DNA from: a virus | Lineage: Duplodnaviria; Heunggongvirae; Uroviricota; Caudoviricetes | Strand: one strand, 5' to 3' | Length of the DNA stretch: 33,170 nucleotides | Virus record (IMG/VR): IMGVR_UViG_2541047926_000010 | Shown: positions 1 to 33,170 of the stretch, piece after piece | Layout: the number at the start of each line of letters is the position of its first letter | How positions within the stretch are numbered: position 1 is the stretch's first letter | The notes under the pieces: generated by a model | Database searches by the model: none | Told to the model about the DNA's origin: nothing | The model's input: only the letters and a program-made list of their open reading frames with translations | Made by a program: the position numbers and the translations under genes

Positions 1-381
1 TTGACGAAGAGCTTCGCTGACATTAAAAATCTCAATCCACAAAAGGTTGGTTTGGGAGAAGCGGCAAAACGGAATGTGGGAACAGGGGAAAATCAGATAC
101 CTGATATGTCAGCTTATTCATCAGGATCTGGCTGGCAAAAATTGCCTGATGGTTCAATTGAACAGTGGGGAAGAATTAATTTCCCGAATAACGCCGCGGC
201 GGTATCTACAAATGTGACTTTCACCATTCCTTTTACGCAGGAGCCAGACGTAGTGATTGTATATGACGGCGGTTTTGGTGGTGGGAATATGTGGGGCGCA
301 ACTAACTGGACGAAAACAGGTTTCGTTGCTCATTGTAACTATGGCTTTGAAGGTGGAGCCTTCTACGCGAAAGGGCGTTAA
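1..381 (+). CDS. Alternative tail fibre C-terminal (variable) domain, 5' end cut by the window edge; part of the invertible cassette
   Basis: Plus-strand ORF ending at TAA 379-381, followed 2 nt later by a tail fibre assembly gene; shares an F-x-D-I-K ... L-G-L-G-E motif with the minus-strand tail fibre; Gly-rich C-terminus. Confidence 0.6.
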   Translation: MTKSFADIKNLNPQKVGLGEAAKRNVGTGENQIPDMSAYSSGSGWQKLPDGSIEQWGRINFPNNAAAVSTNVTFTIPFTQEPDVVIVYDGGFGGGNMWGATNWTKTGFVAHCNYGFEGGAFYAKGR

Positions 382-383
382 TT

Positions 384-824
384 ATGAAATATTTGTATGT
401 TGATAATCTGGCGTACCCTTATGCCCTCCAGTCTGTTTACGCTGCAAAAGGCCAATGGCCCGAAGGTAAAGGCGTGGATATAGACGAAGCTATTTTCAGG
501 GAATATTTCCATGATACGCCGCCTGACGGTAAGTACAGAATTACCGGAGACGATGGAATGCCAGCATGGGCAGATGTTCCACCGCCAACACGTGAAGAAC
601 AAATTGCATCAGCCGCAACTAAAAAGCAGCAATTGATTAATCAGGCCAACGATTATATGAACAGTAGACAATGGGCTGGTAAAGCGGCTATTGGTCGTCT
701 GAAAGGTGAGGAACTGGCGCAATATAATTTGTGGCTGGATTATCTGGACGCACTGGAGCTGGTCGATACTTCCAGTGCACCAGATATTGAATGGCCTACT
801 CCTCCGGCAGTTCAGGCCAGATGA
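384..824 (+). CDS. Tail fibre assembly protein (U'-like, alternative copy)
   Basis: 146 aa; C-terminal LDYLDALELVDTSSAPDIEWP motif parallels the minus-strand copy (LDYIDAVTATDTSTAPDVIWP); converges on the minus-strand tfa gene. Confidence 0.8.
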   Translation: MKYLYVDNLAYPYALQSVYAAKGQWPEGKGVDIDEAIFREYFHDTPPDGKYRITGDDGMPAWADVPPPTREEQIASAATKKQQLINQANDYMNSRQWAGKAAIGRLKGEELAQYNLWLDYLDALELVDTSSAPDIEWPTPPAVQAR

Positions 825-1398
825 CATCCGGCGCGGTGCTGGTATCTGTTGCCGTCACCGCGTCAATGTAATCCAGCACAGCGTTAAGCCGGGTTGTTTC
901 TGCCTGCGTCAGTTTCCGCCCGGCCTGTAATTTCAGTTGAATCAGACTAATGGAAGCCATTGCAGTATCAATCAGTGACTGACGCTGTGCTTCTGCCGCG
1001 TCTACTGCGGCGCGATGCTGTGCCTCAGTATCGGTCACCCATTTCTCACCATCCCATTTATCAAATGGCGTTAACGGGGCGATAGTGGTTGTATTTTCAG
1101 GGTAATCACCCGGAGCTGTGATTTCTTTTGATTCTCCTGTTTCGGTGCTATAGATGATTTCACCGCGATGGTCTGGCACATATTCCCATGAGTTAAAATC
1201 TGCAGAACGGCAGATTGCATAACCAGCTTTATGTGTAACTGGTGCATCTAAACAAGAACATGCCGGTATACCGACGCCAACCGCAAGATATTCAGTTGAT
1301 GTGGAAATATATTCCCGCGTTTCACCATCATAATTATAAATGGTAATGTCTCCCGCTTTTATGGCAATGAGTTCGTTATTTAATACGGCTTTATTCAT
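796..1398 (-). CDS. Tail fibre assembly protein (U-like)
   Basis: 200 aa; conserved tfa C-terminal motif; start overlaps the tail fibre stop. Confidence 0.8.
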   Translation of the reverse strand: MNKAVLNNELIAIKAGDITIYNYDGETREYISTSTEYLAVGVGIPACSCLDAPVTHKAGYAICRSADFNSWEYVPDHRGEIIYSTETGESKEITAPGDYPENTTTIAPLTPFDKWDGEKWVTDTEAQHRAAVDAAEAQRQSLIDTAMASISLIQLKLQAGRKLTQAETTRLNAVLDYIDAVTATDTSTAPDVIWPELPEE

Positions 1399-2150
1399 CA
1401 GGCAGCCCTCACGATATAATTAAAGGCAATGTTACGAGGTCGGTTTTCGTTTGCAGTTGGAACAACTCTGGAAGCATCGAATGTTACTCGCTTTGCATAA
1501 CCACCTTTAATTGAATCAGATGAAGCATCTCCGATGACGCTGGTTGTAAAAACGCCAGAATCAGAAGGGTAGATATTAAACCTGACATCCACTAATGCAC
1601 CAATTATATTTCGAATGGCATCTCCCTGTGACGAAAGCAAGCTACGGTTAGTATCTATTCCTCTTCCGTCATCCCAGCCACGAATGAACTCACCACGTAA
1701 ATCAGGCAATTTATTTGTCGGGTAAGCCTTTGCCAGTTCCGGGTATTCTTCAGCAGAAAAAGCCGCACCGTTGCATTTCAGCCAGCCTGTTGGCGGAGTG
1801 GCGGAAGGCCACGGAACAGGCACACCAACGGGTAATGCCGAACCTTCTCCCAAACCAAGATTTTCGAGAGCCGTTTTCACGGTGCCATCCGATTTGATAT
1901 CGCCAAACGGATTTGAGCGACTCAGTAACAGCGCTTTTAGTGCTGTTAATAACTGGTTTTGTTTAGAAGGATCAACATTAATACCGGCAGCGTTCAGGAC
2001 AGTAATAAGCTCCGACTGCGCATCTCTGACAGCCCCCTGCACGTTATTCAGATGCTCAGCATCAACAATGGTCCCCAGCTCACCTGTGAGCGGATTACCA
2101 TCATGGAAAAGATTATCCGGCGTCTGCACCGGTGGCATTAAGGGCCGCAT
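1398..2150 (-). CDS. Tail fibre protein with phage tail-collar domain
   Basis: 250 aa; tail-collar-like segment [31 protein letters not shown]; ATG 2150-2148 overlaps the upstream stop (TAATG). Confidence 0.8.
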
Positions 2151-2722
2151 TATTCATTCTCCTGATATGCGAAGTAGCAAAATGTATGGGCTGGTTTGAG
2201 ATCACGGAAGACGTCTTCAATAATCGGATCACCAAACGTTGTCAGGCGCTCACCTGCAGCTGAACTGCCTGAGCGAAAGCGATAGGATTGAGTTCCTGAG
2301 TTCTGAATATTGACGCGCCAGACCCAGATAATGTCTTCAACCCAGAGGCGATCACCGGCGCGGCCAACTCCCGCCCTGAAAGGTTGCGGTTCATCAATTG
2401 TGATGATGTAGCCAAGGTTGCTTGCCAACTGAGTAAAGTACGGAATACTGAGACCACCGACTTCAGCCAGTTTAGCCAGTACACGCTGCTGGCGTTGCTG
2501 GTATGTCGCACCTTCAGCAGGAGTAAGGTCCAGGACGCGTTCCCAGTCATACAAAAGGCTGCGTGCATAAAATGGAGTAACTCCACCTTCAACAAGCCCT
2601 GCAGACGCATCGAGAGTCTCAAAAACACCTGATTCAGATCGCAATGATGCATCAAGCAGAGGCTGGCCCGGGCTGTACGAAACAAGTGGCAGCAGACGAT
2701 TTAACAGCGTGAAGTAGCTCAT
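2150..2722 (-). CDS. Mu gp48-like tail protein (DUF2313-like)
   Basis: 190 aa; position between baseplate J-like protein and tail fibre; family recalled from memory. Confidence 0.65.
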
Positions 2723-3786
2723 AGCAGCTCTACCTCAACGTTTCCTAATTTGAGCCATTCGACTTTCGTGGCATCGATTATCGGTTGAATATTTGCCGAT
2801 GGTGTAACGATGTCATAGTCGGTAATACCCGGAATTAGAGAAATCAATGTCCCCGCCTGGCTGCGAATAAAAGCCACTCCAGGCTCTCGGCGCGAGTCAT
2901 CGTCCTCCAGCGTTCCGGCGACAGCCTGTTTGGCTGCTGCGAGGGTGATGCCCTCCAGTGATACCTTCACGAGGACGTCAAATGTACGGATGACAGGTAT
3001 GAGCACCAGCGTGTTTTTTGCTGTAACAGGCCGGACATCGTCAATGTGAGCCTGCACCCTGTCGATCACATCCTGAGATGGCAGCCCACCTGCAGACGTG
3101 ATCACAACATCAACGGTACCCGGCCCCCGCCGCAAAGGGTAAACATATGCGGCGGATACGCCTGATACCTCAAGCGCCCAGCGTTTGTAATCATATTTAT
3201 TGCCGCCTGCAGGAGGTCGGCGGATGATTTCAAGCAGACGAGCAAGCAGCTCTGCATCCGTTTCCTCATCTGTTCCGCCAGTCATCAGGCCTACTGTCAC
3301 TGTGCTGTCAAACCCATCAGGTGTTGTGGTCAGTGTGGCCGATGTGACGGAAGTGGTGTTACCAGTGGTTCCGGCCAGAGAAGACACTGCGTTTACCGAT
3401 GATTTTCCATCTGACCCGACAATAATATCTTCGGTTGTTGTCCACGAAACACTGTCGCGTTTGAACACAAGACCGGCAGCGGCCACCGCTCCTGGTTCGC
3501 CGGTAAACGTGGCAGGCCCGGAGGCGCTGTTGGCTGCTTTTTTGCTTAAACCACGTAAACGGGCGTGCAGATAGAGGAATTCCGAATCAGCAGTATCCGG
3601 AAAGATCTGACGGACTATCCATCCCTGATGCTGATAAAGCCCCTCGGCAACACTGGCTACACTCGATGCCCGGATGTACCAGTCGCTGTCCGGGCCCAGC
3701 GTATCATCTGACAACTGCAGGAGATTTTTGATATCCCGCAGAATGTCAGTGCGTATTTGCGCGGCATTTTTGGTAATGAATGGCAT
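2719..3786 (-). CDS. Baseplate J-like protein (Mu gp47-like)
   Basis: 355 aa; baseplate J-family features and synteny; overlaps both neighbouring genes. Confidence 0.8.
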   Translation of the reverse strand: MPFITKNAAQIRTDILRDIKNLLQLSDDTLGPDSDWYIRASSVASVAEGLYQHQGWIVRQIFPDTADSEFLYLHARLRGLSKKAANSASGPATFTGEPGAVAAAGLVFKRDSVSWTTTEDIIVGSDGKSSVNAVSSLAGTTGNTTSVTSATLTTTPDGFDSTVTVGLMTGGTDEETDAELLARLLEIIRRPPAGGNKYDYKRWALEVSGVSAAYVYPLRRGPGTVDVVITSAGGLPSQDVIDRVQAHIDDVRPVTAKNTLVLIPVIRTFDVLVKVSLEGITLAAAKQAVAGTLEDDDSRREPGVAFIRSQAGTLISLIPGITDYDIVTPSANIQPIIDATKVEWLKLGNVEVELL

Positions 3787-4136
3787 CAGCTGACCTTAAC
3801 CGGATATTTCCAGGTCTGCGGCGTTCCGCTCGCAGACGTGACGGTGATATGAAGCAGCATCCAGCCTTTTTGCCAGTGCTCTGCAGTAACGGAAATGGAC
3901 TGGGCGCGACCGTCGTCAATAATCGGTTGCAGGGCCTGCCGCGAATACTGCACCGCGAGTTGTTGAACGCGAGACACATCCTTTTCGCGGCGGAGTGTAT
4001 GCAAAAGAGAGCCCAGAGTTGGATCAGCCCACCATGAGCCAAGGGGCGTCATCAGCCGTAAGTAGACGGCATTCGCTAAAGAGTCTGAGCTGTCGCCGGT
4101 ATAATCGCCGGTCGTTGGATCAATCAACATTTCCAT
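3786..4136 (-). CDS. Mu gp46-like small baseplate protein
   Basis: 116 aa; synteny between spike and baseplate J genes. Confidence 0.65.
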   Translation of the reverse strand: MEMLIDPTTGDYTGDSSDSLANAVYLRLMTPLGSWWADPTLGSLLHTLRREKDVSRVQQLAVQYSRQALQPIIDDGRAQSISVTAEHWQKGWMLLHITVTSASGTPQTWKYPVKVS

Positions 4137-4189
4137 GCCGTAATACTACCGGCATGGAAATTTAAATTATCGGTGAAGGGGTTCAGTGG
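4137..4189 (-). promoter_or_regulatory. Candidate activator-dependent late promoter upstream of the gp46-like baseplate gene
   Basis: Minus-strand CCACTGAACCCCTTCACC (plus 4172-4189), identical to the copy upstream of the endolysin; 23-bp spacer to a -10-like TAGTAT. Confidence 0.45.
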
Positions 4190-4225
4190 GTATTGCTTTT
4201 GAAGGAGAACTTACGTTACCACAAA

Positions 4226-4831
4226 TTACATTTGCTGATTAGGTTTCTGCGTTGTGCCTGCATCACCGCCGTGGTCGTGGTCGTGACCGTCATAAGTCTC
4301 ACGCATGGTGTTCAGCGTAGACTTGCCGTCAGCGACTTCATTACTGCCTTTCAGCAATGGTGTATCAAAATCTGCCCGCTCTGAGGCTGTGGTTTTATAC
4401 GTTTTGGTATTAACAATATGTTGTTCGGTATTCACCGTGTGCTTTTTAGTATTAACGATATATTCATCGCAGTTTACTTCAATTATTTTTCCGCGCTTCA
4501 GAATAATGTTGCTTCCTTCATCCGAATAAATGGCAAGCTCACCACTTTTCAGGCTCTTTAGCCTGTATGCAGCGTGTTCCGTGGCAATCACCACGCTATG
4601 ACTGGTGCGCCCGTTAAGCGGGAGCACAATGGCTTTAGTCCCCCTGGGCGGGTTGGATGTAAAACCGTACTGCTGAAACATCTCCACATCCTGCAAAGAC
4701 TCAGTGGCCAGACCTTTACCCTGAATGGTCTGAATATCACCACCGCTGTTAACCCTTATTAAAACGCCCCTGAAGGCCTTTCTTATACGGTTTAACGCCG
4801 TGTTAATACGAGAGTCAATTTTGTTCCACAT
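4226..4831 (-). CDS. Baseplate spike / assembly protein V-like (Mu gp45-like)
   Basis: 201 aa; gpV-like N-terminal region; C-terminal VNT-K/E-x-H-x repeats and His-Asp-rich tail HDHDHGGD. Confidence 0.7.
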   Translation of the reverse strand: MWNKIDSRINTALNRIRKAFRGVLIRVNSGGDIQTIQGKGLATESLQDVEMFQQYGFTSNPPRGTKAIVLPLNGRTSHSVVIATEHAAYRLKSLKSGELAIYSDEGSNIILKRGKIIEVNCDEYIVNTKKHTVNTEQHIVNTKTYKTTASERADFDTPLLKGSNEVADGKSTLNTMRETYDGHDHDHGGDAGTTQKPNQQM

Positions 4832-6032
4832 CGATAATCTCCAGCTCTTTATTTACTTTGGCGCGACGCTTACGTGATTTGCGTTTTTTCGGATAAGCAT
4901 CCGGTATCCATATTCCATCCTCTTTGAGCCGCAGGGTGGTAATGGTGTTGTCTGGACGACCACCTGAAAACTCTCTTCCCATGAGGAAGTAAATGTCATC
5001 AATGCCATGTGGCTCGCTTCGGACACGAATACGCTGGCCCGGTTGCCATAACTGACCGTTCTCCATGCGATGGCCTTTAACAATTACTGTCAGATCAAAC
5101 CCGTTCAGACGGGCGTCAGCCATGGCCTTTCTCGCGCGATAATCAACCTGCGCCTGATTATCAGCATCACCAGCAACCATAATCTGCGGACGATAGAAAG
5201 GTACGGTACTGTCGCGAACGGTACTACGTAAGCCATGAAAGCCATTCTCTGCAGAGCCGGTGCTGTCATAAATTGCGTCGGCATCATCATCGTCTTCAGC
5301 CTCAGCGCTCTGATCATCAACGTCAATAACTTCCAGTCTTCCTGACTTTTTCCCCTGGCCGTGTCCCTGTGCCAGCATTGTCAGTTCAGAGAACGCACCG
5401 GTAATGGATGACCGGTCACTGAGATCGAGGACATTATTTCCCCGACCGTCACGATTCAGAACAAGCGTGGCTACAGGGTCTTTTGTGTAATCCGGCCCTC
5501 CAATTACCAGCGTGCCATCTGGCTCAAACCATGGCCATAACCCGCGTGCAGCAGCTGCACGCTCAAGGGTATCCCACGCACGTTCTCCGGGCTCCACGCT
5601 GACCTTGTCATTACGCAGGGATGACTCAGCCTCGATGCGGATGTTCGTTATCCCCAGCGGTCTGACAACCTGGGCGATCACCTCTTCAAGACTGAGCTGG
5701 CGGGAGGTAAAAACGGGTGAAGCGCAGTCAACAAGCACGGCTGCACCATCGCGACCGGAAAGAGATAAAGAAACCTGCTGACGGGATACCCGGCGCTGAA
5801 CCACATCCACCCGACCGGACATGACAACATCATTACCCACCCTGACCAGCACCGGCACACCACGTTTAATGGCCGGAGGGAAAATACCATCAGGCAGCCC
5901 AAGCGTTACGCTCCATGCATCGGAGGGGATCAGAAAATCGGAGTCAATCTGATAGCGGCTCCATGCACTATGGATTTTGCCATCAATAACCAGGCTCACT
6001 GTATTCTGCGAATCTTTATCTTGAGTAGGCAT
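4815..6032 (-). CDS. Baseplate hub protein (P2 gpD / Mu gp44-like)
   Basis: 405 aa; synteny downstream of the DNA circulation protein; gpD-like features. Confidence 0.75.
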   Translation of the reverse strand: MPTQDKDSQNTVSLVIDGKIHSAWSRYQIDSDFLIPSDAWSVTLGLPDGIFPPAIKRGVPVLVRVGNDVVMSGRVDVVQRRVSRQQVSLSLSGRDGAAVLVDCASPVFTSRQLSLEEVIAQVVRPLGITNIRIEAESSLRNDKVSVEPGERAWDTLERAAAARGLWPWFEPDGTLVIGGPDYTKDPVATLVLNRDGRGNNVLDLSDRSSITGAFSELTMLAQGHGQGKKSGRLEVIDVDDQSAEAEDDDDADAIYDSTGSAENGFHGLRSTVRDSTVPFYRPQIMVAGDADNQAQVDYRARKAMADARLNGFDLTVIVKGHRMENGQLWQPGQRIRVRSEPHGIDDIYFLMGREFSGGRPDNTITTLRLKEDGIWIPDAYPKKRKSRKRRAKVNKELEIIDVEQN

Positions 6033-7347
6033 TCAGAACGTCACCGGCTTTGATATTGTTAGGATTACGTAGTGTCGGATTGAGACGCAGCAACTCGGCG
6101 GCGCGCGTGTAGTCCTCATACCACAGGTGGGCCAGCAAATGCAGGTTTGTGTCGGACAATACCACTCGCGTAGTCAGTGGTGGTCTGCTGGTAATAACCG
6201 CTGAGCCCAGCTCCTGAACGGTCAGGGCGATATCCTTGAGACCTTCAACCACGGGTTGCCAGGTCACGCCACCAGGTGTTTCACCGGCACTCAGGTTTTG
6301 CGTATCAGCAGCAAAGGTGTCCCGCGTCTGGTCGATTGCCTCCTGAATGGCCGTCCTGGTGTCGTTGGTGATCTGCTCAATATCAACGGGAGACAGAATA
6401 TCGCTGATGCTGCTGTCACTGAGTATGTCGGAAGCATCAAGTGCCAGCTGGATTGCAACCTGAGTTTTTACCGCCGTTATCAGCTCGGTAATATCCGAGG
6501 TTGATGAGCCTGCCGGAACGGCAACAGCAACCGTTTTTTTCCCGGTCACTATCTGCTGAGGTAATGCGGCCACATCCTGCAGATTGTTACGGCCATTCTT
6601 CCAGTCGGCCATCACGATGCCTGCTGTGCCGGAAACGTCTGAGGACTGTGAATAGCTTCCTGGATTATTACTGACACTTGATTTGGACTGAAACGACGTC
6701 AGACTCAGCGCACTCTGCAGGTCATTCATGAACGATTTTGGGTAATTAACAAAATCCGAGGTGGTACTGACAAATCCCGTCAGTTCCCCCTTAAGCACGG
6801 TCACCATATTCAGCGTCGTGGTTGCCAGCGATTTCGCTTTTTTCATCCACTTTTTCGCTGTACGCAGAGGCGAGAGAATATTGTCGATGGCCGTCTGGGC
6901 TTTCTCCAGAGCGGATTGCGCCTGGTTGAAAACGATATCAGCTTTCGACAGCGGGAAATCGCTGCCAAAGAAAGGCAGATTAAGTCCCCCCTGGATAAAG
7001 ACCACTTCGACAACGCAGTAATCAACGTTCTCCGCTTCATGCGATGCCTGATACTCAATGCACTGCATGCCCGTCATGGAGCCGAAAACGGGATGAATTA
7101 ATTCTGCGCTACCGCGAGTATCCAGTGCGGCCAGAAACGCCTGCAGCCGCACATCATAATCATCACCCCAGAAAAGGACTGTCATCCGCAGGTTACGAGG
7201 CTTGCGGCCAAGATCATCAACATCACCACCGTCGACATAGGGATACTCATACGTCGCAATGTCGCGACTGGCGCTGTCACGGGTATTAACCACATCAAAG
7301 CGGACGCCCCTGAATGAGGCATCCTGTAATGAATCTTCCCAGCTCAC
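6016..7347 (-). CDS. DNA circulation protein N-like (Mu gp43-like)
   Basis: 443 aa; position directly downstream of tape measure; N-terminal region typical of the Mu N family. Confidence 0.75.
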   Translation of the reverse strand: MSWEDSLQDASFRGVRFDVVNTRDSASRDIATYEYPYVDGGDVDDLGRKPRNLRMTVLFWGDDYDVRLQAFLAALDTRGSAELIHPVFGSMTGMQCIEYQASHEAENVDYCVVEVVFIQGGLNLPFFGSDFPLSKADIVFNQAQSALEKAQTAIDNILSPLRTAKKWMKKAKSLATTTLNMVTVLKGELTGFVSTTSDFVNYPKSFMNDLQSALSLTSFQSKSSVSNNPGSYSQSSDVSGTAGIVMADWKNGRNNLQDVAALPQQIVTGKKTVAVAVPAGSSTSDITELITAVKTQVAIQLALDASDILSDSSISDILSPVDIEQITNDTRTAIQEAIDQTRDTFAADTQNLSAGETPGGVTWQPVVEGLKDIALTVQELGSAVITSRPPLTTRVVLSDTNLHLLAHLWYEDYTRAAELLRLNPTLRNPNNIKAGDVLNAYSR

Positions 7348-9497
7348 TGCGGGCCTCCTGTTGAGCCGCGAACGGATTGTTCGCCGTTGTATTCATTAAC
7401 AGCTGATGCAATTTCACGTCCGTCTAATACCAGCTTTGTGGTGAGGTTAATTGGTTGTGATTTTTGTTGCTGCTGGGGCAGCAGATAAGACGGTACGCCT
7501 GTGGTTGCTGGTGTGTTTTGACCCATAGTGGCCGGTGAACTCCACCATGATTTGATCTCATCCACGGCATCCAGCAATCCGGGGCGGGCTTTTACTGCAT
7601 CCAGCATGCGTGCTGACTCACTGGAATAATTGTCGACCTTGAGTCTCGCACGCGCATCAGCATCGCCTCGCTCAACATGAACGAGCGGCGCATCCTGCAT
7701 GCCCTGGTAGAGTGCCAGCGGAGCAGCAACGCGCCCCAGAACTTTACCTGCACCACCCCGGATAGCGGACCAGGTGCGCCCCAGAGCAGTACCGCCAGCA
7801 GACGGAACTCCCCCTGCAGGAGAACCAGGCATTTTTATTCCGCCCCCCGTCAGGAAATTGAGCCCGGCAAAAGCTACAGCCGCTGCTGTCATGGCTTTAA
7901 TGCCAGTGGTGGCACCTGAAATAGCAGTTGTTAATTCAGGATATTCTTTAGCGTAATCGGTAAGTTTTGACGTCAAATCACCGTATAAATCGGCAATAGG
8001 TTTCATTGCGTCCTGTTCAGAGAACATTTTCTCAGATTCAAATTGTTGTGACTTAAAATCATTTGTTGATGACATCACATCAAAAGATGCAGCTCCAGCC
8101 CCAGCCGAATTCTCAGTTCCTTTTATTTGATCCTTTATAAACTCACGCTTCATTATATTTGTTTTCAAAGCAGTACTAGCTTGCTGGTCAGCAATTATTT
8201 TTGACGTGATTGAAGAAACAACAATATCCAAAGCAGCGAGGATATCGTTTTCTTTATCCGTACCTTTATATTTCTTTGCCTCGCCTCTTAGTTTTTGAAC
8301 TCTTTTATCTGCTGATACAATCCCCGATACGGCATTCATAACGATGTCTGGTGTACTTAACCCATTTGTCTTTTGCTCAGCCAAATAATCAATGTAACCA
8401 AGTGCCTTTCCACCTTTCCCTCTGAATTTATACTTCTTCAAAGTATTTTGAATATCAGCACTTGTGATTTTATCAAGTAAATTATTTACGTTAGTAGATG
8501 CAGCACTGTTATCACCTGCTGTTTCTGCATTTGCCTGTAATAAGGCTAATATCTTATCAAAATCACCAAGACCAGACATACCGATACTCTTAGCTTTGGT
8601 GAGCGTTAATGATAAAGATGATGCCATATCGGCAAGTTCATACTTGCCATTTTCTCCTGAACGAATCGACTTATCATAAACAGTAGGTAAGTCTTTCGGA
8701 TCAATGTCAAAGTTTTTTATAGCGCTGATACCAATTTTAGCCAGGTCTTGTGGGTTAGCACCTGATGCTGAAGCATAACGAGTAATATCAGGCAATATTT
8801 TCATAGCCGTCTTTTCATCAAGATTACCTGCAAACAGAGCATTCAGCGTATCCTGTGCAGCTTCAGGCGTACCGCCACCGTAGCGCACCGCATTGCGGAT
8901 AGCGTTATTGATAACGGGGATTTTTTTAATACGCTCAGGACCTGACAGCTCGTTATATGCAGTGTTAGCTATTTCTGCATTACGCCGTTCGTAAGCCATC
9001 TGACGCTGAACCGGGTCTTTTATGATCATACCTGCAGCGGTTAATCCACCGGTTACTGCTGCCACGGTTGAACCAGCAGCACGAAAGCGCTGCATGCGCG
9101 TCATTGAGTCATTCACGCCACCAAGTTCAGTCCGCAGCGTTTTGACCCTGTCAGTCATGGCCCTGAAAGCCCGATTCTGCTCATTCGCGGACAGCATGCC
9201 TGTGCGGGTAAGGCGGTTGTAGGCCGCCATGGTCTGCTGTATTTCACGCTGAATATCGCGCTCAGAACGAATACCAAGGGTAGATCGCGCCGAGCTGGCG
9301 CGACGGTATTCCTCAATCAGAGAACGGGAGGCACGAATCGCTGTGGTTGAGTTCTGCTGGCGGGATTTCGCCAGCTCGTCATCGGTCTTTTGCGCCGCTT
9401 TGGTATCACGGCTGATGCCCTGCAGTGCCTGCTTAAGCACTTTAGAGCCGGTATCACGGGCAAGCAGCTGCAGCGCCAGTTGTAAGTTACGCGCCAT
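7344..9497 (-). CDS. Tail tape measure protein
   Basis: 717 aa; Ala/Gly-rich helical protein downstream of the tail chaperone; ATG 9497-9495. Confidence 0.85.
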   Translation of the reverse strand: MARNLQLALQLLARDTGSKVLKQALQGISRDTKAAQKTDDELAKSRQQNSTTAIRASRSLIEEYRRASSARSTLGIRSERDIQREIQQTMAAYNRLTRTGMLSANEQNRAFRAMTDRVKTLRTELGGVNDSMTRMQRFRAAGSTVAAVTGGLTAAGMIIKDPVQRQMAYERRNAEIANTAYNELSGPERIKKIPVINNAIRNAVRYGGGTPEAAQDTLNALFAGNLDEKTAMKILPDITRYASASGANPQDLAKIGISAIKNFDIDPKDLPTVYDKSIRSGENGKYELADMASSLSLTLTKAKSIGMSGLGDFDKILALLQANAETAGDNSAASTNVNNLLDKITSADIQNTLKKYKFRGKGGKALGYIDYLAEQKTNGLSTPDIVMNAVSGIVSADKRVQKLRGEAKKYKGTDKENDILAALDIVVSSITSKIIADQQASTALKTNIMKREFIKDQIKGTENSAGAGAASFDVMSSTNDFKSQQFESEKMFSEQDAMKPIADLYGDLTSKLTDYAKEYPELTTAISGATTGIKAMTAAAVAFAGLNFLTGGGIKMPGSPAGGVPSAGGTALGRTWSAIRGGAGKVLGRVAAPLALYQGMQDAPLVHVERGDADARARLKVDNYSSESARMLDAVKARPGLLDAVDEIKSWWSSPATMGQNTPATTGVPSYLLPQQQQKSQPINLTTKLVLDGREIASAVNEYNGEQSVRGSTGGPQ

Positions 9498-9500
9498 GGA

Positions 9501-10024
9501 TTATCTCCGTTTGCCGACTTTCTTCCGGCGTTGCGATTTGACAGTGCGGGTTGTTCGGGTGGTGGTTTGCCCGGTTTTCTTTCCATGTAACCGGGCAAGC
9601 GCTTCGGTGTAGCCGTCGAGTTCCGTTCGGGTCATGCTTCCGATTTGTTGTTCACTGATCCCGTATCGCCCGAGGGCAAGGACGAGGGTTCGGTACCCGG
9701 TGAGCTTTTGTTCAAATCCATCCGCTTTTTTTTAATGGCTTCAATCTGAGCATCGATGAGATCGAAATCATCATCATTCAGCTCGTTAAGTAACAGCTCT
9801 GCCGTGATTTCTTCCTTCTGCAGGTCTCCGAGGGAAGTAATTGCACACGCCATCACCGCAACGCGGTAATACATGTTTGCGGCTGCGCCTTCGGTAGTGC
9901 CGCAGGCTTCATCGGTTGCCCGCAGCGCTTCAATGGTATCGCTCACCACAGGCAGCCTGACGGCAAAGTCAAAATGGACTTTATCACCGCATTTAACGCC
10001 ATATAAAAGTTGCTGCTTTTCCAT
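9501..10024 (-). CDS. Tail assembly chaperone, predicted -1 frameshift fusion product
   Basis: Manual translation: after the slippery site the -1 frame is open for 74 codons to TAA 9503-9501, two codons before the tape-measure ATG and in its frame. Confidence 0.55.
9632..10024 (-). CDS. Tail assembly chaperone, zero-frame product
   Basis: 130 aa; sits between tail tube and tape measure; acidic stretch ELNDDDFDLIDAQ; contains the slippery site. Confidence 0.7.
   Translation of the reverse strand: MEKQQLLYGVKCGDKVHFDFAVRLPVVSDTIEALRATDEACGTTEGAAANMYYRVAVMACAITSLGDLQKEEITAELLLNELNDDDFDLIDAQIEAIKKKRMDLNKSSPGTEPSSLPSGDTGSVNNKSEA
9725..9731 (-). promoter_or_regulatory. Programmed -1 ribosomal frameshift slippery heptamer A_AAA_AAG
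   Basis: Minus-strand ATT AAA AAA AAG CGG; run of 8 A (plus-strand T run 9726-9733) in frame as X_XXY_YYZ. Confidence 0.6.
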
Positions 10025-10399
10025 TTATTCCTCCACCCGACGAAGCGCATTCATGGTGATATCGCGCTTCGCTTCGTTGTCGACGGTATACTGAGCCCCG
10101 ACCTGAGTGCTGAAACAGTCCAGGTAAGAAACACGTTTACCGCTGCTGTTAAGTGGATACTGGGTGATTTTCGCACCTTCAATACCGCCCCAGTTCAGGT
10201 CGCCGGATTCCGGGATAACTACCGTAACGGTCAGCTGGATCTCTTCAATGCCACGGGAAAAACCTTTGGCACGTCCCGTTTTGTTCATCGTCTTAACCAG
10301 CTTGCGTCCAGTGGTCACATCTTCCTTGAGGTCAGTCACTTCAATTTCCTGGCCGTCGACTTCCATGACGATCGCGCCAACATATTCTTCAAGAGCCAT
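10025..10399 (-). CDS. Tail tube protein (Mu gp40-like)
   Basis: 124 aa; directly downstream of the sheath gene. Confidence 0.75.
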   Translation of the reverse strand: MALEEYVGAIVMEVDGQEIEVTDLKEDVTTGRKLVKTMNKTGRAKGFSRGIEEIQLTVTVVIPESGDLNWGGIEGAKITQYPLNSSGKRVSYLDCFSTQVGAQYTVDNEAKRDITMNALRRVEE

Positions 10400-10412
10400 T
10401 ATGGTTTACTCC

Positions 10413-11831
10413 TCAGAGCAGCAAATCAATTCGACCGGCAAAGACGTGCAGGCCATTCACAACATCCGCAGGGATGCGACCGTTCAGCTGGTTAACATCC
10501 TGCAGATCGCGCTCTACAAGAAGACCGTCTTTGTTGGCATCCACCTCCTCGACAATCTCCAGCTCCTCCAGCTTGTAAAGCACATCAAGCAGTTCACTGC
10601 GTACCTTCGGAGGTGTTCTTGAGCTGAGCTTGTCGCGCGGGAATCGCAGAGCGATGCGTTCACGGCAGGCCTTGCGCACATAGTCCAGCGTTCGGATGGT
10701 GGTGATATCCAGCAGCGCCACATCATCCACGCCCTGGGCGTTTTTGGTGTAGGTGCTGATCGCGCGAACGATTTGCACTTTGTCACCGGGGCCAATCTCA
10801 AACGGCGTAAGACCATTCAGCAGGGCGTTCTCCTGCTCAGTTCGCCCAGGCTGACTCTCTACTGCAGTCACGTCCAGCGTGCTCATCGCAAGGGTGTTCA
10901 GCGGGCGTGCCGGGTCCTCTTCACTGGCGATAACAGCAGCATAGGCAGCGGCAATCTGCGCCGGTGTTTTTACCGAACCGCTATGCCAGCCCAGCGTGAT
11001 ACGTCCGTCATTAAGTGAGGCTGCCAGTGCAATGCCGGTGGAAAGCGACTTGCGCCACCCACCCACACCGATTGCGCCGCGCTGCTCCATCGCATTGCTG
11101 ACGTTTGTCAGATGGTTACGCAGTGCCGTCATCGCTTCCTGGGTGGAGAACGGGCAAACAATAATGTTATGACCTGCAGAGAACGCCGCTGCCAGCGCTG
11201 GCGTAATATCCGGATCAACATTACCGCCTGCAAGAGTGGTCGCCGCTGCTGTGATACCCGCTGCCGTCACGGCGGAAGAGACAATAATGTCGTTACCAAC
11301 CGCCCCTTTATGGCGGCAGGTCAGGGTCACTTCCCCCGCGTTTGCCGTCGCTGTCACTGGCAACCCGTCTTTCTGGGTAATCAGTTCCGTCAACGCTGCC
11401 GCAATGGTCTCTGCCGTATCTGCTGCCGAAATACCGACATCAATACGGGTGCCATTAATGGTCACGCTCAGCTTCCCGCTGGAAGATGCTGTGCCGGTCA
11501 GGGTGACTTTTCCCGTCGCGGCTGTTGCAGTGGCCGCATCGCTGACCCCGACGATCTGCAGTTGCAGATAGGGGTAGGCACCGATGGCCGCCGTGGCCAT
11601 CAGATGCGCCAGTGAGCCACGGCCAAAGTACGTCGCAGCCTCTTCATCAGAGAAAACAGACTGAATGACAAGCGGTGCAGACGAACCGGAGGCCAGCATT
11701 GGTGCAATCATCAGCACCTTCTGGGTGTTACCCGGCAGGGTACGAACGGCCAGGCGGGTGTTGAACTCAATATACTGACCTGGCTTGCGGTTCGTACCGA
11801 TAGTGTCAAAACTGATATTAGGACTGCTCAC
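10413..11831 (-). CDS. Contractile tail sheath protein (Mu gp39-like)
   Basis: 472 aa; size, synteny and sheath-like sequence character. Confidence 0.85.
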   Translation of the reverse strand: MSSPNISFDTIGTNRKPGQYIEFNTRLAVRTLPGNTQKVLMIAPMLASGSSAPLVIQSVFSDEEAATYFGRGSLAHLMATAAIGAYPYLQLQIVGVSDAATATAATGKVTLTGTASSSGKLSVTINGTRIDVGISAADTAETIAAALTELITQKDGLPVTATANAGEVTLTCRHKGAVGNDIIVSSAVTAAGITAAATTLAGGNVDPDITPALAAAFSAGHNIIVCPFSTQEAMTALRNHLTNVSNAMEQRGAIGVGGWRKSLSTGIALAASLNDGRITLGWHSGSVKTPAQIAAAYAAVIASEEDPARPLNTLAMSTLDVTAVESQPGRTEQENALLNGLTPFEIGPGDKVQIVRAISTYTKNAQGVDDVALLDITTIRTLDYVRKACRERIALRFPRDKLSSRTPPKVRSELLDVLYKLEELEIVEEVDANKDGLLVERDLQDVNQLNGRIPADVVNGLHVFAGRIDLLL

Positions 11832-12063
11832 CGTTCACCTCCGTGCTGACTGCGTTGTTTTTGTTTTTGGTGTTCTTGTCACTGTCCGTGACAATAATCA
11901 GATCACCGGCCATTACCTGACGCTGGTAATAAGCGGTGTTCTCCACCTCAAGGGGTTCCACATCGGTGATGTAGCGGCGCGCATTATCCTCGCGCGGCAC
12001 GCTCAACCCACTGGCGGCTTTTACTTTAATTTTGCTCATGACTGATAATGTCCTCTGCTGCAT
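11818..12063 (-). CDS. Small Mu gp38-like protein; start ambiguous (ATG 12063 or ATG 12039)
   Basis: 81 aa ORF between the gp37-like and sheath genes; GAGGA lies upstream of the internal ATG 12039. Confidence 0.45.
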   Translation of the reverse strand: MQQRTLSVMSKIKVKAASGLSVPREDNARRYITDVEPLEVENTAYYQRQVMAGDLIIVTDSDKNTKNKNNAVSTEVNGEQS

Positions 12064-12685
12064 TGTCTTTATCAGGCTGCTTAAGATCGTAACTGAGTCG
12101 GGTTTTCAGCCATGCCGGGTCATCGTCGGTGGTGGCACCGCCATAAATCTGGAACATATGATCAACATGGCCTTCCGGCGCATCCGTAAGCGGGTAACGC
12201 CCGTTCTCCAGCGCTGACTCAATCCATTTCGTGTCGAACTCGCAGGCAAAAACGGAAAATGCCTGAGTCTCTATCTGGGTGTTGAACAGCGTGCGCACGC
12301 GACCGGGGCTGAGCGGGTCAATTTTAATACCCGTATCCGCCATATCCTGACCGGACAGCAGACGACGAACGGCAGCAACAAGAATGTACGTACCGACCTC
12401 CTGTACGTGCGGCCCACCCATACGGGCCGCTTCTTCACTGCGCAGGCTGCGCTCGCCTACCACCACGACAAAGCGACCGTGCGTGACAAACCGTTGCCGT
12501 GCTGTGCTGTATGGCTCGGTTTTTTGGACCCCGCCAAACGTCACCCAGACGGCAGGCAGCTGGCGCAGTACCTCCGCAGGCTCGCCGTCCAGCTCGCCGC
12601 CGTAGGAGCGCACGTTCTTAGCCATACGGCCCATACCTTTGCGAAGCCGCTCCACGATGGCTTTTTCAATATCCGTAATCACCAT
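12026..12685 (-). CDS. Mu gp37-like head-tail joining protein (DUF1834-like)
   Basis: 219 aa; synteny; start overlaps upstream stop. Confidence 0.6.
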   Translation of the reverse strand: MVITDIEKAIVERLRKGMGRMAKNVRSYGGELDGEPAEVLRQLPAVWVTFGGVQKTEPYSTARQRFVTHGRFVVVVGERSLRSEEAARMGGPHVQEVGTYILVAAVRRLLSGQDMADTGIKIDPLSPGRVRTLFNTQIETQAFSVFACEFDTKWIESALENGRYPLTDAPEGHVDHMFQIYGGATTDDDPAWLKTRLSYDLKQPDKDNAAEDIISHEQN

Positions 12686-13113
12686 CAGAAACTTCCTCCG
12701 CCAGTCTGGTCACGTCCAAAGACGCGACCACCCGACACCATCCGCGCACCGGTTCCGCTTTTCACCACTTCCCCCGTCGTCGTGCGGCCCAGATTGATTC
12801 GCCCGGATGCAACTTTTTCCAGGTAACGAACGGTGTCCTCATACCGCTCGCGGATTTCCGCTGTCATCTGGGTCTCAGAGCCGCACAGAAGATAGCGGGC
12901 AATGTTGCAGCAGCGACCGACGAGAACACGGGGCTCATCAGCCCAGGGCACCGGATAGCGACCGCAGAGATATCCGTCGATTTCAGCGCTGGCCTGAACG
13001 AGTGCGCCGTTCAGCACATCATCGTCAATCTGCCCGGTGTAGTTGCGGTCGGTGAGCGACACGCATTCGCGCTCACCAAACGCCCTGACCATGTCCTCCC
13101 GGTTCGCGTACAT
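12685..13113 (-). CDS. Mu gp36-like protein (DUF1320-like)
   Basis: 142 aa; synteny downstream of the head genes. Confidence 0.6.
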   Translation of the reverse strand: MYANREDMVRAFGERECVSLTDRNYTGQIDDDVLNGALVQASAEIDGYLCGRYPVPWADEPRVLVGRCCNIARYLLCGSETQMTAEIRERYEDTVRYLEKVASGRINLGRTTTGEVVKSGTGARMVSGGRVFGRDQTGGGSF

Positions 13114-13116
13114 GGC

Positions 13117-13524
13117 TTACCCCTTGGCCTTTTTGTCCGTGTTTTCCGAACCGGCCTGCAGCGCATCCAGCTTCTGACTCAGTGCATCACGTACTGTCTC
13201 CAGCTCCGTGATGGTGCCGTTTGCACTGGCAAGCTGCTGCTTAAGCGCGTCGCCATCCTGGTTGAGCTGCAGAACCGTCGCCTCCAGCTCGCTGACGCGT
13301 GCCCTGAGGCCGTCACGCTCGGTGGTCAGGGCGGAAACAGCATCGCCGTCGCCAGCGTTTTCAGGCACATCCTGCAAACGAACCACAATCAGATTGGGAT
13401 CGTTTTCCAGAATCTGGAGTTCGCTGTCGCTGAAATGGTCATCCGGCCAGGTGACAGTATTCGCGCTGTGGGCGATGCCGAGACGGCGAAAGCCATCGCG
13501 GCGGGCAGTGATTTGAATCGGCAT
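13117..13524 (-). CDS. Hypothetical head-associated protein with coiled-coil C-terminus
   Basis: 135 aa; directly downstream of the major head gene; heptad-like SELEATVLQLNQDGDALKQQLA. Confidence 0.5.
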   Translation of the reverse strand: MPIQITARRDGFRRLGIAHSANTVTWPDDHFSDSELQILENDPNLIVVRLQDVPENAGDGDAVSALTTERDGLRARVSELEATVLQLNQDGDALKQQLASANGTITELETVRDALSQKLDALQAGSENTDKKAKG

Positions 13525-14432
13525 TATGCGTCCTCCCCGGTGGAGCCATACGCCATCTGCCAGAAGCCGTAGCCACCATTTGCACGGGCTTCAGCACCGA
13601 AGATGAACTTCTTGCGCATAAAGACGTTGTCAGCGTTGTAGTCGGTCTGCTCGACAAAGACCGGTTTTTTACGCTCCTGATAAATCAGGGGCTTCACGGG
13701 TTTTGACGTGTCCAGAAGGAACCAGGCGGTATCTGACGTCAGCTCTGGGACAACCAGAACTTCAGCCGTCCCCTTGTATGGGTTTGGCGTATTGTCAGGG
13801 AAGCGGTCAGCCGTCATCAGATAGTTGGCATCGTCTTCAAGAGCCGGAGGCACAACCAGGATGGTCGGGCGAATTTTCAGGGACGCGCCTTCATCATCCT
13901 TCAGGCTGCGCATGGCCGTTCGTGCAGCCCCGTAACTTGCTTTTGCGGCGGCAAGCGAGGTAACGGCAAGCTTTTTCGTGCCTTTGTTAGAGACCGACTT
14001 GCCCCCCGAAAGGTGGTCGGTATCAAAGAAGGGCTGACCGTCGTAGCAAAGATTGGTGAAACCTTTGCTCAGGAGAGCGAAGACGATATCGGCAGGCAGT
14101 TCTGCAGCGGACTGGCCCGCACCTTTCGCCTGCAGGGCATAGCCCATGATTTGATCGTCTTCGATATCGTTACGTTCAACTTCTACCGTCGCTTCCCAGT
14201 CTTTGTTGCGGATGGTGTAGTTGAACGCGGCGAGCGCTTTAACCACCTTGTCGCCAATCCACTCACGCATTTTCGGGAACCGGCTTAGCCAGCTGTAGTC
14301 GTTTTCTTTCCCGGTCGACGGCACCACCATGGCAATCTTCTGCCAGTCGGACGGAGCCTGATCAAAGGCGTTCTGGAAGGTCGCTTTCAGATTAATGAAA
14401 ATCTGACGTACATTTTTTACGTTAATTAACAC
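13524..14432 (-). CDS. Major head (capsid) protein, Mu T-like
   Basis: 302 aa; size and position after protease/scaffold; Mu T-like sequence character. Confidence 0.85.
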   Translation of the reverse strand: MLINVKNVRQIFINLKATFQNAFDQAPSDWQKIAMVVPSTGKENDYSWLSRFPKMREWIGDKVVKALAAFNYTIRNKDWEATVEVERNDIEDDQIMGYALQAKGAGQSAAELPADIVFALLSKGFTNLCYDGQPFFDTDHLSGGKSVSNKGTKKLAVTSLAAAKASYGAARTAMRSLKDDEGASLKIRPTILVVPPALEDDANYLMTADRFPDNTPNPYKGTAEVLVVPELTSDTAWFLLDTSKPVKPLIYQERKKPVFVEQTDYNADNVFMRKKFIFGAEARANGGYGFWQMAYGSTGEDA

Positions 14433-14445
14433 GGTTCTCTCCTTA

Positions 14446-14838
14446 TTAAATCAGAACCCAGACGCCATCATTCTCAAGACCCAGCACCTTTCCGGCGATC
14501 GGACGGGCGTTGGTATCACTGGTTTTGGCCACGGTCTGGCTGTCCACCACGTAGCAATCCTTGCCAATCTGCGTCTGCGTGACCGCGTCAGCAGTGCTGT
14601 TGGCAAGGAACCAGGCTTTACCGCGACGAACCAGCACACTCGCATCACCGGCGGAACCGGCAGAGTTATCCACCCAGCCATCACAGATGCCGAGGGTGGT
14701 ATTGGCTGCCGTGGCGCTGCCTGGTACAGCAAAGCCCGCTGCGTTGGCCGCAATAATGTGGCCGCCAAAGAGTTCAGTGGCTGCCGCAACCGGGACGGCA
14801 AACAGCTGGCCGTCGCGATAAGGGGTATGACGATCCAT
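14446..14838 (-). CDS. Capsid-associated small protein (DUF2190-like, possible decoration protein)
   Basis: 130 aa, Ala/Gly-rich; between protease/scaffold and major head genes. Confidence 0.5.
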   Translation of the reverse strand: MDRHTPYRDGQLFAVPVAAATELFGGHIIAANAAGFAVPGSATAANTTLGICDGWVDNSAGSAGDASVLVRRGKAWFLANSTADAVTQTQIGKDCYVVDSQTVAKTSDTNARPIAGKVLGLENDGVWVLI

Positions 14839-14849
14839 TTCGCTCTCCT

Positions 14850-15965
14850 TTATTTGAGGTATTTCGCGACGCTTTCCGGGTCATTGCCCATCATTGAGCA
14901 GATGGCCGGGTCAATCGCATCATCTTCAGCACCCTGTGACGGGCGTGACGGAAGGCCTGCAGGCGGTTGCCCCTGAGTCTGACTGGTAGTCAGTGCGGCA
15001 ATCTTTGGCGCTTTTTCGATAAAGGCGGTAAGACTGGCCGGATCGGATTTCGCCAGTGATGCAGCCCATTCCTGTTGCGCCGGAAGCAGACGACCGTCGC
15101 TGAGGGCAACCGTAATCAACGCTTCAGCCTGCTGCATGGCGAGTGCGGCGGTATTACCCGCACCGGCACGCTCTGTCGCCTGCTGAACGGCTGAATGCAT
15201 GACCTCCACCGAAACCCACTTAGCCGGGTCAGGCGTGTCGAGTTTCGCCGTCAGGTCGGCGATGCTCTGCGCGTTCTGGTTCAGGATATCCAGCAGACTG
15301 ACCGACGCCGCTGCAGTCCCCTGTCCACCGGAAATCATGGTGATGATTTTTTGCAGCTCAGCCATGATCTCTTCTTTCGTTGAGGCGGTTGGCAGATTGA
15401 GCATCCAGCGCAGGTTGCTCAGTAGCTCGTTGAGAAATTCTTCATCCATTTCGGTCTGACCCTCTGTGGTTAAATGCGCGGCCATCAGGGAGGCGGCAGC
15501 AAGTAACACTTCCTCCATCCCGTCGACCGCTGGTGTATTGGTCAGCGCGGCGTTGAGCAACTCCAGCACCTGACCGGTTTTGTCGTAAGAAAATACGGGG
15601 GAAATAAAGCGATACTCTTTCGCCTCGACCATCGCAGCCGCAGCGGCTGTCCACTCGACATCGATGGCGAACAAACCTTCACCGTTCCGCCACTCCAGCT
15701 TTTTGAAGAATGCAGCTGCAGGCGCAGGCAGACCGTTTTTAGCGGCCCGAAGGGTCTGGTGTTCGTAGTCCAGGACGTAGGGGGTGTCGCGGGCATCAGC
15801 TGCGGCAATAAGGCGCTCTGCAATTTCCCGCGTCATCAGCCAGGCGGCGCATTCGGTCGGACGCCCGTCACGGGCGCGGAATTCACCAGCCGGGAAGAGC
15901 TGGATGACACCGGGAGTGGCGGTGTTAATTTCCTGGGTGAGTGAAGCGATGAGTGTCTTTTTCAT
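14850..15965 (-). CDS. Head protease / scaffold protein, Mu I-like
   Basis: 371 aa; Mu I-like N-terminal region; synteny. Confidence 0.8.
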   Translation of the reverse strand: MKKTLIASLTQEINTATPGVIQLFPAGEFRARDGRPTECAAWLMTREIAERLIAAADARDTPYVLDYEHQTLRAAKNGLPAPAAAFFKKLEWRNGEGLFAIDVEWTAAAAAMVEAKEYRFISPVFSYDKTGQVLELLNAALTNTPAVDGMEEVLLAAASLMAAHLTTEGQTEMDEEFLNELLSNLRWMLNLPTASTKEEIMAELQKIITMISGGQGTAAASVSLLDILNQNAQSIADLTAKLDTPDPAKWVSVEVMHSAVQQATERAGAGNTAALAMQQAEALITVALSDGRLLPAQQEWAASLAKSDPASLTAFIEKAPKIAALTTSQTQGQPPAGLPSRPSQGAEDDAIDPAICSMMGNDPESVAKYLK

Positions 15966-16020
15966 GGTGCCGACGATACGGCACCACTGGGGGGGAGGTT
16001 CAGATGAAGAGGTTCAGTGG
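15966..16020 (-). promoter_or_regulatory. Candidate activator-dependent late promoter upstream of the protease/scaffold gene
   Basis: Minus-strand CCACTGAACCTCTTCATC (plus 16003-16020; 16 of 18 match to the other two copies); 23-bp spacer to -10-like TATCGT; 7-bp-stem hairpin GGTGCCG/CGGCACC (15966-15985) next to the ATG. Confidence 0.45.
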
Positions 16021-16021
16021 A

Positions 16022-16231
16022 TTATCGCTGAGGATCGTTTTCTTTGGTTGTCGGCTTATCGGGTTTAGCAGACTGACGCTTCTGATGCCGACGGGCAAAG
16101 TATCGGTCAGTGAACCACTCAGCAACCTTTATAACCAGGCCCCCAAAGATGCCAATGAAAACCCACTGCTGCGGGGTGAAATAATCAAGGAAAGCTTTGA
16201 ATGTGTCCAGTTGCTCGCTCCCGTAATGCAT
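16022..16231 (-). CDS. Doubtful small ORF (69 aa, one predicted transmembrane helix) inside the G-I gap
   Basis: ATG 16231-16229 with weak ribosome-binding site; hydrophobic WVFIGIFGGLVIKVAEWF; an equally long antisense ORF exists, so coding status is uncertain. Confidence 0.25.
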   Translation of the reverse strand: MHYGSEQLDTFKAFLDYFTPQQWVFIGIFGGLVIKVAEWFTDRYFARRHQKRQSAKPDKPTTKENDPQR

Positions 16232-16347
16232 TTATGAGCCCAGACCTTTTTAAACCGCTTTTAAAAACGTCTGAATACCTTCTGGCCGAATCACTCTAGC
16301 ACAATCAGACTGAACGCGTCACAGCGCCTTACAGGACGAATTTGCCC

Positions 16348-16890
16348 TCAGTCTAAAATACGTTTCAGATATTGCTCAGCCGTACTCTCCATCTTCTCCA
16401 CGTCATCTTCGGTGAGATGCAGGAAAGGACGCGCGGGCATCTTAATTTTATACGCCCCGATAGTGTTCCACTGCTCAAAGTTGGAACGGGATTTTTTAAC
16501 GAACCGGTTACCCACTGAACCATCCTTGTTCTGGCGGTAGTAGGCTTTCTGGCTGCGGGCCGGAATGCTGATTTCCCCACCTTCCTGATGAATGCGGGCG
16601 TATTTCACATTGGTCCCGACCGTCGCATCATCATTCGTGCTGTACTGCGTGATACTCGCTGCCAGTCGACCGCTCTTCTGTAGAATTTTACCGCCCCGGC
16701 GCTGACGGGCATATGCCGGGCTCCAGCCCATCCACGCAGGCCGCCCCTGTTGCGCGAAGTTTTCTTCGACGGCATCCCCCATGGCAGCGGCCATCTCACG
16801 CATCAGGGGGGCGCGGTTTTCCAGCTTTTTAATGAGTTCACCGAGTGAGCGCTCAAAGTCAGCAATGTCATACCTGATGGCGTAGCTCAT
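16348..16890 (-). CDS. Virion morphogenesis protein, Mu G-like
   Basis: 180 aa; synteny between the Mu F-like and Mu I-like genes. Confidence 0.8.
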   Translation of the reverse strand: MSYAIRYDIADFERSLGELIKKLENRAPLMREMAAAMGDAVEENFAQQGRPAWMGWSPAYARQRRGGKILQKSGRLAASITQYSTNDDATVGTNVKYARIHQEGGEISIPARSQKAYYRQNKDGSVGNRFVKKSRSNFEQWNTIGAYKIKMPARPFLHLTEDDVEKMESTAEQYLKRILD

Positions 16891-18173
16891 GATTTCAGCT
16901 CCAGCAGCTGCGCCGCGCGTTCAGATAACACATCGCCAGGGGTGACTGTGGCACCGGCGTTTACAAGCGACAGACGCCAGCCATCGTCAGACTGCACACC
17001 ACGCACGGCGCGGGTGCCGTTCTGCCCGGAGAGGAGCCACACCAGAGCGTCATCATCAAGCCAGACACCAGCTGGCTGACGGAGCAGAACGGGAAGCTCT
17101 GACCACATCGGGCCCGGAGCCAGCCGGACATCCTCTTCGTGAACGCTTAATGTGATCGCACCGTTAACACCACGCTCTTCGAGGCGATTCAGCAGCTCAG
17201 GCTGGATACCGCCAACGCGTCTCAGGTCGCCACGGGTCTTCTGCCGCACGCTGACGGTGTCGACCCAGCGACGCACATCATCGCTGACGGCATCCAGCAC
17301 TGCAGGTTCAGAGAGGGTTTCATGGATGGCCTGAGAGGCAATCCGGGGCGTGGTAGTTGCAGATTTATCCATGAGGCGCTGTCCGAGAGAAGAGAGCCAG
17401 CCCTGACCCGGATTGTGCCCGAATCCGGCATCAGGCGTGTAAAGCTCGCCGTTGAAGCGTAACGCCTTAACGTCACGGGTTTCTTTTGGTCCCCATGCCT
17501 GCTGTACCGTGACAATGTCCTGCTCCCACGATTTGACCTCAATCCCCATGCGGTCTGCATCCGCCTGACTTCGGGCACGAATGCGGCAGCGGCAGTGGTA
17601 TCCGTCAGGCGGGTACATAAACTGCCATACAGGATCGTCATAGCGGGCTGTGAAACCATTAAGTCTGGCGTGGAGTGGCCGGGTGTGCATGTCCATGACG
17701 GCCACGCGTTCCCATATGGGGCGAAACTCCGCGTTGGCCATCTGCTCCGCATAGCGACCGGCACCATAGGCCGCCTGCATATTGGTTTCAAAGATAGTGC
17801 GCAGACGGCGTGGCGTGAGTTGTTTACCCTCCAGAACGCCATCCTCATCGGCGACCAGCCTGGCACGGTCGGCAAGCCAGCCCTTACGGATCAACGTTGG
17901 GGTTATCTGCCGTTCAAAGTCCCGGAGCGTGCCGCCATCAGCAATATGCTCGCGAAGCGATTTATGAATATCCTCAAGCACATCCTGTTTAAGGACGCCC
18001 GCCACGGTGAAACTGGTGGCATGGGCGCGGGCCTCAATATCGTGCCAGTTAAAGCCGGTGGCATAGCCCTTCGATTCGAAGTAGGCAATCGCTTCTGCGG
18101 GCTTTAACCCGATGGCGTACCCCAGATCAACATCAGCTTTCGGCATTGAGTCGCCCCCAGACCTCGCTGACAA
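16887..18173 (-). CDS. Head morphogenesis / minor head protein, Mu F-like
   Basis: 428 aa; directly downstream of portal. Confidence 0.8.
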   Translation of the reverse strand: MSARSGGDSMPKADVDLGYAIGLKPAEAIAYFESKGYATGFNWHDIEARAHATSFTVAGVLKQDVLEDIHKSLREHIADGGTLRDFERQITPTLIRKGWLADRARLVADEDGVLEGKQLTPRRLRTIFETNMQAAYGAGRYAEQMANAEFRPIWERVAVMDMHTRPLHARLNGFTARYDDPVWQFMYPPDGYHCRCRIRARSQADADRMGIEVKSWEQDIVTVQQAWGPKETRDVKALRFNGELYTPDAGFGHNPGQGWLSSLGQRLMDKSATTTPRIASQAIHETLSEPAVLDAVSDDVRRWVDTVSVRQKTRGDLRRVGGIQPELLNRLEERGVNGAITLSVHEEDVRLAPGPMWSELPVLLRQPAGVWLDDDALVWLLSGQNGTRAVRGVQSDDGWRLSLVNAGATVTPGDVLSERAAQLLELKS

Positions 18174-19707
18174 ACAGCGCCTGCTTTATCAGCTGCTGCA
18201 GCTGCGTATCATCCAGCTGAGGGTAACTCGCAGCAATGATATCCAGAGCCTCATCAGGGCTTTGCCCCTTGCTCAGGGCCGAGACCAGCGGCGCAATCAG
18301 CTTATCCATGGCTTTCGCGATGCTCTCCCCTGGCGACGTGGCGCTGTCCAGCGCATCCTGTGCAGGGTCAACAACCTCGCCCGTAGTGCTCAGTGCCGCA
18401 AAATGGCGGAATACCGGCGATGTGCTCAGCCCCACCGGAGAGGGAGCAGCAGGCGGTGTCAGCACAGCTTCGTTCTCTTTTGGTACCGGAATCCCGACCT
18501 TTTTGTGTATCCATGACGTCGGGATAGTGTCCATCCCGGCGCGTACCAGCGCGGAAACACCATTGGCGAAGGTTTCAATGCTCTCCAGCTCACGGGTATC
18601 AAATACCAGACGCGGCTGACGGCGCGGGCTGACGTTATAACCATTAATGGCCAGTAACATACGAATGAAGCCACGATAAAACCCTTCCAGCTGGCGGGCA
18701 TCAGCGGTCAGCAGATCGTGGCGGACTTCGTTATGCACATTACCAAGGGCATTTGTTGAGGACTTGCCGTCCGCCTGTGACGTCAGCGTGCCGCCGAGAA
18801 TGACCTTTGATTCGGTACGTTCGCACCAGTTAATCATCGCCATGAAAGGATCGGACTGCCCCTCGGCGGCATCCTTAAATTCGATTTTGGTGTTATCAGG
18901 GATGATCCCCGAGGCGTTATGACCGATGCTGACCAGCGCCTCCATGAGTTTATCCTGCTCATCCTGACTGGCCCCGGACATATACGACCCGATGCGCGGT
19001 GGCAGCCCGTAGATTTCCAGGAACTCAGCGAGATCGCGCACGCTGTAGTTTTTAAACAGATAAGGCCAGACCAGCACGCGGTATAAGCCGGACTGCGCGA
19101 TATAGCCTGACTTGGCGTTGTGCGTATGCACCAGCCAGCCAAACGGCCAGAGTTCTTCTCCCCCCAGCGTGCCGGTGTTAAGACGCACCTCATCCCCGGC
19201 TTCCGGCGTGGTACAGAACCAGCGATGCGGACGCAGTTTGATTTTGACAGGCAGCCACAGATTGCCGTCAAGCTCCCACTTTTCAATCTCCTGAGCGGAA
19301 AAGCCATGCCCGATAGCTTCAGCCGCATTCAGGGTAATATCTTCCATCTCCTGAAGGTCAGCGAACCAGCTGGCCACCATCGCGGCGATCTGCTTTTCTT
19401 CCGCCGTCGCGTTCGGCGGTGGCTCGATGCTCCAGTCCAGAGTGAGCAGCGCATTCTTACGCTTGGCCATTTCAGAAAAGATATGCCCGTCCCGCTCAAC
19501 CATATCTTCGAAAAGGTCAGCCTGAGCCGCTAGGTCGCCGCGTTCAGCCGCTTCCAGCAGGCGAGGAAGCCGGGCAATAGTCATTCCCCGTGAGGGGTGA
19601 GTTGGCCAGTCACGCTGCAGCTCGAACGTGCGGGAGGTCTGGGGGGCTTTAAGCACCTCTTTATTAAGCGGGCGACCATACTGGTCAAGAATCTGAACCA
19701 TTATCAA
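18133..19707 (-). CDS. Portal protein (Mu gp29-like, DUF935-like)
   Basis: 524 aa; directly downstream of terminase large subunit. Confidence 0.85.
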   Translation of the reverse strand: MIMVQILDQYGRPLNKEVLKAPQTSRTFELQRDWPTHPSRGMTIARLPRLLEAAERGDLAAQADLFEDMVERDGHIFSEMAKRKNALLTLDWSIEPPPNATAEEKQIAAMVASWFADLQEMEDITLNAAEAIGHGFSAQEIEKWELDGNLWLPVKIKLRPHRWFCTTPEAGDEVRLNTGTLGGEELWPFGWLVHTHNAKSGYIAQSGLYRVLVWPYLFKNYSVRDLAEFLEIYGLPPRIGSYMSGASQDEQDKLMEALVSIGHNASGIIPDNTKIEFKDAAEGQSDPFMAMINWCERTESKVILGGTLTSQADGKSSTNALGNVHNEVRHDLLTADARQLEGFYRGFIRMLLAINGYNVSPRRQPRLVFDTRELESIETFANGVSALVRAGMDTIPTSWIHKKVGIPVPKENEAVLTPPAAPSPVGLSTSPVFRHFAALSTTGEVVDPAQDALDSATSPGESIAKAMDKLIAPLVSALSKGQSPDEALDIIAASYPQLDDTQLQQLIKQALFVSEVWGRLNAES

Positions 19708-21353
19708 AATCCTCCTGAAGGACCGAACCTGTCTCCGCTATGGCCACGACGGGGAACAGCTTTAAATTCAAAATTACCAGCGCCGGAAACGGCCAGCATC
19801 CAGAGCATATGCAGGGCATCTGGCCCGTCATCATGGTCAGCTTTGGGGAAATGCCGGAGCTGGTCGATAAGTGTTGTCTGGGAAGGGTGCAGTCGTATCA
19901 GGCCGTTGGCCATATGTGGCTGCAGTGACTCAATGCGCAGAAGCTTATCAACCGAAGGCGTGACGGCCCTGGCAGGAACGGGGATACCCATCGCAGCGGA
20001 GCGCTTCACCAGTTCGGTGCGCAGGAACTCCTGGAACTGGACGGACTCGACCGCCCAGACCAGACAGTTATATTCCCGCTGCAGCTCGATAACGTCAGAG
20101 ATAATTTTGTCCGGCACACGCTTACGGATACGCGCTTCGACCACATCCAGAATGCCGGTGAAGCGGTTGAAGCCACCGACCAGTAATGCGGAAGGGTCGC
20201 GGCTGTTACCGTGTTTACCCAGGCTGGGGTCACATGCGCCATAGAAGCGCCACTCGTTAAGGCGGTTGACCCAGAAGTTAATGCAGCCGGTAAATGGCGC
20301 ATCTTCGCCGCTGACGGGATCGTTCTGATATTCCGCATCAAAGGTACTGTGGCCATCACGGGCGCGGATGAGCATCAATGCATAAAGCGGACGCGCAGCC
20401 CATGAAACAACAGCTCCTTCATCCATCTCAGCCTGATGCTCACGGTAATATGCCTGCGCCAGAACCTGACCATCTTCATCGTTGTTGCGCAGGATCTCTT
20501 CCCATTTATCCCACAGCGACATATTGTGCGGCCAGCTGATGAGCGCTTTGAACCGGGCCCGCGTCCATAGCGGATTTTTAAGGGTGCGGGAAAGCACGGA
20601 ATCGTAGTGCAGGATTGTCCCGATATACACCACATCGAACTTGGCCCCCGCACCACCGAGCGGCAGGACGGTTTTTTTGAGCCAGTTATCGAGCTTGTCA
20701 CGCTGCTCAGGGTTACGCACCAGCTCGTCGTTCTCGATATCATCGAGCACAGCCAGGTCAGGACGATACGGGCCATGGCGCAGGCCACGCAACTTTTTAC
20801 CACTACCGGCGACCTGCACCTTAATGTCGTTGCGGGTGAGAATTGTCCCGGCCTGCCAGACGCGGCCACCGCCCGTCGCTTCAGGAAAGTCCATCAGCAG
20901 ACGGGGGTTAAACTGCAGTTCCGCCTTTATCGCCTCCAGCATCGGATAGGCCTGGTCGATGGAGTCCATAATGATGACCGGGTAATGCTTGAGCGCCAGC
21001 ACAATGCACCAGATGACAAAAAGCTGACTCACGATGGTGGATTTGGCTTCACCACGGGGAGCCGCTATTGCATCGTTCTGGCTCCCCGTGGCCTGGATGA
21101 TTTCAGGCAGGCGCTTGTAGAGATAGTTATGCAGTTCGCTGCGGGCAGCATGGCGGACATAGTGCGGAAAATAATGCTGCACAAAGTACTCAAACCCCGT
21201 TACAGGGTCAGCGACAAGGCCACGACGCGCAGCGACAGCAGCAGCAGAGGGGTCAAAGCCCACATCTTCCGCTTCAATGGTGCGACGAAGACTGGCGGAA
21301 AGTTCCGCAAGTTCGGCAAGAAAATCTTTGCTGGATAACTTAGTTCTGGCCAT
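19704..21353 (-). CDS. Terminase large subunit (Mu gp28-like)
   Basis: 549 aa; size and synteny. Confidence 0.85.
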   Translation of the reverse strand: MARTKLSSKDFLAELAELSASLRRTIEAEDVGFDPSAAAVAARRGLVADPVTGFEYFVQHYFPHYVRHAARSELHNYLYKRLPEIIQATGSQNDAIAAPRGEAKSTIVSQLFVIWCIVLALKHYPVIIMDSIDQAYPMLEAIKAELQFNPRLLMDFPEATGGGRVWQAGTILTRNDIKVQVAGSGKKLRGLRHGPYRPDLAVLDDIENDELVRNPEQRDKLDNWLKKTVLPLGGAGAKFDVVYIGTILHYDSVLSRTLKNPLWTRARFKALISWPHNMSLWDKWEEILRNNDEDGQVLAQAYYREHQAEMDEGAVVSWAARPLYALMLIRARDGHSTFDAEYQNDPVSGEDAPFTGCINFWVNRLNEWRFYGACDPSLGKHGNSRDPSALLVGGFNRFTGILDVVEARIRKRVPDKIISDVIELQREYNCLVWAVESVQFQEFLRTELVKRSAAMGIPVPARAVTPSVDKLLRIESLQPHMANGLIRLHPSQTTLIDQLRHFPKADHDDGPDALHMLWMLAVSGAGNFEFKAVPRRGHSGDRFGPSGGF

Positions 21354-21377
21354 GATTAATTTGCCCTTAACAGCCTG

Positions 21378-21584
21378 TTAATGGTGATTACGGAGGGCTT
21401 TATTAACCTCGCTGATAAAGCGGTTCATCGACTCGATGCCGGTTTTATCTCGTTCAACGTCGAGGCTGTAGCAGCCTGTCGACGTCGCGACGGTTACGTT
21501 TCTACCGCCCGCGAACCGGATCCCCAGCACGTCACTGGCCATCACAAAAATTTCACTGTTAACCCGGATTAACTGGTCAGCCAT
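21378..21584 (-). CDS. Hypothetical small protein between the terminase subunit genes
   Basis: About 68 aa from ATG 21584 (track ORF 21378..21689 trimmed to avoid overlap with terminase small subunit); weak ribosome-binding site. Confidence 0.3.
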   Translation of the reverse strand: MADQLIRVNSEIFVMASDVLGIRFAGGRNVTVATSTGCYSLDVERDKTGIESMNRFISEVNKALRNHH

Positions 21585-22077
21585 AGTGTTGTTCCATTTC
21601 CTTGCCGAATGGTTCAAGGATCTCAACGAATGCCGCCAGGTGCTTCGGATAGTGCTCTGCAACAAACGCGCTGAGCTTCTGGATAACATCCAACGCTACC
21701 GCCAGCTGACTCACCTCCGGCAGTATTTTCTTGTTGGCTGCGACGGCTTTGTTAAATGCATCGGCAAGGCTTGCCAGAAGCTCGACGCGCTCTCCCGGAG
21801 GGAGCTGAGACTCGGTTGTGAGCAGTTCCAGCGTGGTCTGATACTGGGTCATTAACCCGGTGAGAATGGCGCGGCCAATCTCTTCAAGCCCATTCCCGGC
21901 CATAAGGTGAGCGGCGCGTAACTTATCCCAGTCATCGCCTGCGTCCTGGGCTTCCTTCTTCCAGCGGCGAGCTGTCGCAAATGCCACGCCAGCCTGAGCG
22001 GAGGCGATTTCAAGCGACATCTGGCCGAAGATATAAGATCGTCGCAGTTTTTCCCGTGTTTCCTGCGGATGCGCCAT
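21577..22077 (-). CDS. Terminase small subunit (Mu gp27-like, DUF3486-like)
   Basis: 166 aa; synteny directly upstream of the terminase large subunit gene. Confidence 0.7.
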   Translation of the reverse strand: MAHPQETREKLRRSYIFGQMSLEIASAQAGVAFATARRWKKEAQDAGDDWDKLRAAHLMAGNGLEEIGRAILTGLMTQYQTTLELLTTESQLPPGERVELLASLADAFNKAVAANKKILPEVSQLAVALDVIQKLSAFVAEHYPKHLAAFVEILEPFGKEMEQHYG

Positions 22078-22078
22078 A

Positions 22079-22363
22079 TCACAACTCCAGTTTTGCGCGA
22101 ATGAGCAGAATCGCTACCGTGATGACACCGCCTGCAATTCCACCCGTAATCGCACCGGCAGACGCACCACGGCGAGCCGCATCGTCGCTGATGGTCGTGA
22201 GGCGAACATCAATCCGGCTCAGTTTGTCATTAATCCCGCCCAGAATGTCCGGGCTGACGGGGGCCTGCAGGCGGTCGAGCTGAGCGGAAATCCGGCTCAG
22301 CGTTTCCTGCTCGCTCTGGCTGATTGTCGCGCGGCGGGTTCTGCGCTTATGTCTGGCTTTCAT
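22079..22363 (-). CDS. Mu gp26-like small protein with C-terminal membrane anchor
   Basis: 94 aa; basic N-terminus; hydrophobic GAITGGIAGGVITVAILLI near C-terminus. Confidence 0.5.
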   Translation of the reverse strand: MKARHKRRTRRATISQSEQETLSRISAQLDRLQAPVSPDILGGINDKLSRIDVRLTTISDDAARRGASAGAITGGIAGGVITVAILLIRAKLEL

Positions 22364-22614
22364 TTGTCCTGTTTCCTGTCCAGTTTGTTATCAATGCGCT
22401 CGATAGCCGCTCGCAGCTCCCTCATCGCATCCATCATTGCGGTGTAGTTACTTTTCGCATCCTCACGGCGCTGGTATTCATCCCGGATGCGATCAACCGC
22501 CTTTTCCAGGTCGGTGATGTCTTTTTGCAGACGACGTATCCAGATGGTGCCGAAGGTTGCAGCCAGCGCCAGCGCAATCTGAAAGGCCATATCAAGAGTC
22601 ATAATGTTTTTCAC
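22360..22614 (-). CDS. Mu gp25-like small membrane protein (possible lysis regulator)
   Basis: 84 aa; N-terminal hydrophobic helix then charged coiled-coil-like region; adjacent to spanin genes. Confidence 0.45.
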   Translation of the reverse strand: MKNIMTLDMAFQIALALAATFGTIWIRRLQKDITDLEKAVDRIRDEYQRREDAKSNYTAMMDAMRELRAAIERIDNKLDRKQDK

Positions 22615-23243
22615 TTCCTGTAATACTCATTTATTGCCTGCAGCCTGCCCTCAAGGAGCTGGCACCATGCGCCGTATTCCGCTGAAAACGACACTATTCC
22701 AGTGGGGGAGAGTCCGCCACCGGTGCCTGTGGTCTGGCCGGTATGACCAGGAGCGCCGCTGGCGGTGGCTGGCAGATGCTGACCAGCGGGGAGGCTTTCG
22801 GCTCCTGGGTAGCCGAAGGCTTCCCGGAAGAGCTGCAGGCCCCCAGGGCCAATGCCGGTATAACCAGGACCATCTTTATCAAGTGCATCTTTAAGCCTCT
22901 TTTTAAGATCGCGAACAGTCTCGTCATGTGCCTTTTGCTTTTCAGCCAGCTCGCGGGTCAGCGCATCCGCTTTCTGCTGCCAGGCGTTCTGCTTATCAAG
23001 TGCAGCCTTCAGGTCAGCTGCATACTGATTCGCAGCACTGAGCCGCTCCTGATCCCACTGCCGTTCTTTTTCACTGAAACCATCAGTCAGGCTTTGCTTC
23101 TCCTTGCTGAAGGCCAGCGCCTGAGCGTCCAGCTTGTTGCCTGTGATGAAGGTGCCGAACCATATCCCGCTGCCTGTCAGAACCACGACGACGAGCAGCG
23201 GTTTCCAGCTAACCCTCAGGATTTTCTGGGCTGCTTCCCACAT
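22611..23243 (-). CDS. Inner-membrane spanin (Rz-like)
   Basis: ATG 23243-23241 (MWEAAQKILRV); N-terminal transmembrane helix LLVVVVLTGSGIWFGTFI, coiled-coil centre, Gly/Pro-rich C-terminus; track ORF extends further upstream to 23333. Confidence 0.7.
   Translation of the reverse strand: MWEAAQKILRVSWKPLLVVVVLTGSGIWFGTFITGNKLDAQALAFSKEKQSLTDGFSEKERQWDQERLSAANQYAADLKAALDKQNAWQQKADALTRELAEKQKAHDETVRDLKKRLKDALDKDGPGYTGIGPGGLQLFREAFGYPGAESLPAGQHLPATASGAPGHTGQTTGTGGGLSPTGIVSFSAEYGAWCQLLEGRLQAINEYYRK
22694..22888 (-). CDS. Outer-membrane spanin lipoprotein (Rz1-like), embedded in another frame of the i-spanin gene
   Basis: From ATG 22888 with GAGG 8 nt upstream; signal MHLIKMVLVIPALALGA then lipobox Cys; short Pro-rich mature part with a second Cys. 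Confidence 0.6.
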   Translation of the reverse strand: MHLIKMVLVIPALALGACSSSGKPSATQEPKASPLVSICQPPPAALLVIPARPQAPVADSPPLE

Positions 23244-23472
23244 CGCGCACCTCTCTGGCTCGTTTGATGGACATATGTTTTGATGCCTGGCTCTGTGCCA
23301 CCCACGCGCCCAGATAGGTGAGATACAGTTCACCGGGTGTTTCGGGACGGGTAACGGTGAGCCAGACCAGCACGAAGGAACTGACCAGGAAGGCCAGAAA
23401 AACGATGGTGTCTGACGTAGAGAGACGACCGGTGGCCGGGTTCGTCACCAGATCGCGCAGAGATATTTTCAT
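23209..23472 (-). CDS. Holin-like small membrane protein
   Basis: 87 aa; hydrophobic IVFLAFLVSSFVLVWLTV; ATG overlaps endolysin stop (ATGA); between endolysin and spanins. Confidence 0.4.
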   Translation of the reverse strand: MKISLRDLVTNPATGRLSTSDTIVFLAFLVSSFVLVWLTVTRPETPGELYLTYLGAWVAQSQASKHMSIKRAREVRDVGSSPENPEG

Positions 23473-24113
23473 AGCGCCGCCTTAGCGACATTCAGCCGCG
23501 CCACGCGGTCAGCCTGACCTTCAGCCGGAGGGTTGATACGCCGGGTTACGGCCAGAAAATTGCCTTTGTCAGCCAGCTCGTTGCAGCCATTTGCCTTCCA
23601 GTACCAGGCAGCGCTGCGGGCTGCGTTGAGATACTCCAGTAACAAATCGGGATTCGCGATGAGATCGAGGCCCAGCGCCTTACCGCAAAGGCGGTAATTA
23701 TCGCGCAGGGTAATCTGAATCAGGCCACGTCCGCGAAAGCGCCAGCCATCGCCTGATGCTTCATTACCGTTACCCCCCTGATTTGCGTAAACATAATTGG
23801 CCATTTTTTCAGGATTACGGGTATAGCGGCGGGCAAATTCCACCTCTCTCGGCTCGATAATACGATTCTTATTGAGATCGAAGTCGCTGCGGAAAATACG
23901 CGCCACGCGCTCAGCATCTGAGTAATAGAGATTTTCACTGAGCCGACTGAAACCCGCGCTCTCATGGCCGGTTTGAGCAATAAAGGCGGCAAGTCGGGCG
24001 GGTGTATTAATTTCGAATTCAGCGGTGGCTTTACTGAATGGTTCAAACCAGCGTTGCGCCATTACTGGCGAAAGGCCTGCGGCTCGCTGAAATTGTGGGA
24101 GTGTTAAAAGCAT
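23469..24113 (-). CDS. Endolysin, glycoside hydrolase family 19 (chitinase-like)
   Basis: 214 aa; GH19-like motifs FRGRGLIQITLRDNY and AAWYW; no N-terminal signal-anchor-release segment. Confidence 0.8.
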   Translation of the reverse strand: MLLTLPQFQRAAGLSPVMAQRWFEPFSKATAEFEINTPARLAAFIAQTGHESAGFSRLSENLYYSDAERVARIFRSDFDLNKNRIIEPREVEFARRYTRNPEKMANYVYANQGGNGNEASGDGWRFRGRGLIQITLRDNYRLCGKALGLDLIANPDLLLEYLNAARSAAWYWKANGCNELADKGNFLAVTRRINPPAEGQADRVARLNVAKAAL

Positions 24114-24190
24114 AACGCCATCCGGTTAAAAAGGAATGGCGTCAGTATTTCATCGGGTTAGGTGAATAATCAGGTGAAGGGGTTCAGTGG
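24114..24190 (-). promoter_or_regulatory. Candidate activator-dependent late promoter upstream of the endolysin gene
   Basis: Minus-strand CCACTGAACCCCTTCACC (plus 24173-24190); 23-bp spacer to -10-like AATACT; imperfect hairpin 24115-24142 directly before the ATG. Confidence 0.5.
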
Positions 24191-24191
24191 T

Positions 24192-24671
24192 TTATTCAGT
24201 CACATCTATTATTATGGGTTCATTCGATTCTGGTTCAACATCTTTTTTCACCATGTATTCCCCCTTTGCTTTAGCTTCATCAATCAATGGGAGATATCTA
24301 TAAACAATTTTCCATACTTCTTCATCTTGTTTAAAGTCAAGATTGCGGCATGCTTGCCTCTCATTCATAGGGTCTGTTGAGTTCATTTTATCAGGATTGG
24401 AAACCAATAAAATTTTCCTCCATGCGCAAGATTTCGTTTCGTTTTTCTTTATGAAATCAAACCCGCCCGTTTTAGAACTGCCTGTCTGATATGCAAAAGC
24501 TAAATTCCTTTGTGCCTGATAGCCGTCTTTAATCGCCGCGTTAATGAAATCATTCTCAGTCTTAATCGATCCCTGTGCTTGCTCAGGAATATTTAGTTTT
24601 GTTAATTGGCCGTTGTTAGCCATGCTGTTAAAGCTAATTAAAATACAACCGGCAGCAATCAAACATTTCAT
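24192..24671 (-). CDS. Secreted protein of unknown function (AT-rich moron)
   Basis: 159 aa; Sec-type signal MKCLIAAGCILISFNSMA; AGGAG 5 nt upstream of the ATG; by eye clearly more AT-rich than the flanking phage genes. Confidence 0.65.
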   Translation of the reverse strand: MKCLIAAGCILISFNSMANNGQLTKLNIPEQAQGSIKTENDFINAAIKDGYQAQRNLAFAYQTGSSKTGGFDFIKKNETKSCAWRKILLVSNPDKMNSTDPMNERQACRNLDFKQDEEVWKIVYRYLPLIDEAKAKGEYMVKKDVEPESNEPIIIDVTE

Positions 24672-24679
24672 AACTACTC

Positions 24680-25114
24680 CTAAAAAAGTGAGTTTTGTGT
24701 TGAGGTTCCATTACTCTTTTCCGCAGCAAGAAGCTGCCAACCGAAGCGATCACTAAAACCATACTTAGGGCAAAGAAAGGTCATGGCCATAAGAGAGGAT
24801 GAACCTTGTTCACGCACTTCGGCGAACTCGGCGAGAAAGCGGCGGTTGCGTAATTCACGAAGGGCACGATCACAGCGCGGTAAATAGAGAACTTCTCCGC
24901 CGAAATTCTTGATGAGTAATTGGGTTTTATCATCGCCGATAGTATTGCGCAGGAGGGCTGCGCGGCTGGCCCCCATAGCGCGGAGGCCTTTACCTATCGG
25001 GAACGTGGTGCCACCAAAAGCAGAAAGAAGCTGCTCGGTCGCCGGGAAGCCTATCAGGTCAGCTATTTGAATCACTGCTGATGGCAGCAGCTCCGTTACC
25101 TGTTCCAGATTCAT
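24680..25114 (-). CDS. Mor/C-family transcriptional activator
   Basis: ATG 25114 (MNLEQVTELLP; track ORF begins upstream at 25150); GGEVLYLPR segment resembles the Mor/C conserved core; directly downstream of gemA. Confidence 0.75.
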   Translation of the reverse strand: MNLEQVTELLPSAVIQIADLIGFPATEQLLSAFGGTTFPIGKGLRAMGASRAALLRNTIGDDKTQLLIKNFGGEVLYLPRCDRALRELRNRRFLAEFAEVREQGSSSLMAMTFLCPKYGFSDRFGWQLLAAEKSNGTSTQNSLF

Positions 25115-25535
25115 TATTACGCTCCCGCTTTTTTCGCCGACTCGCATCAATGCTGAGAGCCTGCATGAGTTTGGTTAACTGTTCAGTCGTCAACCACTCG
25201 ATGTATTTGACGTGAAACATATGATCGCACATTTTCTCGGCATAATTCCACGGACGTTTTGCATCTGCAAGTAATGCGTTAATTTTAGAAAGAATTGACT
25301 CGCGCGTATTGGCAACCTTTGGGCGTCGACCGTGTTTTACTGAGTAGCGAGGAAAACCCTTGTCATGCATATATTCCATGACAGCCTGCAGCTCGTCGAG
25401 GGTGCATTTAGTGGATGATGTTTTACCGTTGCATAAGCGAGACAGAACACTACGGTAGGTTACCTCATCCCACCCCAGATATGCCTGACCGGCTTTAATT
25501 GCCCCTATAAGGCCTCGTTTTGCTGGCGTGGACAT
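25059..25535 (-). CDS. gemA: GemA-like protein (DUF1018-like)
   Basis: ATG 25535 with AGGAG 7 nt upstream; N-terminal MSTPAKRGLIGAIKAGQAYLGWDEVTYRSVL typical of the GemA family; followed by a Mor/C gene as in Mu. Confidence 0.75.
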   Translation of the reverse strand: MSTPAKRGLIGAIKAGQAYLGWDEVTYRSVLSRLCNGKTSSTKCTLDELQAVMEYMHDKGFPRYSVKHGRRPKVANTRESILSKINALLADAKRPWNYAEKMCDHMFHVKYIEWLTTEQLTKLMQALSIDASRRKKRERNNESGTGNGAAAISSDSNS

Positions 25536-25563
25536 AATATTTCTCCTGTTGGTTGTCATTATC

Positions 25564-25587
25564 GCAGGCACTTTATGAAGTGCCTGC
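25564..25587 (-). promoter_or_regulatory. Perfect 10-bp inverted repeat with 4-bp centre upstream of gemA
   Basis: Plus GCAGGCACTT TATG AAGTGCCTGC; lies between the last accessory early gene and the gemA ribosome-binding site; no U-tract follows. Confidence 0.4.
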
Positions 25588-25602
25588 TGTAATGACTTAC
25601 TT

Positions 25603-25812
25603 TCAAGGTTTCATTTTGCTGACTGATATACCACCGATTTTCCCTTCGACCCTGACAACCAGACGACCATTGCGCATATGCCAGGCTGCCGGGCGGGTTA
25701 TTACAGTTTCCCGCTCCGATACACCAGGTGTCAGGTAATAATGGAACTGTGAGTCAACGGGGAAGCGCTGGTTAAAGGTCTTTGCTGTCAGATTTCTCAG
25801 GAGATGTCCCAT
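25603..25812 (-). CDS. Hypothetical early protein (69 aa)
   Basis: ATG 25812 with GGAGG 6 nt upstream; overlaps upstream gene end. Confidence 0.5.
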   Translation of the reverse strand: MGHLLRNLTAKTFNQRFPVDSQFHYYLTPGVSERETVITRPAAWHMRNGRLVVRVEGKIGGISVSKMKP

Positions 25813-25990
25813 AGTTTTCCTCCAGATTCGCATCGGTGGCAATAATGCTTAATGGCCATAAGAGAAAGGCAAACCAGTAATTCTGGCGGGATAAATTAGC
25901 TAATCCCACTAATCGGGCCAGAATGCATATCCAGCACCAGCCAAGTGTTAAATACATCGCCAGCAATATGATAATGAAAGCTATATCCAT
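25772..25990 (-). CDS. Small membrane protein with two predicted transmembrane helices (72 aa)
   Basis: ATG 25990 overlaps upstream stop (TGATG); hydrophobic IAFIIILLAMYLTLGWCWICILARLV and WFAFLLWPLSIIA. Confidence 0.5.
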   Translation of the reverse strand: MDIAFIIILLAMYLTLGWCWICILARLVGLANLSRQNYWFAFLLWPLSIIATDANLEENYGTSPEKSDSKDL

Positions 25991-26205
25991 CACTTTATCC
26001 CCCGAAGTTTCTTGAAAGATTCAATCGCCTTCTTCATATCAGCCTGAGTCCCCTTATTGCGTACCTTACGGTTACTGGCGTCGTAATAGTTGAACCGCAG
26101 CTTAAGTGGCACCGCCAGCAACTCGACAACCTGGCTGTTATCGCGGAAGAACCAGATTCGGCGGTTACCGTTATCCTGGAACTGGCAGCCCGTTACGCTA
26201 TGCAT
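25990..26205 (-). CDS. Small basic early protein (71 aa), unknown function
   Basis: ATG 26205 with GGAGGTGA 5 nt upstream; overlaps upstream stop by 8 nt; Lys/Arg-rich. Confidence 0.55.
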   Translation of the reverse strand: MHSVTGCQFQDNGNRRIWFFRDNSQVVELLAVPLKLRFNYYDASNRKVRNKGTQADMKKAIESFKKLRGIK

Positions 26206-26572
26206 AACTCACCTCCGTTAATGGGTGACGCTTACGGTGGATCGCAATCGACACGCTTTCCCAGTCCTGGTAAAGGAACAGCAGCCCTAGCTCACAGGCG
26301 CGATCAAACTCCCTGGTAGCGCCGGTGCTCTTTTCCCACCCGTTCAGCAGGAATACCGCATCAGCCTGCTCAAGCATGGACAATGTAATTTGCAGGTACT
26401 GCTCATGCTGCAGGCCGTCTGGAAGAATGGCCGGGTTGAGAACGGTGAAGCCGCGCTCTTCCAGGATGCGAGCCTCAGCGTTGAATTCATCGCGGTTAAA
26501 GTTGTGATACCCGGTCATTGGACCGGCAATGAAAACCACTGGCTTACGCTCAGAATGTTTATTTATATTCAT
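26198..26572 (-). CDS. Nucleoside 2-deoxyribosyltransferase-like protein (DUF4406-like)
   Basis: ATG 26572 (track ORF begins at GTG 26638); N-terminal VVFIAGPMTGYHNFN and later VFLLNGWEKSTGATREFDRACELG fit my recollection of the DUF4406 pattern; not verified. Confidence 0.6.
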   Translation of the reverse strand: MNINKHSERKPVVFIAGPMTGYHNFNRDEFNAEARILEERGFTVLNPAILPDGLQHEQYLQITLSMLEQADAVFLLNGWEKSTGATREFDRACELGLLFLYQDWESVSIAIHRKRHPLTEVSYA

Positions 26573-26742
26573 CAGAGAAACCTCACATGATTTTTCCAGC
26601 GGTTCTGTGCAGCGCTGCGTTTCTTCTTGTCGCACCACTCGTTGCCAGGCCGGGGTATCGTTGATGGCCAGCCTGTCATCGCTTTACGGTTACTGAATTT
26701 GAAAGGCATGCGCAGCAGTCTTCTTACTTTGCGGTTTGTCAT
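26572..26742 (-). CDS. Unlisted small basic ORF (56 aa), translationally coupled at both ends
   Basis: Manual translation MTNRKVRRLLRMPFKFSNRKAMTGWPSTIPRPGNEWCDKKKRSAAQNRWKNHVRFL; ATG 26742 overlaps upstream stop (ATGA) and its TGA overlaps the DUF4406 ATG (TGATG); below the ORF-track length cut-off. Confidence 0.4.
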   Translation of the reverse strand: MTNRKVRRLLRMPFKFSNRKAMTGWPSTIPRPGNEWCDKKKRSAAQNRWKNHVRFL

Positions 26743-26999
26743 TTGGCATCCGCCTCAGAGCGAAACATCATGATTGTCAGAGCGCCCTTTGTGGCAAGAC
26801 GAACGGTTGTTCCGGGCTCAATGCTCTGCAGATCGAAAGCGTCGTACAACTCATCAACAGCCTTCTGGCGACGTGATGCCTTGCGGTGTTTATCCCACGA
26901 TTTCAGGACAACAGATGTAAACCACTTACCGGCCTGGACCATGATGAATAGCCAACCCATGAAGGCGAGTCCGGTATTCAAAATTTCGGTGATGGTCAT
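26739..26999 (-). CDS. Small protein with N-terminal membrane anchor (about 86 aa)
   Basis: ATG 26999 preferred over upstream in-frame starts; hydrophobic GLAFMGWLFIMVQAGKWF. Confidence 0.45.
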   Translation of the reverse strand: MTITEILNTGLAFMGWLFIMVQAGKWFTSVVLKSWDKHRKASRRQKAVDELYDAFDLQSIEPGTTVRLATKGALTIMMFRSEADAK

Positions 27000-27003
27000 T
27001 TCT

Positions 27004-27249
27004 CTATTCATCTCCCTGGTCGAACAAGATTCGCGAGTAACCCGCATTGGTAGATACTTCCAGCCATCCATCACACCGTTCACCGGTTCTGAGATTTATC
27101 ACCCGAGAATGCTGGTATTGAGAGCCTCGGATGTCTTCCAGTTCATCATCGCTGAAAAACATCGGCTCTCCGCAGTGAGGGCAGTAGCATCCGTAATCAC
27201 CATCAGCGCGCCCAATTTTGTTAACTATGAGAATTTCGTTGGTAGCCAT
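27004..27249 (-). CDS. Small Cys-rich (zinc-ribbon-like) early protein, 81 aa
   Basis: ATG 27249 with AAGGAG 7 nt upstream; C-Y-C-P-H-C and a further Cys. Confidence 0.5.
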   Translation of the reverse strand: MATNEILIVNKIGRADGDYGCYCPHCGEPMFFSDDELEDIRGSQYQHSRVINLRTGERCDGWLEVSTNAGYSRILFDQGDE

Positions 27250-27250
27250 A

Positions 27251-27598
27251 TCACTCTCCTTTACCGGCAGCGGCAGCGCGTTCTGCGTCATACAGCCATG
27301 CATCAATCGGATTCAATGAGTTTTCGATTGGTGCCCCTCCTGATTGATACATCAGCTGCTTTGCACGTAAAAACAGCTCGTTCACAGCTTCCAGCTCATC
27401 CAGCTGCGCCAGCACATTAGGGTCACTAACATCAACAACCGTTAGCGCGTTGGCACGAGCAAACTGGACATCAAGCGCTGTTGCCAGATTGCGAACCAGC
27501 GCGGCACACTCAGCGCAATGTAGTTCTTTCGCCAGCGCATGCCCGGCTGCTACGAGTTCTTTGACTGGCGTAGTTTCCAGTTGAGGCGAGATTTTCAT
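27251..27598 (-). CDS. Hypothetical early protein (115 aa)
   Basis: ATG 27598 overlaps upstream stop (ATGA); Ala-rich helical character. Confidence 0.5.
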   Translation of the reverse strand: MKISPQLETTPVKELVAAGHALAKELHCAECAALVRNLATALDVQFARANALTVVDVSDPNVLAQLDELEAVNELFLRAKQLMYQSGGAPIENSLNPIDAWLYDAERAAAAGKGE

Positions 27599-28314
27599 TT
27601 TGTCACTCCAATCTGTTCGCATTTATTAGCTGAACTGCTTACCGCGTGATGCAGCTGCGCATTGCGGCCAGCCAGATATCCCTCGTTTTCCGCCTTATCC
27701 GTTCCCCTGGCTTTGCCGGGTTTGCGCGGTTCCAGCTTTTTCATGCCTTCGCTTAATTTCCTGCTGCGGTAACACTCCATCAGCGTTGTCTCCGCCTCCG
27801 TAACAGCGAAATCACTGACAACGGCATAAGCACCGTTGACCCAGGCGGAACAGAAGGTATCGGCGCGGGCAACTTTTGTGGCCTGTTTGATGTTCTTGCG
27901 TAATGTGGAGAGGTAATCACGGCGGGCTTTCGCCAGTTGCTTACCCAGAACTTCGAATGAATATGCCGCTATCTGAGGGCGTTCGTCGGGGCCGTAATAG
28001 TGTATGGTGCGTTTTGCTGGCTTGCCCCACTGCTCAGCGCCATGGCTGGTGTAAAACTTCACGCCAAAAACGCGCGCGACCATCTCTGCCAGTATTGCCA
28101 TATATTCCGGCATCTTCTCAGCATGAGAGGGGGCCTTCTGGGTAGAAGCTTCATTGATATCCATCAAATCAGCATCAGCCTCAGTCAGTTTGTGGGTTTC
28201 CATCAGGCGCTGAGCGCGGCTAAGGGCAAGTGCGGCTTCTTCGGCGCTGGAGTTATTACGCGCCATCGCGAGCAGCTTTTTAATTCTCTGGATATATTTC
28301 TCTTTATTTTCCAT
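27595..28314 (-). CDS. Early protein with DUF2786-like N-terminal domain
   Basis: 239 aa; AAGGAG 8 nt upstream of ATG 28314; N-terminal YIQRIKKLLAMARNNSSAEEAALALSRAQRLM resembles DUF2786 as I recall it. Confidence 0.55.
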   Translation of the reverse strand: MENKEKYIQRIKKLLAMARNNSSAEEAALALSRAQRLMETHKLTEADADLMDINEASTQKAPSHAEKMPEYMAILAEMVARVFGVKFYTSHGAEQWGKPAKRTIHYYGPDERPQIAAYSFEVLGKQLAKARRDYLSTLRKNIKQATKVARADTFCSAWVNGAYAVVSDFAVTEAETTLMECYRSRKLSEGMKKLEPRKPGKARGTDKAENEGYLAGRNAQLHHAVSSSANKCEQIGVTK

Positions 28315-28394
28315 TACAGAACTCCTTAATTCAGGCGTAAGCCACCCCCGGCAGGTTTACGCCATATTTAAAACAGGTTTAATTAAAAGTTATT

Positions 28395-28586
28395 TCAGCC
28401 AGCAGGTATCAGCGATTTAATATTGGCGAAATAAGGTTCCTGATTTATTTCAACTACCGATACATCGCGGCAGTCGCGAGCCAGATCAACGGTGCTGACG
28501 ACCTTACCACCACGTAAAACCGGATTCGGCTGATAAATAAAGACGCTACCAACCGGATATTTTTGGTTGAACTCTTTAGCTTTCAT
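28395..28586 (-). CDS. Hypothetical small early protein (63 aa)
   Basis: ATG 28586 (MKAKEF) with G-rich ribosome-binding site; track ORF extends upstream to 28673. Confidence 0.4.
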   Translation of the reverse strand: MKAKEFNQKYPVGSVFIYQPNPVLRGGKVVSTVDLARDCRDVSVVEINQEPYFANIKSLIPAG

Positions 28587-28800
28587 CCGAAATCCCCCAG
28601 CCGCGAGTAGCCGCGTTCGCGCAGAACTCCAGTCGACGAGTGGCCCAGAATCGACCGGAAGTGCCACGAGCAAACATCAACGCTTTACCCCATAATTCAG
28701 CAGCCCTGGAATATTCGCCATTACGTTCGGCACGAATCGCGCCGGTGGCATAGCATCCGTAGTTGTTGCGAGCTGAATTTTCTTTAATCTTTCCAGACAT
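28576..28800 (-). CDS. Hypothetical small helical early protein (74 aa)
   Basis: ATG 28800 (MSGKIKEN) directly after the upstream stop; track ORF extends upstream to 29025 across the preceding gene. Confidence 0.4.
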   Translation of the reverse strand: MSGKIKENSARNNYGCYATGAIRAERNGEYSRAAELWGKALMFARGTSGRFWATRRLEFCANAATRGWGISDES

Positions 28801-28801
28801 A

Positions 28802-29452
28802 TCACACCCCTGCACCTGCAATATCGAGGGCAATCGGACGATATTCATCCGAATCACCAACACGCTCATACACGCGGATATAAGAACGGCTACCGACGAC
28901 CTGCACAGCCTCACCGATGGCCTGCATGGCTTGCTGCCAGCGATCATCATCAATTTCCAGACGACGAAGTGCCAGAACACGCCCGGTATTGATATTGCCT
29001 TCTTTGTCAGTATCAAACGCCTCATTGACCAGCGCCTTCAGCTCAGGACGGGCACCTTCTGTCCAGTCAGCGAGGCAGGTATCAATAAGCGCCTTTGCAG
29101 TCTGAATCCGCTCGTCCAGGGCGATTCGGTCCTGCATGGCTCGCTGGATTTTGAAACGGCCATCAAAGCTGTAGAGCGTGACATTACCTTTTTTACCGCC
29201 TTTGATGGCCCCGTATTTCTCCGCTGAAAGGTCGATAAATGCCTGAATATCAGCAAAGGCGCGTGATTTCAGCTCACTCAGGGCAGAGGAAACGATAATC
29301 GCCTGCGTAACGAGTTCGCCAACGAGCTGGTCGCGGTCGCGGTCGATTTCTTTAATCAGACTGACAGGCGTCAGAACGCCGCGAGCATCAGTCCAGTATC
29401 CCTCTGGTGCCTGGGTGGTAGTGTATTGTTTGATGGTGTTTTCAGTGGACAT
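28802..29452 (-). CDS. DUF3164-like early protein (not recognisable as Mu Gam)
   Basis: ATG 29452 with GGGGA upstream; about 216 aa; sequence character recalled as DUF3164, common in Mu-like early regions. Confidence 0.5.
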   Translation of the reverse strand: MSTENTIKQYTTTQAPEGYWTDARGVLTPVSLIKEIDRDRDQLVGELVTQAIIVSSALSELKSRAFADIQAFIDLSAEKYGAIKGGKKGNVTLYSFDGRFKIQRAMQDRIALDERIQTAKALIDTCLADWTEGARPELKALVNEAFDTDKEGNINTGRVLALRRLEIDDDRWQQAMQAIGEAVQVVGSRSYIRVYERVGDSDEYRPIALDIAGAGV

Positions 29453-29633
29453 TGGACTTCCCCTTTTTCTGAATTGCATGACGGATTTTTTCGTTAACAT
29501 GGCCAGCCAGGCCATATCCCACAGTGGCTGCGACTTTCTGAGTCAGTTCACTGTCTTTGTCATCCGGAACAACCTGGCACTCCACACGGATACCGCGCGG
29601 TGCATCGGTTATGCTGATTACGACTTTTGCCAC
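29442..29633 (-). CDS. Hypothetical small early protein (63 aa), GTG start
   Basis: GTG 29633 with AAGGAG 8 nt upstream; no in-frame ATG near the start. Confidence 0.45.
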   Translation of the reverse strand: MAKVVISITDAPRGIRVECQVVPDDKDSELTQKVAATVGYGLAGHVNEKIRHAIQKKGKSNVH

Positions 29634-29645
29634 TTATTTTCTCCT

Positions 29646-29924
29646 TCAATGAATAGATTCTGACCATACGACACGACAGCCGTCCTGGATGAAAAGGCCC
29701 TGGCGGTATTTACCCGATTTCCCCTGGCCATATTCGATGTAGCTGGCTTTACCGCTGCTGAGCAGGTAATCACACATGGCATGGCGCTGAATACGAATGA
29801 CCGGCTGACCTTCCCGAACCACGATACCTTTCACTTCCACGCCACGGGCCTGGAGGGAAACGACGACAGCTTCGGTACGATACAGCGCTGAAACCAGCGA
29901 GTTATCTGATGTTAAAGTCAGCAT
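29646..29924 (-). CDS. Hypothetical early protein directly downstream of B (92 aa)
   Basis: ATG 29924 with AAGGAGG upstream; at the position where Mu carries kil-region genes. Confidence 0.5.
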   Translation of the reverse strand: MLTLTSDNSLVSALYRTEAVVVSLQARGVEVKGIVVREGQPVIRIQRHAMCDYLLSSGKASYIEYGQGKSGKYRQGLFIQDGCRVVWSESIH

Positions 29925-29944
29925 AAAACCTCCTTAAATCCGGA

Positions 29945-30838
29945 TTAATGGATCAGCATTTCAGCTATCTGGTTGACGATATGACCGCTGACCGGAACAT
30001 CATTCATCGCGCTGGTGCGGACCGCACCGCGCAGCAGCTTGAACAATCGGCGGGCGTTACCTTTTGACGCATTGAACAGCGCTTTGCTCAGGTCTTCATT
30101 CAGGCCATCCGGGAGAACGCTGCTGGCGATGACGTCAATATCAGCACCCGGCAGGCTATGCCCGAGGTTGAGGGCGAAACCGACACGGCTATAGAGCTGT
30201 ACGAGCTCACCGCGTTTGCCCTTGAGGTTCAGAATCAGGCGAGGCATACCAACCAGGACGATGCCGATCCCCGTTTTGTCATGGATGCGGCGGATAGATT
30301 CCAGCGCACGCAGAGGGAGGTTCTCGGCTTCATCAATAATCAGCACGCGTCCGGAGTCGCGCAGCTTGTTGATGCAGGCCTCGCTGAGTTCGTGCATATT
30401 GCCGCGCGTACTGAGCCCCAGCAGGTTACAGAGCTCTTCCAGGACTACCCGTGCGGTGTAGCCAGGGTCTGCCTCAATCAGCAACGCATCCCGGTATTTG
30501 GAGACGTAGGCTTTGCAAATCATCGTCTTGCCCAGACCGGCTTCGCCGTAGAGCACGTTGATATCACCTTCGACGTGTGCCATGCGTATAACATCAACGG
30601 CTTTGCGCGTTGTTGGGGTATCAACAAATTTGACGCTGATACGTGCCGAACGTTCTTTTTCATGCTGACGATCGATAAAGCTACGAATATCGTTTTCCAG
30701 CGATACAATATCGCCGTCGTATTTATTATTCAGATACTGGCTGATTACGGCCGAGCTCTTACCAATGGCGCGGGCGACCTGTGTCTGGTTAAGACCTTTT
30801 GCTTTCATCAGTTCGACAAGTTCATTTTTAGCTGACAT
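29945..30838 (-). CDS. B: Transposition ATPase / target DNA activator, MuB-like
   Basis: 297 aa; N-terminal helix-turn-helix-like segment (LNQTQVARAIGKSSAVISQYLN), Walker A GEAGLGKT, Walker B-like LIIDEAE; directly downstream of the transposase. Confidence 0.9.
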   Translation of the reverse strand: MSAKNELVELMKAKGLNQTQVARAIGKSSAVISQYLNNKYDGDIVSLENDIRSFIDRQHEKERSARISVKFVDTPTTRKAVDVIRMAHVEGDINVLYGEAGLGKTMICKAYVSKYRDALLIEADPGYTARVVLEELCNLLGLSTRGNMHELSEACINKLRDSGRVLIIDEAENLPLRALESIRRIHDKTGIGIVLVGMPRLILNLKGKRGELVQLYSRVGFALNLGHSLPGADIDVIASSVLPDGLNEDLSKALFNASKGNARRLFKLLRGAVRTSAMNDVPVSGHIVNQIAEMLIH

Positions 30839-30883
30839 AATTACTTCCTCTGTTTTAGTAAATCAGCGGCCTGTGATGTCCAG

Positions 30884-32941
30884 TCAGAAGGTCGCTTTTT
30901 TATTGCCCTGACTTTTCAGCCATTCTTCACGCTCTGATTCGAACAGGAACACATGTTCCCGAGCATCATTAATACGCTCTGCGTCCGATGGTATTAATGC
31001 GCCGAAATCAGGGTACATATCGCTTTCAGGAAGCAGGCCTCTTGCCTCTGCTTCAATCTCTTCCCGTTGTTCGTCGATGCGCTTCAGACGACGCTGGCGA
31101 CGTTTCTCAACGGCGATATCCATCATGCTGGTTGGCAGCGCGGCACGCTTATTGCCGTTCCAGATGGCGGTGCAGACATAAGTACCGTCCATGCGACGAA
31201 CGATGACGGCAGCAGGGTCGTGAATGTCATAGGCGACCCGGACTTCCTCACCGTCGACCTGTATCAGGTCAGCGCTGAAATACTGGTTATTCATCAGGTC
31301 AATCCAGCCCCGCTGGGCGGTGCGGCACATTTCCGGCATGAAGGCTTCACGAAGCTCGATATCCGTCAGATATTCAATATCGTCACCCTCAGTGGCCAGA
31401 ACCTCGCGGCGGTACTGTGCTGGCGTCATATGCACACCATTACGTTTTGGTAGCTCGCTGTGCTCATGCAGGTTGTTGTATTTGTCGACTTCCTCAGCAA
31501 TGGTATCCAGCAGCATCTGCCACGACGGCAATTTACGCAGCGCGTTACGCTGTACGCTCGTGAGTTCGCGCCCATTCTCCTGAGCCTTAATCGCTGACTG
31601 GATAGCGCGACCGGTCATCCGCACATGCTCACGGTCGGCCCCGAATCCATTGTAAGTATCAAATTTATTGGCAATCGCTCTCGGTATTACGGCGTTCAGT
31701 CGTTCGATAATCCCGCGTGACTGCGGTCGACCCGGAATACTGGTCGGGTGATCAATACCCATGCGAGTGAAAATACCGGTGATATCAGCATCCAGCGTTT
31801 TATTGGTTTCACCGCCACCGTTATCCGAATAGACAAAAAGAGGTTTTCCGTGGAATTTCATGGCGTAGCGATAGGCATCCGCTACGGCGATGACGTTCTC
31901 TGAGAGCGCCAGGCTCCAGCCCACCAGGTAGCGGGTGCGGCCATCGATAACCAGCGTCAGTTCAGGTGTGAATGGACGACCATGGACCGGATGAGCAACT
32001 TTCATATCCAGCGATTTACCATCCGCAATCCAGCAACCATTTACTGGCATTTGTGACCAGTCACGCTTCTGATAAACCTCATAAGCCAGAGCCGCTGAAC
32101 CGCTGATACGGCCGCGAGCGCGTTCACGTTTTGGTAGCTTTTCCATCGCCCGACGCACGGCATCATAAGACGGACAGACGGCGAGCATCGCTGGCTGTCC
32201 CGCATAAATAGCCTGCCATTCAGTCTTGAATGAGCGCCACGCATCCACCAGAGAAGGGCCTGAGAGTTTCCGCCAGTGGGCGAGAAAATCAGGGAGCCAC
32301 TTAATCTGCTCAGGCTTACGCGCTTTAAGATGGCCTGGTGCCAGCAAAGCCAGGCGTTCGATACCTGGACGTGTAGAAAGGTAAACAGACAGCCATTCCT
32401 GAAGTGTTCTTTCGCCCACGCCACGACGGCTGGAACCTTTACGCGCATTGGCAATATCAGCCGCAGCCTGGATGTTTTCCGGCAACGTGCCCTTGCGTGA
32501 CTCTTTGGCGATGAACTCAACCGCCGATGCGCGTGACATACCGATATCCCGAAGACGCTCAACCTCTGCGGCTAATAATGCGCGGGCGTCGGCGATCTGT
32601 TTCTGGCGTTCGGTAAGGTCAGAGACCTCACGCTCCAGCAATACCGGGCACTGCCGCAATAACGTCAGTTCGTCGCGGGTCGTGGTGACTTCCCGCTTTG
32701 GTGCAGTCGGCGCTGATGAACAATCAGACTGTTTCAGCACCTCGCGATAATGCCGGGCTTTGACTATTTCACGCGCCTGTTCAGGCAGGCAGTCGATGTG
32801 GTACTCGAATGCTTTGCTGCCAGCACGTTTGCGAACCAGTTCAGGGGAGTTGCCTGCACTTTTTTTAAGGCTGTATCGCAGTCCTTGTTGTGTTGTTGGC
32901 AGTCCAGGGACGCCAACTAATTCGTTAACAGTCACGAACAT
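30884..32941 (-). CDS. A: DDE transposase, MuA-like
   Basis: 685 aa; size, position between ner and B, Mu transposase-like domain organisation. Confidence 0.9.
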   Translation of the reverse strand: MFVTVNELVGVPGLPTTQQGLRYSLKKSAGNSPELVRKRAGSKAFEYHIDCLPEQAREIVKARHYREVLKQSDCSSAPTAPKREVTTTRDELTLLRQCPVLLEREVSDLTERQKQIADARALLAAEVERLRDIGMSRASAVEFIAKESRKGTLPENIQAAADIANARKGSSRRGVGERTLQEWLSVYLSTRPGIERLALLAPGHLKARKPEQIKWLPDFLAHWRKLSGPSLVDAWRSFKTEWQAIYAGQPAMLAVCPSYDAVRRAMEKLPKRERARGRISGSAALAYEVYQKRDWSQMPVNGCWIADGKSLDMKVAHPVHGRPFTPELTLVIDGRTRYLVGWSLALSENVIAVADAYRYAMKFHGKPLFVYSDNGGGETNKTLDADITGIFTRMGIDHPTSIPGRPQSRGIIERLNAVIPRAIANKFDTYNGFGADREHVRMTGRAIQSAIKAQENGRELTSVQRNALRKLPSWQMLLDTIAEEVDKYNNLHEHSELPKRNGVHMTPAQYRREVLATEGDDIEYLTDIELREAFMPEMCRTAQRGWIDLMNNQYFSADLIQVDGEEVRVAYDIHDPAAVIVRRMDGTYVCTAIWNGNKRAALPTSMMDIAVEKRRQRRLKRIDEQREEIEAEARGLLPESDMYPDFGALIPSDAERINDAREHVFLFESEREEWLKSQGNKKATF

Positions 32942-32942
32942 G

Positions 32943-33170
32943 TTACAGGTCCTTGTTGTAACGGCTTGGCCAGATACTGGCGGGTTCTAAATTGAGAGCA
33001 TTTGCAATAATGCGCTCTCCTTTTGGATAAGAGCGTGCCAGCGCATTTTTCAGCGTGTCGGGTTTTAGTCCCGCGCTGGCGGAAAGGCCGCGCATAGTGA
33101 CGCCACGCTTGTGCAGCTCGGCGACAATATCAATGCGATGCCAGTCACGCTGTACTTCATTTATTTCCAT
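32943..33170 (-). CDS. ner: Ner-like DNA-binding early regulator; ATG falls on the last three bases of the window
   Basis: 75 aa; close resemblance to Mu Ner, including the C-terminal IIANAL..P..IWPSRY segment; directly upstream of the transposase. Confidence 0.8.
   Translation of the reverse strand: MEINEVQRDWHRIDIVAELHKRGVTMRGLSASAGLKPDTLKNALARSYPKGERIIANALNLEPASIWPSRYNKDL

Follow-up and report, generated by a model that had tools for sequence, protein, structure and literature searches.

The first 2,150 positions of the window, the whole 33,170-nucleotide stretch of viral DNA analysed here, are with high probability the invertible tail-fibre region of a Mu-like prophage, built in the manner of the Mu G segment and having its nearest sequence relative in the P segment of e14. 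Exchange of a tail-fibre tip by DNA inversion is an already well-known type of host-range switch. Two recombination sites, the in-frame fusions across them, an adjacent invertase gene and both natural orientations of the segment were observed. An earlier note, made from the sequence alone, had proposed a G-segment-like invertible tail-fibre cassette at this position, and the sites, an in-silico flip and the flipped copies described below bear this out.

The whole window is a Mu-like transposable prophage in reverse: ner stands at position 33170, the left end is occupied by the tail fibre, and Mu-type genes occur across it (transposase, Mor, GemA, gp37, gp45, gp46, and gp48). The gp48-family gene next to the fibre (Table 1) anchors the cassette within the late tail operon. 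The invertase gene, which the earlier note had expected before position 1, is found just there; it is the final gene before the right end of the prophage, which lies 108 nt past it, and com/mom genes are absent. This prophage family is carried by Enterobacteriaceae (Escherichia coli, Salmonella, Enterobacter, Citrobacter, and Cronobacter). An Rfam scan of the whole window returned no match.

Four ORFs converge within positions 1–2150, a fibre gene and a tfa gene on the minus strand and an alternative fibre end with a second tfa gene on the plus strand. These are the two convergent modules of the earlier note, now carrying Collar, Gp53-like_C, and two Caudo_TAP assignments; a comparison with NCBIfam assigned neither the fibre, nor the chaperones, nor the invertase to a specific family. 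The constant part of the fibre is 99.6–100% identical in four related loci (L013, L031, L032, and L023) and ~98% identical in a fifth (L014), while its protein sequence shares 37% identity with a portion of the Mu S constant region. The variable end in frame with it shares ~93% DNA identity with e14 stfE over 208 nt, and the following chaperone gene 89% with the e14 tfaE region. In the flipped loci L013 and L014, it is the second chaperone that comes after the 208-aa fibre. Between the invertase gene and the invertible segment stands the leader of the silent copy, which is not itself part of the segment and by analogy occupies the same position as the e14 stfE leader; the sequence has an in-frame TAG eight codons upstream of its TTG. 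The F-x-D-I-K stretch of the plus-strand ORF (13–27) belongs to this leader and is never joined to a functional fibre.

Table 1. Features of the invertible tail-fibre region and its flanks (window positions).
Feature	Position	Strand	Details
Serine invertase, 186 aa	ATG 62 nt left of position 1 (outside the window)	-	Pfam Resolvase, E 3e-37
Fixed leader of silent copy (L/M-TKSFADIKNLNPQK) and outer half-site	1..46	+	Identical in 9/10 related prophages
Alternative fibre C-terminus ORF, 126 aa	1-381	+	Pfam Gp53-like_C
Invertase-proximal 26-bp site	35..60	+	ATCCACAAAAGG (outer half) TT (core) GGTTTGGGAGAA (inner half)
Invertible segment, ~1.81 kb, between the two central dinucleotides	49..1856	.	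Two variable fibre ends and two chaperone genes
Alternative variable fibre end, silent side	61..381	+	Gp53-like_C; C-terminus of P0001 in flipped copies
Second chaperone, 146 aa, silent side, partner of alternative fibre end	384..824	+	Pfam Caudo_TAP, E 2e-31
TfaE-like assembly chaperone, 200 aa, for the fibre end in frame	796..1398	-	Pfam Caudo_TAP, E 1e-32
Tail fibre, 250 aa	1398-2150	-	Pfam Collar
Expressed-side variable fibre end, in frame with constant part	1398..1844	-	Pfam Collar, residues 109-156
Fibre-internal 26-bp site	1845..1870	-	Fibre sense: CTCTCGAAAATC TT GGTTTGGGAGAA
Constant fibre N-terminus, residues 1-93, outside the invertible segment	1871..2150	-	Conserved whatever cassette or orientation follows
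Baseplate protein, Mu gp48/YmfQ family	2150..2722	-	Pfam Phage_Mu_Gp48; directly upstream of fibre
Parental (window-orientation) junctions			CTCTCGAAAATCTTGGTTTGGGAGAAGGTTCGG and ATCCACAAAAGGTTGGTTTGGGAGAAGCGGCA
Flipped junctions			CTCTCGAAAATCTTGGTTTGGGAGAAGCGGCA and ATCCACAAAAGGTTGGTTTGGGAGAAGGTTCGG

The two sites lie in inverted orientation and share a 12 + 2 + 12 layout, a TT core and the inner half GGTTTGGGAGAA, in agreement with Mu gix and the e14 sites. Their exact 14-nt inverted core, TTGGTTTGGGAGAA, at 47–60 (plus) and 1845–1858 (minus), is part of an inverted repeat that extends to 19 of 21 nt (41–61 and 1844–1864) and is the best and longest of the region. The window contains two copies of this 14-mer, whereas 100 shuffles gave an expectation of 0.00. 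The fibre-internal site encodes A-L-E-N-L-G-L-G-E, fibre residues 94–102, with the GLGE part coded by the core. The protein motif sits where the earlier note had placed it (F5 to E20 in the plus-strand ORF, F82 to E102 in the fibre), but its reading that the motif DNA differs between the copies fails at the GLGE codons, which form the exact repeat. In megablast comparisons, homology to other E. coli elements breaks at 36–47, within the invertase-proximal site, and homology with E. coli cassettes stops at 1858–1869, within the fibre-internal one. The 16-nt inverted repeat published for the e14 P segment, 5'-TTGGTTTGGGAGAAGG (PMC12529663), has TTGGTTTGGGAGAA as its first 14 nt, and TTGGTTTGGGAGAA is also present at both e14 sites in K-12. 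When positions 49–1856 are inverted in silico, the two resulting ORFs are both intact, with lengths of 208 aa and 168 aa.

The segment exists in nature in both orientations, which were found in public assemblies. The predicted 208-aa flipped fibre is present as P0001 (100% identity, 100% coverage), which is encoded by two independent assemblies of the same prophage; in each, colinearity with the contig of the window ends at one site and resumes at the other, on the opposite strand. Flipped relatives change partner exactly at 1844–1864 and 41–61. At their flipped junction, L014 is 99.5% identical to the window's contig on the cassette side and L031 100% identical on the constant side, while L023 and L032 are complete flipped copies with both reciprocal junctions and flanks 99.7–100% identical. 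The cassettes of L013, L023, and L032 are diverged variants, ~87–92% identical where aligned and 73% in one stretch. The difference in orientation was observed between isolates, the flipped copies coming from isolates or samples other than that of the window. Among IMG/VR contigs, the flipped junction sequences found matches, and a search with the window-orientation junctions found none. Inversion explains how the fibre gene can differ between otherwise identical prophage copies, and an inversion cassette accounts for the short orphan fibre ORF adjoining the invertase. The locus adds a well-documented natural case of tail-fibre switching by DNA inversion.

Ten related prophages have the gene order gp48 – fibre – tfa – tfa' – Sv' – invertase – prophage end in common. 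At each site, the sequence conserved among them runs precisely to the central TT and no further. Nine of the ten have a constant outer half-site and TT at the invertase-proximal site, whereas the inner half varies with the cassette; mismatched inner half-sites or just one module occur in some relatives. The family alignment thus places the breakpoints of cassette exchange exactly at the 2-bp crossover core, in support of an idea of long standing, namely that receptor-binding modules are shuffled between unrelated phages at invertase sites acting as joints. A search of one genome per species found seven loci (in Kosakonia, Trabulsiella, Chromobacterium, and others), none with an invertase, so that these are uninformative on orientation. 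The complete E. coli genomes yielded one distant relative of the prophage body (FDAARGOS_1303), with a Gin-like invertase and a single fibre module.

In the mechanism that we propose, a small serine recombinase would pair the two inverted 26-bp sites, cut both at their central TT/AA dinucleotides and rotate the 1.81-kb segment between them. In the orientation of the window, the constant N-terminus (residues 1–102) would carry the Collar-type receptor-binding end, with the matching chaperone gene next in line; inversion would replace these by the gp53-like end and the second chaperone gene, leaving that N-terminus in place. Expression is likely to be limited to the module that faces the late tail operon. 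With a single module expressed at a time, a lysogen population would yield phages of two adsorption specificities, and the switch would presumably alter host range.

The adjacent 186-aa invertase is the probable catalyst. Its residues 1–185 align end to end with the Gin structure 3uj3 (E 2e-55), the catalytic residues Ser9, Arg7, Asp64-Arg65, and Arg68 are invariant in the alignment, and its C-terminal HTH_7 match scores 23.1 bits, just below the curated cut-off of 23.8 bits. It shares 49% identity with Gin, 52% with PinE, 51% with the FDAARGOS_1303 invertase, and 44% with a Hin-like invertase. The classical Gin/Cin/Pin/Hin members complement one another; judged by sequence, the protein falls outside that close relationship, differing in helix E and at the position of the Phe88 pocket. 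Its closest phage-borne relatives are those of phi80 (PinL), mEp237, and HK225 (~72% protein identity), and it falls, like phi80 PinL and the invertase of mEp237, in a distinct, divergent clade.

The cassette could instead flip at these sites mainly through a host-resident Pin-type invertase acting in trans, such as those of e14, Qin or Rac, with the adjacent gene weak, inactive or dedicated to another task. Inversion in trans is conceivable because the present sites and those of e14 have an identical core, and PinE, PinQ, and PinR each invert the e14 P segment (PMC12529663); the divergence of the adjacent invertase from Gin and PinE (49–52% identity) is consistent with such a role for host enzymes. 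Against this, the adjacent gene is intact with all catalytic residues present, and the exact protein occurs on 688 contigs and falls in a 90%-identity cluster of 108 members. In nine of ten relatives the spacing between the gene and the constant outer half-site is also fixed, which argues for selection on the pair, and the family of this invertase extends to Salmonella, Cronobacter, Enterobacter, and Citrobacter, where e14, Qin, and Rac would not be expected. We regard a host catalyst as unlikely. It is very unlikely that the cassette is a fossil, with dead sites or a dead invertase and with orientation differences left by old events or by horizontal replacement of cassettes. Such an origin would suit the diverged cassettes of the flipped L013, L023, and L032 (mostly 87–92% identical), the relatives noted above with mismatched half-sites or one module, and the orphan invertase of phi80, a member of the same clade that lies beside fibre pseudogene fragments. 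The near-identical flipped junctions of L014 and L031 speak against decay, as do the identical core and inner half that the two sites of the window retain and the intactness of all four cassette ORFs and the invertase.

Two further explanations concern where and how the strands are exchanged, and to both we give next to no credence. The earlier note had placed the crossover upstream of the shared motif, at 1905–2150, with its partner to the left of position 1, on the reasoning that the inverted repeat had to precede the motif. Similarity around F-x-D-I-K does reach upstream of the GLGE core on both copies. However, that stretch of the plus-strand ORF lies outside the segment, conservation across the family ends at the central TT, and the flipped relatives switch within the repeat itself; the fibre-side site falls inside the LGLGE codons and its partner inside the window. 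Extending the sequence leftwards, as the note had suggested, did bring up the invertase gene, but no inverted copy of 1905–2150: the only match between that interval (L001 10001–10246) and the DNA left of the window was of 14 nt at 86%, a chance-level result. General homologous recombination through RecA between inverted repeats would likewise need repeats, and these exist. Their identical stretch is only 14–15 nt, however, far under the length that RecA requires for efficient recombination, they are laid out as invertase sites, and a cognate recombinase gene adjoins them. Site-specific inversion by the adjacent invertase is the reading that we retain.

The sequence of the invertase suggests that it may be a natural enzyme free of canonical Fis/enhancer control, or subject to some other control. 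At the positions of Hin F88, F105, and M109 it has I, N, and I. The Phe88 and Phe105 positions belong to the lock of the inactive Hin dimer, where Ile and Asn, respectively, give hyperactive or Fis-independent mutants. In addition, a pair of Fis-consensus 15-mers at +23/+71, found with a degenerate and weak consensus in four canonical genes (Gin, PinE, and two others), was absent from this gene and from three clade relatives in the same scan. The Fis sites of the Hin enhancer are ~48 bp apart. PMC3798978 puts the length of that enhancer at 65 bp, its two ends each bearing a Fis site, and that of the hix sites at 26 bp. Identity at third codon positions along the invertase gene, compared over five gene pairs and thus few sequences, gave no clear signal of an embedded enhancer. 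A sigma-70 promoter scan upstream of the gene found none on its strand and two weak matches on the opposite one, and our literature search found no functional study of phi80 PinL. In its off state, the 126-aa ORF (1–381) could be an expressed exclusion protein rather than a spare part, by analogy with e14 StfE2, whose build it shares and which reportedly blocks adsorption of phage T2. We regard these suggestions as unlikely. Should enhancer independence of the clade be borne out, its interest would lie in representing a naturally deregulated serine recombinase.

Among known systems, the e14 P segment is closest in sequence. Its order ymfQ-stfP-tfaP-tfaE-stfE-pinE is the order here, ymfQ filling the gp48 position, and in both elements inverted repeats with the TTGGTTTGGGAGAA core lie in stfP/stfE-type genes ~1.8 kb apart, downstream of a ymfQ-family gene (the e14 segment measures 1797 bp; PMC12529663). 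The inner half-site is also shared, the fibre-side site differs from the stfP site at one of 26 bases, the tfaE and stfE-type module is 89–93% identical in DNA, and StfE2, like the silent ORF, has 126 aa. The two elements differ in the invertase-proximal outer half-site and leader (TTTTCATAAACG in e14, ATCCACAAAAGG here), in the gp53-like module (only ~27% identical), in the invertase (PinE being only 52% identical) and in the carrier, which is a defective lambdoid element in e14 and an intact-looking Mu-like transposable prophage here.

The Mu G segment is the closest in architecture, with a constant N-terminus outside, two C-termini and their chaperones on opposite strands inside, and the invertase adjacent. 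It occupies the same genome position, after gp48 and with the invertase by the right end, follows the same Sc/Sv-U/U'-Sv' logic, and also has a site inside the fibre gene at an N-L-G-L coding stretch. However, the segment is 3 kb long in Mu and 1.8 kb here, the constant fibre part comprises ~170 residues in Mu S and ~100 here, gix matches the present sites at ~17 of 26 positions by manual count, Mu has the com/mom genes that this prophage lacks, and the invertase is 49% identical to Gin. At the level of sequence, resemblance to Mu (34-bp identical repeats, S/U proteins) goes no further than these gix matches and the 37% protein identity over part of the constant region; the cassette matches e14 and P2-type cassettes instead.

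The Hin/hix system of Salmonella belongs to the same serine invertase superfamily and has 26-bp sites with a 2-bp core. Here ~100 bp separate the nearer site from the 5' part of the invertase gene, the region that contains the enhancer in Hin. Hin inverts a promoter, whereas the present system inverts gene ends, and the two differ at the F88/F105/M109 positions (I/N/I here) and in the canonical +23/+71 Fis-like pair, not found here with the weak consensus. The orphan invertases of the lambdoid phages phi80 (PinL), mEp237, and HK225 share the same unusual helix-E sequence, GRYNFRNILSAAQYESDL. In phi80 the gene lies beside tail-collar gene fragments with no intact invertible cassette annotated, whereas the cassette described here is complete.

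The window holds a Mu-like transposable prophage with nearly all genes on the minus strand. Genes for ner and the transposase lie near 33170, followed by Mor, GemA and DUF3164, and the Mu-type order continues through head genes, sheath, tape measure, gp44, gp45, gp46, gp47 and gp48 to the tail fibre. Within the tape-measure gene, 500 nt (8151–8650; 3501–4000 of the public contig L001) have 37% GC vs. ~50% around them. Positions 1–2150, the last 2.15 kb of the window, are a genuine, probably active, invertible tail-fibre cassette of known kind. ORF and domain calls agree with an earlier note, made from the sequence alone, that described two convergent modules of fibre end and chaperone, and its shared F-x-D-I-K…L-G-L-G-E motif is indeed found at F5..E20 of the plus-strand ORF and F82..E102 of the fibre.

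Features of the invertible tail-fibre region (window coordinates; sites written in the sense of the fibre ORF)
Feature	Position	Strand	Domain or sequence
Tail fibre, 250 aa	1398-2150	-	Collar domain
Chaperone, 200 aa	796-1398	-	Caudo_TAP
Alternative fibre end, 126-aa ORF	1-381	+	Gp53-like_C domain
Second chaperone, 146 aa	384-824	+	
Fibre-side site	1870-1845	-	CTCTCGAAAATC TT GGTTTGGGAGAA
Invertase-side site	35-60	+	ATCCACAAAAGG TT GGTTTGGGAGAA

One public contig, E. coli KE702178.1 (GCA_000461015.1; L001), has a gene for exactly this fibre protein; window position equals 12151 minus L001 position. The earlier note predicted an invertase just before position 1 and was correct, since extension leftwards revealed a 186-aa minus-strand gene that starts 62 nt outside the window and aligns over residues 1–185 to the Gin structure 3uj3 (E 2e-55). 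Its product matches Resolvase and, at borderline score, HTH_7, and R7, S9, D64, R65 and R68 are kept. This is the final gene of the prophage; the 108 nt past its stop are identical in eleven loci and end …AAAAAAAATCGCCGCGCTACA, with unrelated host DNA beyond.

The top inverted repeat of the region pairs 41–61 with 1844–1864 (19/21 positions match). Its core, TTGGTTTGGGAGAA, has exactly two copies in the 33-kb window, one per strand, where 0.00 were expected (100 shuffles). Compared with an extracted Mu gix site, both sites have the 12 + 2 + 12 layout of 26-bp Hin/Gin-family sites (PMC3798978). The core codes for (L)GLGE, so the crossover falls inside the shared motif and its partner within the window, not at 1905–2150 and before position 1 as the note had it; the argument that the repeat must lie upstream of the motif fails on this 14-nt inverted core. 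An inverted-repeat search found no meaningful repeat joining 1905–2150 to the left flank. In the plus-strand ORF, the F-x-D-I-K stretch is a fixed leader beyond the edge of the invertible segment; it resembles the constant fibre region only weakly and may be a vestige. Immediately upstream of the fibre-side site, 45–65 nt (1870–1934, minus strand) code for 18 residues and share 89–98% identity with tail-fibre genes in numerous unrelated phages and prophages (SfV, SfI, SfII and SfIV among them); this is a junction sequence of wide distribution.

In-silico inversion of 49–1856 leaves both ORFs open and joins the constant part to the gp53-like end as a 208-aa protein. Among 5.8 billion proteins, this predicted fibre matched the database protein P0001 with identity and coverage both at 100%. 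The gene for P0001 is present on two contigs, assembled from the independent runs SRR20075059 and ERR6876175, that carry the same prophage at 98–99.6% identity over 10 kb. They match L001 to 10307 (window 1844) and pick up again on the other strand at 12110 (window 41), and the overlap at the switch is the 21-nt repeat. Both reciprocal junctions are present in each of L023 (from a 4.2-Mb scaffold) and L032 (IMG/VR), where flanks 99.7–100% identical to the window's contig enclose a related cassette. Exact-string searches of IMG/VR found flipped junctions in three contigs and no window-orientation junctions. As the P0001 contigs, the L023 and L032 junctions and the flipped IMG/VR strings show, both orientations occur in nature for this prophage, seen between assemblies. 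The flipped form that the note proposed looking for is thus present in public assemblies and IMG/VR, and its reading of an invertible cassette was right in outline, but it placed the sites wrongly.

In the best-supported account, the adjacent serine invertase would bind both 26-bp sites, then cut at the central dinucleotides and rotate the segment, two steps that follow from family membership and the observed junctions. The fibre would thereby exchange its C-terminal receptor-binding end, and the matching chaperone would change with it. By analogy with Mu and e14, expression would be limited to the module facing the late operon, and the switch would change host range. Resident Pin enzymes might also act here, because the window's sites equal those of e14 (PMC12529663): the window core equals the first 14 nt of the 16-nt inverted repeat published for the P segment of e14 (PMC12529663), and e14 in K-12 has the same 14 nt at both sites, its fibre-side site being 1 base in 26 off.

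In the assembly collection, 866 blocks contain the exact gp48 protein and 102 contain the transposase. Insertion sites of the family are many and unrelated, and organism names on identical proteins include E. coli, Salmonella, Cronobacter, Enterobacter and Citrobacter. The order gp48 – fibre – tfa – (tfa′) – (Sv′) – invertase – prophage end, where tfa and tfa′ are chaperone genes and Sv′ the silent fibre end, was found in 10/10 representative loci, with very diverse fibre ends (Collar, Gp53-like_C, Phage_fiber_2, Gly_rich_2, T4_gp36). In ten relatives aligned at both sites, the half-site inside the segment varies with the cassette, and the outer half-site plus central TT is nearly constant (identical in 7/10 on the fibre side and 9/10 on the invertase side). 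Homology to E. coli e14-type and P2-type cassettes ends at 36–47 and 1858–1869. As constancy and cassette homology both stop at the sites, the mosaic joints are the crossover cores themselves, a pattern that fits a proposed exchange of cassettes between phages through these sites.

Among relatives L020–L022 and L024–L029, the inner half-sites of one locus differ in most cases (GGTTTAAACGAA vs. GGTCTGGGAGAA; CATTTGGAAGAA vs. GGTTTAGTAGAT), and some have a late fibre gene-call start or lack one module. Such copies may be locked or in decay; alternatively, inner half-sites that are very degenerate may still be acceptable to the enzyme. Two genomes, GCA_050191705.1 (L026, L027) and GCA_040813435.1 (L028, L029), have two prophage copies each. 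The fibre-side cassette is common to L026 and L027, which differ in invertase (186 aa vs. Hin-like 193 aa) and invertase-proximal sequence; the invertase module itself seems exchangeable. In E. coli FDAARGOS_1303 (L012), a relative of the prophage with 97%-identical gp48 encodes a Gin-like invertase (51% aligned identity to that of the window's prophage) directly after a single fibre and single chaperone, with no alternative module. In the E. coli E41 chromosome (L004, 6001–7400), a 98%-identical invertase and the same Mu-type terminal 108 nt (…CGCCGCGCTACA) sit in a P2-like prophage between fibre genes and the sheath gene; apparently an unrelated phage either captured this Mu-type right end or had it inserted.

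As seen in host DNA left of the window (L001 12885–19300) and in locus L003, the prophage lies in a GC-rich island (66–70% GC vs. ~50% in the prophage) with genes for thioredoxin, a cation:proton antiporter, GGDEF, PsiE, an HtpX-like M48 protease and an S1C protease. The interrupted gene bears the label ‘RNA polymerase sigma factor’ in 100%-identical copies that lack the interruption. On plasmid pMCR10_2641_2, this prophage end survives as a truncated remnant beside the heat-resistance genes hsp20-GI, yfdX and hdeD-GI, and the island looks like a heat-resistance locus.

The silent ORF resembles StfE2 of e14, also 126 aa and built of a short leader, GLGE and a gp53-like end; sequence identity is only ~27%. 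According to a 2025 paper, StfE2 blocks T2 adsorption (PMC12529663). The silent ORF starts with TTG, and no clear ribosome-binding site was seen in the sequence upstream. The window's invertase is 49–52% identical to Gin and PinE; its nearest phage relatives (~72%) are the orphan invertases of phi80 (PinL), mEp237 and HK225. A degenerate Fis consensus, a weak test, gave a pair of sites at +23/+71, spaced by 48 bp, in each of four canonical invertase genes and no pair in four genes of the window enzyme's clade. Because that test is weak and synonymous-site conservation along the gene was uninformative on an embedded enhancer, enhancer independence is kept as a possible lead. Where Gin, PinE and Hin-like proteins read GRFFFHVMGALAEMEREL, the clade of the window's invertase and PinL reads GRYNFRNILSAAQYESDL. 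Phe105 and Met109 keep the inactive Hin dimer locked, and Hin with F105N or with Ile in place of Phe88 is hyperactive or Fis-independent (PMC4513852); the window's enzyme has Ile at the Phe88 position.

Follow-up and report, generated by a model that had tools for sequence, protein, structure and literature searches.

The gap between the gp45-like baseplate spike gene and the gp46-like baseplate wedge gene of a Mu-like prophage probably holds a third Mor/C-type late promoter, with a leaderless start of gp46 and a hairpin that masks the gp46 AUG on read-through RNA; we hold this reading as a whole with moderate confidence. The window, that is, the whole stretch of 33,170 nucleotides that was analysed, is a Mu-like prophage in which all long ORFs lie on the minus strand. 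Its gene content comprises the transposase A/B end, GemA, a Mor-family protein, a GH19 endolysin, terminase, portal, protease I, capsid, sheath, tube, tape measure, gp43 to gp48 and tail fibres. A 96% identical prophage is present in one complete genome, E. coli FDAARGOS_1303 (NZ_CP070045, at 1.49–1.53 Mb), where the gp45–gp46 gap is identical to that of the window. Among deposited phages, there is almost no DNA similarity, with only two short matches of 65% and 74% identity. The features of the gap, its flanking genes and the candidate activator gene are as follows:

4226-4831, minus strand: gp45-like baseplate spike gene, 201 aa (Pfam PF06890 Phage_Mu_Gp45, E 1.7e-27)
4228-4226, minus strand: stop codon TAA of the spike ORF, the gene upstream of the gap
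4172-4189, minus strand: activator box CCACTGAACCCCTTCACC, 36 nt after the spike stop and 35 nt before the gp46 ATG
4185-4174, minus strand: box dyad, TGAA (4185-4182), CCCC, TTCA (4177-4174), centred between 4180 and 4179, at -43.5 from A4136
4162-4171, minus strand: A/T-rich spacer GATAATTTAA, about -35 to -26
4150-4161, minus strand: hairpin 5' arm ATTTCCATGCCG, -25 to -14, upstream of the predicted start site
4143-4148, minus strand: -10 hexamer TAGTAT, -12 to -7, inside the 9-nt loop 4141-4149 and ending 6 nt before the ATG
4129-4140, minus strand: hairpin 3' arm CGGCATGGAAAT, -4 to +8, which holds a GC-rich discriminator and the start codon
4134-4136, minus strand: gp46 start codon ATG, with A4136 as the predicted +1, the seventh base after the -10 and the reference for the dyad centre at -43.5
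3786-4136, minus strand: gp46-like baseplate wedge gene, 116 aa (Pfam PF07409 GP46, E 7e-20)
24680-25150, minus strand: Mor/C-family activator gene (Pfam PF08765 Mor, E 1.4e-7), directly after GemA (25059-25571)

In the mechanism that we propose, the Mor/C-family activator would bind TGAA-N4-TTCA at -43.5 and help sigma-70 RNA polymerase to use the -10 TAGTAT with no -35 element. Transcription would begin at A4136, and the baseplate and tail-fibre operon would open as a leaderless mRNA. The inverted repeat would join the promoter spacer (-25 to -14) to the segment from -4 to +8. RNA initiated at the promoter would carry a free 5'-terminal AUG, its 5' arm never being transcribed, and read-through from the upstream head/tail operon would carry both arms, which would close over its AUG with -21 kcal/mol. 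In that case gp46 translation would require initiation at its own promoter. If this is true, the same 40 bp serve as promoter spacer, -10, start site, start codon and fold-back mask. The identity of gp46 is also given by the PGAP annotation of the 96% identical E. coli copy, and gp47 comes next, with overlapping start and stop. At the other end of the gap, TAATTTGTGGTAACG (window 4214-4228, minus strand) starts with the spike stop and is conserved in enterobacterial relatives despite a different downstream spacer. Its distance to the box varies and it has no second copy in the window; it seems tied to the end of gp45, not to the promoter.

Copies of the activator box lie at 4172-4189, at 24173-24190 and, with two mismatches, at 16003-16020. 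A search for the 18-mer with at most three mismatches gave three matches in the window, all on the minus strand, against 0.03 expected by chance. They stand 35–60 nt upstream of the starts of gp46, the GH19 endolysin (23469-24113) and protease I (14850-15965), so that several copies head late operons. The preliminary description had placed the 18-mer 36 nt past the spike stop and 35 nt upstream of the gp46 ATG, and our coordinates agree; it was also right that a second copy precedes gp46, while its count of two falls short by the mismatched copy at 16020-16003. The same three gene classes follow the box in viral contigs. In an unbiased scan of viral contigs for the box alone, which returned 94 distinct hits, gp46 homologues followed in 22 cases, with the start codon exactly at the predicted +1 in 19. 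Homologues of I followed in 14 cases (ATG at +2 in 11) and GH19 endolysins in nine, all nine with A-11, T-7 and a leader of about 24 nt. The other 49 hits precede none of these three and place a start codon at the predicted +1 in no case (0/49); some are chance matches and others are promoters that precede unrelated lysis genes.

The same phage encodes a Mor/C-family activator, and the product of 24680-25150 (PF08765) is the candidate protein to bind the box dyad; its resemblance to Mu Mor or C is limited to the linker motif. One Mor/C-family gene was found in the window, where small ORFs were scanned in part, and this differs from Mu. A single such gene suggests a two-tier cascade, early and then late, rather than the three tiers of Mu. 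Between the Mor-family gene and the endolysin late promoter lies a 159-aa ORF (24192-24671, minus strand) with no Pfam match.

The geometry of the promoter was compared among relatives. Homologues of gp46 with 42–100% identity were collected from viral contigs and genomes, the latter from Enterobacteriaceae, Chromobacterium, other Neisseriales, Desulfovibrio, Pseudomonas, Snodgrassella and others, and gave 86 distinct upstream sequences. A box matching at least 7 of 8 positions defined a box-positive sequence, and 41 of the 86 were box-positive. Counted from the start codon as predicted +1, the dyad centre in these 41 lies at -43.5 (26), -44.5 (5), -45.5 (9) or -46.5 (1). The 26 distinct relatives with the centre at -43.5 differ in their spacers, which are free to vary except that A-11 and T-7 are present in 26/26 and A-8 in 24/26. 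An xAxxxT hexamer stands 5–8 nt before the ATG in all 41 box-positive relatives. In the window, the dyad overlaps the -35 region, a position that depends on the predicted +1, and a recognisable -10 is present with no canonical -35; a sigma-70 consensus scan finds no -35/-10 pair here. The dyad bound by Mu C in Mu late promoters is likewise centred at -43.5 (PMC2582627).

Mu late promoters thus resemble the gp46 promoter in having no -35, a recognisable -10 and a dimeric-activator dyad at -43.5. The arrangement also recalls Mu Plys, PI and PP, with copies before lysis genes, the protease I gene and baseplate/tail genes and a Mor-family gene after gemA, and the gp46 promoter is, by this analogy, the third late promoter and the putative functional equivalent of Mu PP. 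Unlike in Mu, the prophage box is TGAA-N4-TTCA and not TTAT-N6-ATAA, and the third promoter occupies the gp45–gp46 gap; in Mu, where these two genes overlap, PP is located within gene N. Mu late genes also have leaders and annotated ribosome-binding sites, in contrast to the start codon at the predicted +1 of gp46. An ATAA upstream of the box was considered as a half-site of the Mu type TTAT-N6-ATAA and rejected, since it is the stop of the upstream gene in relatives and sister promoters and the TTAT partner is absent.

The choice of the -10 bears directly on where the transcript starts. A second hexamer, GATAAT (4171-4166), could place the start near 4160, making the hairpin a gp46 5' leader that acts as a stabiliser or is opened by a factor, as in Com/mom. 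It matches TATAAT at 5/6 positions and directly follows the 18-mer, and GATTAT stands in the same place at the endolysin copy. The spacer columns in relatives, however, are T-rich from -33 to -28 and hold no conserved -10-like bases, the key A at -34 carrying 0 bits, and GATAAT right after the box was ruled out as a -10 by these unconserved positions. The dyad centre would, moreover, fall near -20, a repressor-like position, and A-11 and T-7 of the hexamer 6 nt before the ATG do not vary. In the annotation of the close E. coli relative, the only annotation inspected for a com-like gene, neither com nor mom is annotated. We regard a start near 4160 as very unlikely. The Mu Com/mom system is comparable as another hairpin of the Mu family that occludes a start region, with the difference that the mom hairpin is part of the regular transcript and needs Com to open it, whereas the transcript of the gp46 promoter itself is predicted not to contain the hairpin.

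With TAGTAT as the -10, A4136 is the seventh base after the hexamer, which is the usual position of a transcription start. The ATG at 4136 is the true start of gp46, as ATGGA is conserved across relatives and a second in-frame ATG at 4130 is not. No Shine-Dalgarno sequence lies upstream of it, and an SD-like motif is found in only one of the 41 box-positive relatives. When the 32 phage genes of the close E. coli copy were ranked by anti-SD duplex, gp46 (-3.2 kcal/mol) was the second weakest and protease I (-2.8 kcal/mol) the weakest. Given the dyad at -43.5, the invariant A-11/T-7 and the missing Shine-Dalgarno sequence, we infer a late promoter of the Mor/C type, with a transcript that is most likely leaderless and begins on the gp46 AUG, a prediction well supported by the comparative evidence. 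The preliminary description had made a leaderless start conditional on TAGTAT being the -10, and the same three lines of evidence favour that condition. Leaderless starts would explain the missing ribosome-binding sites of gp46 and I, a feature that can mislead gene callers. Some relatives, namely Klebsiella phage ST405-OXA48phi1.1 (L255), L117, L131 and L208, carry GTG in place of ATG at the predicted +1 of gp46. For leaderless starts, GTG works poorly in E. coli and is unusual in enterobacteria, and its presence at +1 in some relatives counts against the leaderless reading.

A further group of homologues forms a second promoter clade of the Pseudomonas type (L032, L034, L037-L042, L058, L059, L232 and L233), in which the box reads about CTTAAACC-N5-CTGAAAT and the spacing from -10 to ATG is unchanged, again with no SD. 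These sequences suggest an activator of different specificity acting on the same leaderless design. The stem in this clade is a weaker, two-part one in which CCAUG is also paired with CAUGG.

The other two promoters of the window have hairpins of their own:

15964-16020, minus strand: protease I promoter, with the box at 16020-16003, the -10 TATCGT at 15978-15973 and the gene at 14850-15965
15987-15979 with 15972-15964, minus strand: protease I hairpin, flanking the -10 and reaching the AU of the start codon
24113-24190, minus strand: GH19 endolysin promoter, with the box at 24190-24173, the -10 AATACT at 24149-24144, the predicted +1 at 24137 and the gene at 23469-24113
24144-24134 with 24123-24113, minus strand: endolysin hairpin, covering the SD-like GGAUGG and the A of the AUG

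The protease I hairpin, with arms GUGGUGCCG-UAUCGU-CGGCACCAU, folds at -16.4 kcal/mol (z -4.6), and the start codon stands at about +2 to +3 from the predicted start. The endolysin hairpin folds at -14.5 kcal/mol (z -4.8) with its 5' arm at about -7 to +4; in the endolysin class generally, the 5' arm spans about -9 to +4 and the 3' arm extends up to the AUG. Both hairpins show compensatory variants in relatives. A run of seven C (window 15990-15996, minus strand) occupies the I promoter spacer between box and -10. In relatives it is interrupted or shorter and the distance from box to -10 shifts by 1 nt, and it may be a slippage-prone tract that tunes promoter geometry. The late box of the I promoter begins 2 nt past the stop of a 69-aa ORF (16022-16231, minus strand) between the virion morphogenesis gene and protease I, which matches Pfam Phage_holin_2_1 (E 1.3e-8) and in place of which the PGAP annotation of the 96% identical E. 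coli prophage has a hypothetical protein encoded by the other strand. In the box-positive lysis promoters of six viral contigs (L116, L119, L121, L144, L167 and L196), a U run comes after the hairpin over the predicted start, as in GCACCCA...UGGGUGC UUUUUUUU. These hairpins resemble intrinsic terminators that lose their 5' arm when the late promoter fires.

At gp46, the inverted repeat consists of 12 perfect pairs (4161-4150 with 4140-4129) around the 9-nt loop 4149-4141. It had previously been described as an 11-bp repeat that encloses the start codon and carries TAGTAT in its loop; the enclosure and the loop are as described, and the length is 12 bp. The -10 lies within the loop simply because of the geometry of arms and promoter. 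As RNA, the hairpin folds at -21.4 kcal/mol (z = -5.9), and none of 200 shuffled sequences folds as well. Among the eight local inverted repeats with a 9-nt seed in the 33-kb window, it is one of the two longest. Perfect inverted repeats that extend to the ATG and measure at least 7 bp occur in 22/41 box-positive relatives versus 1% of shuffles, and those of at least 9 bp in 17/41 versus 0.12%, so that about half of the box-positive relatives have no strong perfect repeat. Rfam 15 covariance models applied to 3600-4700 gave one chance-level snoRNA hit outside the hairpin (E 0.33, below the gathering score).

Despite a constant symmetry centre at -9 or -10 in gp46 promoters, the lineages carry at least 10 different inner stems (GCCG, GTCGC, GCCGC, ACCGATA, GCAGC, CCCCGA, CGGCCA, CCCCA, ATCGCCA, CCCCGCA and CTGCG among them), and the stem therefore covaries. 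Pair statistics were taken from an ungapped alignment of 25 sequences that had not been fitted to any structure. In this alignment, 72% of cells are paired versus 32–41% with slid partners, and both sides have changed in 9 of 14 pairs. Its covariation score of 0.262 compares with 0.07–0.105 for slid and 0.122 for shuffled controls, and none of 500 shuffles reaches it. A MAFFT alignment of all 57 sequences gave 54.5% paired, a weaker count that reflects its mixture of the two promoter clades and of one-base shifts. Chance, or coding and composition bias, might be thought to produce such a repeat and box, given that the CATGG of the 3' arm is fixed by Met-Glu/Asp codons and part of the arm is thus constrained on other grounds. 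Such an origin is nevertheless refuted by the frequency of repeats of at least 9 bp relative to shuffles, the three box hits and a covariation above every control, with the fold z-score of -5.9 pointing the same way, and we consider it hardly conceivable.

A conserved palindrome may also act as DNA, either as a cruciform or supercoil-sensitive element on the -10 or as a symmetric protein site that tunes promoter opening. The fixed symmetry centre, which lies at about -10.5 in the I promoter, would suit such a role, as would the nearly exclusive Watson-Crick pairing in the stem, where the departing pairs do not favour G.U (16) over A.C (22), and the fact that Mu C acts at Plys, PI and PP during isomerisation to the open complex. 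The inner arms, however, are wholly different among lineages and leave no conserved recognition sequence, bulged variants exist, and the I-promoter repeat, at just 7–9 bp around a 6-nt loop, is probably too short to extrude as a cruciform. The endolysin-class repeat, centred near +10, shifts with the translation start and is not fixed on the -10, which argues for an RNA mask over a DNA feature. We think a DNA-level function rather improbable, and a putative RNA-level mask over the start region fits better than a DNA feature of the -10, although the counts of G.U and A.C do not speak for selection on sense RNA.

The masking reading follows from the position of the arms. The 5' arm lies upstream of the predicted start site, and therefore only read-through RNA would fold the stem and bury the AUG; the promoter's own transcript, if it starts where predicted, begins 3' of that arm and cannot form the helix. 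On upstream-initiated transcripts, the helix is predicted by folding, as distinct from structure probing, to sequester the AUG. In the 96% identical E. coli copy (L001), the probability that the gp46 AUG is unpaired is 0.00 in the read-through context and 0.87 in RNA from +1, figures to be read beside the finding that, among all 32 phage genes compared, several other operon genes, some translationally coupled, have equally buried starts, so that accessibility does not set gp46 apart. Occlusion of the start codon on read-through transcripts had been proposed in the preliminary description, and the covarying stem, with a 5' arm outside the predicted promoter transcript, supports it. That description had set occlusion and a leaderless start against each other as alternatives; the comparative evidence supports both together in place of a choice between them.

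The endolysin copy speaks less clearly for masking, as the probability of an unpaired AUG there is 0.41 on read-through RNA and 0.34 on the truncated transcript, which is no gain and counts against the masking model. Since gp46 is flanked by two late operons, early-versus-late timing cannot be the purpose of its mask, but it could be for the endolysin copy. There the benefit is clear, because only 2 nt, and no terminator, separate the box from the stop of the ORF before it. For gp46 itself, the lateness of both flanking operons counts against a clear benefit of silencing read-through copies, and we infer such silencing, like leaderless translation, with corresponding caution.

The hairpin might instead serve mainly the upstream operon, as a weak terminator, a 3'-end stabiliser or an RNase processing site on transcripts from the I promoter, with AUG masking incidental. 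The lysis-promoter hairpins with U runs in four other relatives (L116, L119, L121 and L144) are intrinsic-terminator-like, relatives from Pasteurellaceae and Neisseria lack a repeat at the ATG but carry a terminator-like hairpin ahead of the box, and Mu has annotated predicted terminators a short way before Plys and PI as well as inside the middle-promoter feature. At gp46, however, the stem is followed by GUUGAUUG with no direct U tract, and a Rho-independent terminator is not supported, the terminator scan making no call; on the gene strand from 3700 to 4900, which covers the gp45–gp46 gap, no terminator-like site was found. The pairing also includes the AUG itself (CCAUG with CAUGG) consistently across lineages. 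Upstream terminators and ATG hairpins are distributed in a complementary way, at 0/5 versus 34/78, an anecdotal contrast as the five represent one Neisseria lineage. A role chiefly for the upstream operon appears unlikely on this evidence, and read-through insulation may be achieved differently among lineages.

A promoter inside a hairpin that masks a translation start has precedents, to which masking at gp46 can be compared. In T4, those transcripts of e (lysozyme), soc, 49 and I-TevI that begin upstream form a helix in which the SD and/or AUG is sequestered, and late-promoter transcripts of the same genes are without the 5' part of the helix and are translated (PMC3014915). The same masking logic has been proposed for B. 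subtilis sigG read-through transcripts (PMC5942855) and for IS10 (Davis et al. 1985, as cited). T4 late transcripts differ in keeping an SD leader, whereas here the start is predicted on the AUG with the -10 in the hairpin loop. The promoter would also depend on sigma-70 and a Mor/C-type activator in contrast to the gp55/gp33/clamp system, and both operons flanking it are late. The Plys and PI regions of phage Mu itself (L082, AF083977; 10448-10486 and 18022-18052) also fold into hairpins, with start sites inferred from annotated promoter features. At Plys, the region just after the -10, around the inferred start site, pairs with the lys start codon (CUGCCAUCA with UGAUGGCGG, z -2.1), and at PI it pairs with bases just before the I ribosome-binding site (z -5.0). 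The design in which a promoter cuts a hairpin may be ancestral in the Mu family.

Leaderless phage transcripts are likewise familiar. The mRNA of lambda cI from PRM is leaderless, and the Thermus phages YS40 and Lalka27a have leaderless transcripts in a genus where these are the norm. The predicted gp46 mRNA is like them in its 5'-end start codon, its lack of an SD and a -10 lying 6–7 nt upstream. Enterobacteria make few leaderless mRNAs, and the classic examples come from repressor genes and not from genes that open phage structural operons. The promoter class, the hairpin mask cut by a promoter and leaderless phage transcripts are thus all known already. The literature searched contained no leaderless or start-site data relevant to Mu-like late promoters and no report of a Mu-like phage whose late structural operons open with a leaderless gene. 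For proteobacterial Mu-like phages, the combination of an activator-dependent late promoter, a start on the AUG of a structural operon and a -10 looped out by a fold-back mask appears to be undescribed in that literature.

We extend this reading more tentatively, and with some doubt, to a large clade of Mu-like myovirus prophages, in which the protease I and gp46 operons would be leaderless from Mor/C-type promoters and their first genes translated only from activator-initiated transcripts. The hosts would include Enterobacteriaceae, Chromobacterium, other Neisseriales, Desulfovibrio, Ralstonia and Pasteurellaceae. If true, two of the three late operons would be leaderless, and the hairpin would be a terminator-free, built-in insulator between temporal or stoichiometric classes. 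If confirmed, the T4 principle of a promoter in a masking hairpin would also apply to transposable phages, where the start on the AUG makes it as compact as it can be. The clade would also provide a natural activator-switchable leaderless system with E. coli and Klebsiella hosts for studies of 70S-type initiation. In unannotated Mu-like prophages, late promoters and correct starts can be sought with the rule of box, 23 nt, xAxxxT, 6–7 nt and ATG.

Two further repeats in the window were recorded. The longest local inverted repeat lies at 25555-25596, at the start of the GemA-like gene, with 19-nt arms that are 89% complementary and a 4-nt loop. An exact 18-nt direct repeat, ATCCGTAATCACCATCAG on the plus strand, occurs at 12671-12688 and 27189-27206, in two distant genes.

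Follow-up and report, generated by a model that had tools for sequence, protein, structure and literature searches.

How the DNA between the tail assembly chaperone gene and the tail tape measure gene of this phage is translated, if it is translated at all, is the question that the locus raises. The window, i.e., the whole stretch of DNA that was analysed, is 33,170 nucleotides long (IMG/VR record IMGVR_UViG_2541047926_000010) and, to judge by its gene content, it is a nearly whole Mu-like transposable, contractile-tailed prophage. It encodes, quoted here by position without strand, a transposase with Mu transposase domains (30884-32941), an adjoining AAA+ protein of the TniB/transposition-helper type (29945-30838), a portal protein (18133-19707, Portal_Mu) and a Mu-like gpT capsid protein (13524-14432), as well as Gp37, a DNA circularisation protein and a GpP-like baseplate protein. 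The tail genes follow one another along the minus strand in the order sheath, tube, chaperone and tape measure. The sheath gene (10413-11831) encodes 472 aa with the Pfam domain Phage_sheath_1, and the tail tube protein gene (10025..10399) encodes 124 aa that belong to PHROG 185 (E 4.4e-33). The TAA of the tube gene abuts the ATG of the chaperone, whose 0-frame ORF (9632..10024, minus strand) runs from the ATG at 10024 to the TGA at 9634-9632 and encodes 130 aa that match PHROG 508 (E 5.9e-38). The tape measure gene (7344..9497, minus strand) encodes 717 aa with a Pfam PhageMin_Tail domain (E 2.6e-14), and its counterpart in a RefSeq relative is annotated as tape measure protein. The other genes of this tightly packed operon abut or overlap, and the apparent gap of 134 nt that the ORF lists leave between chaperone and tape measure (9498-9631, minus strand) is the sole sizeable one.

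The original prediction was that a -1 frameshift site of the lambda G/GT type lies within the chaperone ORF and opens the shifted frame up to the tape measure start. Reading and translating the minus strand confirmed the particulars of that site. Codons 97-100 of the chaperone are ATT AAA AAA AAG (9736-9725), which contain an A8 run at 9733-9726 and the slippery heptamer A_AAA_AAG (9725..9731, minus strand) as the proposed -1 shift site. The heptamer is in the X_XXY_YYZ phase because the distance from 10024 to 9733 is 291, i.e., 97 x 3, and at codons 98-100 of 130 it occupies the last quarter of the chaperone ORF. A -1-frame stop, TAA at 9734-9732, stands immediately 5' of the heptamer and shuts that frame, and therefore shifts farther upstream cannot reach the extension. 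AAAAAAG is found nine times in the window, where 5.2 +/- 2.1 copies are expected, and the occurrence of the heptamer by itself is not remarkable. Its phase sets it apart, as only one of the eight minus-strand copies that lie within long ORFs of the window is in slippery phase, and that copy is this site. A scan that began at the DDDFD motif and ended at the 0-frame stop, thereby taking in the entire stretch in which both frames are open (9731 to 9635), found no other X_XXY_YYZ heptamer.

From the GCG at 9725 the -1 frame is open across 74 sense codons, ADGFEQKLTGYRTLVLALGRYGISEQQIGSMTRTELDGYTEALARLHGKKTGQTTTRTTRTVKSQRRKKVGKRR, to the TAA at 9503-9501 (extension with stop, 9501..9725, minus strand), and retranslation revealed no earlier stop, in agreement with what had first been read by hand. 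A single TCC (9500-9498) separates this TAA from the tape measure ATG (9497-9495), and the two are in the same frame, again as predicted. The -1 ORF fills the 134-nt gap exactly, and the GGAG Shine-Dalgarno sequence of the tape measure gene sits within its end. The fusion would be complement(join(9501..9725,9725..10024)), in which base 9725 is read twice; with 100 residues before the shift and 74 after it, the fusion has 174 aa alongside the 130-aa product, and both sizes proposed at the outset were reproduced by translation.

The two products share a conserved domain, chaperone residues 1-100, and residues 101-130 of the 0-frame product are a variable Ser/Pro-rich tail. A fold search showed that the N-terminal domain has the tail-assembly-chaperone fold and matches the HK97 chaperone. 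A PDB sequence search with the chaperone profile gave a chance-level match only (E 0.27), and the chaperone scored 23.9 bits against Pfam PF23746 Gp41_Mu, below the gathering threshold of 27. By analogy, the 130-aa product is the counterpart of lambda gpG, P2 gpE and Mu gp41, and the extension is that of the lambda T segment. The extension has a very basic tail, and its model, of low to moderate confidence (pLDDT 36-73), shows a helical stretch at modest confidence; a tube-binding role is therefore assigned to it by analogy only.

Relatives were gathered by protein-guided locus searches, because nucleotide searches gave few or weak, partial matches: in the GenBank phage collection no match went beyond 68% identity over 37% of the query, and a close relative was thus absent there, and a close nucleotide relative, with 93% identity, was present in one of 5,426 complete E. 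coli genomes. With proteins as guides, 13 loci in genomes and 66 on viral contigs were retrieved, to which one E. coli prophage was added, and the comparison set comprised 76 loci including the window, with chaperone identities of 39-99%. Loci or protein homologues were found in Citrobacter, Kosakonia, Trabulsiella, Pectobacterium, Serratia, Erwinia, Lonsdalea, Morganella, Klebsiella, Salmonella, Enterobacter, Yersinia and others. Codon position and phase of the A8G run are identical throughout the 76 loci, and AAAAAAAAGC is invariant in the 51 unique nucleotide versions. The lysine triplet is invariant at the protein level, and its three codons show no synonymous change in the 51 unique sequences, while the third codon positions just upstream of the heptamer have a mean entropy of 1.29 bits. 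The invariance of the G of AAG and of the next C is no clean test of slippage, because the -1-frame Ala codon also constrains them.

The conservation of the extension in related phages, on which the original prediction had been staked, was found throughout this set. The extension is 68-85 codons long in 76 of 76 loci, and wherever the tape measure ATG was located, the distance between it and the end of the extension is -1, 0 or +3 nt; the exception is one locus (L002), where 118 nt lie between that end and the GTG that opens the first long ORF found. The protein alignment of the extension is conserved over its full length, including the first 30 residues (A-x-G-[YF]-R-x-L-A-L-G-x-x-G...), which lie ahead of the first possible start. 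Among the codons that differ between relatives, the synonymous fraction falls from 0.46 to 0.09 in the 0 frame, and rises from 0.03 to 0.35 in the -1 frame, when the 22 codons before the heptamer are compared with the 22 codons after it. The signal thus moves to the -1 frame though in most loci the 0-frame ORF has not yet ended in the downstream region; its tail after the heptamer is 10-30 codons of Ser/Pro-rich, low-complexity sequence. The periodicity of the entropy shows the same switch from the 0 frame to the -1 frame at the heptamer. These codon comparisons show that purifying selection in the -1 frame begins at the heptamer, and we regard the comparative evidence for the shift site as decisive.

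A few relatives depart from the A8 run. A protein of 174 aa with 90% identity (P0001) is encoded as a single-ORF fusion on three contigs, an A9 run in L022 (about 3187) fuses chaperone and extension in one ORF, and an A6 run in a Symbiopectobacterium locus (L010) likewise joins them into one ORF. In a fourth case (L009, about 3287), an A7 run truncates the chaperone at once. Such variants in run length are rare, two of them belong to Symbiopectobacterium symbionts whose genomes are degenerating, and all four could be real mutations or homopolymer sequencing errors. The three single-ORF variants indicate that the fusion is viable as a protein.

The locus is thus very probably the tail assembly chaperone pair of a Mu-like prophage, expressed by programmed -1 ribosomal frameshifting; we infer the occurrence of slippage, its efficiency, its ribosomal nature and the binding partners of the products. 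Most ribosomes would stay in the 0 frame and produce the 130-aa chaperone, and a minority, probably a few percent, would slip one base back at the heptamer, where the two tRNA-Lys on AAA-AAG of A_AAA_AAG (9731-9725) would re-pair with AAA-AAA. The shifted ribosomes would continue with GCG GAT GGA... for 74 codons and end at the TAA at 9503-9501, which yields the 174-aa fusion, and the site apparently would use no auxiliary stimulator, as at lambda G/GT. By analogy with the known systems, the shared N-terminal 100 residues, with their HK97-gp10-like fold, would coat the tape measure protein, and the extension would recruit the tail tube protein so that tube polymerisation starts. Neither product would be expected in the virion, and the fusion is probably essential for tail assembly, again by analogy.

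A frameshift in the tail chaperone, between the major tail gene and the tape measure gene, is described as conserved by Xu, Hendrix and Duda (2004), as cited in PMC3458567, PMC5009743 and PMC2628397. In lambda, G and GT are made at a ratio of about 30:1, gpG coats gpH and the T part recruits the tail tube protein (PMC5009743). We took lambda G/GT, HK97 gp10/gp11 and P2 E/E+E' as the known examples of the class, of which the locus is a real but ordinary member. It resembles lambda G/GT in its two overlapping ORFs between the tube or major tail gene and the tape measure gene, in the position of the heptamer in the last quarter of the first ORF, in the -1 shift to a minor, longer fusion (here predicted) that ends at the tape measure start, and in having no evident stimulatory structure. 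The lambda G/GT reading of the original prediction is accordingly supported by gene order, site, conservation and fold. The two systems differ in the heptamer, which is G_GGA_AAG in lambda G/GT and A_AAA_AAG here. They also differ in the tail, as it is contractile here and the partner of the fusion would be the tube protein under the sheath, as in P2 and Mu.

The same 174-aa fusion could also be obtained by transcriptional slippage, in which RNA polymerase adds an A on the A8 run and unshifted ribosomes read an A9 mRNA (...IKKKADGF...); the protein encoded would be identical to the frameshift product. Programmed transcriptional realignment is reported for An runs with n > 7 (PMC3711429), and A8 is at that threshold, but 76 of 76 loci have precisely eight A and then G, and the run never reaches the A9-A11 favoured by polymerase slippage. 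The sole longer run found, the A9 of L022, just fuses the frames in the DNA. Polymerase slippage would fit a site at which ribosomal stimulators were not found; however, A8G always keeps the X_XXY_YYZ phase, which places AAG in the A site, and A_AAA_AAG, the most shift-prone heptamer in E. coli, has that standing for enterobacterial ribosomes on its own (PMC5009743). A strict A8 plus G in slippery phase that is never lengthened in the split loci therefore favours the ribosome, and we consider it unlikely that the polymerase explains the fusion. The two forms of slippage are compatible, and a share of RNA polymerase on A8 is a possible contributor to a shift that we otherwise attribute to the ribosome.

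The stimulators themselves were sought on both sides of the site. Upstream, no SD-like GGAG, GAGG, AGGA, AGGG or GGGA was present within 30 nt of the heptamer in 33 unique sequences, and the energy of the duplex with the anti-SD sequence was about 0 for the window and most relatives, a few of which reach -6.4 kcal/mol. Downstream, a stimulatory structure had been proposed as a thing to look for, and none emerged among ordinary stem-loop folds: single-sequence folds gave MFE values of -17.2 kcal/mol for 60 nt and -26.3 kcal/mol for 100 nt, with z about -0.4 against shuffles, and the RNAalifold consensus on 24 relatives was -0.8 kcal/mol with 5 pairs and no compensatory change. The efficiency of the shift would thus depend on the heptamer alone, since neither stimulator was found. 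The original prediction had called the site dnaX-type. The dnaX gene uses A_AAA_AAG with tandem slippage of tRNA-Lys (PMC5009743, PMC3711429), and an upstream SD-like stimulator and a downstream hairpin bring its efficiency to about 50% (PMC3711429). The label is right for the heptamer, which is identical, as is the proposed tandem slippage of tRNA-Lys, and it fails for the SD-like element and the hairpin, neither of which was found here, and for the outcome of the shift: the dnaX shift leads almost directly to a stop and to a shorter product, whereas here 74 residues are added and the product is longer. As the dnaX stimulators were not found, the site would work like lambda G/GT and share only the heptamer with dnaX.

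One further element of the overlap was conserved at the nucleotide level. The block GTCCTYGCCCTCGG (9670..9683, minus strand), 42-55 nt 3' of the heptamer, is nearly invariant in the alignment of 24 diverse relatives, even at synonymous positions of the -1 frame; its -1-frame reading is VLALG and its 0-frame reading SSPS. No consistent pairing partner for the block was found within -150..+260 nt, and its best duplex partners were scattered from -150 to +200 nt. The block may reflect a dual-coding constraint (VLALG/SSPS) or an unrecognised element. Together with the invariant ATGA described below and the kept SSPS, it might point to a new type of distal, unstructured stimulator, or to three products in all, with a free 44-aa peptide from internal initiation beside the 130-aa chaperone and the 174-aa fusion, and we hold either of these to be distinctly unlikely.

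That free peptide is also the basis of a reading without recoding, in which an independent gene of 44 aa extends from the ATG at 9635 to the TAA at 9501 and is translated by termination-reinitiation at ATGA. The in-frame ATG (9633..9635, minus strand) is Met31 of the extension, it overlaps the 0-frame TGA as ATGA, and in the ORF list it starts the 44-aa ORF 9501..9635, which gene callers sometimes annotate separately, as in Klebsiella phage ST405-OXA48phi1.1, where a separate small CDS is recorded here. PHROG 11893, which is built on such calls, is confined to these 44 residues of the extension. The Met is conserved, and ATGA is invariant in 24 diverse relatives, including those with the 0-frame stop elsewhere; but the 0-frame stop falls on the Met31 ATG in only 28 of 76 loci, so that the geometry needed for coupling is not conserved, and the alignment of the 24 relatives showed no conserved SD ahead of the ATG at 9635. 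Moreover, the 30 -1-frame codons before this ATG are conserved as protein, with the synonymous-site signature of coding sequence, and they begin right at the heptamer after the -1-frame stop and contain no start codon in the ORF list. With these 30 codons (GYRxxxLALGxxG) conserved before any start, independent initiation cannot explain the extension; on the comparative evidence, translation of its first 30 residues requires a change of frame at the A run, whether in the ribosome or in the mRNA. An independent gene in place of the fusion is therefore very improbable, and internal initiation at the ATG at 9635, releasing a free 44-aa peptide besides the fusion, is possible. That the A8G run is kept merely for Lys-Lys-Lys, and that the -1 frame is open by chance or as the remnant of an indel or a sequencing error, has in its favour the protein-level invariance of KKK, an AAAAAAG that is not rare and the existence of the A7, A6 and A9 variants (L009, L010 and L022), but it is contradicted by the comparative tests, namely the lack of synonymous change in the Lys codons beside neighbours that vary freely, a -1 frame that is open for 68-85 codons in every locus and ends by the tape measure start wherever this was located, the purifying selection in that frame and the split A8 state that is the rule in independent genomes of many genera with length variants rare, and we give it practically no credence.

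Programmed -1 frameshifting at A_AAA_AAG, the reading we prefer, places the locus beside that of phage Mu, with which the window shares transposase, portal, capsid, sheath, tube, chaperone, tape measure and DNA circularisation protein in the same order. The Mu gp41 chaperone is extended by a -2 shift on GG_GGG_CGA (PMC3458567), unlike the family of the window, which would shift by -1 on A_AAA_AAG. We found the Mu GG_GGG_CGA at 3959-3966 of the Mu locus (L082, NC_000929), near the end of Mup41, and both this site and a -2 extension are absent at the locus of the window. The relevant clade of Mu-like phages may have exchanged the -2 site of Mu for a -1 site with the architecture kept. Homology between the extension of the window and the -2 extension of Mu (about 50 aa) was considered and set aside, as BLASTP gave no alignment. 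The Mu record NC_000929 annotates the 0-frame product alone, with a gap of 144 nt before the tape measure gene.

The main value of these results is a correction of annotation. The chaperone is a hypothetical protein in both annotated relatives that were inspected, the RefSeq E. coli prophage and the GenBank Klebsiella phage; the region downstream of it is left empty or holds a separate small hypothetical CDS, the extension being unannotated in the E. coli prophage, and the 174-aa fusion is therefore missing from those two records. The shift itself is a device well known in tailed phages, and what is new is an unannotated family in Mu-like phages that has the -1 site A_AAA_AAG; the understanding of frameshifting or of tail assembly is unchanged by it. 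As a natural case of an A_AAA_AAG site that apparently works without stimulators, the family is a clean one, and it indicates that Mu-like phages reach one end by differing types of shift, with -2 in Mu against -1 in the family of the window.

The relative found at the greatest distance (L080, positions 3001-3600, 26% identity) lacks the A8G run. A resemblance by eye between the extension of the window and the ORF that fills the gap before the tape measure gene of L080 was not supported by BLASTP (E 1.5). Because this ORF is in the +1 frame, its translation would require a shift of +1, or of -2 as in Mu, and a different type of shift is therefore implied.

Follow-up and report, generated by a model that had tools for sequence, protein, structure and literature searches.

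The window, meaning the whole 33,170-nucleotide stretch of viral DNA analyzed here (IMG/VR record IMGVR_UViG_2541047926_000010), is a Mu-like prophage read on the minus strand. Its early region encodes a Mu-type transposase and a B-like ATPase, followed by GemA and then a Mor-family protein (24680-25114), and its late region encodes a GH19 endolysin, homologues of Mu F and G, the head protease/scaffold protein I, the major head protein T, and the baseplate proteins gp45 and gp46. Upstream of gene I lie a 19-bp box, a spacer, a -10-like hexamer, and an inverted repeat that brackets the hexamer, and all of these elements are likewise read on the minus strand (Table 1). The ATG at 15965-15963 is the true start of gene I, as the N-termini of seven homologues, Mu I included, align within two residues, and PGAP (the NCBI annotation pipeline) places the same start in a 98%-identical E. 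coli prophage.

Table 1. Coordinates of the gene I upstream elements, their two further copies, and the candidate activator gene in the window
Feature	Position	Strand	Remarks
19-bp box CCACTGAACCTCTTCATCT	16020-16002	minus	Proposed Mor/C-family late-activator site
23-nt spacer GAACCTCCCCCCCAGTGGTGCCG	16001-15979	minus	Between box and hexamer; C7 run at 15995-15989
Hairpin 5' arm GUGGUGCCG	15987-15979	minus	Conserved core 15985-15979
-10-like hexamer TATCGT	15978-15973	minus	Also the hairpin loop; xAxxxT kept in relatives
Hairpin 3' arm CGGCACCAU	15972-15964	minus	Also promoter discriminator; includes A and U of the start codon
Predicted transcription start	15965-15966	minus	7th-8th nt after hexamer, C/A (pyrimidine-purine) context; predicted from geometry
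Gene I (head protease/scaffold, 371 aa)	14850-15965	minus	PF10123, E = 3e-93; Mu I homologue
Second copy, whole element	4129-4189	minus	Same design as gene I site
Second copy, parts	Box 4189-4171; TAGTAT 4148-4143; ATG 4136	minus	22-nt spacer; 6 nt between hexamer and ATG of gp46 homologue
Third copy, whole element	24111-24190	minus	Box match and endolysin gene
Third copy, parts	Box 24190-24172; AATACT 24149-24144; ATG 24113	minus	22-nt spacer; ATG of GH19 endolysin gene
Mor/C-family activator gene (144 aa)	24680-25114	minus	From ATG 25114; presumed reader of the box

Three copies of the box at late operon heads

The first-pass annotation had described the box upstream of gene I as a 16-of-18 copy of a repeated late-promoter-like motif, and the comparison bears this out: it differs at two of 18 positions (also two of 19) from the copy upstream of the endolysin gene and at two of 18 (three of 19) from the copy upstream of gp46. 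With up to three mismatches allowed, the box occurs three times in the window and not once in 100 shuffles, and the genes downstream of the three boxes (endolysin, I, and baseplate gp46) are heads of late operons. Klebsiella phage ST405-OXA48phi1.1 (L146) carries a variant of the box, CACTGAAGCCCnTCA, at the same three genome positions. The register of the three sites was set by ungapped comparison anchored on the box, as MAFFT left the downstream parts out of register. Within the box there is an imperfect dyad, made up of CACTGAA (16019-16013), four further nucleotides (16012-16009), and TTCATCT (16008-16002); its consensus, ACTGAA-N4-TTCAGT, is perfect in L207 and L208 (TACTGAAGCCGTTCAGTA) and imperfect in the window.

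Two further repeats reported earlier from the same region were also recovered. The duplication of TGAACCTC is in fact one of a 9-mer, CTGAACCTC, present inside the box (16017-16009) and again 14 bp downstream (16003-15995), a direct repeat that arises in 2.5% of shuffles, and CCACTG (16020-16015) does form an inverted pair with CAGTGG (15989-15984). Both features are probably incidental, judging by alignments with related sequences, because both fade in relatives beyond ~85% identity. The tetranucleotide CTGA, directly after the box, is shared by many enterobacterial lineages. The 9-bp repeat might offer a higher-order activator complex one more half-site; Mu C has been reported to form a tetramer (preprint 10.1101/2025.05.02.651988).

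Two small open reading frames on the minus strand end 1 nt from a box. The first, in the gap between G and I (16022-16231), would encode a 69-aa protein that has a single transmembrane segment and shows similarity to P21 holin S (PF04971, E = 1.3e-8) and to a family of holins in PHROG. PGAP has an opposite-strand open reading frame there in the 98%-identical E. coli prophage, and the 69-aa frame is absent from Kosakonia-type relatives. In Pseudomonas relatives, the gap between G and I is a site of anti-CRISPR genes (cf. PMC9410906). The second frame (24192-24671), of 159 aa, lies between the activator gene and the endolysin box; its product has a signal-peptide-like N-terminus (MKCLIAAGCILISFNSMANN) and matches a PHROG family of unknown function.

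Geometry of the proposed promoter and the candidate activator

Relatives were gathered via the I protein, independently of the DNA motif, yielding 102 loci, 75 of which have a recognizable box within 120 nt upstream of gene I; with redundancy removed, 33 sequences remain. Their upstream regions all show the same layout, with xAxxxT 22-23 nt from the box, ATG a further 6-7 nt on, and a pyrimidine directly before the ATG. The I proteins of these relatives share 45-99% identity, and the DNA on either side of the box is unrelated from group to group. An exact 15-mer scan of viral contigs for the box returned 120 loci, adding sites of the gp46 and endolysin types; about one-third of the 120 were chance matches with neither the hexamer nor the ATG pattern and were set aside. 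Counting gp46 sites, which share the gene I design, the box-hexamer-ATG layout occurs in ~70 distinct lineages, and it is also found in Pseudomonas phage MP38 (L145, NC_011611) at 19061-19116. A literature search for a described motif of this kind, or for leaderless late genes in Mu-like phages, returned nothing relevant.

It had been argued beforehand that absence of the motif from this position in related phages would speak against a promoter; the motif is present there, with its geometry kept in 33 of 33. The constancy of this geometry, the PF10123 match of the downstream gene, and the further copies before the endolysin and gp46 genes support the proposal of the first-pass annotation that the element is a late-promoter-like copy upstream of a protease/scaffold gene. 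The claim that its spacing is the same 23 bp as at the other two sites did not hold in the common register, in which the gene I spacer measures 23 nt and the other two copies have 22 nt. The nine closest relatives, among them the 98%-identical E. coli prophage, all have 22 nt as well. The excess corresponds to one additional C in CCCCCCC (15995-15989), where the nine relatives read CCCCGC or CCCCCCCGC, and this extra base may be a true variant or may have arisen by slippage or sequencing error. A spacer 1 bp longer than in close relatives might weaken the gene I copy in the window; spacers of 23 nt occur naturally in seven of the 33 non-redundant relatives.

A scan of the gene I site for the sigma-70 consensus identified no promoter and no -35/-10 pair. 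The hexamer TATCGT is recognizable, and no -35-like hexamer accompanies it, GAACCT located 17 bp upstream matching TTGACA at only one of six positions. From the dyad center to the first base of the hexamer the distance is 31.5 nt in relatives and 32.5 nt in the window; if the hexamer is taken as -12 to -7, the dyad would be centered at -43.5 (relatives) or -44.5 (window), and the 19-mer would span -53 to -35. Mu C recognizes a 16-bp imperfect dyad centered at -43.5, and the Mu promoter Plys needs bases -52 to -34 (PMC2582627).

The presumed reader of the box is encoded by the only Mor/C gene found in the window, located after gemA. Its product matches Pfam Mor (E = 1.4e-7; 31.9 bits against a curated cut-off of 24.9) and PHROG 836, "late transcriptional activator" (E = 3.6e-38), and its homologues are annotated as late activators in Mu-like phages of Pseudomonas, Haemophilus, Mannheimia, and Ralstonia. 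BLASTP against Mu C gave no significant similarity (E = 0.045), with only the conserved GG..Y.P linker matched, and a search of PDB sequences with the protein gave no match. Binding of this protein to the box is assumed here. The presence of a single Mor/C gene suggests, from gene content, that the transcription cascade may have two steps rather than three. The C-terminus of the activator, ...TQNSLF, deviates from the beta-clamp-binding consensus QL[SD]LF at position 2 alone, as is also the case for the MuC motifs QHDLF and QPDLF (PMC12867686).

The likeness to the late promoters of Mu lies in the architecture: a Mor/C-family activator, a -10 hexamer with no -35 hexamer, an imperfect dyad that would be centered near -43.5 (in the geometry-based numbering used here), and several copies at late operon heads, one of them between G and I. 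The sequences of the boxes, in contrast, are unrelated, the Mu C box being CCATAACCCC and the present one CACTGAACCyCTTCA. An alignment with the Mu PI region, proposed in the first-pass annotation, revealed no shared box, as Mu PI has CATAACCCC, and no copy of the box was found in the Mu genome. Because of this mutual lack of box similarity, the activator of the clade would be expected to have a binding specificity other than that of Mu C. Mu PI was accordingly dropped as a sequence template, having no homologous box, and retained as an architectural one only. Other differences are that the Mu promoter PP lies inside gene N, upstream of P, whereas the copy in question here precedes gp46, and that only one Mor/C gene was found in the window.

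The gene I start codon and a predicted leaderless mRNA

Between the hexamer and the ATG of gene I there are 7 nt, filled by CGGCACC (15972-15966), and the gap is 6-7 nt in relatives. Because the gap is so short, the A of the ATG is the seventh or eighth base past the hexamer, which is the normal position for transcription to start. A leader cannot fit between this -10 hexamer and the ATG, a consequence that had not been drawn previously. Mu PI differs in this respect, with a leader of ~24 nt that carries an AGGA Shine-Dalgarno sequence. Gene I is without a Shine-Dalgarno sequence: its predicted pairing with the 16S rRNA anti-Shine-Dalgarno sequence (-2.8 kcal/mol) is among the weakest of 40 open reading frames in the window, with -3.2 kcal/mol for gp46 and -6 to -13 kcal/mol for most prophage genes. 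Over 41 non-redundant lineages the median is -1.5 kcal/mol, and 40 of these 41 have ATG as the start codon. Folding of the predicted mRNA gives no structure over its first 50 nt (-0.4 kcal/mol, z = +1.3). A -10 hexamer adjoining the start codon is an accepted signature of leaderless genes (PMC3160421, PMC3898074, PMC12340547, PMC4007540). Since gene I also has no Shine-Dalgarno sequence, we infer from these sequence features that the mRNA from its own promoter is probably leaderless and starts at the AUG.

The resemblance to the leaderless genes of Actinobacteria and Deinococcus-Thermus comprises a TAnnnT hexamer 6-7 nt before the AUG, no Shine-Dalgarno sequence, and near-universal use of AUG. 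The present case differs in that the hosts are Gram-negative Proteobacteria, in which leaderless genes are rare, that the promoter would be activator dependent, and that the start codon lies within an inverted repeat. The lambda cI mRNA transcribed from PRM is a leaderless precedent. Leaderless translation is usually inefficient in enterobacteria and protease/scaffold proteins are made in quantity, which counts against a leaderless gene I.

The equivalent gp46 site has a GTG start in two cases, L090 and Klebsiella phage ST405-OXA48phi1.1 (L146 29748-29802). GUG initiates poorly on leaderless mRNA. These two starts are awkward for the proposal and would argue against a strict dependence on leaderless initiation. 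They lend some weight to a reading in which gene I is expressed mainly from a long polycistronic late RNA by Shine-Dalgarno-independent internal initiation, with the box and hexamer not being its promoter and the box having some other role, and the lack of a detected terminator upstream fits this as well. Nonetheless, we regard such expression as very improbable: the box-hexamer-ATG geometry is fixed within ~1 nt over ~70 lineages and matches that of Mor/C promoters, the box is found only before late operons, and an AUG set against a -16 kcal/mol hairpin without a Shine-Dalgarno sequence would be a poor internal start.

For the MP38 protease, the box-hexamer-ATG design points to a start at 19114 (MEKNRLLVAIAA...), which aligns with other I proteins; the RefSeq start is at 19240, 42 codons downstream.

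The hairpin around the hexamer and proposed promoter-of-origin expression

The 7-bp stem that had been noted as ending directly at the ATG was found as described, with GGTGCCG (15985-15979) and CGGCACC (15972-15966) bracketing TATCGT and adjoining the start codon. Folded as RNA, the stem grows to nine pairs (15987-15979 with 15972-15964) and reaches into the start codon to include its A and U, at -16.4 kcal/mol compared with -7.3 +/- 2.3 for dinucleotide shuffles (z = -4.0; none of 200 shuffles as good). All 10 closest sequences retain the seven core pairs; a compensatory change (CG to UA) is seen once and a wobble change twice. Such column counts were restricted to these 10; for the whole clade, in which stem register and loop length vary between lineages, per-sequence shuffle z-scores were used. 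In a set of 48 non-redundant segments running from promoter to ATG, folding energies average -10.8 kcal/mol and those of shuffles -5.6, with a mean z of -2.59 and 77% of segments at z < -1.64 (Wilcoxon p ~1e-12). The arms themselves vary by lineage (TGGTGCCG/CGGCACCA, TGGTGCTG/CAGCACCA, TGCTGC/GCAGCA, TGCCGA/TCGGCA, ACACC/GGTGT, CCATGCCCCG/CGGGGCATGG) and also among the three sites of one phage. By these folding predictions, the hairpin is conserved as a structure and not as a sequence. A shared protein operator was excluded, given that the arms differ both between lineages and between the three sites of one phage. The end of the 3' arm falls between -3 and +3 of the start-codon A in nearly all lineages.

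The inverted repeat of a real promoter could also act as DNA, by aiding or restraining melting of the -10 and discriminator region (for instance by transient hairpin or cruciform extrusion) or through silencing by a G+C-rich discriminator when the activator is absent. The repeat brackets the hexamer exactly, its 3' arm is the discriminator, it folds as DNA too (-9.6 kcal/mol, z = -4.5), and Mu C has been reported to affect promoter DNA conformation and open-complex formation (PMC4461284). However, stems of 5-9 bp are short for cruciform extrusion, and dinucleotide shuffles that keep the G+C content fold far worse. Internal mismatches in the best stems comprise eight G.T, one A.C, and seven of other types. 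The bias toward G.T points to the sense strand and fits a single strand or RNA rather than duplex symmetry, with the asymmetry between G.T and A.C resting on only nine cases (two-sided binomial ~0.04). Furthermore, the hairpin of one subclass of endolysin-type promoters has a T-run, a signal that works only as RNA. A role as DNA thus seems to us distinctly unlikely.

The other two sites of the window also have hairpins. At gp46, 12 bp (4161-4150 with 4140-4129, minus strand) enclose the hexamer and cover the AUG within 4129-4161, forming the strongest hairpin of the three (-19.7 kcal/mol, z = -5.75), the 3' arm of which holds the whole AUG and a G. At the endolysin site, the stem (24144-24134 with 24123-24113; -15 kcal/mol, z = -3.5) has a 5' arm that starts at the end of the hexamer. 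All 19 non-redundant lineages that have this box at an endolysin-type promoter show a 5' arm directly following the hexamer, so that a transcription start 7-8 nt downstream would fall inside this arm. In the subclass with a T-run (L033, L034, L036, L051, L065, L081, L110, and L132), the order is stem, T-run, GGGGGA (a Shine-Dalgarno sequence), and ATG, and the hairpin is, by its sequence, a predicted terminator that only read-through RNA could form.

At gene I, the 5' arm lies upstream of the hexamer, and the hairpin could therefore exist only in RNA entering from upstream. A terminator scan of the minus strand from 24113 to 16020 revealed no convincing intrinsic terminator between the endolysin promoter and the gene I site, which makes such read-through plausible. 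The hairpin itself resembles a Rho-independent terminator in being a G+C-rich stem-loop at the end of the upstream gene and differs in having no T-run; as the stem is followed by ATGAAAAAG and is unflagged by the terminator scan, this identity was rejected. An Rfam scan of 15700-16400 returned only sub-threshold chance matches (UPD-PK2, 24.7 bits against 32; isrG). In read-through RNA, the hairpin may instead be a 3'-end stabilizer, a processing site, or a polymerase pause between the upstream late operon and the I operon, as suggested by the stable G+C-rich stem at an operon boundary and by related promoters that have a full terminator at the same place. We consider this unlikely, since neither a T-run nor a terminator call accompanies the stem, and the tie between the 3' arm and the start codon (-3 to +3) would be needless for a simple 3'-end stabilizer.

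The reading that we favor, with some confidence, is that the element is the gene I late promoter of a Mu-like prophage, equivalent to Mu PI, that it yields a leaderless mRNA, and that the hairpin blocks read-through translation. The Mor/C-family activator would bind CACTGAA-N4-TTCAnnn, centered ~44-45 bp upstream of the start, in place of a -35 hexamer, and host sigma-70 RNA polymerase would take TATCGT as the -10 element. Transcription would begin at the A of the ATG or 1 nt before it, giving a leaderless transcript, 5'-AUGAAAAAG..., that is predicted to be unstructured, has no Shine-Dalgarno sequence, and would be unable to form the inverted repeat around the hexamer. RNA reading through from the upstream late genes would, by contrast, carry a 9-bp, -16 kcal/mol hairpin running into the AUG, which most likely stops that RNA from initiating gene I translation. 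The outcome would be translation dependent on promoter of origin, a logic known for the T4 genes e, soc, 49, and I-TevI.

In those T4 genes, a hairpin covers the translation start in longer RNAs, the late promoter lies inside it, and the late RNAs lack the 5' arm (PMC3014915). At gene I, too, the predicted hairpin takes in the AUG, the promoter hexamer lies inside, and any possible start would be downstream of the 5' arm (15987-15979). The two differ in that T4 late promoters (TATAAATA) are read by gp55/gp33 and T4 late RNAs keep a leader with a Shine-Dalgarno sequence, whereas here the loop consists of the hexamer and the transcript would lack a leader. Moreover, the masked RNAs of T4 are early or middle, whereas here the upstream genes are themselves late. 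The temporal rationale for silencing that applies to T4 e is therefore weak at PI, as the portal, F, and G genes upstream are also late genes. In Mu itself, PI has a 7-bp inverted repeat (9027-9033 with 9044-9050 in L001; z = -3.4 for a 53-nt segment), the 5' arm of which ends at about the published start site, and the nesting of the promoter in the repeat is common to both.

Extended beyond the window, the interpretation becomes more tentative, and we put it at a little under an even chance: a clade-wide promoter-of-origin switch in Mu-like phages of Proteobacteria (enterobacterial prophages, Pseudomonas D3112/MP38-like phages, and others), in which leaderless late mRNAs of I and gp46 arise from activator-dependent promoters nested in hairpins. 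Only the promoters' own transcripts would be translated or, at lysis promoters, escape termination, and read-through RNA would be silenced. Such a switch would combine Mor/C activation, leaderless initiation, and T4-like masking.

Should the transcription start be confirmed, abundant structural genes of phages infecting E. coli and related bacteria would be translated from leaderless mRNA, a mode considered rare and weak in these hosts, and these genes would offer a natural test system for leaderless initiation in enterobacteria that can be switched by an activator. The interpretation, if true, would also explain why gene callers misplace protease starts, as for the RefSeq start in MP38, and would define a DNA site for a large uncharacterized branch of the Mor/C family. 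A promoter inside a hairpin would then insulate its operon from upstream transcription, at the level of either translation or termination.

What the first reader, a model, noticed from the sequence alone, without database searches (positions are those of the whole stretch)
15966..16347. Central G-I intergenic gap: candidate strong gyrase site, with a doubtful 69-aa membrane ORF
In phage Mu the strong gyrase site needed for efficient replicative transposition lies at the genome centre between genes G and I. Here about 380 bp separate the G-like and I-like genes, near the estimated prophage centre. The only ORF in the gap (16022..16231) has a weak ribosome-binding site and an antisense ORF of similar length. 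This G-I junction is also where Mu-like Pseudomonas phages carry anti-CRISPR genes, so a small accessory protein cannot be excluded.
Basis: partly seen in the sequence, partly recalled or inferred. Interest (0 to 1): 0.55.

Follow-up and report, generated by a model that had tools for sequence, protein, structure and literature searches.

The report
Mu-like G–I gap: three elements
The 382-bp gap between head genes G and I of this Mu-like prophage holds three things: a conserved DNA element that matches the right arm of phage Mu's central gyrase site, a real but optional 69-residue membrane protein of the phage-21 holin family, and the late promoter for gene I.

Summary

**The ORF is a real gene.**
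- It scores above Pfam's cut-off for PF04971 (phage 21 holin S), but only over TMD2 and the C-terminal tail.
- Homologues at 45% identity sit at the same G–I position in diverged Mu-like prophages.
- Substitutions show purifying selection in the sense frame only (pN/pS 0.25–0.35, against 1.05–1.35 antisense).
- It is optional: 7 of 49 related gaps carry it.
- It lies upstream of the late promoter P_I and 7 kb from the lysis cassette.

**The strong-gyrase-site (SGS) idea has comparative support but is unproven.**
- G stop to ORF holds a core, TGTGcTAgagTGAT, followed by T5A4 and T3A5 blocks 11 bp apart, on the I-proximal side.
- The A/T element recurs at this position across Mu-like phages.
- Bridging phages pair the same core with an arm nearly identical to Mu's SGS right arm.
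- An approximate rebuilt gyrase motif ranks the Mu SGS 4th of 36,588 positions. It ranks the window site only at the 96.6th percentile.
- The core also reads as an extended −10 promoter.

Cleavage and replication assays are needed to settle it.

The parts
16348..16890 (-). Gene G (virion morphogenesis), the upstream boundary of the gap
   Evidence: PF05069, 105 bits. ORF listed.
16232..16347 (-). Conserved non-coding module between the G stop and orf69. This is the candidate counterpart of the Mu central gyrase site.
   Evidence: The block structure is conserved in all relatives. The A/T element always starts 77-102 bp after the G stop in 49 gaps.
16290..16303 (-). Core TGTGCTAGAGTGAT. The rebuilt gyrase motif places its best spacer match here, with the 4-bp stagger TGAT at 16290-16293. 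The core also fits an extended -10 promoter (TG-n-TAnnnT).
   Evidence: TGTGGTAnnnTGAT is shared by the window clade and by the distant loci L082, L120 and L048. Motif score 4.3-4.4, 96.6th percentile of the window.
16247..16269 (-). CGTTTTTAAAAGCGGTTTAAAAA: two T(n)A(n) blocks whose TpA steps lie 11 bp apart, on the I-proximal side of the core
   Evidence: Unique in the window, with 0 expected by chance. Present in all relatives. In viral contigs it lies between G and I in about 55 loci, and upstream of distant I homologues in about 13 more.
16022..16231 (-). orf69: a 69-aa single-TMD protein of the phage 21 holin S family with a degenerate TMD1. It is an optional accessory gene.
   Evidence: PF04971, 35.1 bits against a cut-off of 26, matching profile positions 20-63 of 64. 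phrog_9876 holin. Homologues sit at the same site. Sense pN/pS 0.25-0.35, antisense 1.05-1.35. Alignment A2.
16004..16237 (+). Antisense ORF (77 aa from ATG). It is called as a CDS by PGAP in NZ_CP070045, but it is not a gene.
   Evidence: No family hit. Substitution pattern is neutral in this frame. Annotation seen.
16000..16020 (-). Late-promoter motif CCACTGAACCTCTTCATCTGA, the P_I equivalent
   Evidence: Three copies in the window, all on the late-gene strand, with 0 expected by chance. Conserved 40-60 nt before the I ATG in relatives. Alignment A1.
15966..15985 (-). Hairpin GGTGCCG-TATCGT-CGGCACC directly abutting the I start codon. The loop holds a TAnnnT hexamer.
   Evidence: Sequence. 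Arms differ but remain complementary in relatives. Analogous hairpins occur at the other two late promoters.
14850..15965 (-). Gene I (protease/scaffold), the downstream boundary of the gap
   Evidence: PF10123, 313 bits.
24170..24190 (-). Second copy of the late-promoter motif, upstream of the GH19 endolysin (P_lys equivalent)
4169..4189 (-). Third copy of the late-promoter motif (3 mismatches), upstream of the GP46-family baseplate gene

Best explanation
The G–I interval is a composite of three independent elements, read here in the G-to-I direction.

(1) 16232-16347 is a conserved cis-acting DNA module. I infer it to be this phage lineage's version of the Mu central gyrase site. It has a core, TGTGcTAgagTGAT, where gyrase would cleave. 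About 24 bp away, on the I side, lie two A/T blocks in helical phase. [quoted passage not shown] That would promote supercoil-driven synapsis of the prophage ends after induction.

(2) 16022-16231 encodes an optional accessory inner-membrane protein derived from a phage-21-type pinholin. TMD1 has lost its hydrophobicity. TMD2 (with a glycine motif), the aromatic patch and the basic C-terminal tail remain. The predicted topology is N-out/C-in, which is the topology of an activated pinholin. I infer that it oligomerises and permeabilises or depolarises the membrane, or modulates lysis timing.

(3) 15966-16021 is the Mor/C-type late promoter for the I operon.

Shown: the anatomy, the conservation, that the ORF is coding, and the promoter repeat. 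Inferred: gyrase binding, and what the protein does.
For: Anatomy and conservation:
- The same block order occurs in relatives with G identity from 54 to 98%.
- The A/T element is unique in the window and recurs at G–I in Mu-like viral contigs.
- Flanking stems do not covary, which points to a DNA-level element rather than an RNA structure (sequences).

Link to the Mu SGS:
- The Mu cut site lies 20 bp after the G stop, with T6A4, T5A3 and T3A2 blocks on the I side.
- L082 and L120 carry TTTTTTAAACGCGCCACGGCGTTTTTAAACG, which is nearly identical to Mu's right arm, together with the window-type core TGTGGTAcgaTGAT.
- At the position homologous to the Mu cut, the rebuilt motif scores 9.2-9.7 in L064, L082, L120, L123 and L134. 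That ranks 5-10 of about 10,000 positions and equals the Mu SGS level.
- Across 21 loci the mean motif score peaks at a fixed place, with a 10-11 bp ladder. Loci whose A/T element lies about 10 bp further from the G stop peak about 10 bp further upstream of it, so the predicted cut stays about 54 bp after the G stop.
- The right arm is the essential part of the Mu SGS (PMC10052514; PMC13284261, citing Oram 2006).
- The element is central in the complete near-identical prophage.

orf69:
- Family, homologue and selection evidence.
- TMD2 of S21 is sufficient for transient pores, and the aromatic patch stabilises them (bioRxiv 10.1101/2021.04.20.440580).

Promoter.
Against: Against the gyrase-site reading:
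- The window's own site scores only 4.3-4.4 with the rebuilt gyrase motif. That is the 96.6th percentile, rank about 1,000 of 33,041. Its core contributes 0.0, against 3.7 for Mu.
- The rebuilt motif is only an approximation: cross-validated r = 0.87, and the Mu SGS ranks 4th rather than 1st.
- It gives the functional Sp18 site only 5.6, so it neither confirms nor excludes.
- The window has two A/T blocks, whereas Mu has three or more.
- Direct Mu-to-window similarity is not significant on its own.
- Per PMC10052514, most Mu-like central sequences tested by Pato did not replace the Mu SGS.
- The core is also a textbook extended -10 promoter.

Against a lysis role for orf69:
- It is 7 kb from the lysis cassette.
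- That cassette has its own holin candidate (DUF2644) and a non-SAR GH19 endolysin, for which a pinholin would not suffice.
- Six of seven related phages lack the gene.
- The C-terminal tail tolerates a frameshift, as in P0005.
Confidence: 0.55

Rival explanations
1. The conserved core is a constitutive sigma-70 extended -10 promoter (TG-n-TAnnnT). The A/T palindrome downstream is part of its transcript or a regulatory site. The module would drive orf69 where that gene is present, in the way morons carry their own promoter. Elsewhere it would drive a short RNA or read-through into I. Gyrase would play no special part.
For: The invariant positions of TGTGGTAnnnTGAT across distant clades are exactly the TG, TA and final T that sigma-70 contacts. 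The three variable positions are the least important ones in a -10 hexamer. The element points towards orf69 and I. orf69 lies outside the late operon headed by P_I, so it needs another source of transcription.
Against: The module is equally conserved in the 42 of 49 gaps that have no orf69. There, a constitutive promoter reading into late head genes would make little sense. No -35 element is conserved, and the consensus scan did not call it (8 of 12 matches). No terminator follows the palindrome. This reading does not explain the helical phasing, the one-turn indel, or the identity of the L082/L120 arm with the Mu SGS right arm.
Confidence: 0.25
2. The spacer is simply the end of the lys–G late transcription unit. 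A terminator or RNA-stabilising hairpin would be formed by the A/T palindrome and the hairpin just after G.
For: In Mu a predicted terminator lies in the same interval. The window palindrome folds into a 15-bp imperfect hairpin, and several relatives have an AACGC...GCGTT stem followed by T's just after G.
Against: The A/T hairpin has an A-U stem and no U-tract after it on either strand. The terminator scan found nothing in 16232-16347. Flanking stem extensions do not covary, whereas the A/T sequence itself is invariant. The post-G hairpin is weak in the window.
Confidence: 0.1
3. orf69 is the phage's working holin or antiholin and sets lysis timing as part of the late lys–G transcript.
For: It is a member of PF04971 above the cut-off. 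It lies at the 3' end of the transcription unit that starts at the endolysin promoter copy. Precedents exist for holin-like genes far from lysis cassettes, in P1 and D29 (abstracts listed).
Against: It is absent from 42 of 49 related phages that have the same lysis cassette type. The endolysin has no SAR domain, and a DUF2644 two-TMD protein sits beside it. orf69 has no dual-start motif and a weak ribosome-binding site in the window. A related subfamily member (P0012) sits on the opposite strand beside a canonical holin, which is how accessory genes behave.
Confidence: 0.2
4. The plus-strand ORF is the real gene, as annotated by PGAP in E. coli FDAARGOS_1303. Alternatively, the small protein is an anti-CRISPR, as found at the G–I junction of Pseudomonas Mu-like phages.
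For: PGAP calls the plus-strand ORF. The G–I junction is a known accessory-gene site in Pseudomonas Mu-like phages (my own knowledge: Bondy-Denomy et al. 2013).
Against: Antisense-frame pN/pS is 1.05-1.35, and differences concentrate at sense codon position 3 (25-27 of 40 codons). The plus-strand ORF has no family hit. The minus-strand product is a membrane protein of a holin family. There is no aca-like HTH gene in the gap and no PADLOC hit.
Confidence: 0.03

Closest known systems
[quoted passage not shown]
   Same: It lies in the same intergenic interval and is near-central in the prophage. The A/T blocks sit on the I-proximal (right) side of the predicted cut, in helical phase. It is linked to Mu by intermediates (L082, L120) that share Mu's right arm almost base for base and share the window's core.
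   Different: The core sequence is unrelated to Mu's. The window has two A/T blocks rather than three or more. The predicted cut is about 54 bp after the G stop rather than 20 bp. The approximate gyrase motif score is 4.4, against 9.2 for Mu. No biochemical evidence exists for the window site.
Phage 21 S (S21 68/71) pinholin, Pfam PF04971
   Same: It has an HMM match above the cut-off. TMD2 carries the QW..IG..G motif, the aromatic patch precedes it, LT(D/N)RYF follows it, and the C-terminal tail is basic. Identity to a canonical 72-aa member is 40% (alignment A2).
   Different: TMD1 is replaced by a charged segment (E6, D9, K12, D16), or is absent in other subfamily members. There is no dual start. 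A lysine sits at the position of the third glycine-zipper residue. The gene is not next to an endolysin, and the phage's endolysin is not SAR-type. The gene is optional.
Mu C-dependent late promoters (Plys, PI, PP, Pmom)
   Same: A repeated upstream motif precedes the lysis, head (I) and baseplate operons. The phage encodes a Mor/C-family activator. P_I lies in the G–I gap, as in Mu.
   Different: The motif sequence (CCACTGAACCCCTTCAnCTGA) differs from Mu's. Only one Mor-family gene was recognised. Each promoter region ends in a hairpin that abuts the start codon.
Accessory-gene ('moron') site at the G–I junction of Pseudomonas Mu-like phages (anti-CRISPR locus)
   Same: It is the same genomic position, with optional small genes distributed patchily among otherwise collinear phages.
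   Different: The cargo here is a membrane protein of a holin family, not a soluble anti-CRISPR. No aca gene is present.

Membership tests
Mu-type strong gyrase site | Lies between genes G and I, near the centre of a transposable prophage | tested here: met
   Gap 15966-16347. In the complete 98.6%-identical prophage it lies at 47.6/52.4% of the length. Mu lies at 48.7%.
Mu-type strong gyrase site | Right arm with extended, helically phased anisotropic bending signals | tested here: inconclusive
   There are two T(n)A(n) blocks with TpA steps 11 bp apart on the I side. Mu, L082 and L120 have three. Phase relative to the shared core agrees within about 1.5 bp by manual count on the output.
Mu-type strong gyrase site | Sequence relationship to the Mu SGS | tested here: inconclusive
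   The direct local alignment covers only TTTTTAAAA-GCG and is not significant on the forward strand (p about 0.06-0.24). The indirect chain window – L082/L120 – Mu is convincing for the arm and the core taken separately.
Mu-type strong gyrase site | Outstanding match to the E. coli gyrase cleavage motif (Topo-Seq PWM) | tested here: not met
   With the rebuilt symmetric PWM (cross-validated r = 0.87), the Mu SGS ranks 4 of 36,588. The window site scores 4.3-4.4 and ranks about 1,000 of 33,041. The original PWM was not available, and Sp18, which is functional, scores only 5.6.
Mu-type strong gyrase site | Preferred quinolone-induced gyrase cleavage, and a requirement for rapid replication after induction | not testable with these tools
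   Needs biochemistry and genetics.
PF04971 phage 21 holin S (pinholin) | Profile match above the curated cut-off | tested here: met
   35.1 bits against 26, E = 1.3e-8, but over profile positions 20-63 of 64 only.
PF04971 phage 21 holin S (pinholin) | Two TMDs, the first a weakly hydrophobic SAR-type helix that exits the membrane | tested here: not met
   The N-terminus HYGSEQLDTFKAFLDYF aligns with TMD1 SYGVSAATMIYSFLDSF but carries four charged residues. Other subfamily members start at METFKAFLDYF.
PF04971 phage 21 holin S (pinholin) | Dual-start motif giving a holin and an antiholin | tested here: not met
   There is a single ATG and no second Met near the N-terminus.
PF04971 phage 21 holin S (pinholin) | Encoded next to a SAR endolysin in the lysis cassette | tested here: not met
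   The endolysin at 23469..24113 is GH19 without an N-terminal TMD and lies 7 kb away. A DUF2644 protein and spanins sit beside it. All 454 phage-collection homologues are in lambdoid lysis cassettes.
PF04971 phage 21 holin S (pinholin) | Hole formation or membrane depolarisation on expression | not testable with these tools
   Needs expression assays.
Mor/C-dependent late promoter set | A shared upstream motif before several late operons, plus a Mor/C-family activator gene | tested here: met
   Three copies on the late strand at 16000-16020, 24170-24190 and 4169-4189, with 0 expected by chance. A Mor-family protein is encoded at 24680..25150 (PF08765).
Anti-CRISPR locus at G–I | A small soluble inhibitor followed by an aca HTH gene | tested here: not met
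   There is one ORF only, it is a membrane protein, and no HTH ORF lies in the gap.

The most novel reading that the evidence does not exclude
Mu-like transposable phages in general may carry a bipartite central module: a core TGTGGTAnnnTGAT that also reads as an extended -10 promoter, plus phased TTTAAA blocks. This would be the ancestral form of the strong gyrase site, with Mu's own core a derived variant. The promoter-like core could couple local transcription or RNA polymerase binding to gyrase recruitment. Beside it, a subset of these phages would keep a naturally TMD1-less, 'pre-activated' pinholin as a stand-alone membrane effector, for example for exclusion or abortive killing rather than for lysis.
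Probability: 0.2. Interest if true: 0.7.

Novelty: new variant of a known kind. Interest (0 to 1): 0.45.

Why it matters
The Mu SGS is the model for how DNA sequence makes gyrase processive, yet it has been studied almost entirely in Mu itself. A conserved core-plus-phased-arm module across many Mu-like phages would supply a natural series of variants. These differ in the number of blocks, in one-turn indels and in core sequence, so they could test which features recruit gyrase and which drive end synapsis.

The holin-family gene shows that the G–I junction is an accessory-gene site in enterobacterial Mu-like phages too. It also offers a natural single-TMD pinholin derivative for studying pore formation without the regulatory TMD1.

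In practical terms, the locus is mis-annotated on the wrong strand in at least one RefSeq genome.

Tried and rejected
1. **Counting matches to the published 133-nt gyrase consensus.** This failed the positive control. The Mu SGS ranked about 246th in Mu, so I dropped it.
2. **Reading Oram & Pato 2004 and 2006.** Neither paper is held.
3. **Retrieving the published PWM (sheet DS10).** The sheet was truncated in the stored supplement. Instead I regressed 575 published per-site scores on W3110 sequence.
4. **Recovering the full asymmetric PWM.** The score is the maximum over both strands, which makes the fit behave like phase retrieval with too few sites. Alternating least squares left a residual of 0.67, and a larger run timed out. 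A forward-only regression was uninformative.
5. **Direct Mu-versus-window alignment.** Only the A/T tract aligned.
6. **Reading the A/T palindrome as a terminator or an RNA hairpin.** It has no U-tract and no covariation.
7. **Reading the A/T motif as the late-activator site.** It occurs once only. The repeated motif is CCACTGAAC... instead.
8. **Database screens on the gap and orf69.** Rfam gave only a sub-threshold chance hit, and PADLOC and NCBIfam gave nothing.
9. **IHF and Fis consensus checks by eye.** No convincing site was found; this was not a tool result.

Full report
**1. Observation**

The window is a Mu-like prophage with its late genes on the minus strand.
- G (PF05069) is 16348..16890. 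I (PF10123) is 14850..15965. A Mu-type transposase is at 30884..32941.
- The interval 15966..16347 is therefore the G–I gap, 382 bp.
- It holds the 69-aa minus-strand ORF 16022..16231 and an overlapping plus-strand ORF.
- A 98.6%-identical complete prophage in E. coli FDAARGOS_1303, inserted in ydbL and about 34.2 kb long, places the gap about 0.8 kb from the midpoint.
- In Mu the annotated gyrase cut site (17879/80) lies 20 bp after G. A predicted terminator and the late promoter P_I follow it.

**2. The ORF is a gene**

Family and homologues:
- orf69 matches PF04971 (phage 21 holin S) at 35.1 bits against a cut-off of 26. The match covers profile positions 20-63 of 64 only. It also matches PHROG holin families.
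- Near-identical proteins are named 'phage holin' by NCBI. They always sit between G and I of the same prophage type.
- Diverged homologues at 45-46% identity occupy the same position in prophages whose G is 84% and 65% identical (L052, L056, L079). These have good Shine-Dalgarno sequences. Two further family members, P0008 and P0011, are also in G–I gaps.

Selection:
- Over 40 aligned codons, differences fall 13-14, 5-7 and 25-27 at codon positions 1, 2 and 3.
- pN/pS is 0.25-0.35 in the sense frame and 1.05-1.35 in the antisense frame.
- The plus-strand CDS that PGAP calls in NZ_CP070045 is therefore spurious.

Structure of the protein:
- Against a canonical 72-aa S21-type holin, orf69 keeps TMD2, the preceding aromatic patch and the basic tail.
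- Its N-terminus, HYGSEQLDTFKAFLDYF, aligns with TMD1 but carries four charges.
- The other subfamily members start at METFKAFLDYF.

Context:
- In the phage collection, all 454 homologues are under 40% identical. The records listed are lambdoid, Stx-converting and Klebsiella phages, mostly with holin and lysozyme annotated under the match. None was in a Mu-like G–I gap.
- The window's own lysis cassette is 7 kb away. It has a GH19 endolysin without a SAR domain, a DUF2644 two-TMD protein, and nested spanins.
- Of 49 related G–I gaps, 42 are 205-261 bp with no ORF. Seven are 381-417 bp and carry a family member.

orf69 is thus an old, optional accessory gene. Work on S21 truncations shows that TMD2 suffices for transient pores and that the aromatic patch stabilises them. 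I therefore infer a membrane-permeabilising or lysis-modulating role. Nothing here tests that.

**3. The late promoter**

- CCACTGAACCyCTTCAhCTGA occurs three times in the window, all on the late strand, with 0 expected by chance.
- The copies lie before I (16000-16020), before the endolysin (24170-24190) and before the GP46 baseplate gene (4169-4189).
- A Mor-family activator is encoded at 24680..25150.
- The motif is conserved 40-60 nt before the I ATG in relatives.
- orf69 therefore lies upstream of P_I and outside the I operon.
- Each of the three promoter regions ends in a hairpin that abuts the start codon.

**4. The conserved non-coding module**

Between the G stop and orf69, relatives share these features:
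- A core, TGTGgTAgagTGAT, at window 16290-16303.
- After 17 variable bases of fixed length, CGTTTTTAAAAGCGGTTTAAAAA at 16247-16269.
- This A/T element is unique in the window, and its two TpA steps are 11 bp apart.
- A pattern scan of viral contigs found it between G and I in about 55 loci. It was also just upstream of I homologues only 25-40% identical in about 13 more.
- Stem extensions flanking the palindrome do not covary, and no U-tract follows. It therefore looks like a DNA element, not a terminator.

**5. Link to the Mu SGS**

- Direct alignment of the window gap with the Mu gap finds only the A/T tract.
- Two distant loci, L082 and L120, carry TTTTTTAAACGCGCCACGGCGTTTTTAAACGGGGTTTAAACG.
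- That is almost identical to the Mu right arm, TTTTTTAAAACGCGCCACGGGATTTTTAAACCGGTATTTAACG.
- The same loci have the window-type core, TGTGGTAcgaTGAT.
- The right arm is the part of the Mu SGS that is essential (PMC10052514; PMC13284261).

**6. Gyrase motif score**

How the motif was rebuilt:
- The published PWM sheet was truncated.
- I regressed 575 published per-site scores (Sutormin 2018, Trusted_GCSs) on W3110 sequence under a reverse-complement-symmetric model.
- Cross-validation gave r = 0.87 and rms 1.46, with an unambiguous register.

Results:

| Sequence | Score | Rank or percentile |
|---|---|---|
| Mu SGS (positive control) | 9.2 | 4 of 36,588; predicted position 17875, one 4-bp stagger from the annotated 17879/80 cut |
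| Best position anywhere in the window gap | 4.5 (16182) | about 950 of 33,041 |
| Best position in the G–orf69 spacer (stagger TGAT, 16290-16293) | 4.3-4.4 | 96.6th percentile |
| L064, L082, L120, L123, L134, at or one to two helical turns from the position homologous to the Mu cut | 9.2-9.7 | 5-10 of about 10,000 |
| Sp18, reported to function in Mu (PMC10052514) | 5.6 | rank 50 of 3,001 |

- The window spacer site decomposes into left arm 2.7, core 0.0 and right arm 1.7. Mu gives 2.5, 3.7 and 3.1.
- Aligned on the A/T element, the mean score over 21 loci peaks at -24, with a 10-11 bp ladder.
- Loci whose A/T element lies about 10 bp further from the G stop peak at -34/-35. The predicted cut therefore stays about 54 bp after the G stop.
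- Because Sp18 scores only 5.6, a modest score does not exclude function.

**7. Verdict**

- The anatomy is settled: a conserved module, an optional holin-family gene, and the late promoter.
- That the module is this lineage's gyrase site is the best-supported reading. Position, orientation, phasing and the homology chain all favour it.
- It remains unproven, and the window's own motif score is ordinary.
- The main rival is that the core is an extended -10 promoter, since the invariant positions are TG, TA and T. The two readings need not exclude each other.
- The interpretations of the ORF as doubtful, or as an anti-CRISPR, are rejected.

Noticed in passing
window 15966-15985; 24114-24150; 4133-4160 (minus strand): Each of the three late-promoter regions ends in a 6-7 bp hairpin whose 3' arm abuts the start codon: GGTGCCG/CGGCACC before I, ACGCCAT/ATGGCGT before the endolysin, and ATGCCG/CGGCAT before GP46. 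The arms differ among relatives but stay complementary. In P_I and the baseplate promoter a TAnnnT hexamer sits in the loop 6-7 nt before the ATG. That suggests either leaderless mRNAs or a structured 5' end with no Shine-Dalgarno sequence.
   Followed up: partly
L001 18304-18537 (NZ_CP070045.1 1525379-1525612): RefSeq/PGAP annotates the antisense ORF (WP_233098473.1) as a hypothetical protein and misses the holin-family gene on the late strand. The substitution pattern shows that the wrong strand was called.
   Followed up: yes
L004-L008 6001-6219 (protein P0005): A widespread variant (listed in 193 blocks of the index) has a 9-nt in-frame deletion and a 5-nt deletion. The second frameshifts the C-terminal tail, so the ORF runs on over the late-promoter motif and stops at its TGA. 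The basic tail beyond about residue 60 is evidently dispensable.
   Followed up: partly
L010 about 3150-3175 (Kosakonia sacchari prophage): This relative lacks orf69. At the same place it keeps ATGCACCGTGACTCTCATTAA, which resembles the first codons of orf69 (ATGCATTACGGGAGC...). That suggests loss by deletion rather than never having had the gene.
   Followed up: no
L144 4001-4213: In a lambdoid prophage, a 70-aa member of the same subfamily (P0012) lies on the opposite strand between the lysozyme and Rz-like genes. A canonical 72-aa S21-type holin is also present. So this subfamily behaves as accessory cargo there too.
   Followed up: partly
window 16196-16212 (minus strand): Inside orf69, a good Shine-Dalgarno sequence (GGGAG) lies 7 nt before the CTG codon for Leu8. 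That codon aligns with the Met1 of the other subfamily members. The window lineage may have changed its start codon, or may use a weak upstream ATG to keep expression low.
   Followed up: no
window 22611-23472 (minus strand): The lysis cassette has a DUF2644 protein (87 aa, with one clear and one weak hydrophobic segment) as the likely holin. It also has an i-spanin ORF with an embedded lipoprotein ORF (lipobox LALGAC, 22694..22927).
   Followed up: partly
L141 1065-1145 (E. coli O157:H7 Sp18-type prophage): RefSeq annotates a 'tRNA-OTHER' on the opposite strand between the F and G genes of the Mu-like prophage.
   Followed up: no

Follow-up and report, generated by a model that had tools for sequence, protein, structure and literature searches.

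The gene at positions 22611..23243 of the window (the whole 33,170-nucleotide stretch of viral DNA analysed) and a shorter gene contained entirely within it, at 22694..22888 in the +1 frame, are read as an embedded two-component spanin pair in the late lysis cassette of a Mu-like (transposable) Enterobacteriaceae prophage, a reading to which we assign a probability of roughly 0.93. Both genes lie on the minus strand, as do all other features whose coordinates are given below. The outer gene is predicted to encode the inner-membrane subunit (i-spanin, 210 aa) and the nested gene the precursor (64 aa) of the outer-membrane lipoprotein subunit (o-spanin). Two-component spanins are taken here as the functional class of Summer et al. 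2007 and Kongari et al. 2018. The second frame had been pointed out in a sequence-only reading, which left its strand unstated and took the whole for an embedded spanin architecture with a lipoprotein signal, a proline-rich product and a second cysteine; each of these features was found again here. The arrangement itself is well known, and it is new only in that the o-spanin of this family is unannotated in the databases searched.

The nested ORF starts 355 nt downstream of the i-spanin ATG, which places it in the +1 frame, and ends 83 nt ahead of the i-spanin stop codon, so that it occupies nucleotides 356-550 of the 633-nt i-spanin gene (0.56-0.87 of its length, L). Its 64-aa product, MHLIKMVLVIPALALGA-C-SSSGKPSATQEPKASPLVSICQPPPAALLVIPARPQAPVADSPPLE, is split at the predicted cleavage site into MHLIKMVLVIPALALGA and CSSSGKPSATQEPKASPLVSICQPPPAALLVIPARPQAPVADSPPLE. 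The first of these is a signal peptide of 17 residues (22838..22888) with an n-region containing K5 and a hydrophobic core, and it is followed by the predicted lipoylation site, C18, at the end of the lipobox L-G-A-C (22835..22846). The signal, MHLIK-MVLVIPAL-ALGA-C, passes a PROSITE PS51257-like lipoprotein rule, and the lipobox that was to be looked for by formal prediction was thus recovered by a pattern rule. With its Gly at -2, the lipobox departs from the narrow spanin consensus [LVI][ASTVI][GAS]C given by PMC6139136, and no LGAC was seen in the accessible part of the spanin tables of that paper; if the assignment is correct, LGAC would be a functional, previously uncatalogued spanin lipobox. 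A Shine-Dalgarno-like GAGG (22896..22899) precedes the start codon with a 7-nt spacer, its last G being at -8, in agreement with the spacing given before.

The mature o-spanin would consist of 47 aa, of which 11 are Pro (23%), with one further Cys (C39). Its residue at +2 is Ser and Asp is absent from this position, as expected for sorting to the outer membrane. The region from C39 to P56, CQPPPAALLVIPARPQAP (22721..22774), forms a conserved Cys-plus-proline-rich core and is encoded over the i-spanin linker, which is poorly conserved and predicted to be disordered. No hydrophobic segment follows the signal peptide in the mature chain. A unimolecular spanin of the T1 gp11 type, which combines an N-terminal lipobox with a C-terminal transmembrane domain (TMD), was also considered and was rejected, the mature chain having no TMD.

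A prophage of E. coli FDAARGOS_1303 matches the region with 95.8% identity; in it, PGAP annotates the outer gene as 'hypothetical protein' and leaves the nested ORF unannotated. Eleven close loci were found in IMG/VR, and a profile scan of GTDB genomes added 28 further loci, in Kosakonia, Citrobacter, Yersinia, Chromobacterium, Aquitalea, Vogesella, Jeongeupia, Xenophilus and a Sodalis MAG. A megablast search of 50,697 phage records with the lysis region gave no match, and a tblastn search of the same records with the i-spanin (E <= 1e-3) gave Pseudomonas phage VW-6B alone. The refuting condition named beforehand was a frame not conserved in related phages; each of the 21 intact loci, which come from gamma- and betaproteobacteria and from phage VW-6B and span i-spanin identities of ~30-98%, has the +1 lipoprotein ORF, embedded over its entire length. 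All 21 carry a start Met, a hydrophobic signal, a lipobox Cys and the Cys-plus-proline-rich core in the +1 frame, and the o-spanin stop codon is located 35-128 nt before that of the i-spanin. Only the Sodalis copies are degraded.

At the residue level, M1, L15, C18, P42, P50 and P53 of the o-spanin are invariant (17-21 homologues), C39 and P56 are each kept in 95% of the sequences, and the +2 residue is Ser, Ala, Gly, Val or Asn. The lipobox is LAAC in nearly all close relatives, in contrast to LGAC in the window; for the variants LPAC (locus L015) and LQGC/LQAC (Aquitalea), the ORF was seen by eye in the +1 frame. The other four non-coding frames of the overlap are interrupted by stops in 14-17 of 17 loci, and a purine-rich AAGGA/GGAGG motif is found 10-12 nt upstream of the o-spanin start in 16 of 17 diverse loci.

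These loci also bear on the choice of the start codon. An alternative ATG at 22925..22927 is in frame with the nested ORF and would give a 77-aa precursor with a 30-residue signal peptide, which passes the lipobox rule as well. This codon is kept in the close relatives L001 and L003-L013, but it is missing in L014, L015, VW-6B and nearly all distant loci, whereas the Met at 22888 is invariant and the Shine-Dalgarno-like motif is placed for it. The start at 22888 is therefore the conserved one, and translation from 22927, alone or in addition to 22888, is unlikely; the upstream ATG is probably not the main start. As the mature lipoprotein is identical from either start, the mechanism proposed below would be unchanged.

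The product of the outer gene starts with MWEAAQKILRVSWKPLLVVVV and matches phrog_1403. Its start codon is the same as that annotated by PGAP in the E. coli homologue, and a Shine-Dalgarno-like GAGG (23250..23253) was read from the sequence 6 nt upstream of it. A single transmembrane segment, LLVVVVLTGSGIWFGTFIT (23142..23198, residues 16-34), was predicted by Kyte-Doolittle analysis, in which the maximum 19-residue window reaches 1.99 and is the sole window above 1.6. K7, R10 and K14 ahead of this segment suggest an N-in/C-out topology. The remainder of the protein is laid out as a long helix, a linker rich in Gly, Pro, Ser and Thr, and a C-terminal helix with a single Cys (C194); M1 and C194 are invariant in 17 homologues. 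An AF2 model, the input for which was prepared without the VW-6B sequence, predicts helices at residues 13-124, 133-142 and 180-209 and disorder at residues 143-179. The model is of low confidence (pLDDT 60, and below 50 at residues 149-188), and only its secondary structure was therefore used. A PDB search with the i-spanin profile returned only non-significant, coiled-coil-like hits (E >= 0.13, many of them to influenza HA2).

The identification of the outer gene as an i-spanin gene, proposed beforehand, is borne out by its full-length match to phrog_1403 'Rz-like spanin' (E 1.2e-29), together with the single N-terminal TMD and the predicted helical structure. The o-spanin matches phrog_4719, likewise 'Rz-like spanin', with E 3.8e-7. 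When profiles were compared using hhalign, the i-spanin profile aligned to B3 ORF27 'putative Rz' (probability 94%, E 1e-7) and the o-spanin profile to BcepMu gp24 (probability 95.7%, E 1e-8), which is annotated as 'Rz1, out of frame, embedded proline-rich protein'; the comparisons of the i-spanin to BcepMu gp23 (probability 29%) and of the o-spanin to the nested ORF of B3 (62%) were weaker. By these profile matches, the pair appears to be distantly related to the B3/BcepMu-type spanins found in transposable phages, and would probably not cluster with either B3 or BcepMu under the BLASTCLUST criteria of PMC6139136. No Pfam match to lambda Rz (Phage_lysis) or Rz1 was obtained for either spanin; the o-spanin had no Pfam hit of any kind, and the best match of the i-spanin, DUF2514, was below threshold (19.2 bits versus a cut-off of 26). 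Neither spanin had a hit in NCBIfam, and hhalign detected no similarity to Mu gp23/gp23.1 (probabilities 1.9% and 7.6%). The earlier description of the nested product as Rz1-like thus stands for its architecture and inferred function but not for its sequence, as the relatives are of the B3/BcepMu type.

Small phage lipoproteins with roles outside lysis exist, such as T5 Llp and those of the Cor type. The nested gene might by analogy encode a real lipoprotein acting in superinfection exclusion or receptor blocking, the i-spanin then working with another partner. This is very improbable in view of the matches to the spanin PHROGs and to BcepMu Rz1, and the obligatory embedding in the i-spanin gene across very distant relatives argues for a common function of the two products. 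Moreover, the mature chain, being short and Pro-rich with one Cys, agrees with how o-spanins are described (PMC6139136), and the window has no second plausible lipoprotein ORF that could act as o-spanin.

Selection on the two overlapping frames was analysed by comparing the window with two gap-free, diverged homologues, L014 (69% i-spanin identity) and L015 (56%). Upstream of the overlap, 36% (L014) and 25% (L015) of the four-fold degenerate sites of the i-spanin frame are identical, whereas inside the overlap the values rise to 79% and 76% (Fisher p = 5.2e-4 and 1.8e-4, respectively). The upstream values are roughly saturated, and the elevated identity within the overlap is therefore genuine. 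Within the overlap, amino acid identity is 0.72 (L014) and 0.62 (L015) in the nested frame and 0.61 and 0.58 in the outer frame, the nested frame being at least as conserved as the outer one. When the synonymous codons of the homologue's outer frame were redrawn in 5000 trials, the nested-frame identity expected was 0.33 +/- 0.05 for L014 and 0.28 +/- 0.05 for L015, and none of the 5000 resampled values reached that observed. The second coding frame is under purifying selection, and both frames are constrained in the overlap. For close relatives such as L010, in which synonymous sites are unsaturated, this resampling null is too high, and L014 and L015 alone were therefore relied on. Among 12 close sequences, the share of variable sites changes inside the overlap from 0.49 to 0.37 at position 3 of the i-spanin frame and from 0.27 to 0.385 at position 1, a shift that is in the expected direction but weak, for which reason the four-fold-site test on diverged pairs was used instead.

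The frequency of lipobox-like ORFs expected by chance was estimated by applying the PROSITE-like rule to every ORF that starts with ATG and has at least 40 aa. Markov-simulated 33-kb windows contain 1.7 +/- 1.4 positives each, and the real window has one spurious hit elsewhere, at 5890 on the minus strand. The lipobox pattern by itself is not significant, whereas the position, frame and conservation of the nested ORF are far beyond chance; since the pattern rule alone stays within chance, it is the related sequences that must decide whether the ORF is real. GC content in the overlap is 65%, and in the window's own sequence two antisense frames are open as well; a search of 5.8 billion predicted-protein clusters with the 64-aa protein gave 0 hits, which is not evidence against the gene because embedded genes are routinely skipped by gene callers, as was Mu 23.1 (PMC9239132). 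That the nested ORF is merely a chance open frame with a lipobox-like string in GC-rich DNA, only the 210-aa gene being real, is effectively refuted by the conservation and synonymous-site tests, for the start Met, lipobox Cys and Pro-rich core are kept at every intact locus while the control frames are broken in the same loci, the synonymous sites of the outer frame are frozen inside the overlap only, and the ORF matches a PHROG and the BcepMu Rz1 profile.

Most of the 33-kb window is covered by the Mu-like prophage, on the minus strand. The order of its late region is a Mor-family activator (24680..25150), a 159-codon gene of low GC content, a GH19 endolysin, a DUF2644 protein, the spanin pair, two small membrane proteins, DUF1804 and TerL. 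The E. coli homologue has a Mu-like gene order as well, including Mor, the gp16 family, the DUF935 portal and head morphogenesis genes. The GH19 endolysin (23469..24113; phrog_181, E 1.5e-82; PF00182, E 8.8e-13) is the first gene of the lysis cassette, and no hydrophobic window or TMD was found in its product. The DUF2644 membrane protein (23209..23472; PF10841, E 4.7e-5; phrog_1322, E 4.5e-21) has a strong TMD at residues 22-40 and is a candidate holin by position; its gene overlaps the start of the i-spanin gene by 35 nt. Endolysin and DUF2644 genes are thus directly upstream of the spanin pair on the same strand, as in a lysis cassette. The 84-aa protein encoded downstream was tried as a homologue of the Mu releasin gp25 and was rejected (E 0.19 only). 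Should the prophage be defective, which is possible, its genes would be intact yet unused.

The mechanism proposed for the pair follows the lambda paradigm as summarised in PMC6139136, and export, lipidation, sorting, complex formation, disulfides and membrane fusion are all transferred from lambda Rz/Rz1. The 210-aa i-spanin would be held in the inner membrane by its N-terminal TMD and extend a mostly helical domain into the periplasm. The 64-aa precursor, made in the +1 frame from its own ribosome site, would be exported, lipidated at C18 and cut by signal peptidase II. Ser at +2 would direct the resulting 47-residue, Pro-rich and probably unstructured lipoprotein into the Lol pathway, which would place it in the inner leaflet of the outer membrane. 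The i-spanin and the o-spanin may then bind to each other by their C-terminal parts, forming a complex across the periplasm. Each subunit has a single periplasmic Cys (C194 and C39, respectively), and homotypic disulfides between these residues would probably stabilise the complex. Once the GH19 endolysin had cleared the peptidoglycan, these complexes would collapse and fuse the inner and outer membranes, completing lysis.

Among known systems, the nearest in type are those of B3 and BcepMu, which Kongari et al. 2018 (PMC6139136) include among the embedded spanin families. BcepMu gp23/gp24 and B3 ORF27 with its nested lipoprotein ORF belong to transposable (Mu-like) phages, as does the pair described here, and the order endolysin, spanins, small membrane proteins, TerS, TerL is shared in outline. 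As in this prophage, an i-spanin gene of ~200 codons carries the o-spanin gene in the +1 frame of its distal half; the o-spanin gene of BcepMu is located at 0.51-0.94 L, which is similar to the 0.56-0.87 L found here, and the latter is also close to the typical range of embedded o-spanins, from 0.4-0.5 to 0.9-1 L of the i-spanin gene (PMC6139136). The o-spanins have a core in common, consisting of the lipobox and ...C-P-x-P..LL..P.KP..P, followed in many members by GY..TSSPT, and the C-terminal motif (D/E)YGAW of the i-spanin is shared with B3. However, pairwise similarity to BcepMu and B3 is too low for tblastn at E <= 1e-3, the endolysin partner is of the GH19 type and not a lytic transglycosylase, a DUF2644 protein is encoded between endolysin and i-spanin with no annotated holin gene upstream, and the enterobacterial o-spanins do not have the C-terminal TSSPTPP tail.

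The closest relative in an isolated phage is gp20, the 'Rz protein' of Pseudomonas phage VW-6B (MF975721), which is 42% identical over the C-terminal two thirds of the i-spanin. The gene order is the same, including a DUF2644-like gene and the downstream small TMD/coiled-coil gene, and a nested +1 ORF, MRLKTMWVLPALALAGC...C.TPPAMLLAIPPKP, is unannotated there too. The host of VW-6B is Pseudomonas, unlike that of the enterobacterial prophage.

In the experimentally characterised lambda Rz/Rz1 pair, the o-spanin gene is also located wholly within the i-spanin gene in the +1 frame, and the i-spanin is likewise a type II membrane protein with helical segments split by a linker. The mature lambda o-spanin has 10 Pro in 40 aa, compared to 11 in 47 here, and both lambda subunits contain periplasmic Cys (PMC6139136), as do both subunits here. 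In contrast, there is no detectable sequence homology between the two systems, and the i-spanin has 210 aa and one periplasmic Cys instead of the 153 aa and two periplasmic Cys of lambda. In Mu, also a transposable phage, the two-component spanin gp23/gp23.1, shown genetically (PMC9239132), is encoded just downstream of the endolysin, as in the window, and 23.1 was unannotated in the original genome (PMC9239132), like the o-spanin described here. The Mu genes are overlapped, 23.1 running ~200 nt beyond the end of gene 23, whereas the present pair is embedded; furthermore, Mu uses a SAR endolysin and the releasin gp25, whereas the GH19 endolysin has no TMD.

With the pair recognised, the lysis cassette of these prophages is complete. 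RefSeq/PGAP, including the RefSeq E. coli record, lacks the o-spanin of this widespread family of enterobacterial Mu-like prophages, as do the protein clusters, and the i-spanin partner is labelled just 'hypothetical protein' in databases. The understanding of spanins is unchanged by this finding, the value of which is in annotation and in a clean example of dual coding: with 21 loci at ~30-98% i-spanin identity, the family is a well-sampled and deeply diverged addition to the embedded spanins, and might serve for studying the sharing of a single DNA stretch by two proteins.

Within the overlap, the lipobox/signal core PALALGAC shares its bases with TGIGPGGLQL, the most conserved periplasmic motif of the i-spanin; in the family-wide forms, PALALxAC of the o-spanin lies over TGIGPxGLQL. 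The Cys-polyproline core of the o-spanin overlies ~35 i-spanin residues that are the least conserved and are predicted to be disordered. The constraints on the two frames interleave in this way. A further reading, somewhat less likely than not, is that the embedded arrangement would have remained stable from a time before the gamma- and betaproteobacterial lineages of transposable phages diverged, and that the i-spanin 'linker' may be largely a translational by-product of the o-spanin.

The spanin pair of the window is flanked on both sides by genes for membrane proteins. Upstream of the i-spanin gene, and overlapping its start by 35 nt, lies a gene (23209..23472, minus strand) for a DUF2644 (phrog_1322) membrane protein with a strong transmembrane domain at residues 22-40, and its other neighbour is the gene for the soluble GH19 endolysin. 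Since no holin gene was found upstream of the endolysin gene in the window, the DUF2644 protein is, by its position, a candidate for the holin. A homologue of this protein is encoded at the equivalent place in Pseudomonas phage VW-6B (locus L002, 2038..2322). On the other side, the spanin pair is followed by two genes on the minus strand, the first of which (22360..22614) codes for an 84-aa protein (phrog_462) with an N-terminal hydrophobic segment and a coiled-coil-like tail, and the second (22079..22363) for a 94-aa protein (phrog_1103) with a C-terminal transmembrane domain. Their position is that of gp24/gp25 (releasin) in Mu and of gp25/gp26 in BcepMu. The 84-aa protein matched BcepMu gp25 only weakly (E 0.026), and its similarity to Mu gp25 was not significant (E 0.19).

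Two long ORFs antisense to the spanin genes, of 96 aa (22604..22894, plus strand) and 174 aa (22743..23267, plus strand), were rejected as genes. Their frames are interrupted by stops in 14-15 of the 17 diverse homologous loci, and they are therefore shadow ORFs of GC-rich coding DNA.

The lipobox of the embedded o-spanin (22835..22846, minus strand) reads LGAC in the window, but LAAC in almost every close relative. The family also includes LVAC, LVGC, LPAC, LTAC, LQGC/LQAC, LAGC and LMGC, so that lipobox position -2 is very permissive across it. The spanins of phage B3 have been classed as 'embedded' (PMC6139136). As read here, the nested lipoprotein ORF of this phage (locus L043, 5219..5527) has no CDS annotation of its own in the B3 record and ends 7 nt beyond the annotated Rz stop (5520).

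Between the genes of the Mor-family activator and the endolysin, a 159-codon ORF (24192..24671, minus strand) lies in a low-GC island of 37-40%, compared to 55-58% in the flanks, and looks like a moron. Its N-terminus resembles a signal peptide (MKCLIAAGCILISFNSMA), and searches of Pfam and NCBIfam gave no match. The prophage of E. coli FDAARGOS_1303 has a gene of equal size at the equivalent place (locus L001, 5527..6006).

Several copies of the spanin pair, truncated or frameshifted, were found in a Sodalis sp. MAG (L025, 1572..2138; L039, L040 and L041), some with fusion or interruption of the i- and o-spanin frames. This damage would fit a decay of prophages in the Sodalis genome.

Follow-up and report, generated by a model that had tools for sequence, protein, structure and literature searches.

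The late promoters of bacteriophage Mu combine a sigma-70 -10 hexamer, without a usable -35 element, with an imperfect dyad for a protein of the Mor/C family; the activator C binds a 16-bp dyad whose centre has been reported at -43.5 (PMC2582627). Such promoters precede lys and I, and a third lies in the tail/baseplate region, within N and upstream of P; in Plys, PI and PP a conserved CATAA ends 24 nt before the hexamers TAGACT, CAAACT and TATCCT, respectively. The Mu cascade runs from Mor to Pm, then to C and then to the late genes, with two activators, and the mRNAs of I and lys possess leaders that include a Shine-Dalgarno sequence. Among phage mRNAs without a leader, the cI transcript of lambda from PRM is a known example. 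In IS10 and IS50, a translational hairpin specific to read-through RNA brings about 'fold-back inhibition'. A hairpin at sigG of B. subtilis similarly blocks the translation of read-through transcripts only (PMC5942855). In both the sigG and the IS10/IS50 cases the 5' arm is missing from transcripts of the gene's own promoter, and only RNA arriving from upstream hides the initiation region.

The stretch of DNA analysed here, referred to as the window, comprises 33,170 nucleotides and is a Mu-like prophage whose genes are read from the minus strand. It contains the transposase A and B genes, GemA (25059-25571), a Mor/C-family activator gene (24680-25114), a gene for a secreted-looking protein of 159 aa (24192-24671) and the lysis gene lys, encoding a GH19 endolysin (Pfam Glyco_hydro_19; 23469-24113, minus strand). 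The window also holds packaging and head genes, including the Mu-like protease/scaffold gene I (14850-15965, minus strand; Pfam Mu-like_Pro, E 3.4e-93), and then tail and baseplate genes, including that of the GP46 baseplate protein (3786-4136, minus strand; Pfam GP46, E 7.1e-20). An earlier note on this DNA, made from the sequence alone, had proposed that an 18-bp element repeated three times marks activator-dependent late promoters of the Mu type, and lys, I and gp46 are the first genes past these three candidate promoters.

The 18-bp box and its candidate activator

Exact copies of the box CCACTGAACCCCTTCACC are present on the minus strand at 24173-24190, upstream of lys, and at 4172-4189, upstream of gp46, and the variant CCACTGAACCTCTTCATC, with two mismatches, occurs on the same strand at 16003-16020, upstream of I. 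The search of the window thereby confirmed what had been claimed for the element, namely identity at the first two positions and 16 of 18 matches at the third. When up to three mismatches were allowed, exactly these three sites were found, all on the minus strand, against a chance expectation of 0.03, and none of 100 dinucleotide shuffles gave three matches. All three boxes are intergenic, and each lies immediately 5' of a gene on the same strand (lys, I or gp46). The proposed activator site includes the dyad TGAA-N4-TTCA, both mismatches of the I copy fall outside its TGAA and TTCA half-sites, and the I-type variant recurs in relatives. The inner pattern CTGAANNNNTTCA (CTGAA-N4-TTCA) is likewise confined to the same three boxes in the window, where 0.34 occurrences would be expected. 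An Rfam scan of the whole window returned no family, and the searchable literature yielded no paper with a 12-mer or 15-mer of the box, the 10-mer matches being unrelated tRNA-fragment and primer sequences. A fourth candidate site, before the large terminase gene, was not counted: it falls inside a coding region, and the window has a degenerate form of it (TGAACCGCTTTA, 21416-21427). The candidate terminase site of relatives reads TCGATGAACCGCTTCATC, followed by 24 nt and then by AATCAT.

When viral contigs were searched for exact matches to CCACTGAACCYCTTCAYC, 90 loci were obtained, about five of which are isolated matches in unrelated sequence, at chance level. The remaining loci belong to Mu-like contigs of about 33-38 kb, many of which carry two or three copies, and the copies are always located 5' of lys, I or gp46 homologues. 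In E. coli FDAARGOS_1303 this region has a counterpart of 95% identity. The unique relatives that carry the box number 18 in the lys class, 31 in the I class and 28 in the gp46 class. The box stays constant among contigs of very different G+C content, some of them G+C-rich, and is accompanied by a Mor/C-family gene down to 31% protein identity. A motif-independent sample was obtained by fetching 80 loci via the Mor homologue alone (97-35% identity) and by defining a candidate as a core with at most three mismatches, TGAA being kept, and an A2/T6 hexamer 22-24 nt downstream. At least one box with its hexamer was present on the gene strand in 75 of the 80 loci, and the candidates numbered 166 on the gene strand versus 8 on the opposite strand. 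With a stricter core (at most two mismatches), an A2/T6 hexamer at +24..+29 followed 119 of 164 gene-strand matches versus none of 28 matches on the opposite strand, and most of the gene-strand matches lacking it at that position were shifted by one base. Across related Mu-like genomes the 18-mer recurs 5' of lys, I and gp46 and almost only there, and the scatter inside coding regions of related phages that the earlier note had named as counting against late promoters was not found.

A host repeat element was also considered and rejected. In 298 Gb of representative genomes, one per species, a degenerate form of the 18-mer had 42 matches, against about 35 expected by our own estimate. Multi-copy cases in these representative genomes were restricted to the prophage-bearing ones titled Trabulsiella, Serratia and 'Martelella alba', and single matches were noted in Yersinia and Kosakonia. 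Because the pattern is at chance level in the representative genomes except for the multi-copy prophage cases, the box is a phage signal rather than a host repeat.

The presence of a Mor/C-family gene at 24680-25114 (minus strand), also claimed earlier, was borne out by two profile collections. The ORF at 24680-25150 matches Pfam Mor (PF08765) with an E value of 1.4e-7 and 31.9 bits (cut-off 24.9), and 24680-25114 matches phrog_836, 'late transcriptional activator', with an E value of 3.6e-38. A family profile built without the Mu proteins matches Mu C (9l0x, E 6.8e-6) and Mor (1rr7, E 0.0038) in the PDB, a PDB search with an alignment containing Mu Mor and C having been set aside as circular. 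Correspondence with the solved Mor/C structures extends to the Y[IL]PRC linker and the C-terminal helix-turn-helix. Searching the window by phmmer with the 24680-25114 protein revealed no second Mor/C copy.

The recognition helix of the box-associated homologues starts with [ST]DR..W, invariant or nearly so among them; the corresponding residues are TFN in Mu Mor and SQP in Mu C. Mu C contacts bases through Q113 and Q116 (preprint 10.1101/2025.05.02.651988), and the residues aligned with these two vary (F/H/R/I and Q/G/N/D/K, respectively) among proteins that share one box, for which reason the match between protein and site comes mainly from co-occurrence. The Mor homologue is the probable binder of the box. 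The binding specificity would differ from that of the Mu proteins, since no consensus is common to the Mu sites, which are of the CATAAyCCC type, and the box described here.

The assignment of the activator to the box is supported by more distant relatives (L149-L166), which encode two paralogues of the activator and have two box subtypes. The subtype CCACTGAACCCCTTCAAC, with the hexamer AATACT and a terminator-like hairpin, is found directly 5' of the second paralogue, and the subtype [CG]TGCTGAACCCC.TCAA. is found 5' of lysis genes and of I; this pattern was observed in 11 of 12 such loci. The arrangement resembles the Mu cascade, in that the second paralogue would be expressed from a promoter with a CCA-type box, AATACT and a terminator-like hairpin, just as C is expressed from Pm. 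In the window phage there are a single activator, in place of the Mor plus C of Mu, and only CCA-type boxes. The 'middle' promoter of the two-paralogue relatives matches the lys promoter of the window phage in hexamer and hairpin, and both are preceded by a gene for a secreted protein (159-175 aa). The lys promoter is comparable to Mu Pm with Mor in protein family and activation geometry, but differs from Pm in that it would drive the lysis/packaging operon directly and in that the site sequences are unrelated. These observations suggest that the early-to-late cascade has been shortened in the window phage.

Promoter geometry and predicted starts

Three -10-like hexamers, all on the minus strand and all present as reported earlier, follow the boxes: AATACT at 24144-24149 (lys), TAGTAT at 4143-4148 (gp46) and TATCGT at 15973-15978 (I). 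The fixed distance of 23 bp between box and hexamer, which had been claimed for all three copies, holds at lys and gp46, but at I the spacer is 24 nt long, because the C-run of the window contains one C more than that of the relatives, in which the spacer is 23 nt. In the lys class, 18 of 18 unique relatives have [AG]ATACT at +24..+29. In the gp46 class, positions A2 and T6 of the hexamer are invariant (A43 and T47 in an alignment of 22 relatives), and the surrounding sequence diverges. The same two positions are invariant across relatives in general, with variation at the other hexamer positions and in the flanks, and they are the two most important bases of a -10 element. In more distant relatives, better hexamers (TATACT, TATGCT, TACACT, TATTCT) occur at the unchanged spacing of 23 nt. 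The sole layout common to the lys, I and gp46 classes is the box, then 23 nt, then NAnnnT, and the distance from box to start codon depends on the class, being 35-37 nt for gp46 and I versus about 60 nt for lys.

The absence of a good -35 element, another part of the original proposal, is consistent with a scan of positions 14000-26000 that called no sigma-70 -35/-10 pair at either the lys or the I site; the only -35-like sequence is a weak cTGA 3' of the box, and alternative -10/-35 placements within or directly past the box gave no consistent hexamer. With the hexamer set at -12 to -7, the box spans -53 to -36, in agreement with the position of about -36 to -53 suggested before. Measured to the first base of the hexamer, the dyad TGAA-N4-TTCA has its centre 31.5 bp upstream and hence at -43.5, a value that depends on the predicted start; for the I copy in the window the centre is at -44.5. 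Both the type of site, an imperfect dyad for a Mor/C-family protein, and its location are those of the Mu late promoters, as is the placement before lys, before I and in the baseplate region, with the difference that the third promoter precedes gp46 here and P in Mu. The original proposal of activator-dependent late promoters of the Mu type is supported by the position of the boxes, the -10 signature, the geometry and the link with the Mor/C gene, and in this prophage the three boxes quite probably serve as activator sites of such promoters. The 24-nt spacer of the I copy counts against this reading.

From the standard distance between -10 element and +1, we infer that transcription of lys starts at 24137 (minus strand), 24 nt 5' of the ATG. 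This position is an A, the seventh nucleotide past the hexamer, preceded by a C, and the resulting leader would be 24 nt long. In the alignment of the lys class, column 12 is an invariant C, which is paired C-G in 26 of 26 sequences and is followed by a column in which A predominates. The Mu Plys promoter, as judged from oligo design, has the same layout as the predicted lys start.

At the other two promoters the hexamer is placed close to the start codon. Among unique gp46 sequences, 29 of 30 have 6 nt between hexamer and ATG, and in all 31 I sequences this gap measures 6 or 7 nt. The first base of the ATG is therefore the 7th nucleotide (gp46) or the 7th or 8th (I) past the hexamer, and this A is always preceded by C. 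From this distance and the preceding C, transcription is predicted to start at the A of the ATG, that is, on the minus strand, at 4136 for gp46 (ATG at 4134-4136) and at 15965 or 15966 for I (ATG at 15963-15965). No Shine-Dalgarno sequence was found at I or gp46, and the pairing energies with the anti-Shine-Dalgarno sequence (-5.1 kcal/mol for I and -3.3 kcal/mol for gp46) are among the weaker values in a ranking of window genes many of whose ORF starts are unverified. RNA beginning at the ATG is predicted to be unstructured at its 5' end (-0.4 kcal/mol for I and -3.9 kcal/mol for gp46). An earlier start of gp46 is ruled out by an in-frame TAG within the hexamer.

On balance, these features favour leaderless mRNAs for I and gp46, which would set the I promoter apart from that of Mu, whose I and lys mRNAs carry a Shine-Dalgarno sequence in a leader. 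The predicted mRNAs are comparable to that of lambda cI in that the AUG stands at an unstructured 5' end and a Shine-Dalgarno sequence is lacking. They differ from it in that they would belong to the first genes of long late structural operons rather than to a repressor and in that their start is only predicted. A further difference is found in a gp46 subgroup (L023, L034, L052 and the Klebsiella phage L091), in which the gene starts with GTG. A GTG start codon is poor on leaderless mRNA in E. coli, and this subgroup therefore counts against the leaderless claim. In the searchable literature, neither the predicted leaderless starts nor the hairpins at these promoters are described.

Hairpins across the predicted starts and competing readings

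A hairpin can be drawn across each of the three predicted starts. The lys hairpin (24113-24144, minus strand) has its 5' arm at 24134-24144, beginning with the final base of the hexamer and ending near +4; its 3' arm, at 24113-24123, contains GGAUGG and the A of the lys AUG. The I hairpin, GUGGUGCCG-UAUCGU-CGGCACCAU (15964-15987, minus strand), takes up the A and the U of the start codon in its 3' arm, and the gp46 hairpin, of 12 pairs (4129-4161, minus strand), holds the ATG at 4134-4136 in its 3' arm. At I and gp46 the hexamer thus forms the loop, the spacer forms the 5' arm and the ATG lies in the 3' arm, whereas at lys the hexamer is located 5' of the stem, overlapping its first base, and not in the loop. 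Since the promoter-initiated RNA is without the 5' arm, these hairpins could be folded by read-through RNA only. The folding energies in the window are -15.0 kcal/mol (z -3.6) for read-through RNA at lys versus -2.3 kcal/mol for RNA from 24137, -16.4 kcal/mol (z -3.6) for read-through RNA at I and -20.3 kcal/mol (z -5.2) for that at gp46, the latter two versus the values from the ATG given above. The corresponding family means for read-through and promoter-initiated RNA are -20.4 and -4.7 kcal/mol for lys, -12.3 and -0.2 kcal/mol for I, and -19.6 and -0.1 kcal/mol for gp46.

Covariation was observed in two of the classes. In the gp46 class, 11 pairs are 86.8% paired, with 6 compensatory, and slid controls reach 26-54%. 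In the lys class, 10 pairs are 85.8% paired, with 7 compensatory among 26 sequences; RNAalifold recovered only 5 pairs in this class on account of register shifts in the alignment, and the stated structure was counted instead. The alignments contain 15 (gp46) and 23 (lys) G.U cells, which correspond to A.C mismatches on the other strand, and because so many cells would mismatch there, the structure is selected on the sense strand. For the I class, at least five pairs bridge the hexamer in 31 of 31 unique relatives, with a varying register and a mean z of only -2.0, and RNAalifold gave neither a consensus structure nor a common covarying fold.

The arrangement recalls the sigG and IS10/IS50 hairpins, and the chance that the hairpins of this prophage filter read-through RNA may be put at slightly below even. 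Unlike those systems, the promoter here would be an activator-dependent phage promoter, its -10 hexamer lies in the loop and the start is predicted to be leaderless at two of the sites, the equivalent hairpin of some relatives is terminator-shaped, and the effect is predicted from sequence. In Mu itself, a Plys stem, CUGCCAUCA/UGAUGGCGG, covers the lys AUG, and a PI stem straddles the transcription start as well; the Plys fold was not significant versus shuffles.

An improbable reading, which nevertheless fares best among the competing ones, makes the hairpins the primary elements, as terminators or as processing or stability elements that close the upstream operons, with the box as a by-product, for example of a recombination junction between mosaic modules. 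A hairpin followed by a U-run, the shape of a terminator, is present in distant and G+C-rich relatives (L009, L055, L086, L123, L148 and L149-L166), and the boxes lie at the borders of modules (lysis/packaging, head and baseplate), both of which would fit. Within the window, the scan of 14000-26000 reported no intrinsic terminator at the lys or I hairpins contained in it, and the sequences that follow the hairpins, UAUGCUUUU at lys, AUGUUGAUU at gp46 and GAAAAAG at I, do not form the U-tract of a terminator. The spacing of 23 nt to an A2/T6 hexamer, the strand bias and the link with the Mor homologue would also be left unexplained. A primary role of the hairpins is compatible with the promoter reading and is not a true alternative to it.

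Box and hairpin might instead form an RNA operator, in which a protein binds the loop with its conserved A and U, or the 18-nt stretch of the mRNA, and thereby controls translation of the first gene. Models for such a mechanism are Mu Com, which acts on mom mRNA, and the coat-protein operator that contains a start codon. The covariation and sense-strand specificity of the hairpins would agree with this, as would the start codon in the stem and the conserved A and T in the loop at I and gp46. The lys hexamer, on the other hand, is outside the loop, 5' of its stem, and the constant relation is that from the box over 23 nt to NAnnnT, whereas the distance between box and start codon differs among the classes as described above. 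The conserved positions, moreover, are precisely the two key bases of a -10 element, and for these reasons an RNA operator is an unlikely explanation, marginally more so than primary hairpins.

A site of the host CRP/FNR family at a class II position, in place of a site for a phage protein, is more doubtful still. TGAACCCCTTCA fits the pattern TGA-N6-TCA and overlaps the -35 region, where class II sites of this family (TGTGA-N6-TCACA or TTGAT-N4-ATCAA) are centred at -41.5. The centre found here is -43.5 or -44.5 rather than the class II value, the half-sites CTGAA and TTCA are unlike TGTGA and TTGAT, the flanking bases differ, and the left half with its CCA extension is far better conserved than the right half. 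The distribution does not agree either, as the box remains constant over very different G+C contents, always with a Mor homologue, occurs at chance level in representative genomes outside prophages, and exists in two subtypes that go with two Mor paralogues.

The least probable reading, for which the exact coincidence of hexamer and loop at I and gp46, the suitability of wobble pairs for the non-template strand as well as for RNA, and the reported linkage of Mu late transcription to replication (PMC12867686) can be adduced, is that the inverted repeat acts as DNA, its non-template strand being extruded by supercoiling or Mu-type replication and offering a single-stranded -10 element to sigma-70; the lys hexamer, which is outside the loop, and a transcription start that would lie buried in the stem speak against it. 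We know of no precedent for presentation of a -10 element by a DNA hairpin to sigma-70 at double-stranded promoters.

A proposed mechanism and its meaning

Under the promoter reading, a dimer (or higher oligomer) of the 24680-25114 protein would bind the box at about -43.5 and recruit the host sigma-70 RNA polymerase to the weak -10 hexamer 23 (or 24) bp downstream, with transcription predicted to start at 24137 for lys, at 15965/15966 for I and at 4136 for gp46. RNA that reaches these sites from an upstream operon would fold the hairpin, by which the start codon, and at lys also GGAUGG, would be hidden, and lys, I and gp46 would not be translated from such RNA; in some relatives the hairpin may terminate upstream transcription instead. 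Promoter-initiated RNA, without the 5' arm, would have an open 5' end and could be translated, as a leaderless mRNA at I and gp46. In consequence, the products of the lysis, head and baseplate genes would probably be made only once the activator fires their promoters.

The full combination is proposed tentatively and is perhaps somewhat less than evenly probable. It holds that the late promoters lie inside hairpins, in outline also in Mu; that upstream RNA is silenced and activator-started RNA is leaderless at I and gp46, a double gating by one initiation; and that, in relatives with two paralogues, middle and late promoters are distinguished by the trinucleotide 5' of CTGAA (CCA versus CTG or GTG).

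The analysis supports the view that a widespread group of Mu-like prophages applies the principle of the Mu late promoters through a box that differs from that of Mu and is highly conserved. No description of late control in such prophages was found in the searchable literature, and the activator box, the -10 hexamers and the predicted starts would together provide a precise regulatory map for Mu-like prophages of Enterobacterales and beyond. The conserved box, the different site of Mu, and the two subtypes that go with two paralogues may serve as a natural system for the specificity of Mor/C proteins. If the leaderless starts are true, they would be rare further examples of leaderless mRNAs of structural operons in enterobacterial phages. 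If the leaderless starts and the silencing hairpins are both real, they would constitute a compact means of keeping lysis and structural genes silent under upstream transcription, and the silencing of read-through RNA would be of relevance to a transposable phage, which is always embedded in foreign transcription units.

Hairpins at the phage Mu late promoters

For the hairpins, the inverted repeats around the predicted transcription start of each promoter, phage Mu (L092) has stems at Plys and PI (about 10444-10490 and 18022-18052, respectively) that are positioned as in the window promoters. In both Mu promoters there is overlap between the 5' arm and both the -10 and the transcription start, and the 3' arm of the Plys stem spans the lys AUGAUGG. 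Compared with shuffled sequences, the Mu Plys fold was not significant (z -0.86); the PI fold gave a z of -2.9.

The proposed lys and I promoters and their surroundings

In the lys class of promoters, the hexamer together with the 5' arm of the hairpin resembles the core of the proposed activator box, CTGAACCCCTTCA (window 24134-24149; 7831-7848 in the related locus L149, and similar). This stretch is located 41 bp 3' of the box and reads AATACTGACGCCATTCC in the window and AATACTGAACACCTTCC in distant relatives, the latter with two mismatches to the box core. It could be what a duplication left behind, or an additional activator site of lower strength. In the window, the lys promoter is separated from the activator gene by an ORF (24192-24671) whose 159-aa product has an N-terminus resembling a signal peptide (phrog_5882, unknown function), and the same position in distant relatives is occupied by a secreted-looking protein of 110-175 aa (L149 7262-7789, L157 7771-8103).

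At the I promoter, the spacer contains a run of seven C residues (window 15991-15997). The run is one base shorter in relatives whose promoters are nearly identical (e.g. L021 and L027), and their spacer is accordingly 23 nt instead of the 24 nt of the window; the extra C could represent true homopolymer variation or a sequencing error. Directly upstream of the I box, and abutting it with its stop codon, is a holin-like ORF of 69 aa (16022-16231; Pfam Phage_holin_2_1, phrog_9876 holin), which lies 7 kb away from the endolysin/spanin cluster. The gap between this ORF and a G-like gene (16348-16890) contains the motif gacgtttttaaaagcggtttaaaaagg (within 16232-16347), which is similar to the region adjoining the central strong gyrase site of Mu and was also identified in Klebsiella phage ST405-OXA48phi1.1 (L091) at about 17990-18020.

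A box-like site upstream of the large terminase gene

A box-like sequence is present about 60 nt 5' of the large terminase gene (window 21416-21427; relatives such as L095, 13702), within coding sequence. In relatives it reads TCGATGAACCGCTTCATC, with both half-sites intact, followed after 24 nt by AATCAT, and in the window it is degenerate (TGAACCGCTTTA). Either an internal promoter of low strength or a fortuitous match could account for this site.

Box variants and Mor/C paralogues in related phages

All three promoters of L091 carry the variant box CCACTGAAGCCCnTCAAy, and the recognition helix of its Mor-family protein is SDRTGWH, compared with SDRFGWQ in the window. The gene for this protein (8340-8774) lacks annotation in the deposited phage, where the annotated features skip from the GemA gene to the CDS that follows.

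More distant relatives (L149 6803-8340, L157 7302-8661, and also L150-L166) possess two Mor/C paralogues, both assigned to phrog_836, and their boxes fall into two subtypes. The second paralogue is directly preceded by a box of the CCA-CTGAAC subtype together with AATACT and a hairpin resembling a terminator, and [CG]TG-CTGAAC boxes precede the lysis genes and I. Together, the two paralogues and two box subtypes suggest a three-step cascade in these relatives, with specificity provided by the three bases 5' of CTGAA.

Follow-up and report, generated by a model that had tools for sequence, protein, structure and literature searches.

Gene organisation and regulatory signals of the locus

The window, meaning the whole stretch of 33,170 nucleotides that was analysed, is a prophage of the Mu-like kind, with its genes read on the minus strand. 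The genes of a transposase, a B-like ATPase, GemA and a Mor-family protein were found at its high-coordinate end, and they were followed by the lysis, head and tail genes. The minus-strand order in the region of interest was GemA, Mor-family activator, ORF159, GH19 endolysin, DUF2644 membrane protein and Rz-like spanin (Table 1). ORF159 was located, as an earlier note on this DNA had claimed, between the activator gene (mor) and a candidate endolysin promoter dependent on that activator. The region of interest was 95% identical to a prophage in E. coli FDAARGOS_1303, and among 5426 complete E. coli genomes the locus was present in that one alone.

ORF159 had a GC content of 0.371, whereas that of the window as a whole was 0.529 and those of the endolysin gene and mor were 0.54 and 0.51. 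Just 1.0% of the 480-nt segments of the window were equally AT-rich, and the sole other such stretch lay near 7800-8980. The GC3 of ORF159 was also low (0.36 versus 0.50-0.54 in the flanking genes), which indicated that the AT bias was at the codon level and was not merely due to the amino-acid content. The deviant composition, which the earlier note had judged by eye, was thus borne out by calculation. A search of 5.8 billion proteins returned 24 relatives from Enterobacterales, and the dN/dS of ORF159 against homologues of 94-96% identity was about 0.1-0.2, indicating that the reading frame is under purifying selection. A meaningless open reading frame was excluded by this conservation and the dN/dS.

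The AGGAG ribosome-binding site, which is visible in the sequence itself and stands 5 nt ahead of the ATG, overlapped the mor stop codon TAG (24680-24682), with 8 nt between the mor stop and the ATG of ORF159. At the other end, a single nucleotide separated the TAA of ORF159 (24192-24194) from an 18-mer, CCACTGAACCCCTTCACC. Both the dedicated ribosome-binding site and the close contact of the stop codon with the endolysin-promoter 18-mer had been pointed out before. No sigma-70-like site was found upstream of ORF159 on the coding strand by a consensus scan, which weak promoters could escape, and no terminator-like site was found in 23300-25700. Because of the 8-nt spacing, the overlap of ribosome-binding site and stop codon, and the lack of a detected promoter or terminator, the best reading is that ORF159 closes the transcription unit that contains mor. 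Judging from this arrangement, the protein would be made together with the activator in early or middle lytic growth.

The 18-mer was found three times in the window, each time before a late operon, and a 21-mer version was found at the same three positions in related phages. We take the three sites to match the layout of the Mu promoters Plys, PI and PP. By analogy with Mor and C of Mu, the 18-mer presumably corresponds to the imperfect dyad that an activator of the Mor family would occupy some 43 nt upstream of the start site. Furthermore, all three late leaders possessed a hairpin ending at the start codon, and in the endolysin leader compensatory changes were found in two of the ten pairs among ten sequences.

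Table 1. Positions of the genes, protein segments and regulatory sites discussed in the text
Feature	Position	Strand	Remark
18-mer, exact second copy	4172-4189	minus	upstream of gp46-like baseplate operon
Baseplate hub protein, Mu gp44/GpP-like	4815-6032	minus	405 aa; Pfam GpP-like_1st, Gp44-like_2nd, NMB1110-like
18-mer, third copy	16003-16020	minus	two mismatches; upstream of head protease gene
Rz-like spanin	22611-23333	minus	
DUF2644 membrane protein	23209-23472	minus	
GH19 endolysin	23469-24113	minus	first gene of late lysis operon
Conserved leader hairpin	24111-24145	minus	ends at endolysin start codon
18-mer CCACTGAACCCCTTCACC	24173-24190	minus	imperfect dyad; candidate site for the activator at the endolysin late promoter; right edge of cargo slot
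ORF159	24192-24671	minus	predicted secreted Sel1-like-repeat protein, 159 aa, phrog_5882; ATG start
Acidic/proline linker and C-terminal tail	24195-24257	minus	aa 139-159; low confidence
I-I-D-V motif	24201-24212	minus	aa 154-157, within the tail
Helical core	24258-24560	minus	aa 38-138; Sel1-like motif DGYQAQRNLAFAYQTG…KSCAWRKILL; pLDDT mostly >85
Predicted signal peptide	24618-24671	minus	aa 1-18, MKCLIAAGCILISFNSMA, followed by NN; SPase I type, non-lipoprotein; rule-based
AGGAG ribosome-binding site	24677-24681	minus	
Mor-family transcription activator gene (mor)	24680-25150	minus	directly upstream of ORF159 and probably co-transcribed with it
GemA	25059-25571	minus	

Predicted export and fold of the ORF159 protein

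The N-terminus of ORF159 consisted of MK, the stretch CLIAAGCILISF and N-S-M-A, with cleavage predicted before the following N; the 12-residue hydrophobic core had a mean Kyte-Doolittle value of 2.6. The same rule-based layout (positive n-region, hydrophobic core, small residues at -3 and -1) was found in 24 of 24 close homologues, in agreement with the Sec-type signal peptide proposed earlier, and the protein is predicted from it to be exported to the periplasm. A lipoprotein was rejected: Cys9 stands too early in the sequence to belong to a lipobox, and it is not conserved among the long-form relatives from enterobacteria. Lipobox-like sites did occur in some distant relatives. No signal for export beyond the periplasm was found in ORF159. 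In addition, the core contained the invariant residues Cys82 and Cys108 in consecutive helices (78-91 and 99-108) of one hairpin, and these are likely to form a periplasmic disulfide.

Searches of Pfam, of PDB sequences and of PADLOC gave no annotated family for ORF159, nor for the other cargo proteins described below. In PHROGs ORF159 was assigned to phrog_5882, of unknown function (E 7e-21, aa 37-134), and a short Sel1-like form matched the same family with E 8e-31. An exhaustive profile search extended the family to 156 clusters of representatives. They had in common a conserved core of about 80 residues, A-x-x-G-D-Y-Q-A-Q-R-N-L-A-Y-x-Y … P-x-x-A-C-A-W-R-x-V-I-L … D-x-x-N … C. The predicted fold was an alpha/alpha repeat as in Sel1-like proteins. 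The family profile matched the SEL-1 repeat protein 8sxq in the PDB with the repeats in register (E 9e-4), and also 6ok3 (E 0.018), both with borderline significance. Sub-threshold matches to Pfam Sel1 (PF08238) were obtained for 10 of 36 relatives (best E 0.0067), and a structure search of BFVD returned weak matches named Sel1. ORF159 itself scored below the PF08238 gathering score, and it comprised about two hairpins and a capping helix rather than three or more tandem Sel1 repeats. It is called here a divergent minimal Sel1-like domain and not a certified member of PF08238.

The structural neighbours of ORF159 included periplasmic regulators such as SflA and the host-interaction proteins c5321 and LpnE. 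The bacterial periplasmic Sel1-like proteins SflA, HcpB, c5321/EsiB, AlgK and LpnE possess three or more repeats; ORF159 differs from them in its smaller size of about two hairpins, and also in falling below the Pfam threshold, in being phage-borne and in having a C-terminal linker and tail. No similarity in sequence or fold was found to the known lysozyme inhibitors Ivy, MliC/PliC, PliI and PliG. A periplasmic lysozyme inhibitor, one of the functions suggested in the earlier note, is accordingly not favoured for this all-helical protein.

No homologue of ORF159 was found in phage Mu, where three small ORFs and C lie between mor and the endolysin gene. Elsewhere the family was repeatedly associated with GemA and Mor. 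In 30 of the 64 IMG/VR loci obtained from a broad family alignment, these two genes lay on the same strand and no more than about 1 kb away, in the order GemA-Mor-X or GemA-X-Mor, where X is the family member. For instance, a 121-aa relative was found in the order GemA-Mor-X-GH19-DUF2644, and a distant relative from a high-GC organism directly followed a Mor gene. In Mannheimia phage 3927AP2, the homologue was located between GemA and Mor and was annotated with flanking terminators. The family gene was less GC-rich than its flanks in most loci.

The cargo slot between mor and the endolysin promoter

Further loci were fetched via the Mor protein instead of ORF159, which removed the selection bias. 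The gap between the Mor and endolysin genes was 430-630 nt in all 21 loci where both could be placed, and it was always AT-rich (GC 0.37-0.45 versus 0.50-0.61 in the flanks). Six types of cargo were distinguished in it. Type A was the long Sel1-like form, as in the window; type B was a secreted protein of 160-170 aa (phrog_29261), and type C was its relative of 144 aa. Type D (165 aa) had several predicted membrane helices, type E was a secreted protein of 177-178 aa (phrog_36303), and type F was the short Sel1-like form of 117 aa. The diversity was counted as at least five unrelated families in near-identical phages (types A-F), and the predicted product of every type was a secreted or membrane protein, with sizes of 117-178 aa. 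A scan of IMG/VR with the 21-mer promoter motif gave 17 endolysin-promoter loci, which carried type B (eight), D (three), A and F (two each), and C and E (one each). A type B gene also occupied the slot in Klebsiella phage ST405-OXA48phi1.1.

Compared with the window, the phages with type B or D genes had Mor proteins of 90-93% identity and endolysins of 96-98% identity. Since the backbone was nearly constant while the cargo genes differed, the cargo has been exchanged. The right edge of the exchanged segment was sharp, with homology returning 1-3 nt past the stop codon at CCACTGAA. The left edge fell in the last 30-50 nt of mor, and the final mor codons varied with the cargo type. The cargo start overlapped the mor stop or lay 0-20 nt from it in every type. 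Neither ORF159 nor the cargoes of types B, C, D and E matched a PADLOC model. The slot is best read as a cargo hotspot and not as a moron with its own signals. It is always filled, by replacement rather than by insertion or absence, and ORF159 belongs to a set of cargo genes that replace one another in this enterobacterial clade of Mu-like prophages.

The description of ORF159 as a separately acquired moron held in part. Cassette swapping, with unrelated AT-rich genes of similar size in the slot, was in line with separate acquisition; a one-off event was not, since many Mu-like phages, some of them with high GC, have a family member next to GemA/Mor. Classical lambdoid morons are genes placed between a pair of conserved genes and equipped with a promoter and a terminator of their own. 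ORF159 was like them in its deviant composition, its variability among close relatives and its position between conserved genes, but it lacked a detectable promoter and terminator of its own, its ribosome-binding site overlapped the mor stop, and its slot was always filled. Cargo hotspots are known from other temperate phages, such as the defence hotspots of P2 and P4 and the anti-CRISPR slot of Pseudomonas Mu-like phages. There, as here, unrelated accessory genes are swapped at a fixed site flanked by conserved genes among near-identical phages. The present slot differs from them in its position from mor to the endolysin promoter, in its cargoes being envelope proteins of 117-178 aa throughout, and in the lack of a match to known defence or anti-defence genes.

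The C-terminal peptide and the possible function of ORF159

The type A proteins ended in a variable acidic/proline-rich stretch, then [LV]-x-I-I-D-V, then one to five residues. The tail of ORF159 was …ELEIIDVxx, and I155, D156 and V157 were invariant in type A tails. The tail was common to two cargo families, the Sel1-like family and an unrelated four-helix-bundle family. These were rejected as diverged homologues, because profile alignment (hhalign) joined only their last 13 residues and the predicted folds differed. The tail codons varied synonymously (ATA/ATT/ATC, GAT/GAC, GTG/GTT/GTA), and cargoes D, E and F lacked the motif before the same promoter. Retention of the tail as promoter DNA was rejected on these grounds, which indicated that the cargo tail is selected at the protein level.

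A counterpart of the tail was found in the baseplate hub protein, whose C-terminus was …KKRKSRKRRAKVNKELEIIDVEQN, with ELEIIDV at 4827-4847. When all reading frames of the window were considered, the hub was the one ORF besides ORF159 that ended in the tail motif. Among 27,058 positions of the window, a position matrix derived from 23 distinct cargo tails scored highest at the C-terminus of the hub, where KELEIIDV, 3 residues from the end, gave 21.9 bits, more than the 20.6 bits of the tail of ORF159 itself. A score of 21.9 bits was reached in 1 of 300 shuffles anywhere and in 0 of 300 near a C-terminus. In 80 hub homologues, a lysine/arginine-rich stretch was followed by [LV]-x-I-[IV]-D-V at the C-terminus; Mu, Mannheimia phage 3927AP2 and SuMu had hubs with different C-terminal ends. 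A reading of the tail as a TonB-box-like or TolA-box-like beta-strand motif for a host energy-transducing protein, suggested by its resemblance to such motifs, was set aside, as the hub match was the more specific lead.

For all ten tail-bearing cargoes with a known hub on the same contig, the hub tail was of the I-[IV]-D-V type, although the loci are related and the counts are not independent. Klebsiella phage ST405-OXA48phi1.1 likewise had an I-[IV]-D-V hub tail, and the short Sel1-like forms lacked a tail where the hub of their phage ended otherwise. Strict co-variation of the hub tail and the cargo tail was rejected, since the tail-less types D, E and F occurred in phages with the hub tail and the II and IV variants did not track. 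The occurrence of these tail-less cargoes also indicated that the tail is not required for the function of the slot. No mimics of other hub tails (…VAIVKVWEK, …GSWELGK) were found in the available loci of other clades.

It is somewhat unlikely, though to be weighed seriously, that the resemblance of the two tails has no function: the hub end would then follow from overlap with the ribosome-binding site and start of gp45, and the cargo tail would be a motif for stability, folding or proteolysis, or a relic of recombination. In the hub genes, GAT GTG was invariant at the DNA level and contained the gp45 start codon, and CTG GAG/GGG constituted the gp45 Shine-Dalgarno sequence. Part of the hub motif is thus fixed by gene overlap, which favours this explanation, as do the lack of fine co-variation and the tail-less cargoes beside hub tails. 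However, two hubs (L201 and L205) in which the gp45 start lies further downstream still had …VAIIDASNK and …VAVVDV as their ends, and in the hubs the codons for I-[IV] varied only synonymously, which indicated that the hub motif is also kept at the protein level. The protein-level selection of cargo tails in two unrelated folds, and the best match of the window falling at the C-terminus of the hub, also argue against it.

ORF159 is tentatively regarded as a small periplasmic accessory protein of the envelope that acts in superinfection exclusion or interference against related Mu-like phages; exclusion is the best fit among the functions suggested in the earlier note. As for the way in which it might act, it is rather unlikely, but would join the present observations, that unrelated periplasmic heads, the Sel1-like domain and the four-helix bundle, display the C-terminal peptide of the hub as a portable decoy, giving kin-directed exclusion by mimicry of a virion protein, with exchangeable modules that have their own slot beside the late activator gene. 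Such a decoy would fit the envelope nature of the cargoes, the unrelated replacements expected under conflict, the presence of the tail on two heads and its absence where the hub differs. It does not account for cargo types D, E and F, which may have other modes of action.

In phage Mu, the hub C-terminus contacts the spike's N-terminus and the tape-measure protein's C-terminus at the tip of the tail tube, and these contacts jointly seal the distal end of the tail channel (PMC11915804). The authors of that study proposed that changes at the channel end release the spike and the tape measure during infection (PMC11915804). Made together with the Mor-family late activator, the ORF159 protein would act on the cell envelope under arms-race selection. 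In the least certain step, its tail would mimic the C-terminal peptide of the hub. The peptide, carried on a flexible linker, would bind the partner of the hub tail as the tip of an incoming tail opens in the periplasm, the candidate partners being the tape-measure C-terminus, the spike N-terminus and a host entry factor. Alternatively, the tail might occupy a host site that is used by the hub tail. Either the capture of the partner or the occupancy of the site would block DNA delivery by phages of the same clade, and the Sel1-like head might add affinity, stability or a second contact.

If transcribed only with mor, ORF159 would be silent in a resting lysogen, which makes exclusion by the prophage less obvious. 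Exclusion during lytic growth, with a timing like that of Imm and Sp of T4 or Llp of T5, is possible by analogy. Sp and Imm of T4, Llp of T5, gp15 of HK97 and SieA of P22 are small secreted or membrane phage proteins that block the entry of other phages, and those of T4 and T5 are made early in lytic infection. This early timing matches that deduced for ORF159, which has no relation in sequence or fold to any of the five proteins. To our knowledge, none of the five carries a copy of the terminal peptide of a virion protein.

Ltp of the Streptococcus thermophilus phage TP-J34 targets the tape-measure protein. Ltp is described as a surface-exposed lipoprotein of superinfection exclusion (PMC3952083). 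Like ORF159, it is a small phage-encoded extracytoplasmic protein with helical repeats, and it engages a component of the incoming tail tip and stops DNA entry, which is what is proposed for ORF159. Ltp is, however, a lipoprotein of a Gram-positive siphovirus that is expressed from the prophage and has helix-turn-helix repeats, whereas ORF159 is a predicted soluble periplasmic Sel1-like protein with mor linkage and a hub-like tail. In a literature search that covered part of the journals, nothing relevant was found on Sel1 proteins, either of Mu-like phages or as agents of superinfection exclusion.

A role in tuning lysis is improbable. ORF159 would in that case bind the endolysin, the spanins, the DUF2644 protein or the peptidoglycan machinery and set the timing or completeness of lysis, like an antiholin or an endolysin inhibitor. 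The slot adjoins the lysis cassette, also in distant relatives, with GH19 or lysozyme genes downstream, and the protein is predicted to be periplasmic and probably made before the late genes. Such a role is also favoured by the example of EnhC, a Sel1-repeat protein in the periplasm of Legionella that inhibits the lytic transglycosylase Slt. However, the endolysin of 96-98% identity and the same lysis genes stood beside unrelated cargoes, so ORF159 is unlikely to be their dedicated partner. Moreover, other Mu-like phages had the family gene between GemA and Mor, at a distance from the lysis genes, ORF159 had no similarity to known lysozyme inhibitors, and its hub-like tail would be left unexplained.

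Equally improbable is a takeover of the host envelope, in which ORF159 would bind a host periplasmic protein of peptidoglycan remodelling, stress sensing or transport and favour replication without exclusion. Sel1-like repeats are protein-binding modules, SflA is among the structural matches, the gene position suggests early or middle timing, and the alternative cargoes are all envelope proteins. Nevertheless, a housekeeping function is not expected to be swapped among near-identical phages, and the tail shared with the hub would again find no explanation.

Lysogenic conversion, with expression from a prophage promoter in AT-rich DNA and an altered surface or interaction with animals or plants, is the least probable: the DNA is AT-rich and foreign-looking, c5321 and LpnE are host-interaction proteins, and some bacterial Sel1-repeat proteins alter the surface or host interaction, but ORF159 belongs to an operon that should be repressed in lysogens, with no promoter-like site upstream on its coding strand, no terminator downstream and no signal for export past the periplasm, its tight mor linkage is conserved across cargo types, and its family is tied to the Mu-like regulatory region in many host lineages rather than to pathogens.

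Accessory envelope genes in phage hotspots are known as a general kind. The definition of the slot and its cargo set, the recognition of phrog_5882 as a minimal Sel1-like fold tied to GemA/Mor, and the tail peptide shared with the hub are new; no paper describing the slot, this fold assignment or the shared tail was found in a search that covered part of the journals. The accessory genes of phage hotspots are a main source of new mechanisms of interference between phages and between phage and host, and most of those acting at the envelope have no known mechanism. If the resemblance of the tails is functionless, ORF159 would be an uncharacterised cargo gene of the ordinary sort, in a slot that is well mapped. 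If the decoy proposal is true, it would show how Mu-type phages exclude their relatives, of which we know of no description. It would also point to a function of the flexible hub C-terminus in DNA delivery, and it would provide a small peptide handle for blocking infection by the phage group to which ORF159 belongs.

Candidate late promoters and their leaders

The 18-mer CCACTGAACCCCTTCACC was present three times in the window, always on the minus strand, with two exact copies and one copy carrying two mismatches. In related IMG/VR phages, a 21-mer version occupied the same three positions. By analogy with Mu, the three copies look like candidate activator sites, and the three late promoters that they would mark parallel Plys, PP and PI of that phage. 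Each of the three late leaders contained a GC-rich hairpin, the 3' arm of which extended into the start codon, and no obvious Shine-Dalgarno sequence was found in any of them. When ten endolysin leaders were compared, compensatory changes were observed in two of the ten pairs of the endolysin-leader hairpin. A possible role of these hairpins is stabilisation of the 5' end or translational control.

A sigma-70-like site (TTGAAC and CATAAT, 16 nt apart) was located just upstream of the endolysin 18-mer, in the 3' end of ORF159, the AT-rich gene for a predicted secreted Sel1-like-repeat protein. This site is probably not significant, because the number of such sites around ORF159 equalled the chance expectation.

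Features located in the window
Feature	Coordinates	Strand	Position or property
CCACTGAACCCCTTCACC copy	24173-24190	minus	upstream of endolysin gene
CCACTGAACCCCTTCACC copy	4172-4189	minus	upstream of gp46-like baseplate gene
CCACTGAACCCCTTCACC copy, 2 mismatches	16003-16020	minus	upstream of head protease gene
Late-leader hairpin	24111-24145	minus	endolysin leader
Late-leader hairpin	about 4128-4160	minus	GC-rich, 3' arm into start codon
Late-leader hairpin	15965-15986	minus	GC-rich, 3' arm into start codon
Sigma-70-like site	24211-24238	minus	
Hub gene terminal codons	4815-4850	minus	
Tape-measure gene	7344-9497	minus	
Tape-measure AT-rich middle	7800-8960		
Rz-like gene	22611-23333		
Nested ORF	22694-22927	minus	
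mor final codons (about 10)	24680-24720		

Tail and lysis genes

The terminal codons of the baseplate hub gene, CTG GAG ATT ATC GAT GTG, include the ATG of the gp45 spike gene, which overlaps the hub gene 3' end, together with its Shine-Dalgarno sequence. Further, GAT GTG was invariant among the enterobacterial hub homologues with a D-V tail. The middle of the tape-measure gene had a GC of 0.41, locally down to 0.35, while both ends had 0.56; it was the sole other stretch of the window matching ORF159 in AT-richness, and may be a mosaic segment. The peptide specified by the ORF nested in a different frame within the Rz-like gene is rich in proline and carries a lipobox (…LALGAC…). These traits are typical of an Rz1-type outer-membrane spanin whose gene is embedded in that of the inner-membrane spanin.

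Distant relatives and the cargo boundary

The high-GC Mu-like phage L112 (IMG/VR 3300045950_000028) encodes a distantly related Sel1-like family protein at about 2001-2498, between the head-morphogenesis (gpF-like) and protease genes. In Pseudomonas Mu-like phages, anti-CRISPR genes are carried at this position. In four other distant proteins (P0034, P0039, P0042 and P0049), all from short contigs, the Sel1-like domain was fused to the C-terminus of a lipoprotein or membrane-anchored domain of 150-200 aa.

The final codons of mor, and the matching region in the related phage loci L021-L045, varied with the type of cargo gene downstream. Hence, on its left side the cargo has its recombination boundary within mor, and the C-terminal end of Mor is exchanged together with the cargo.
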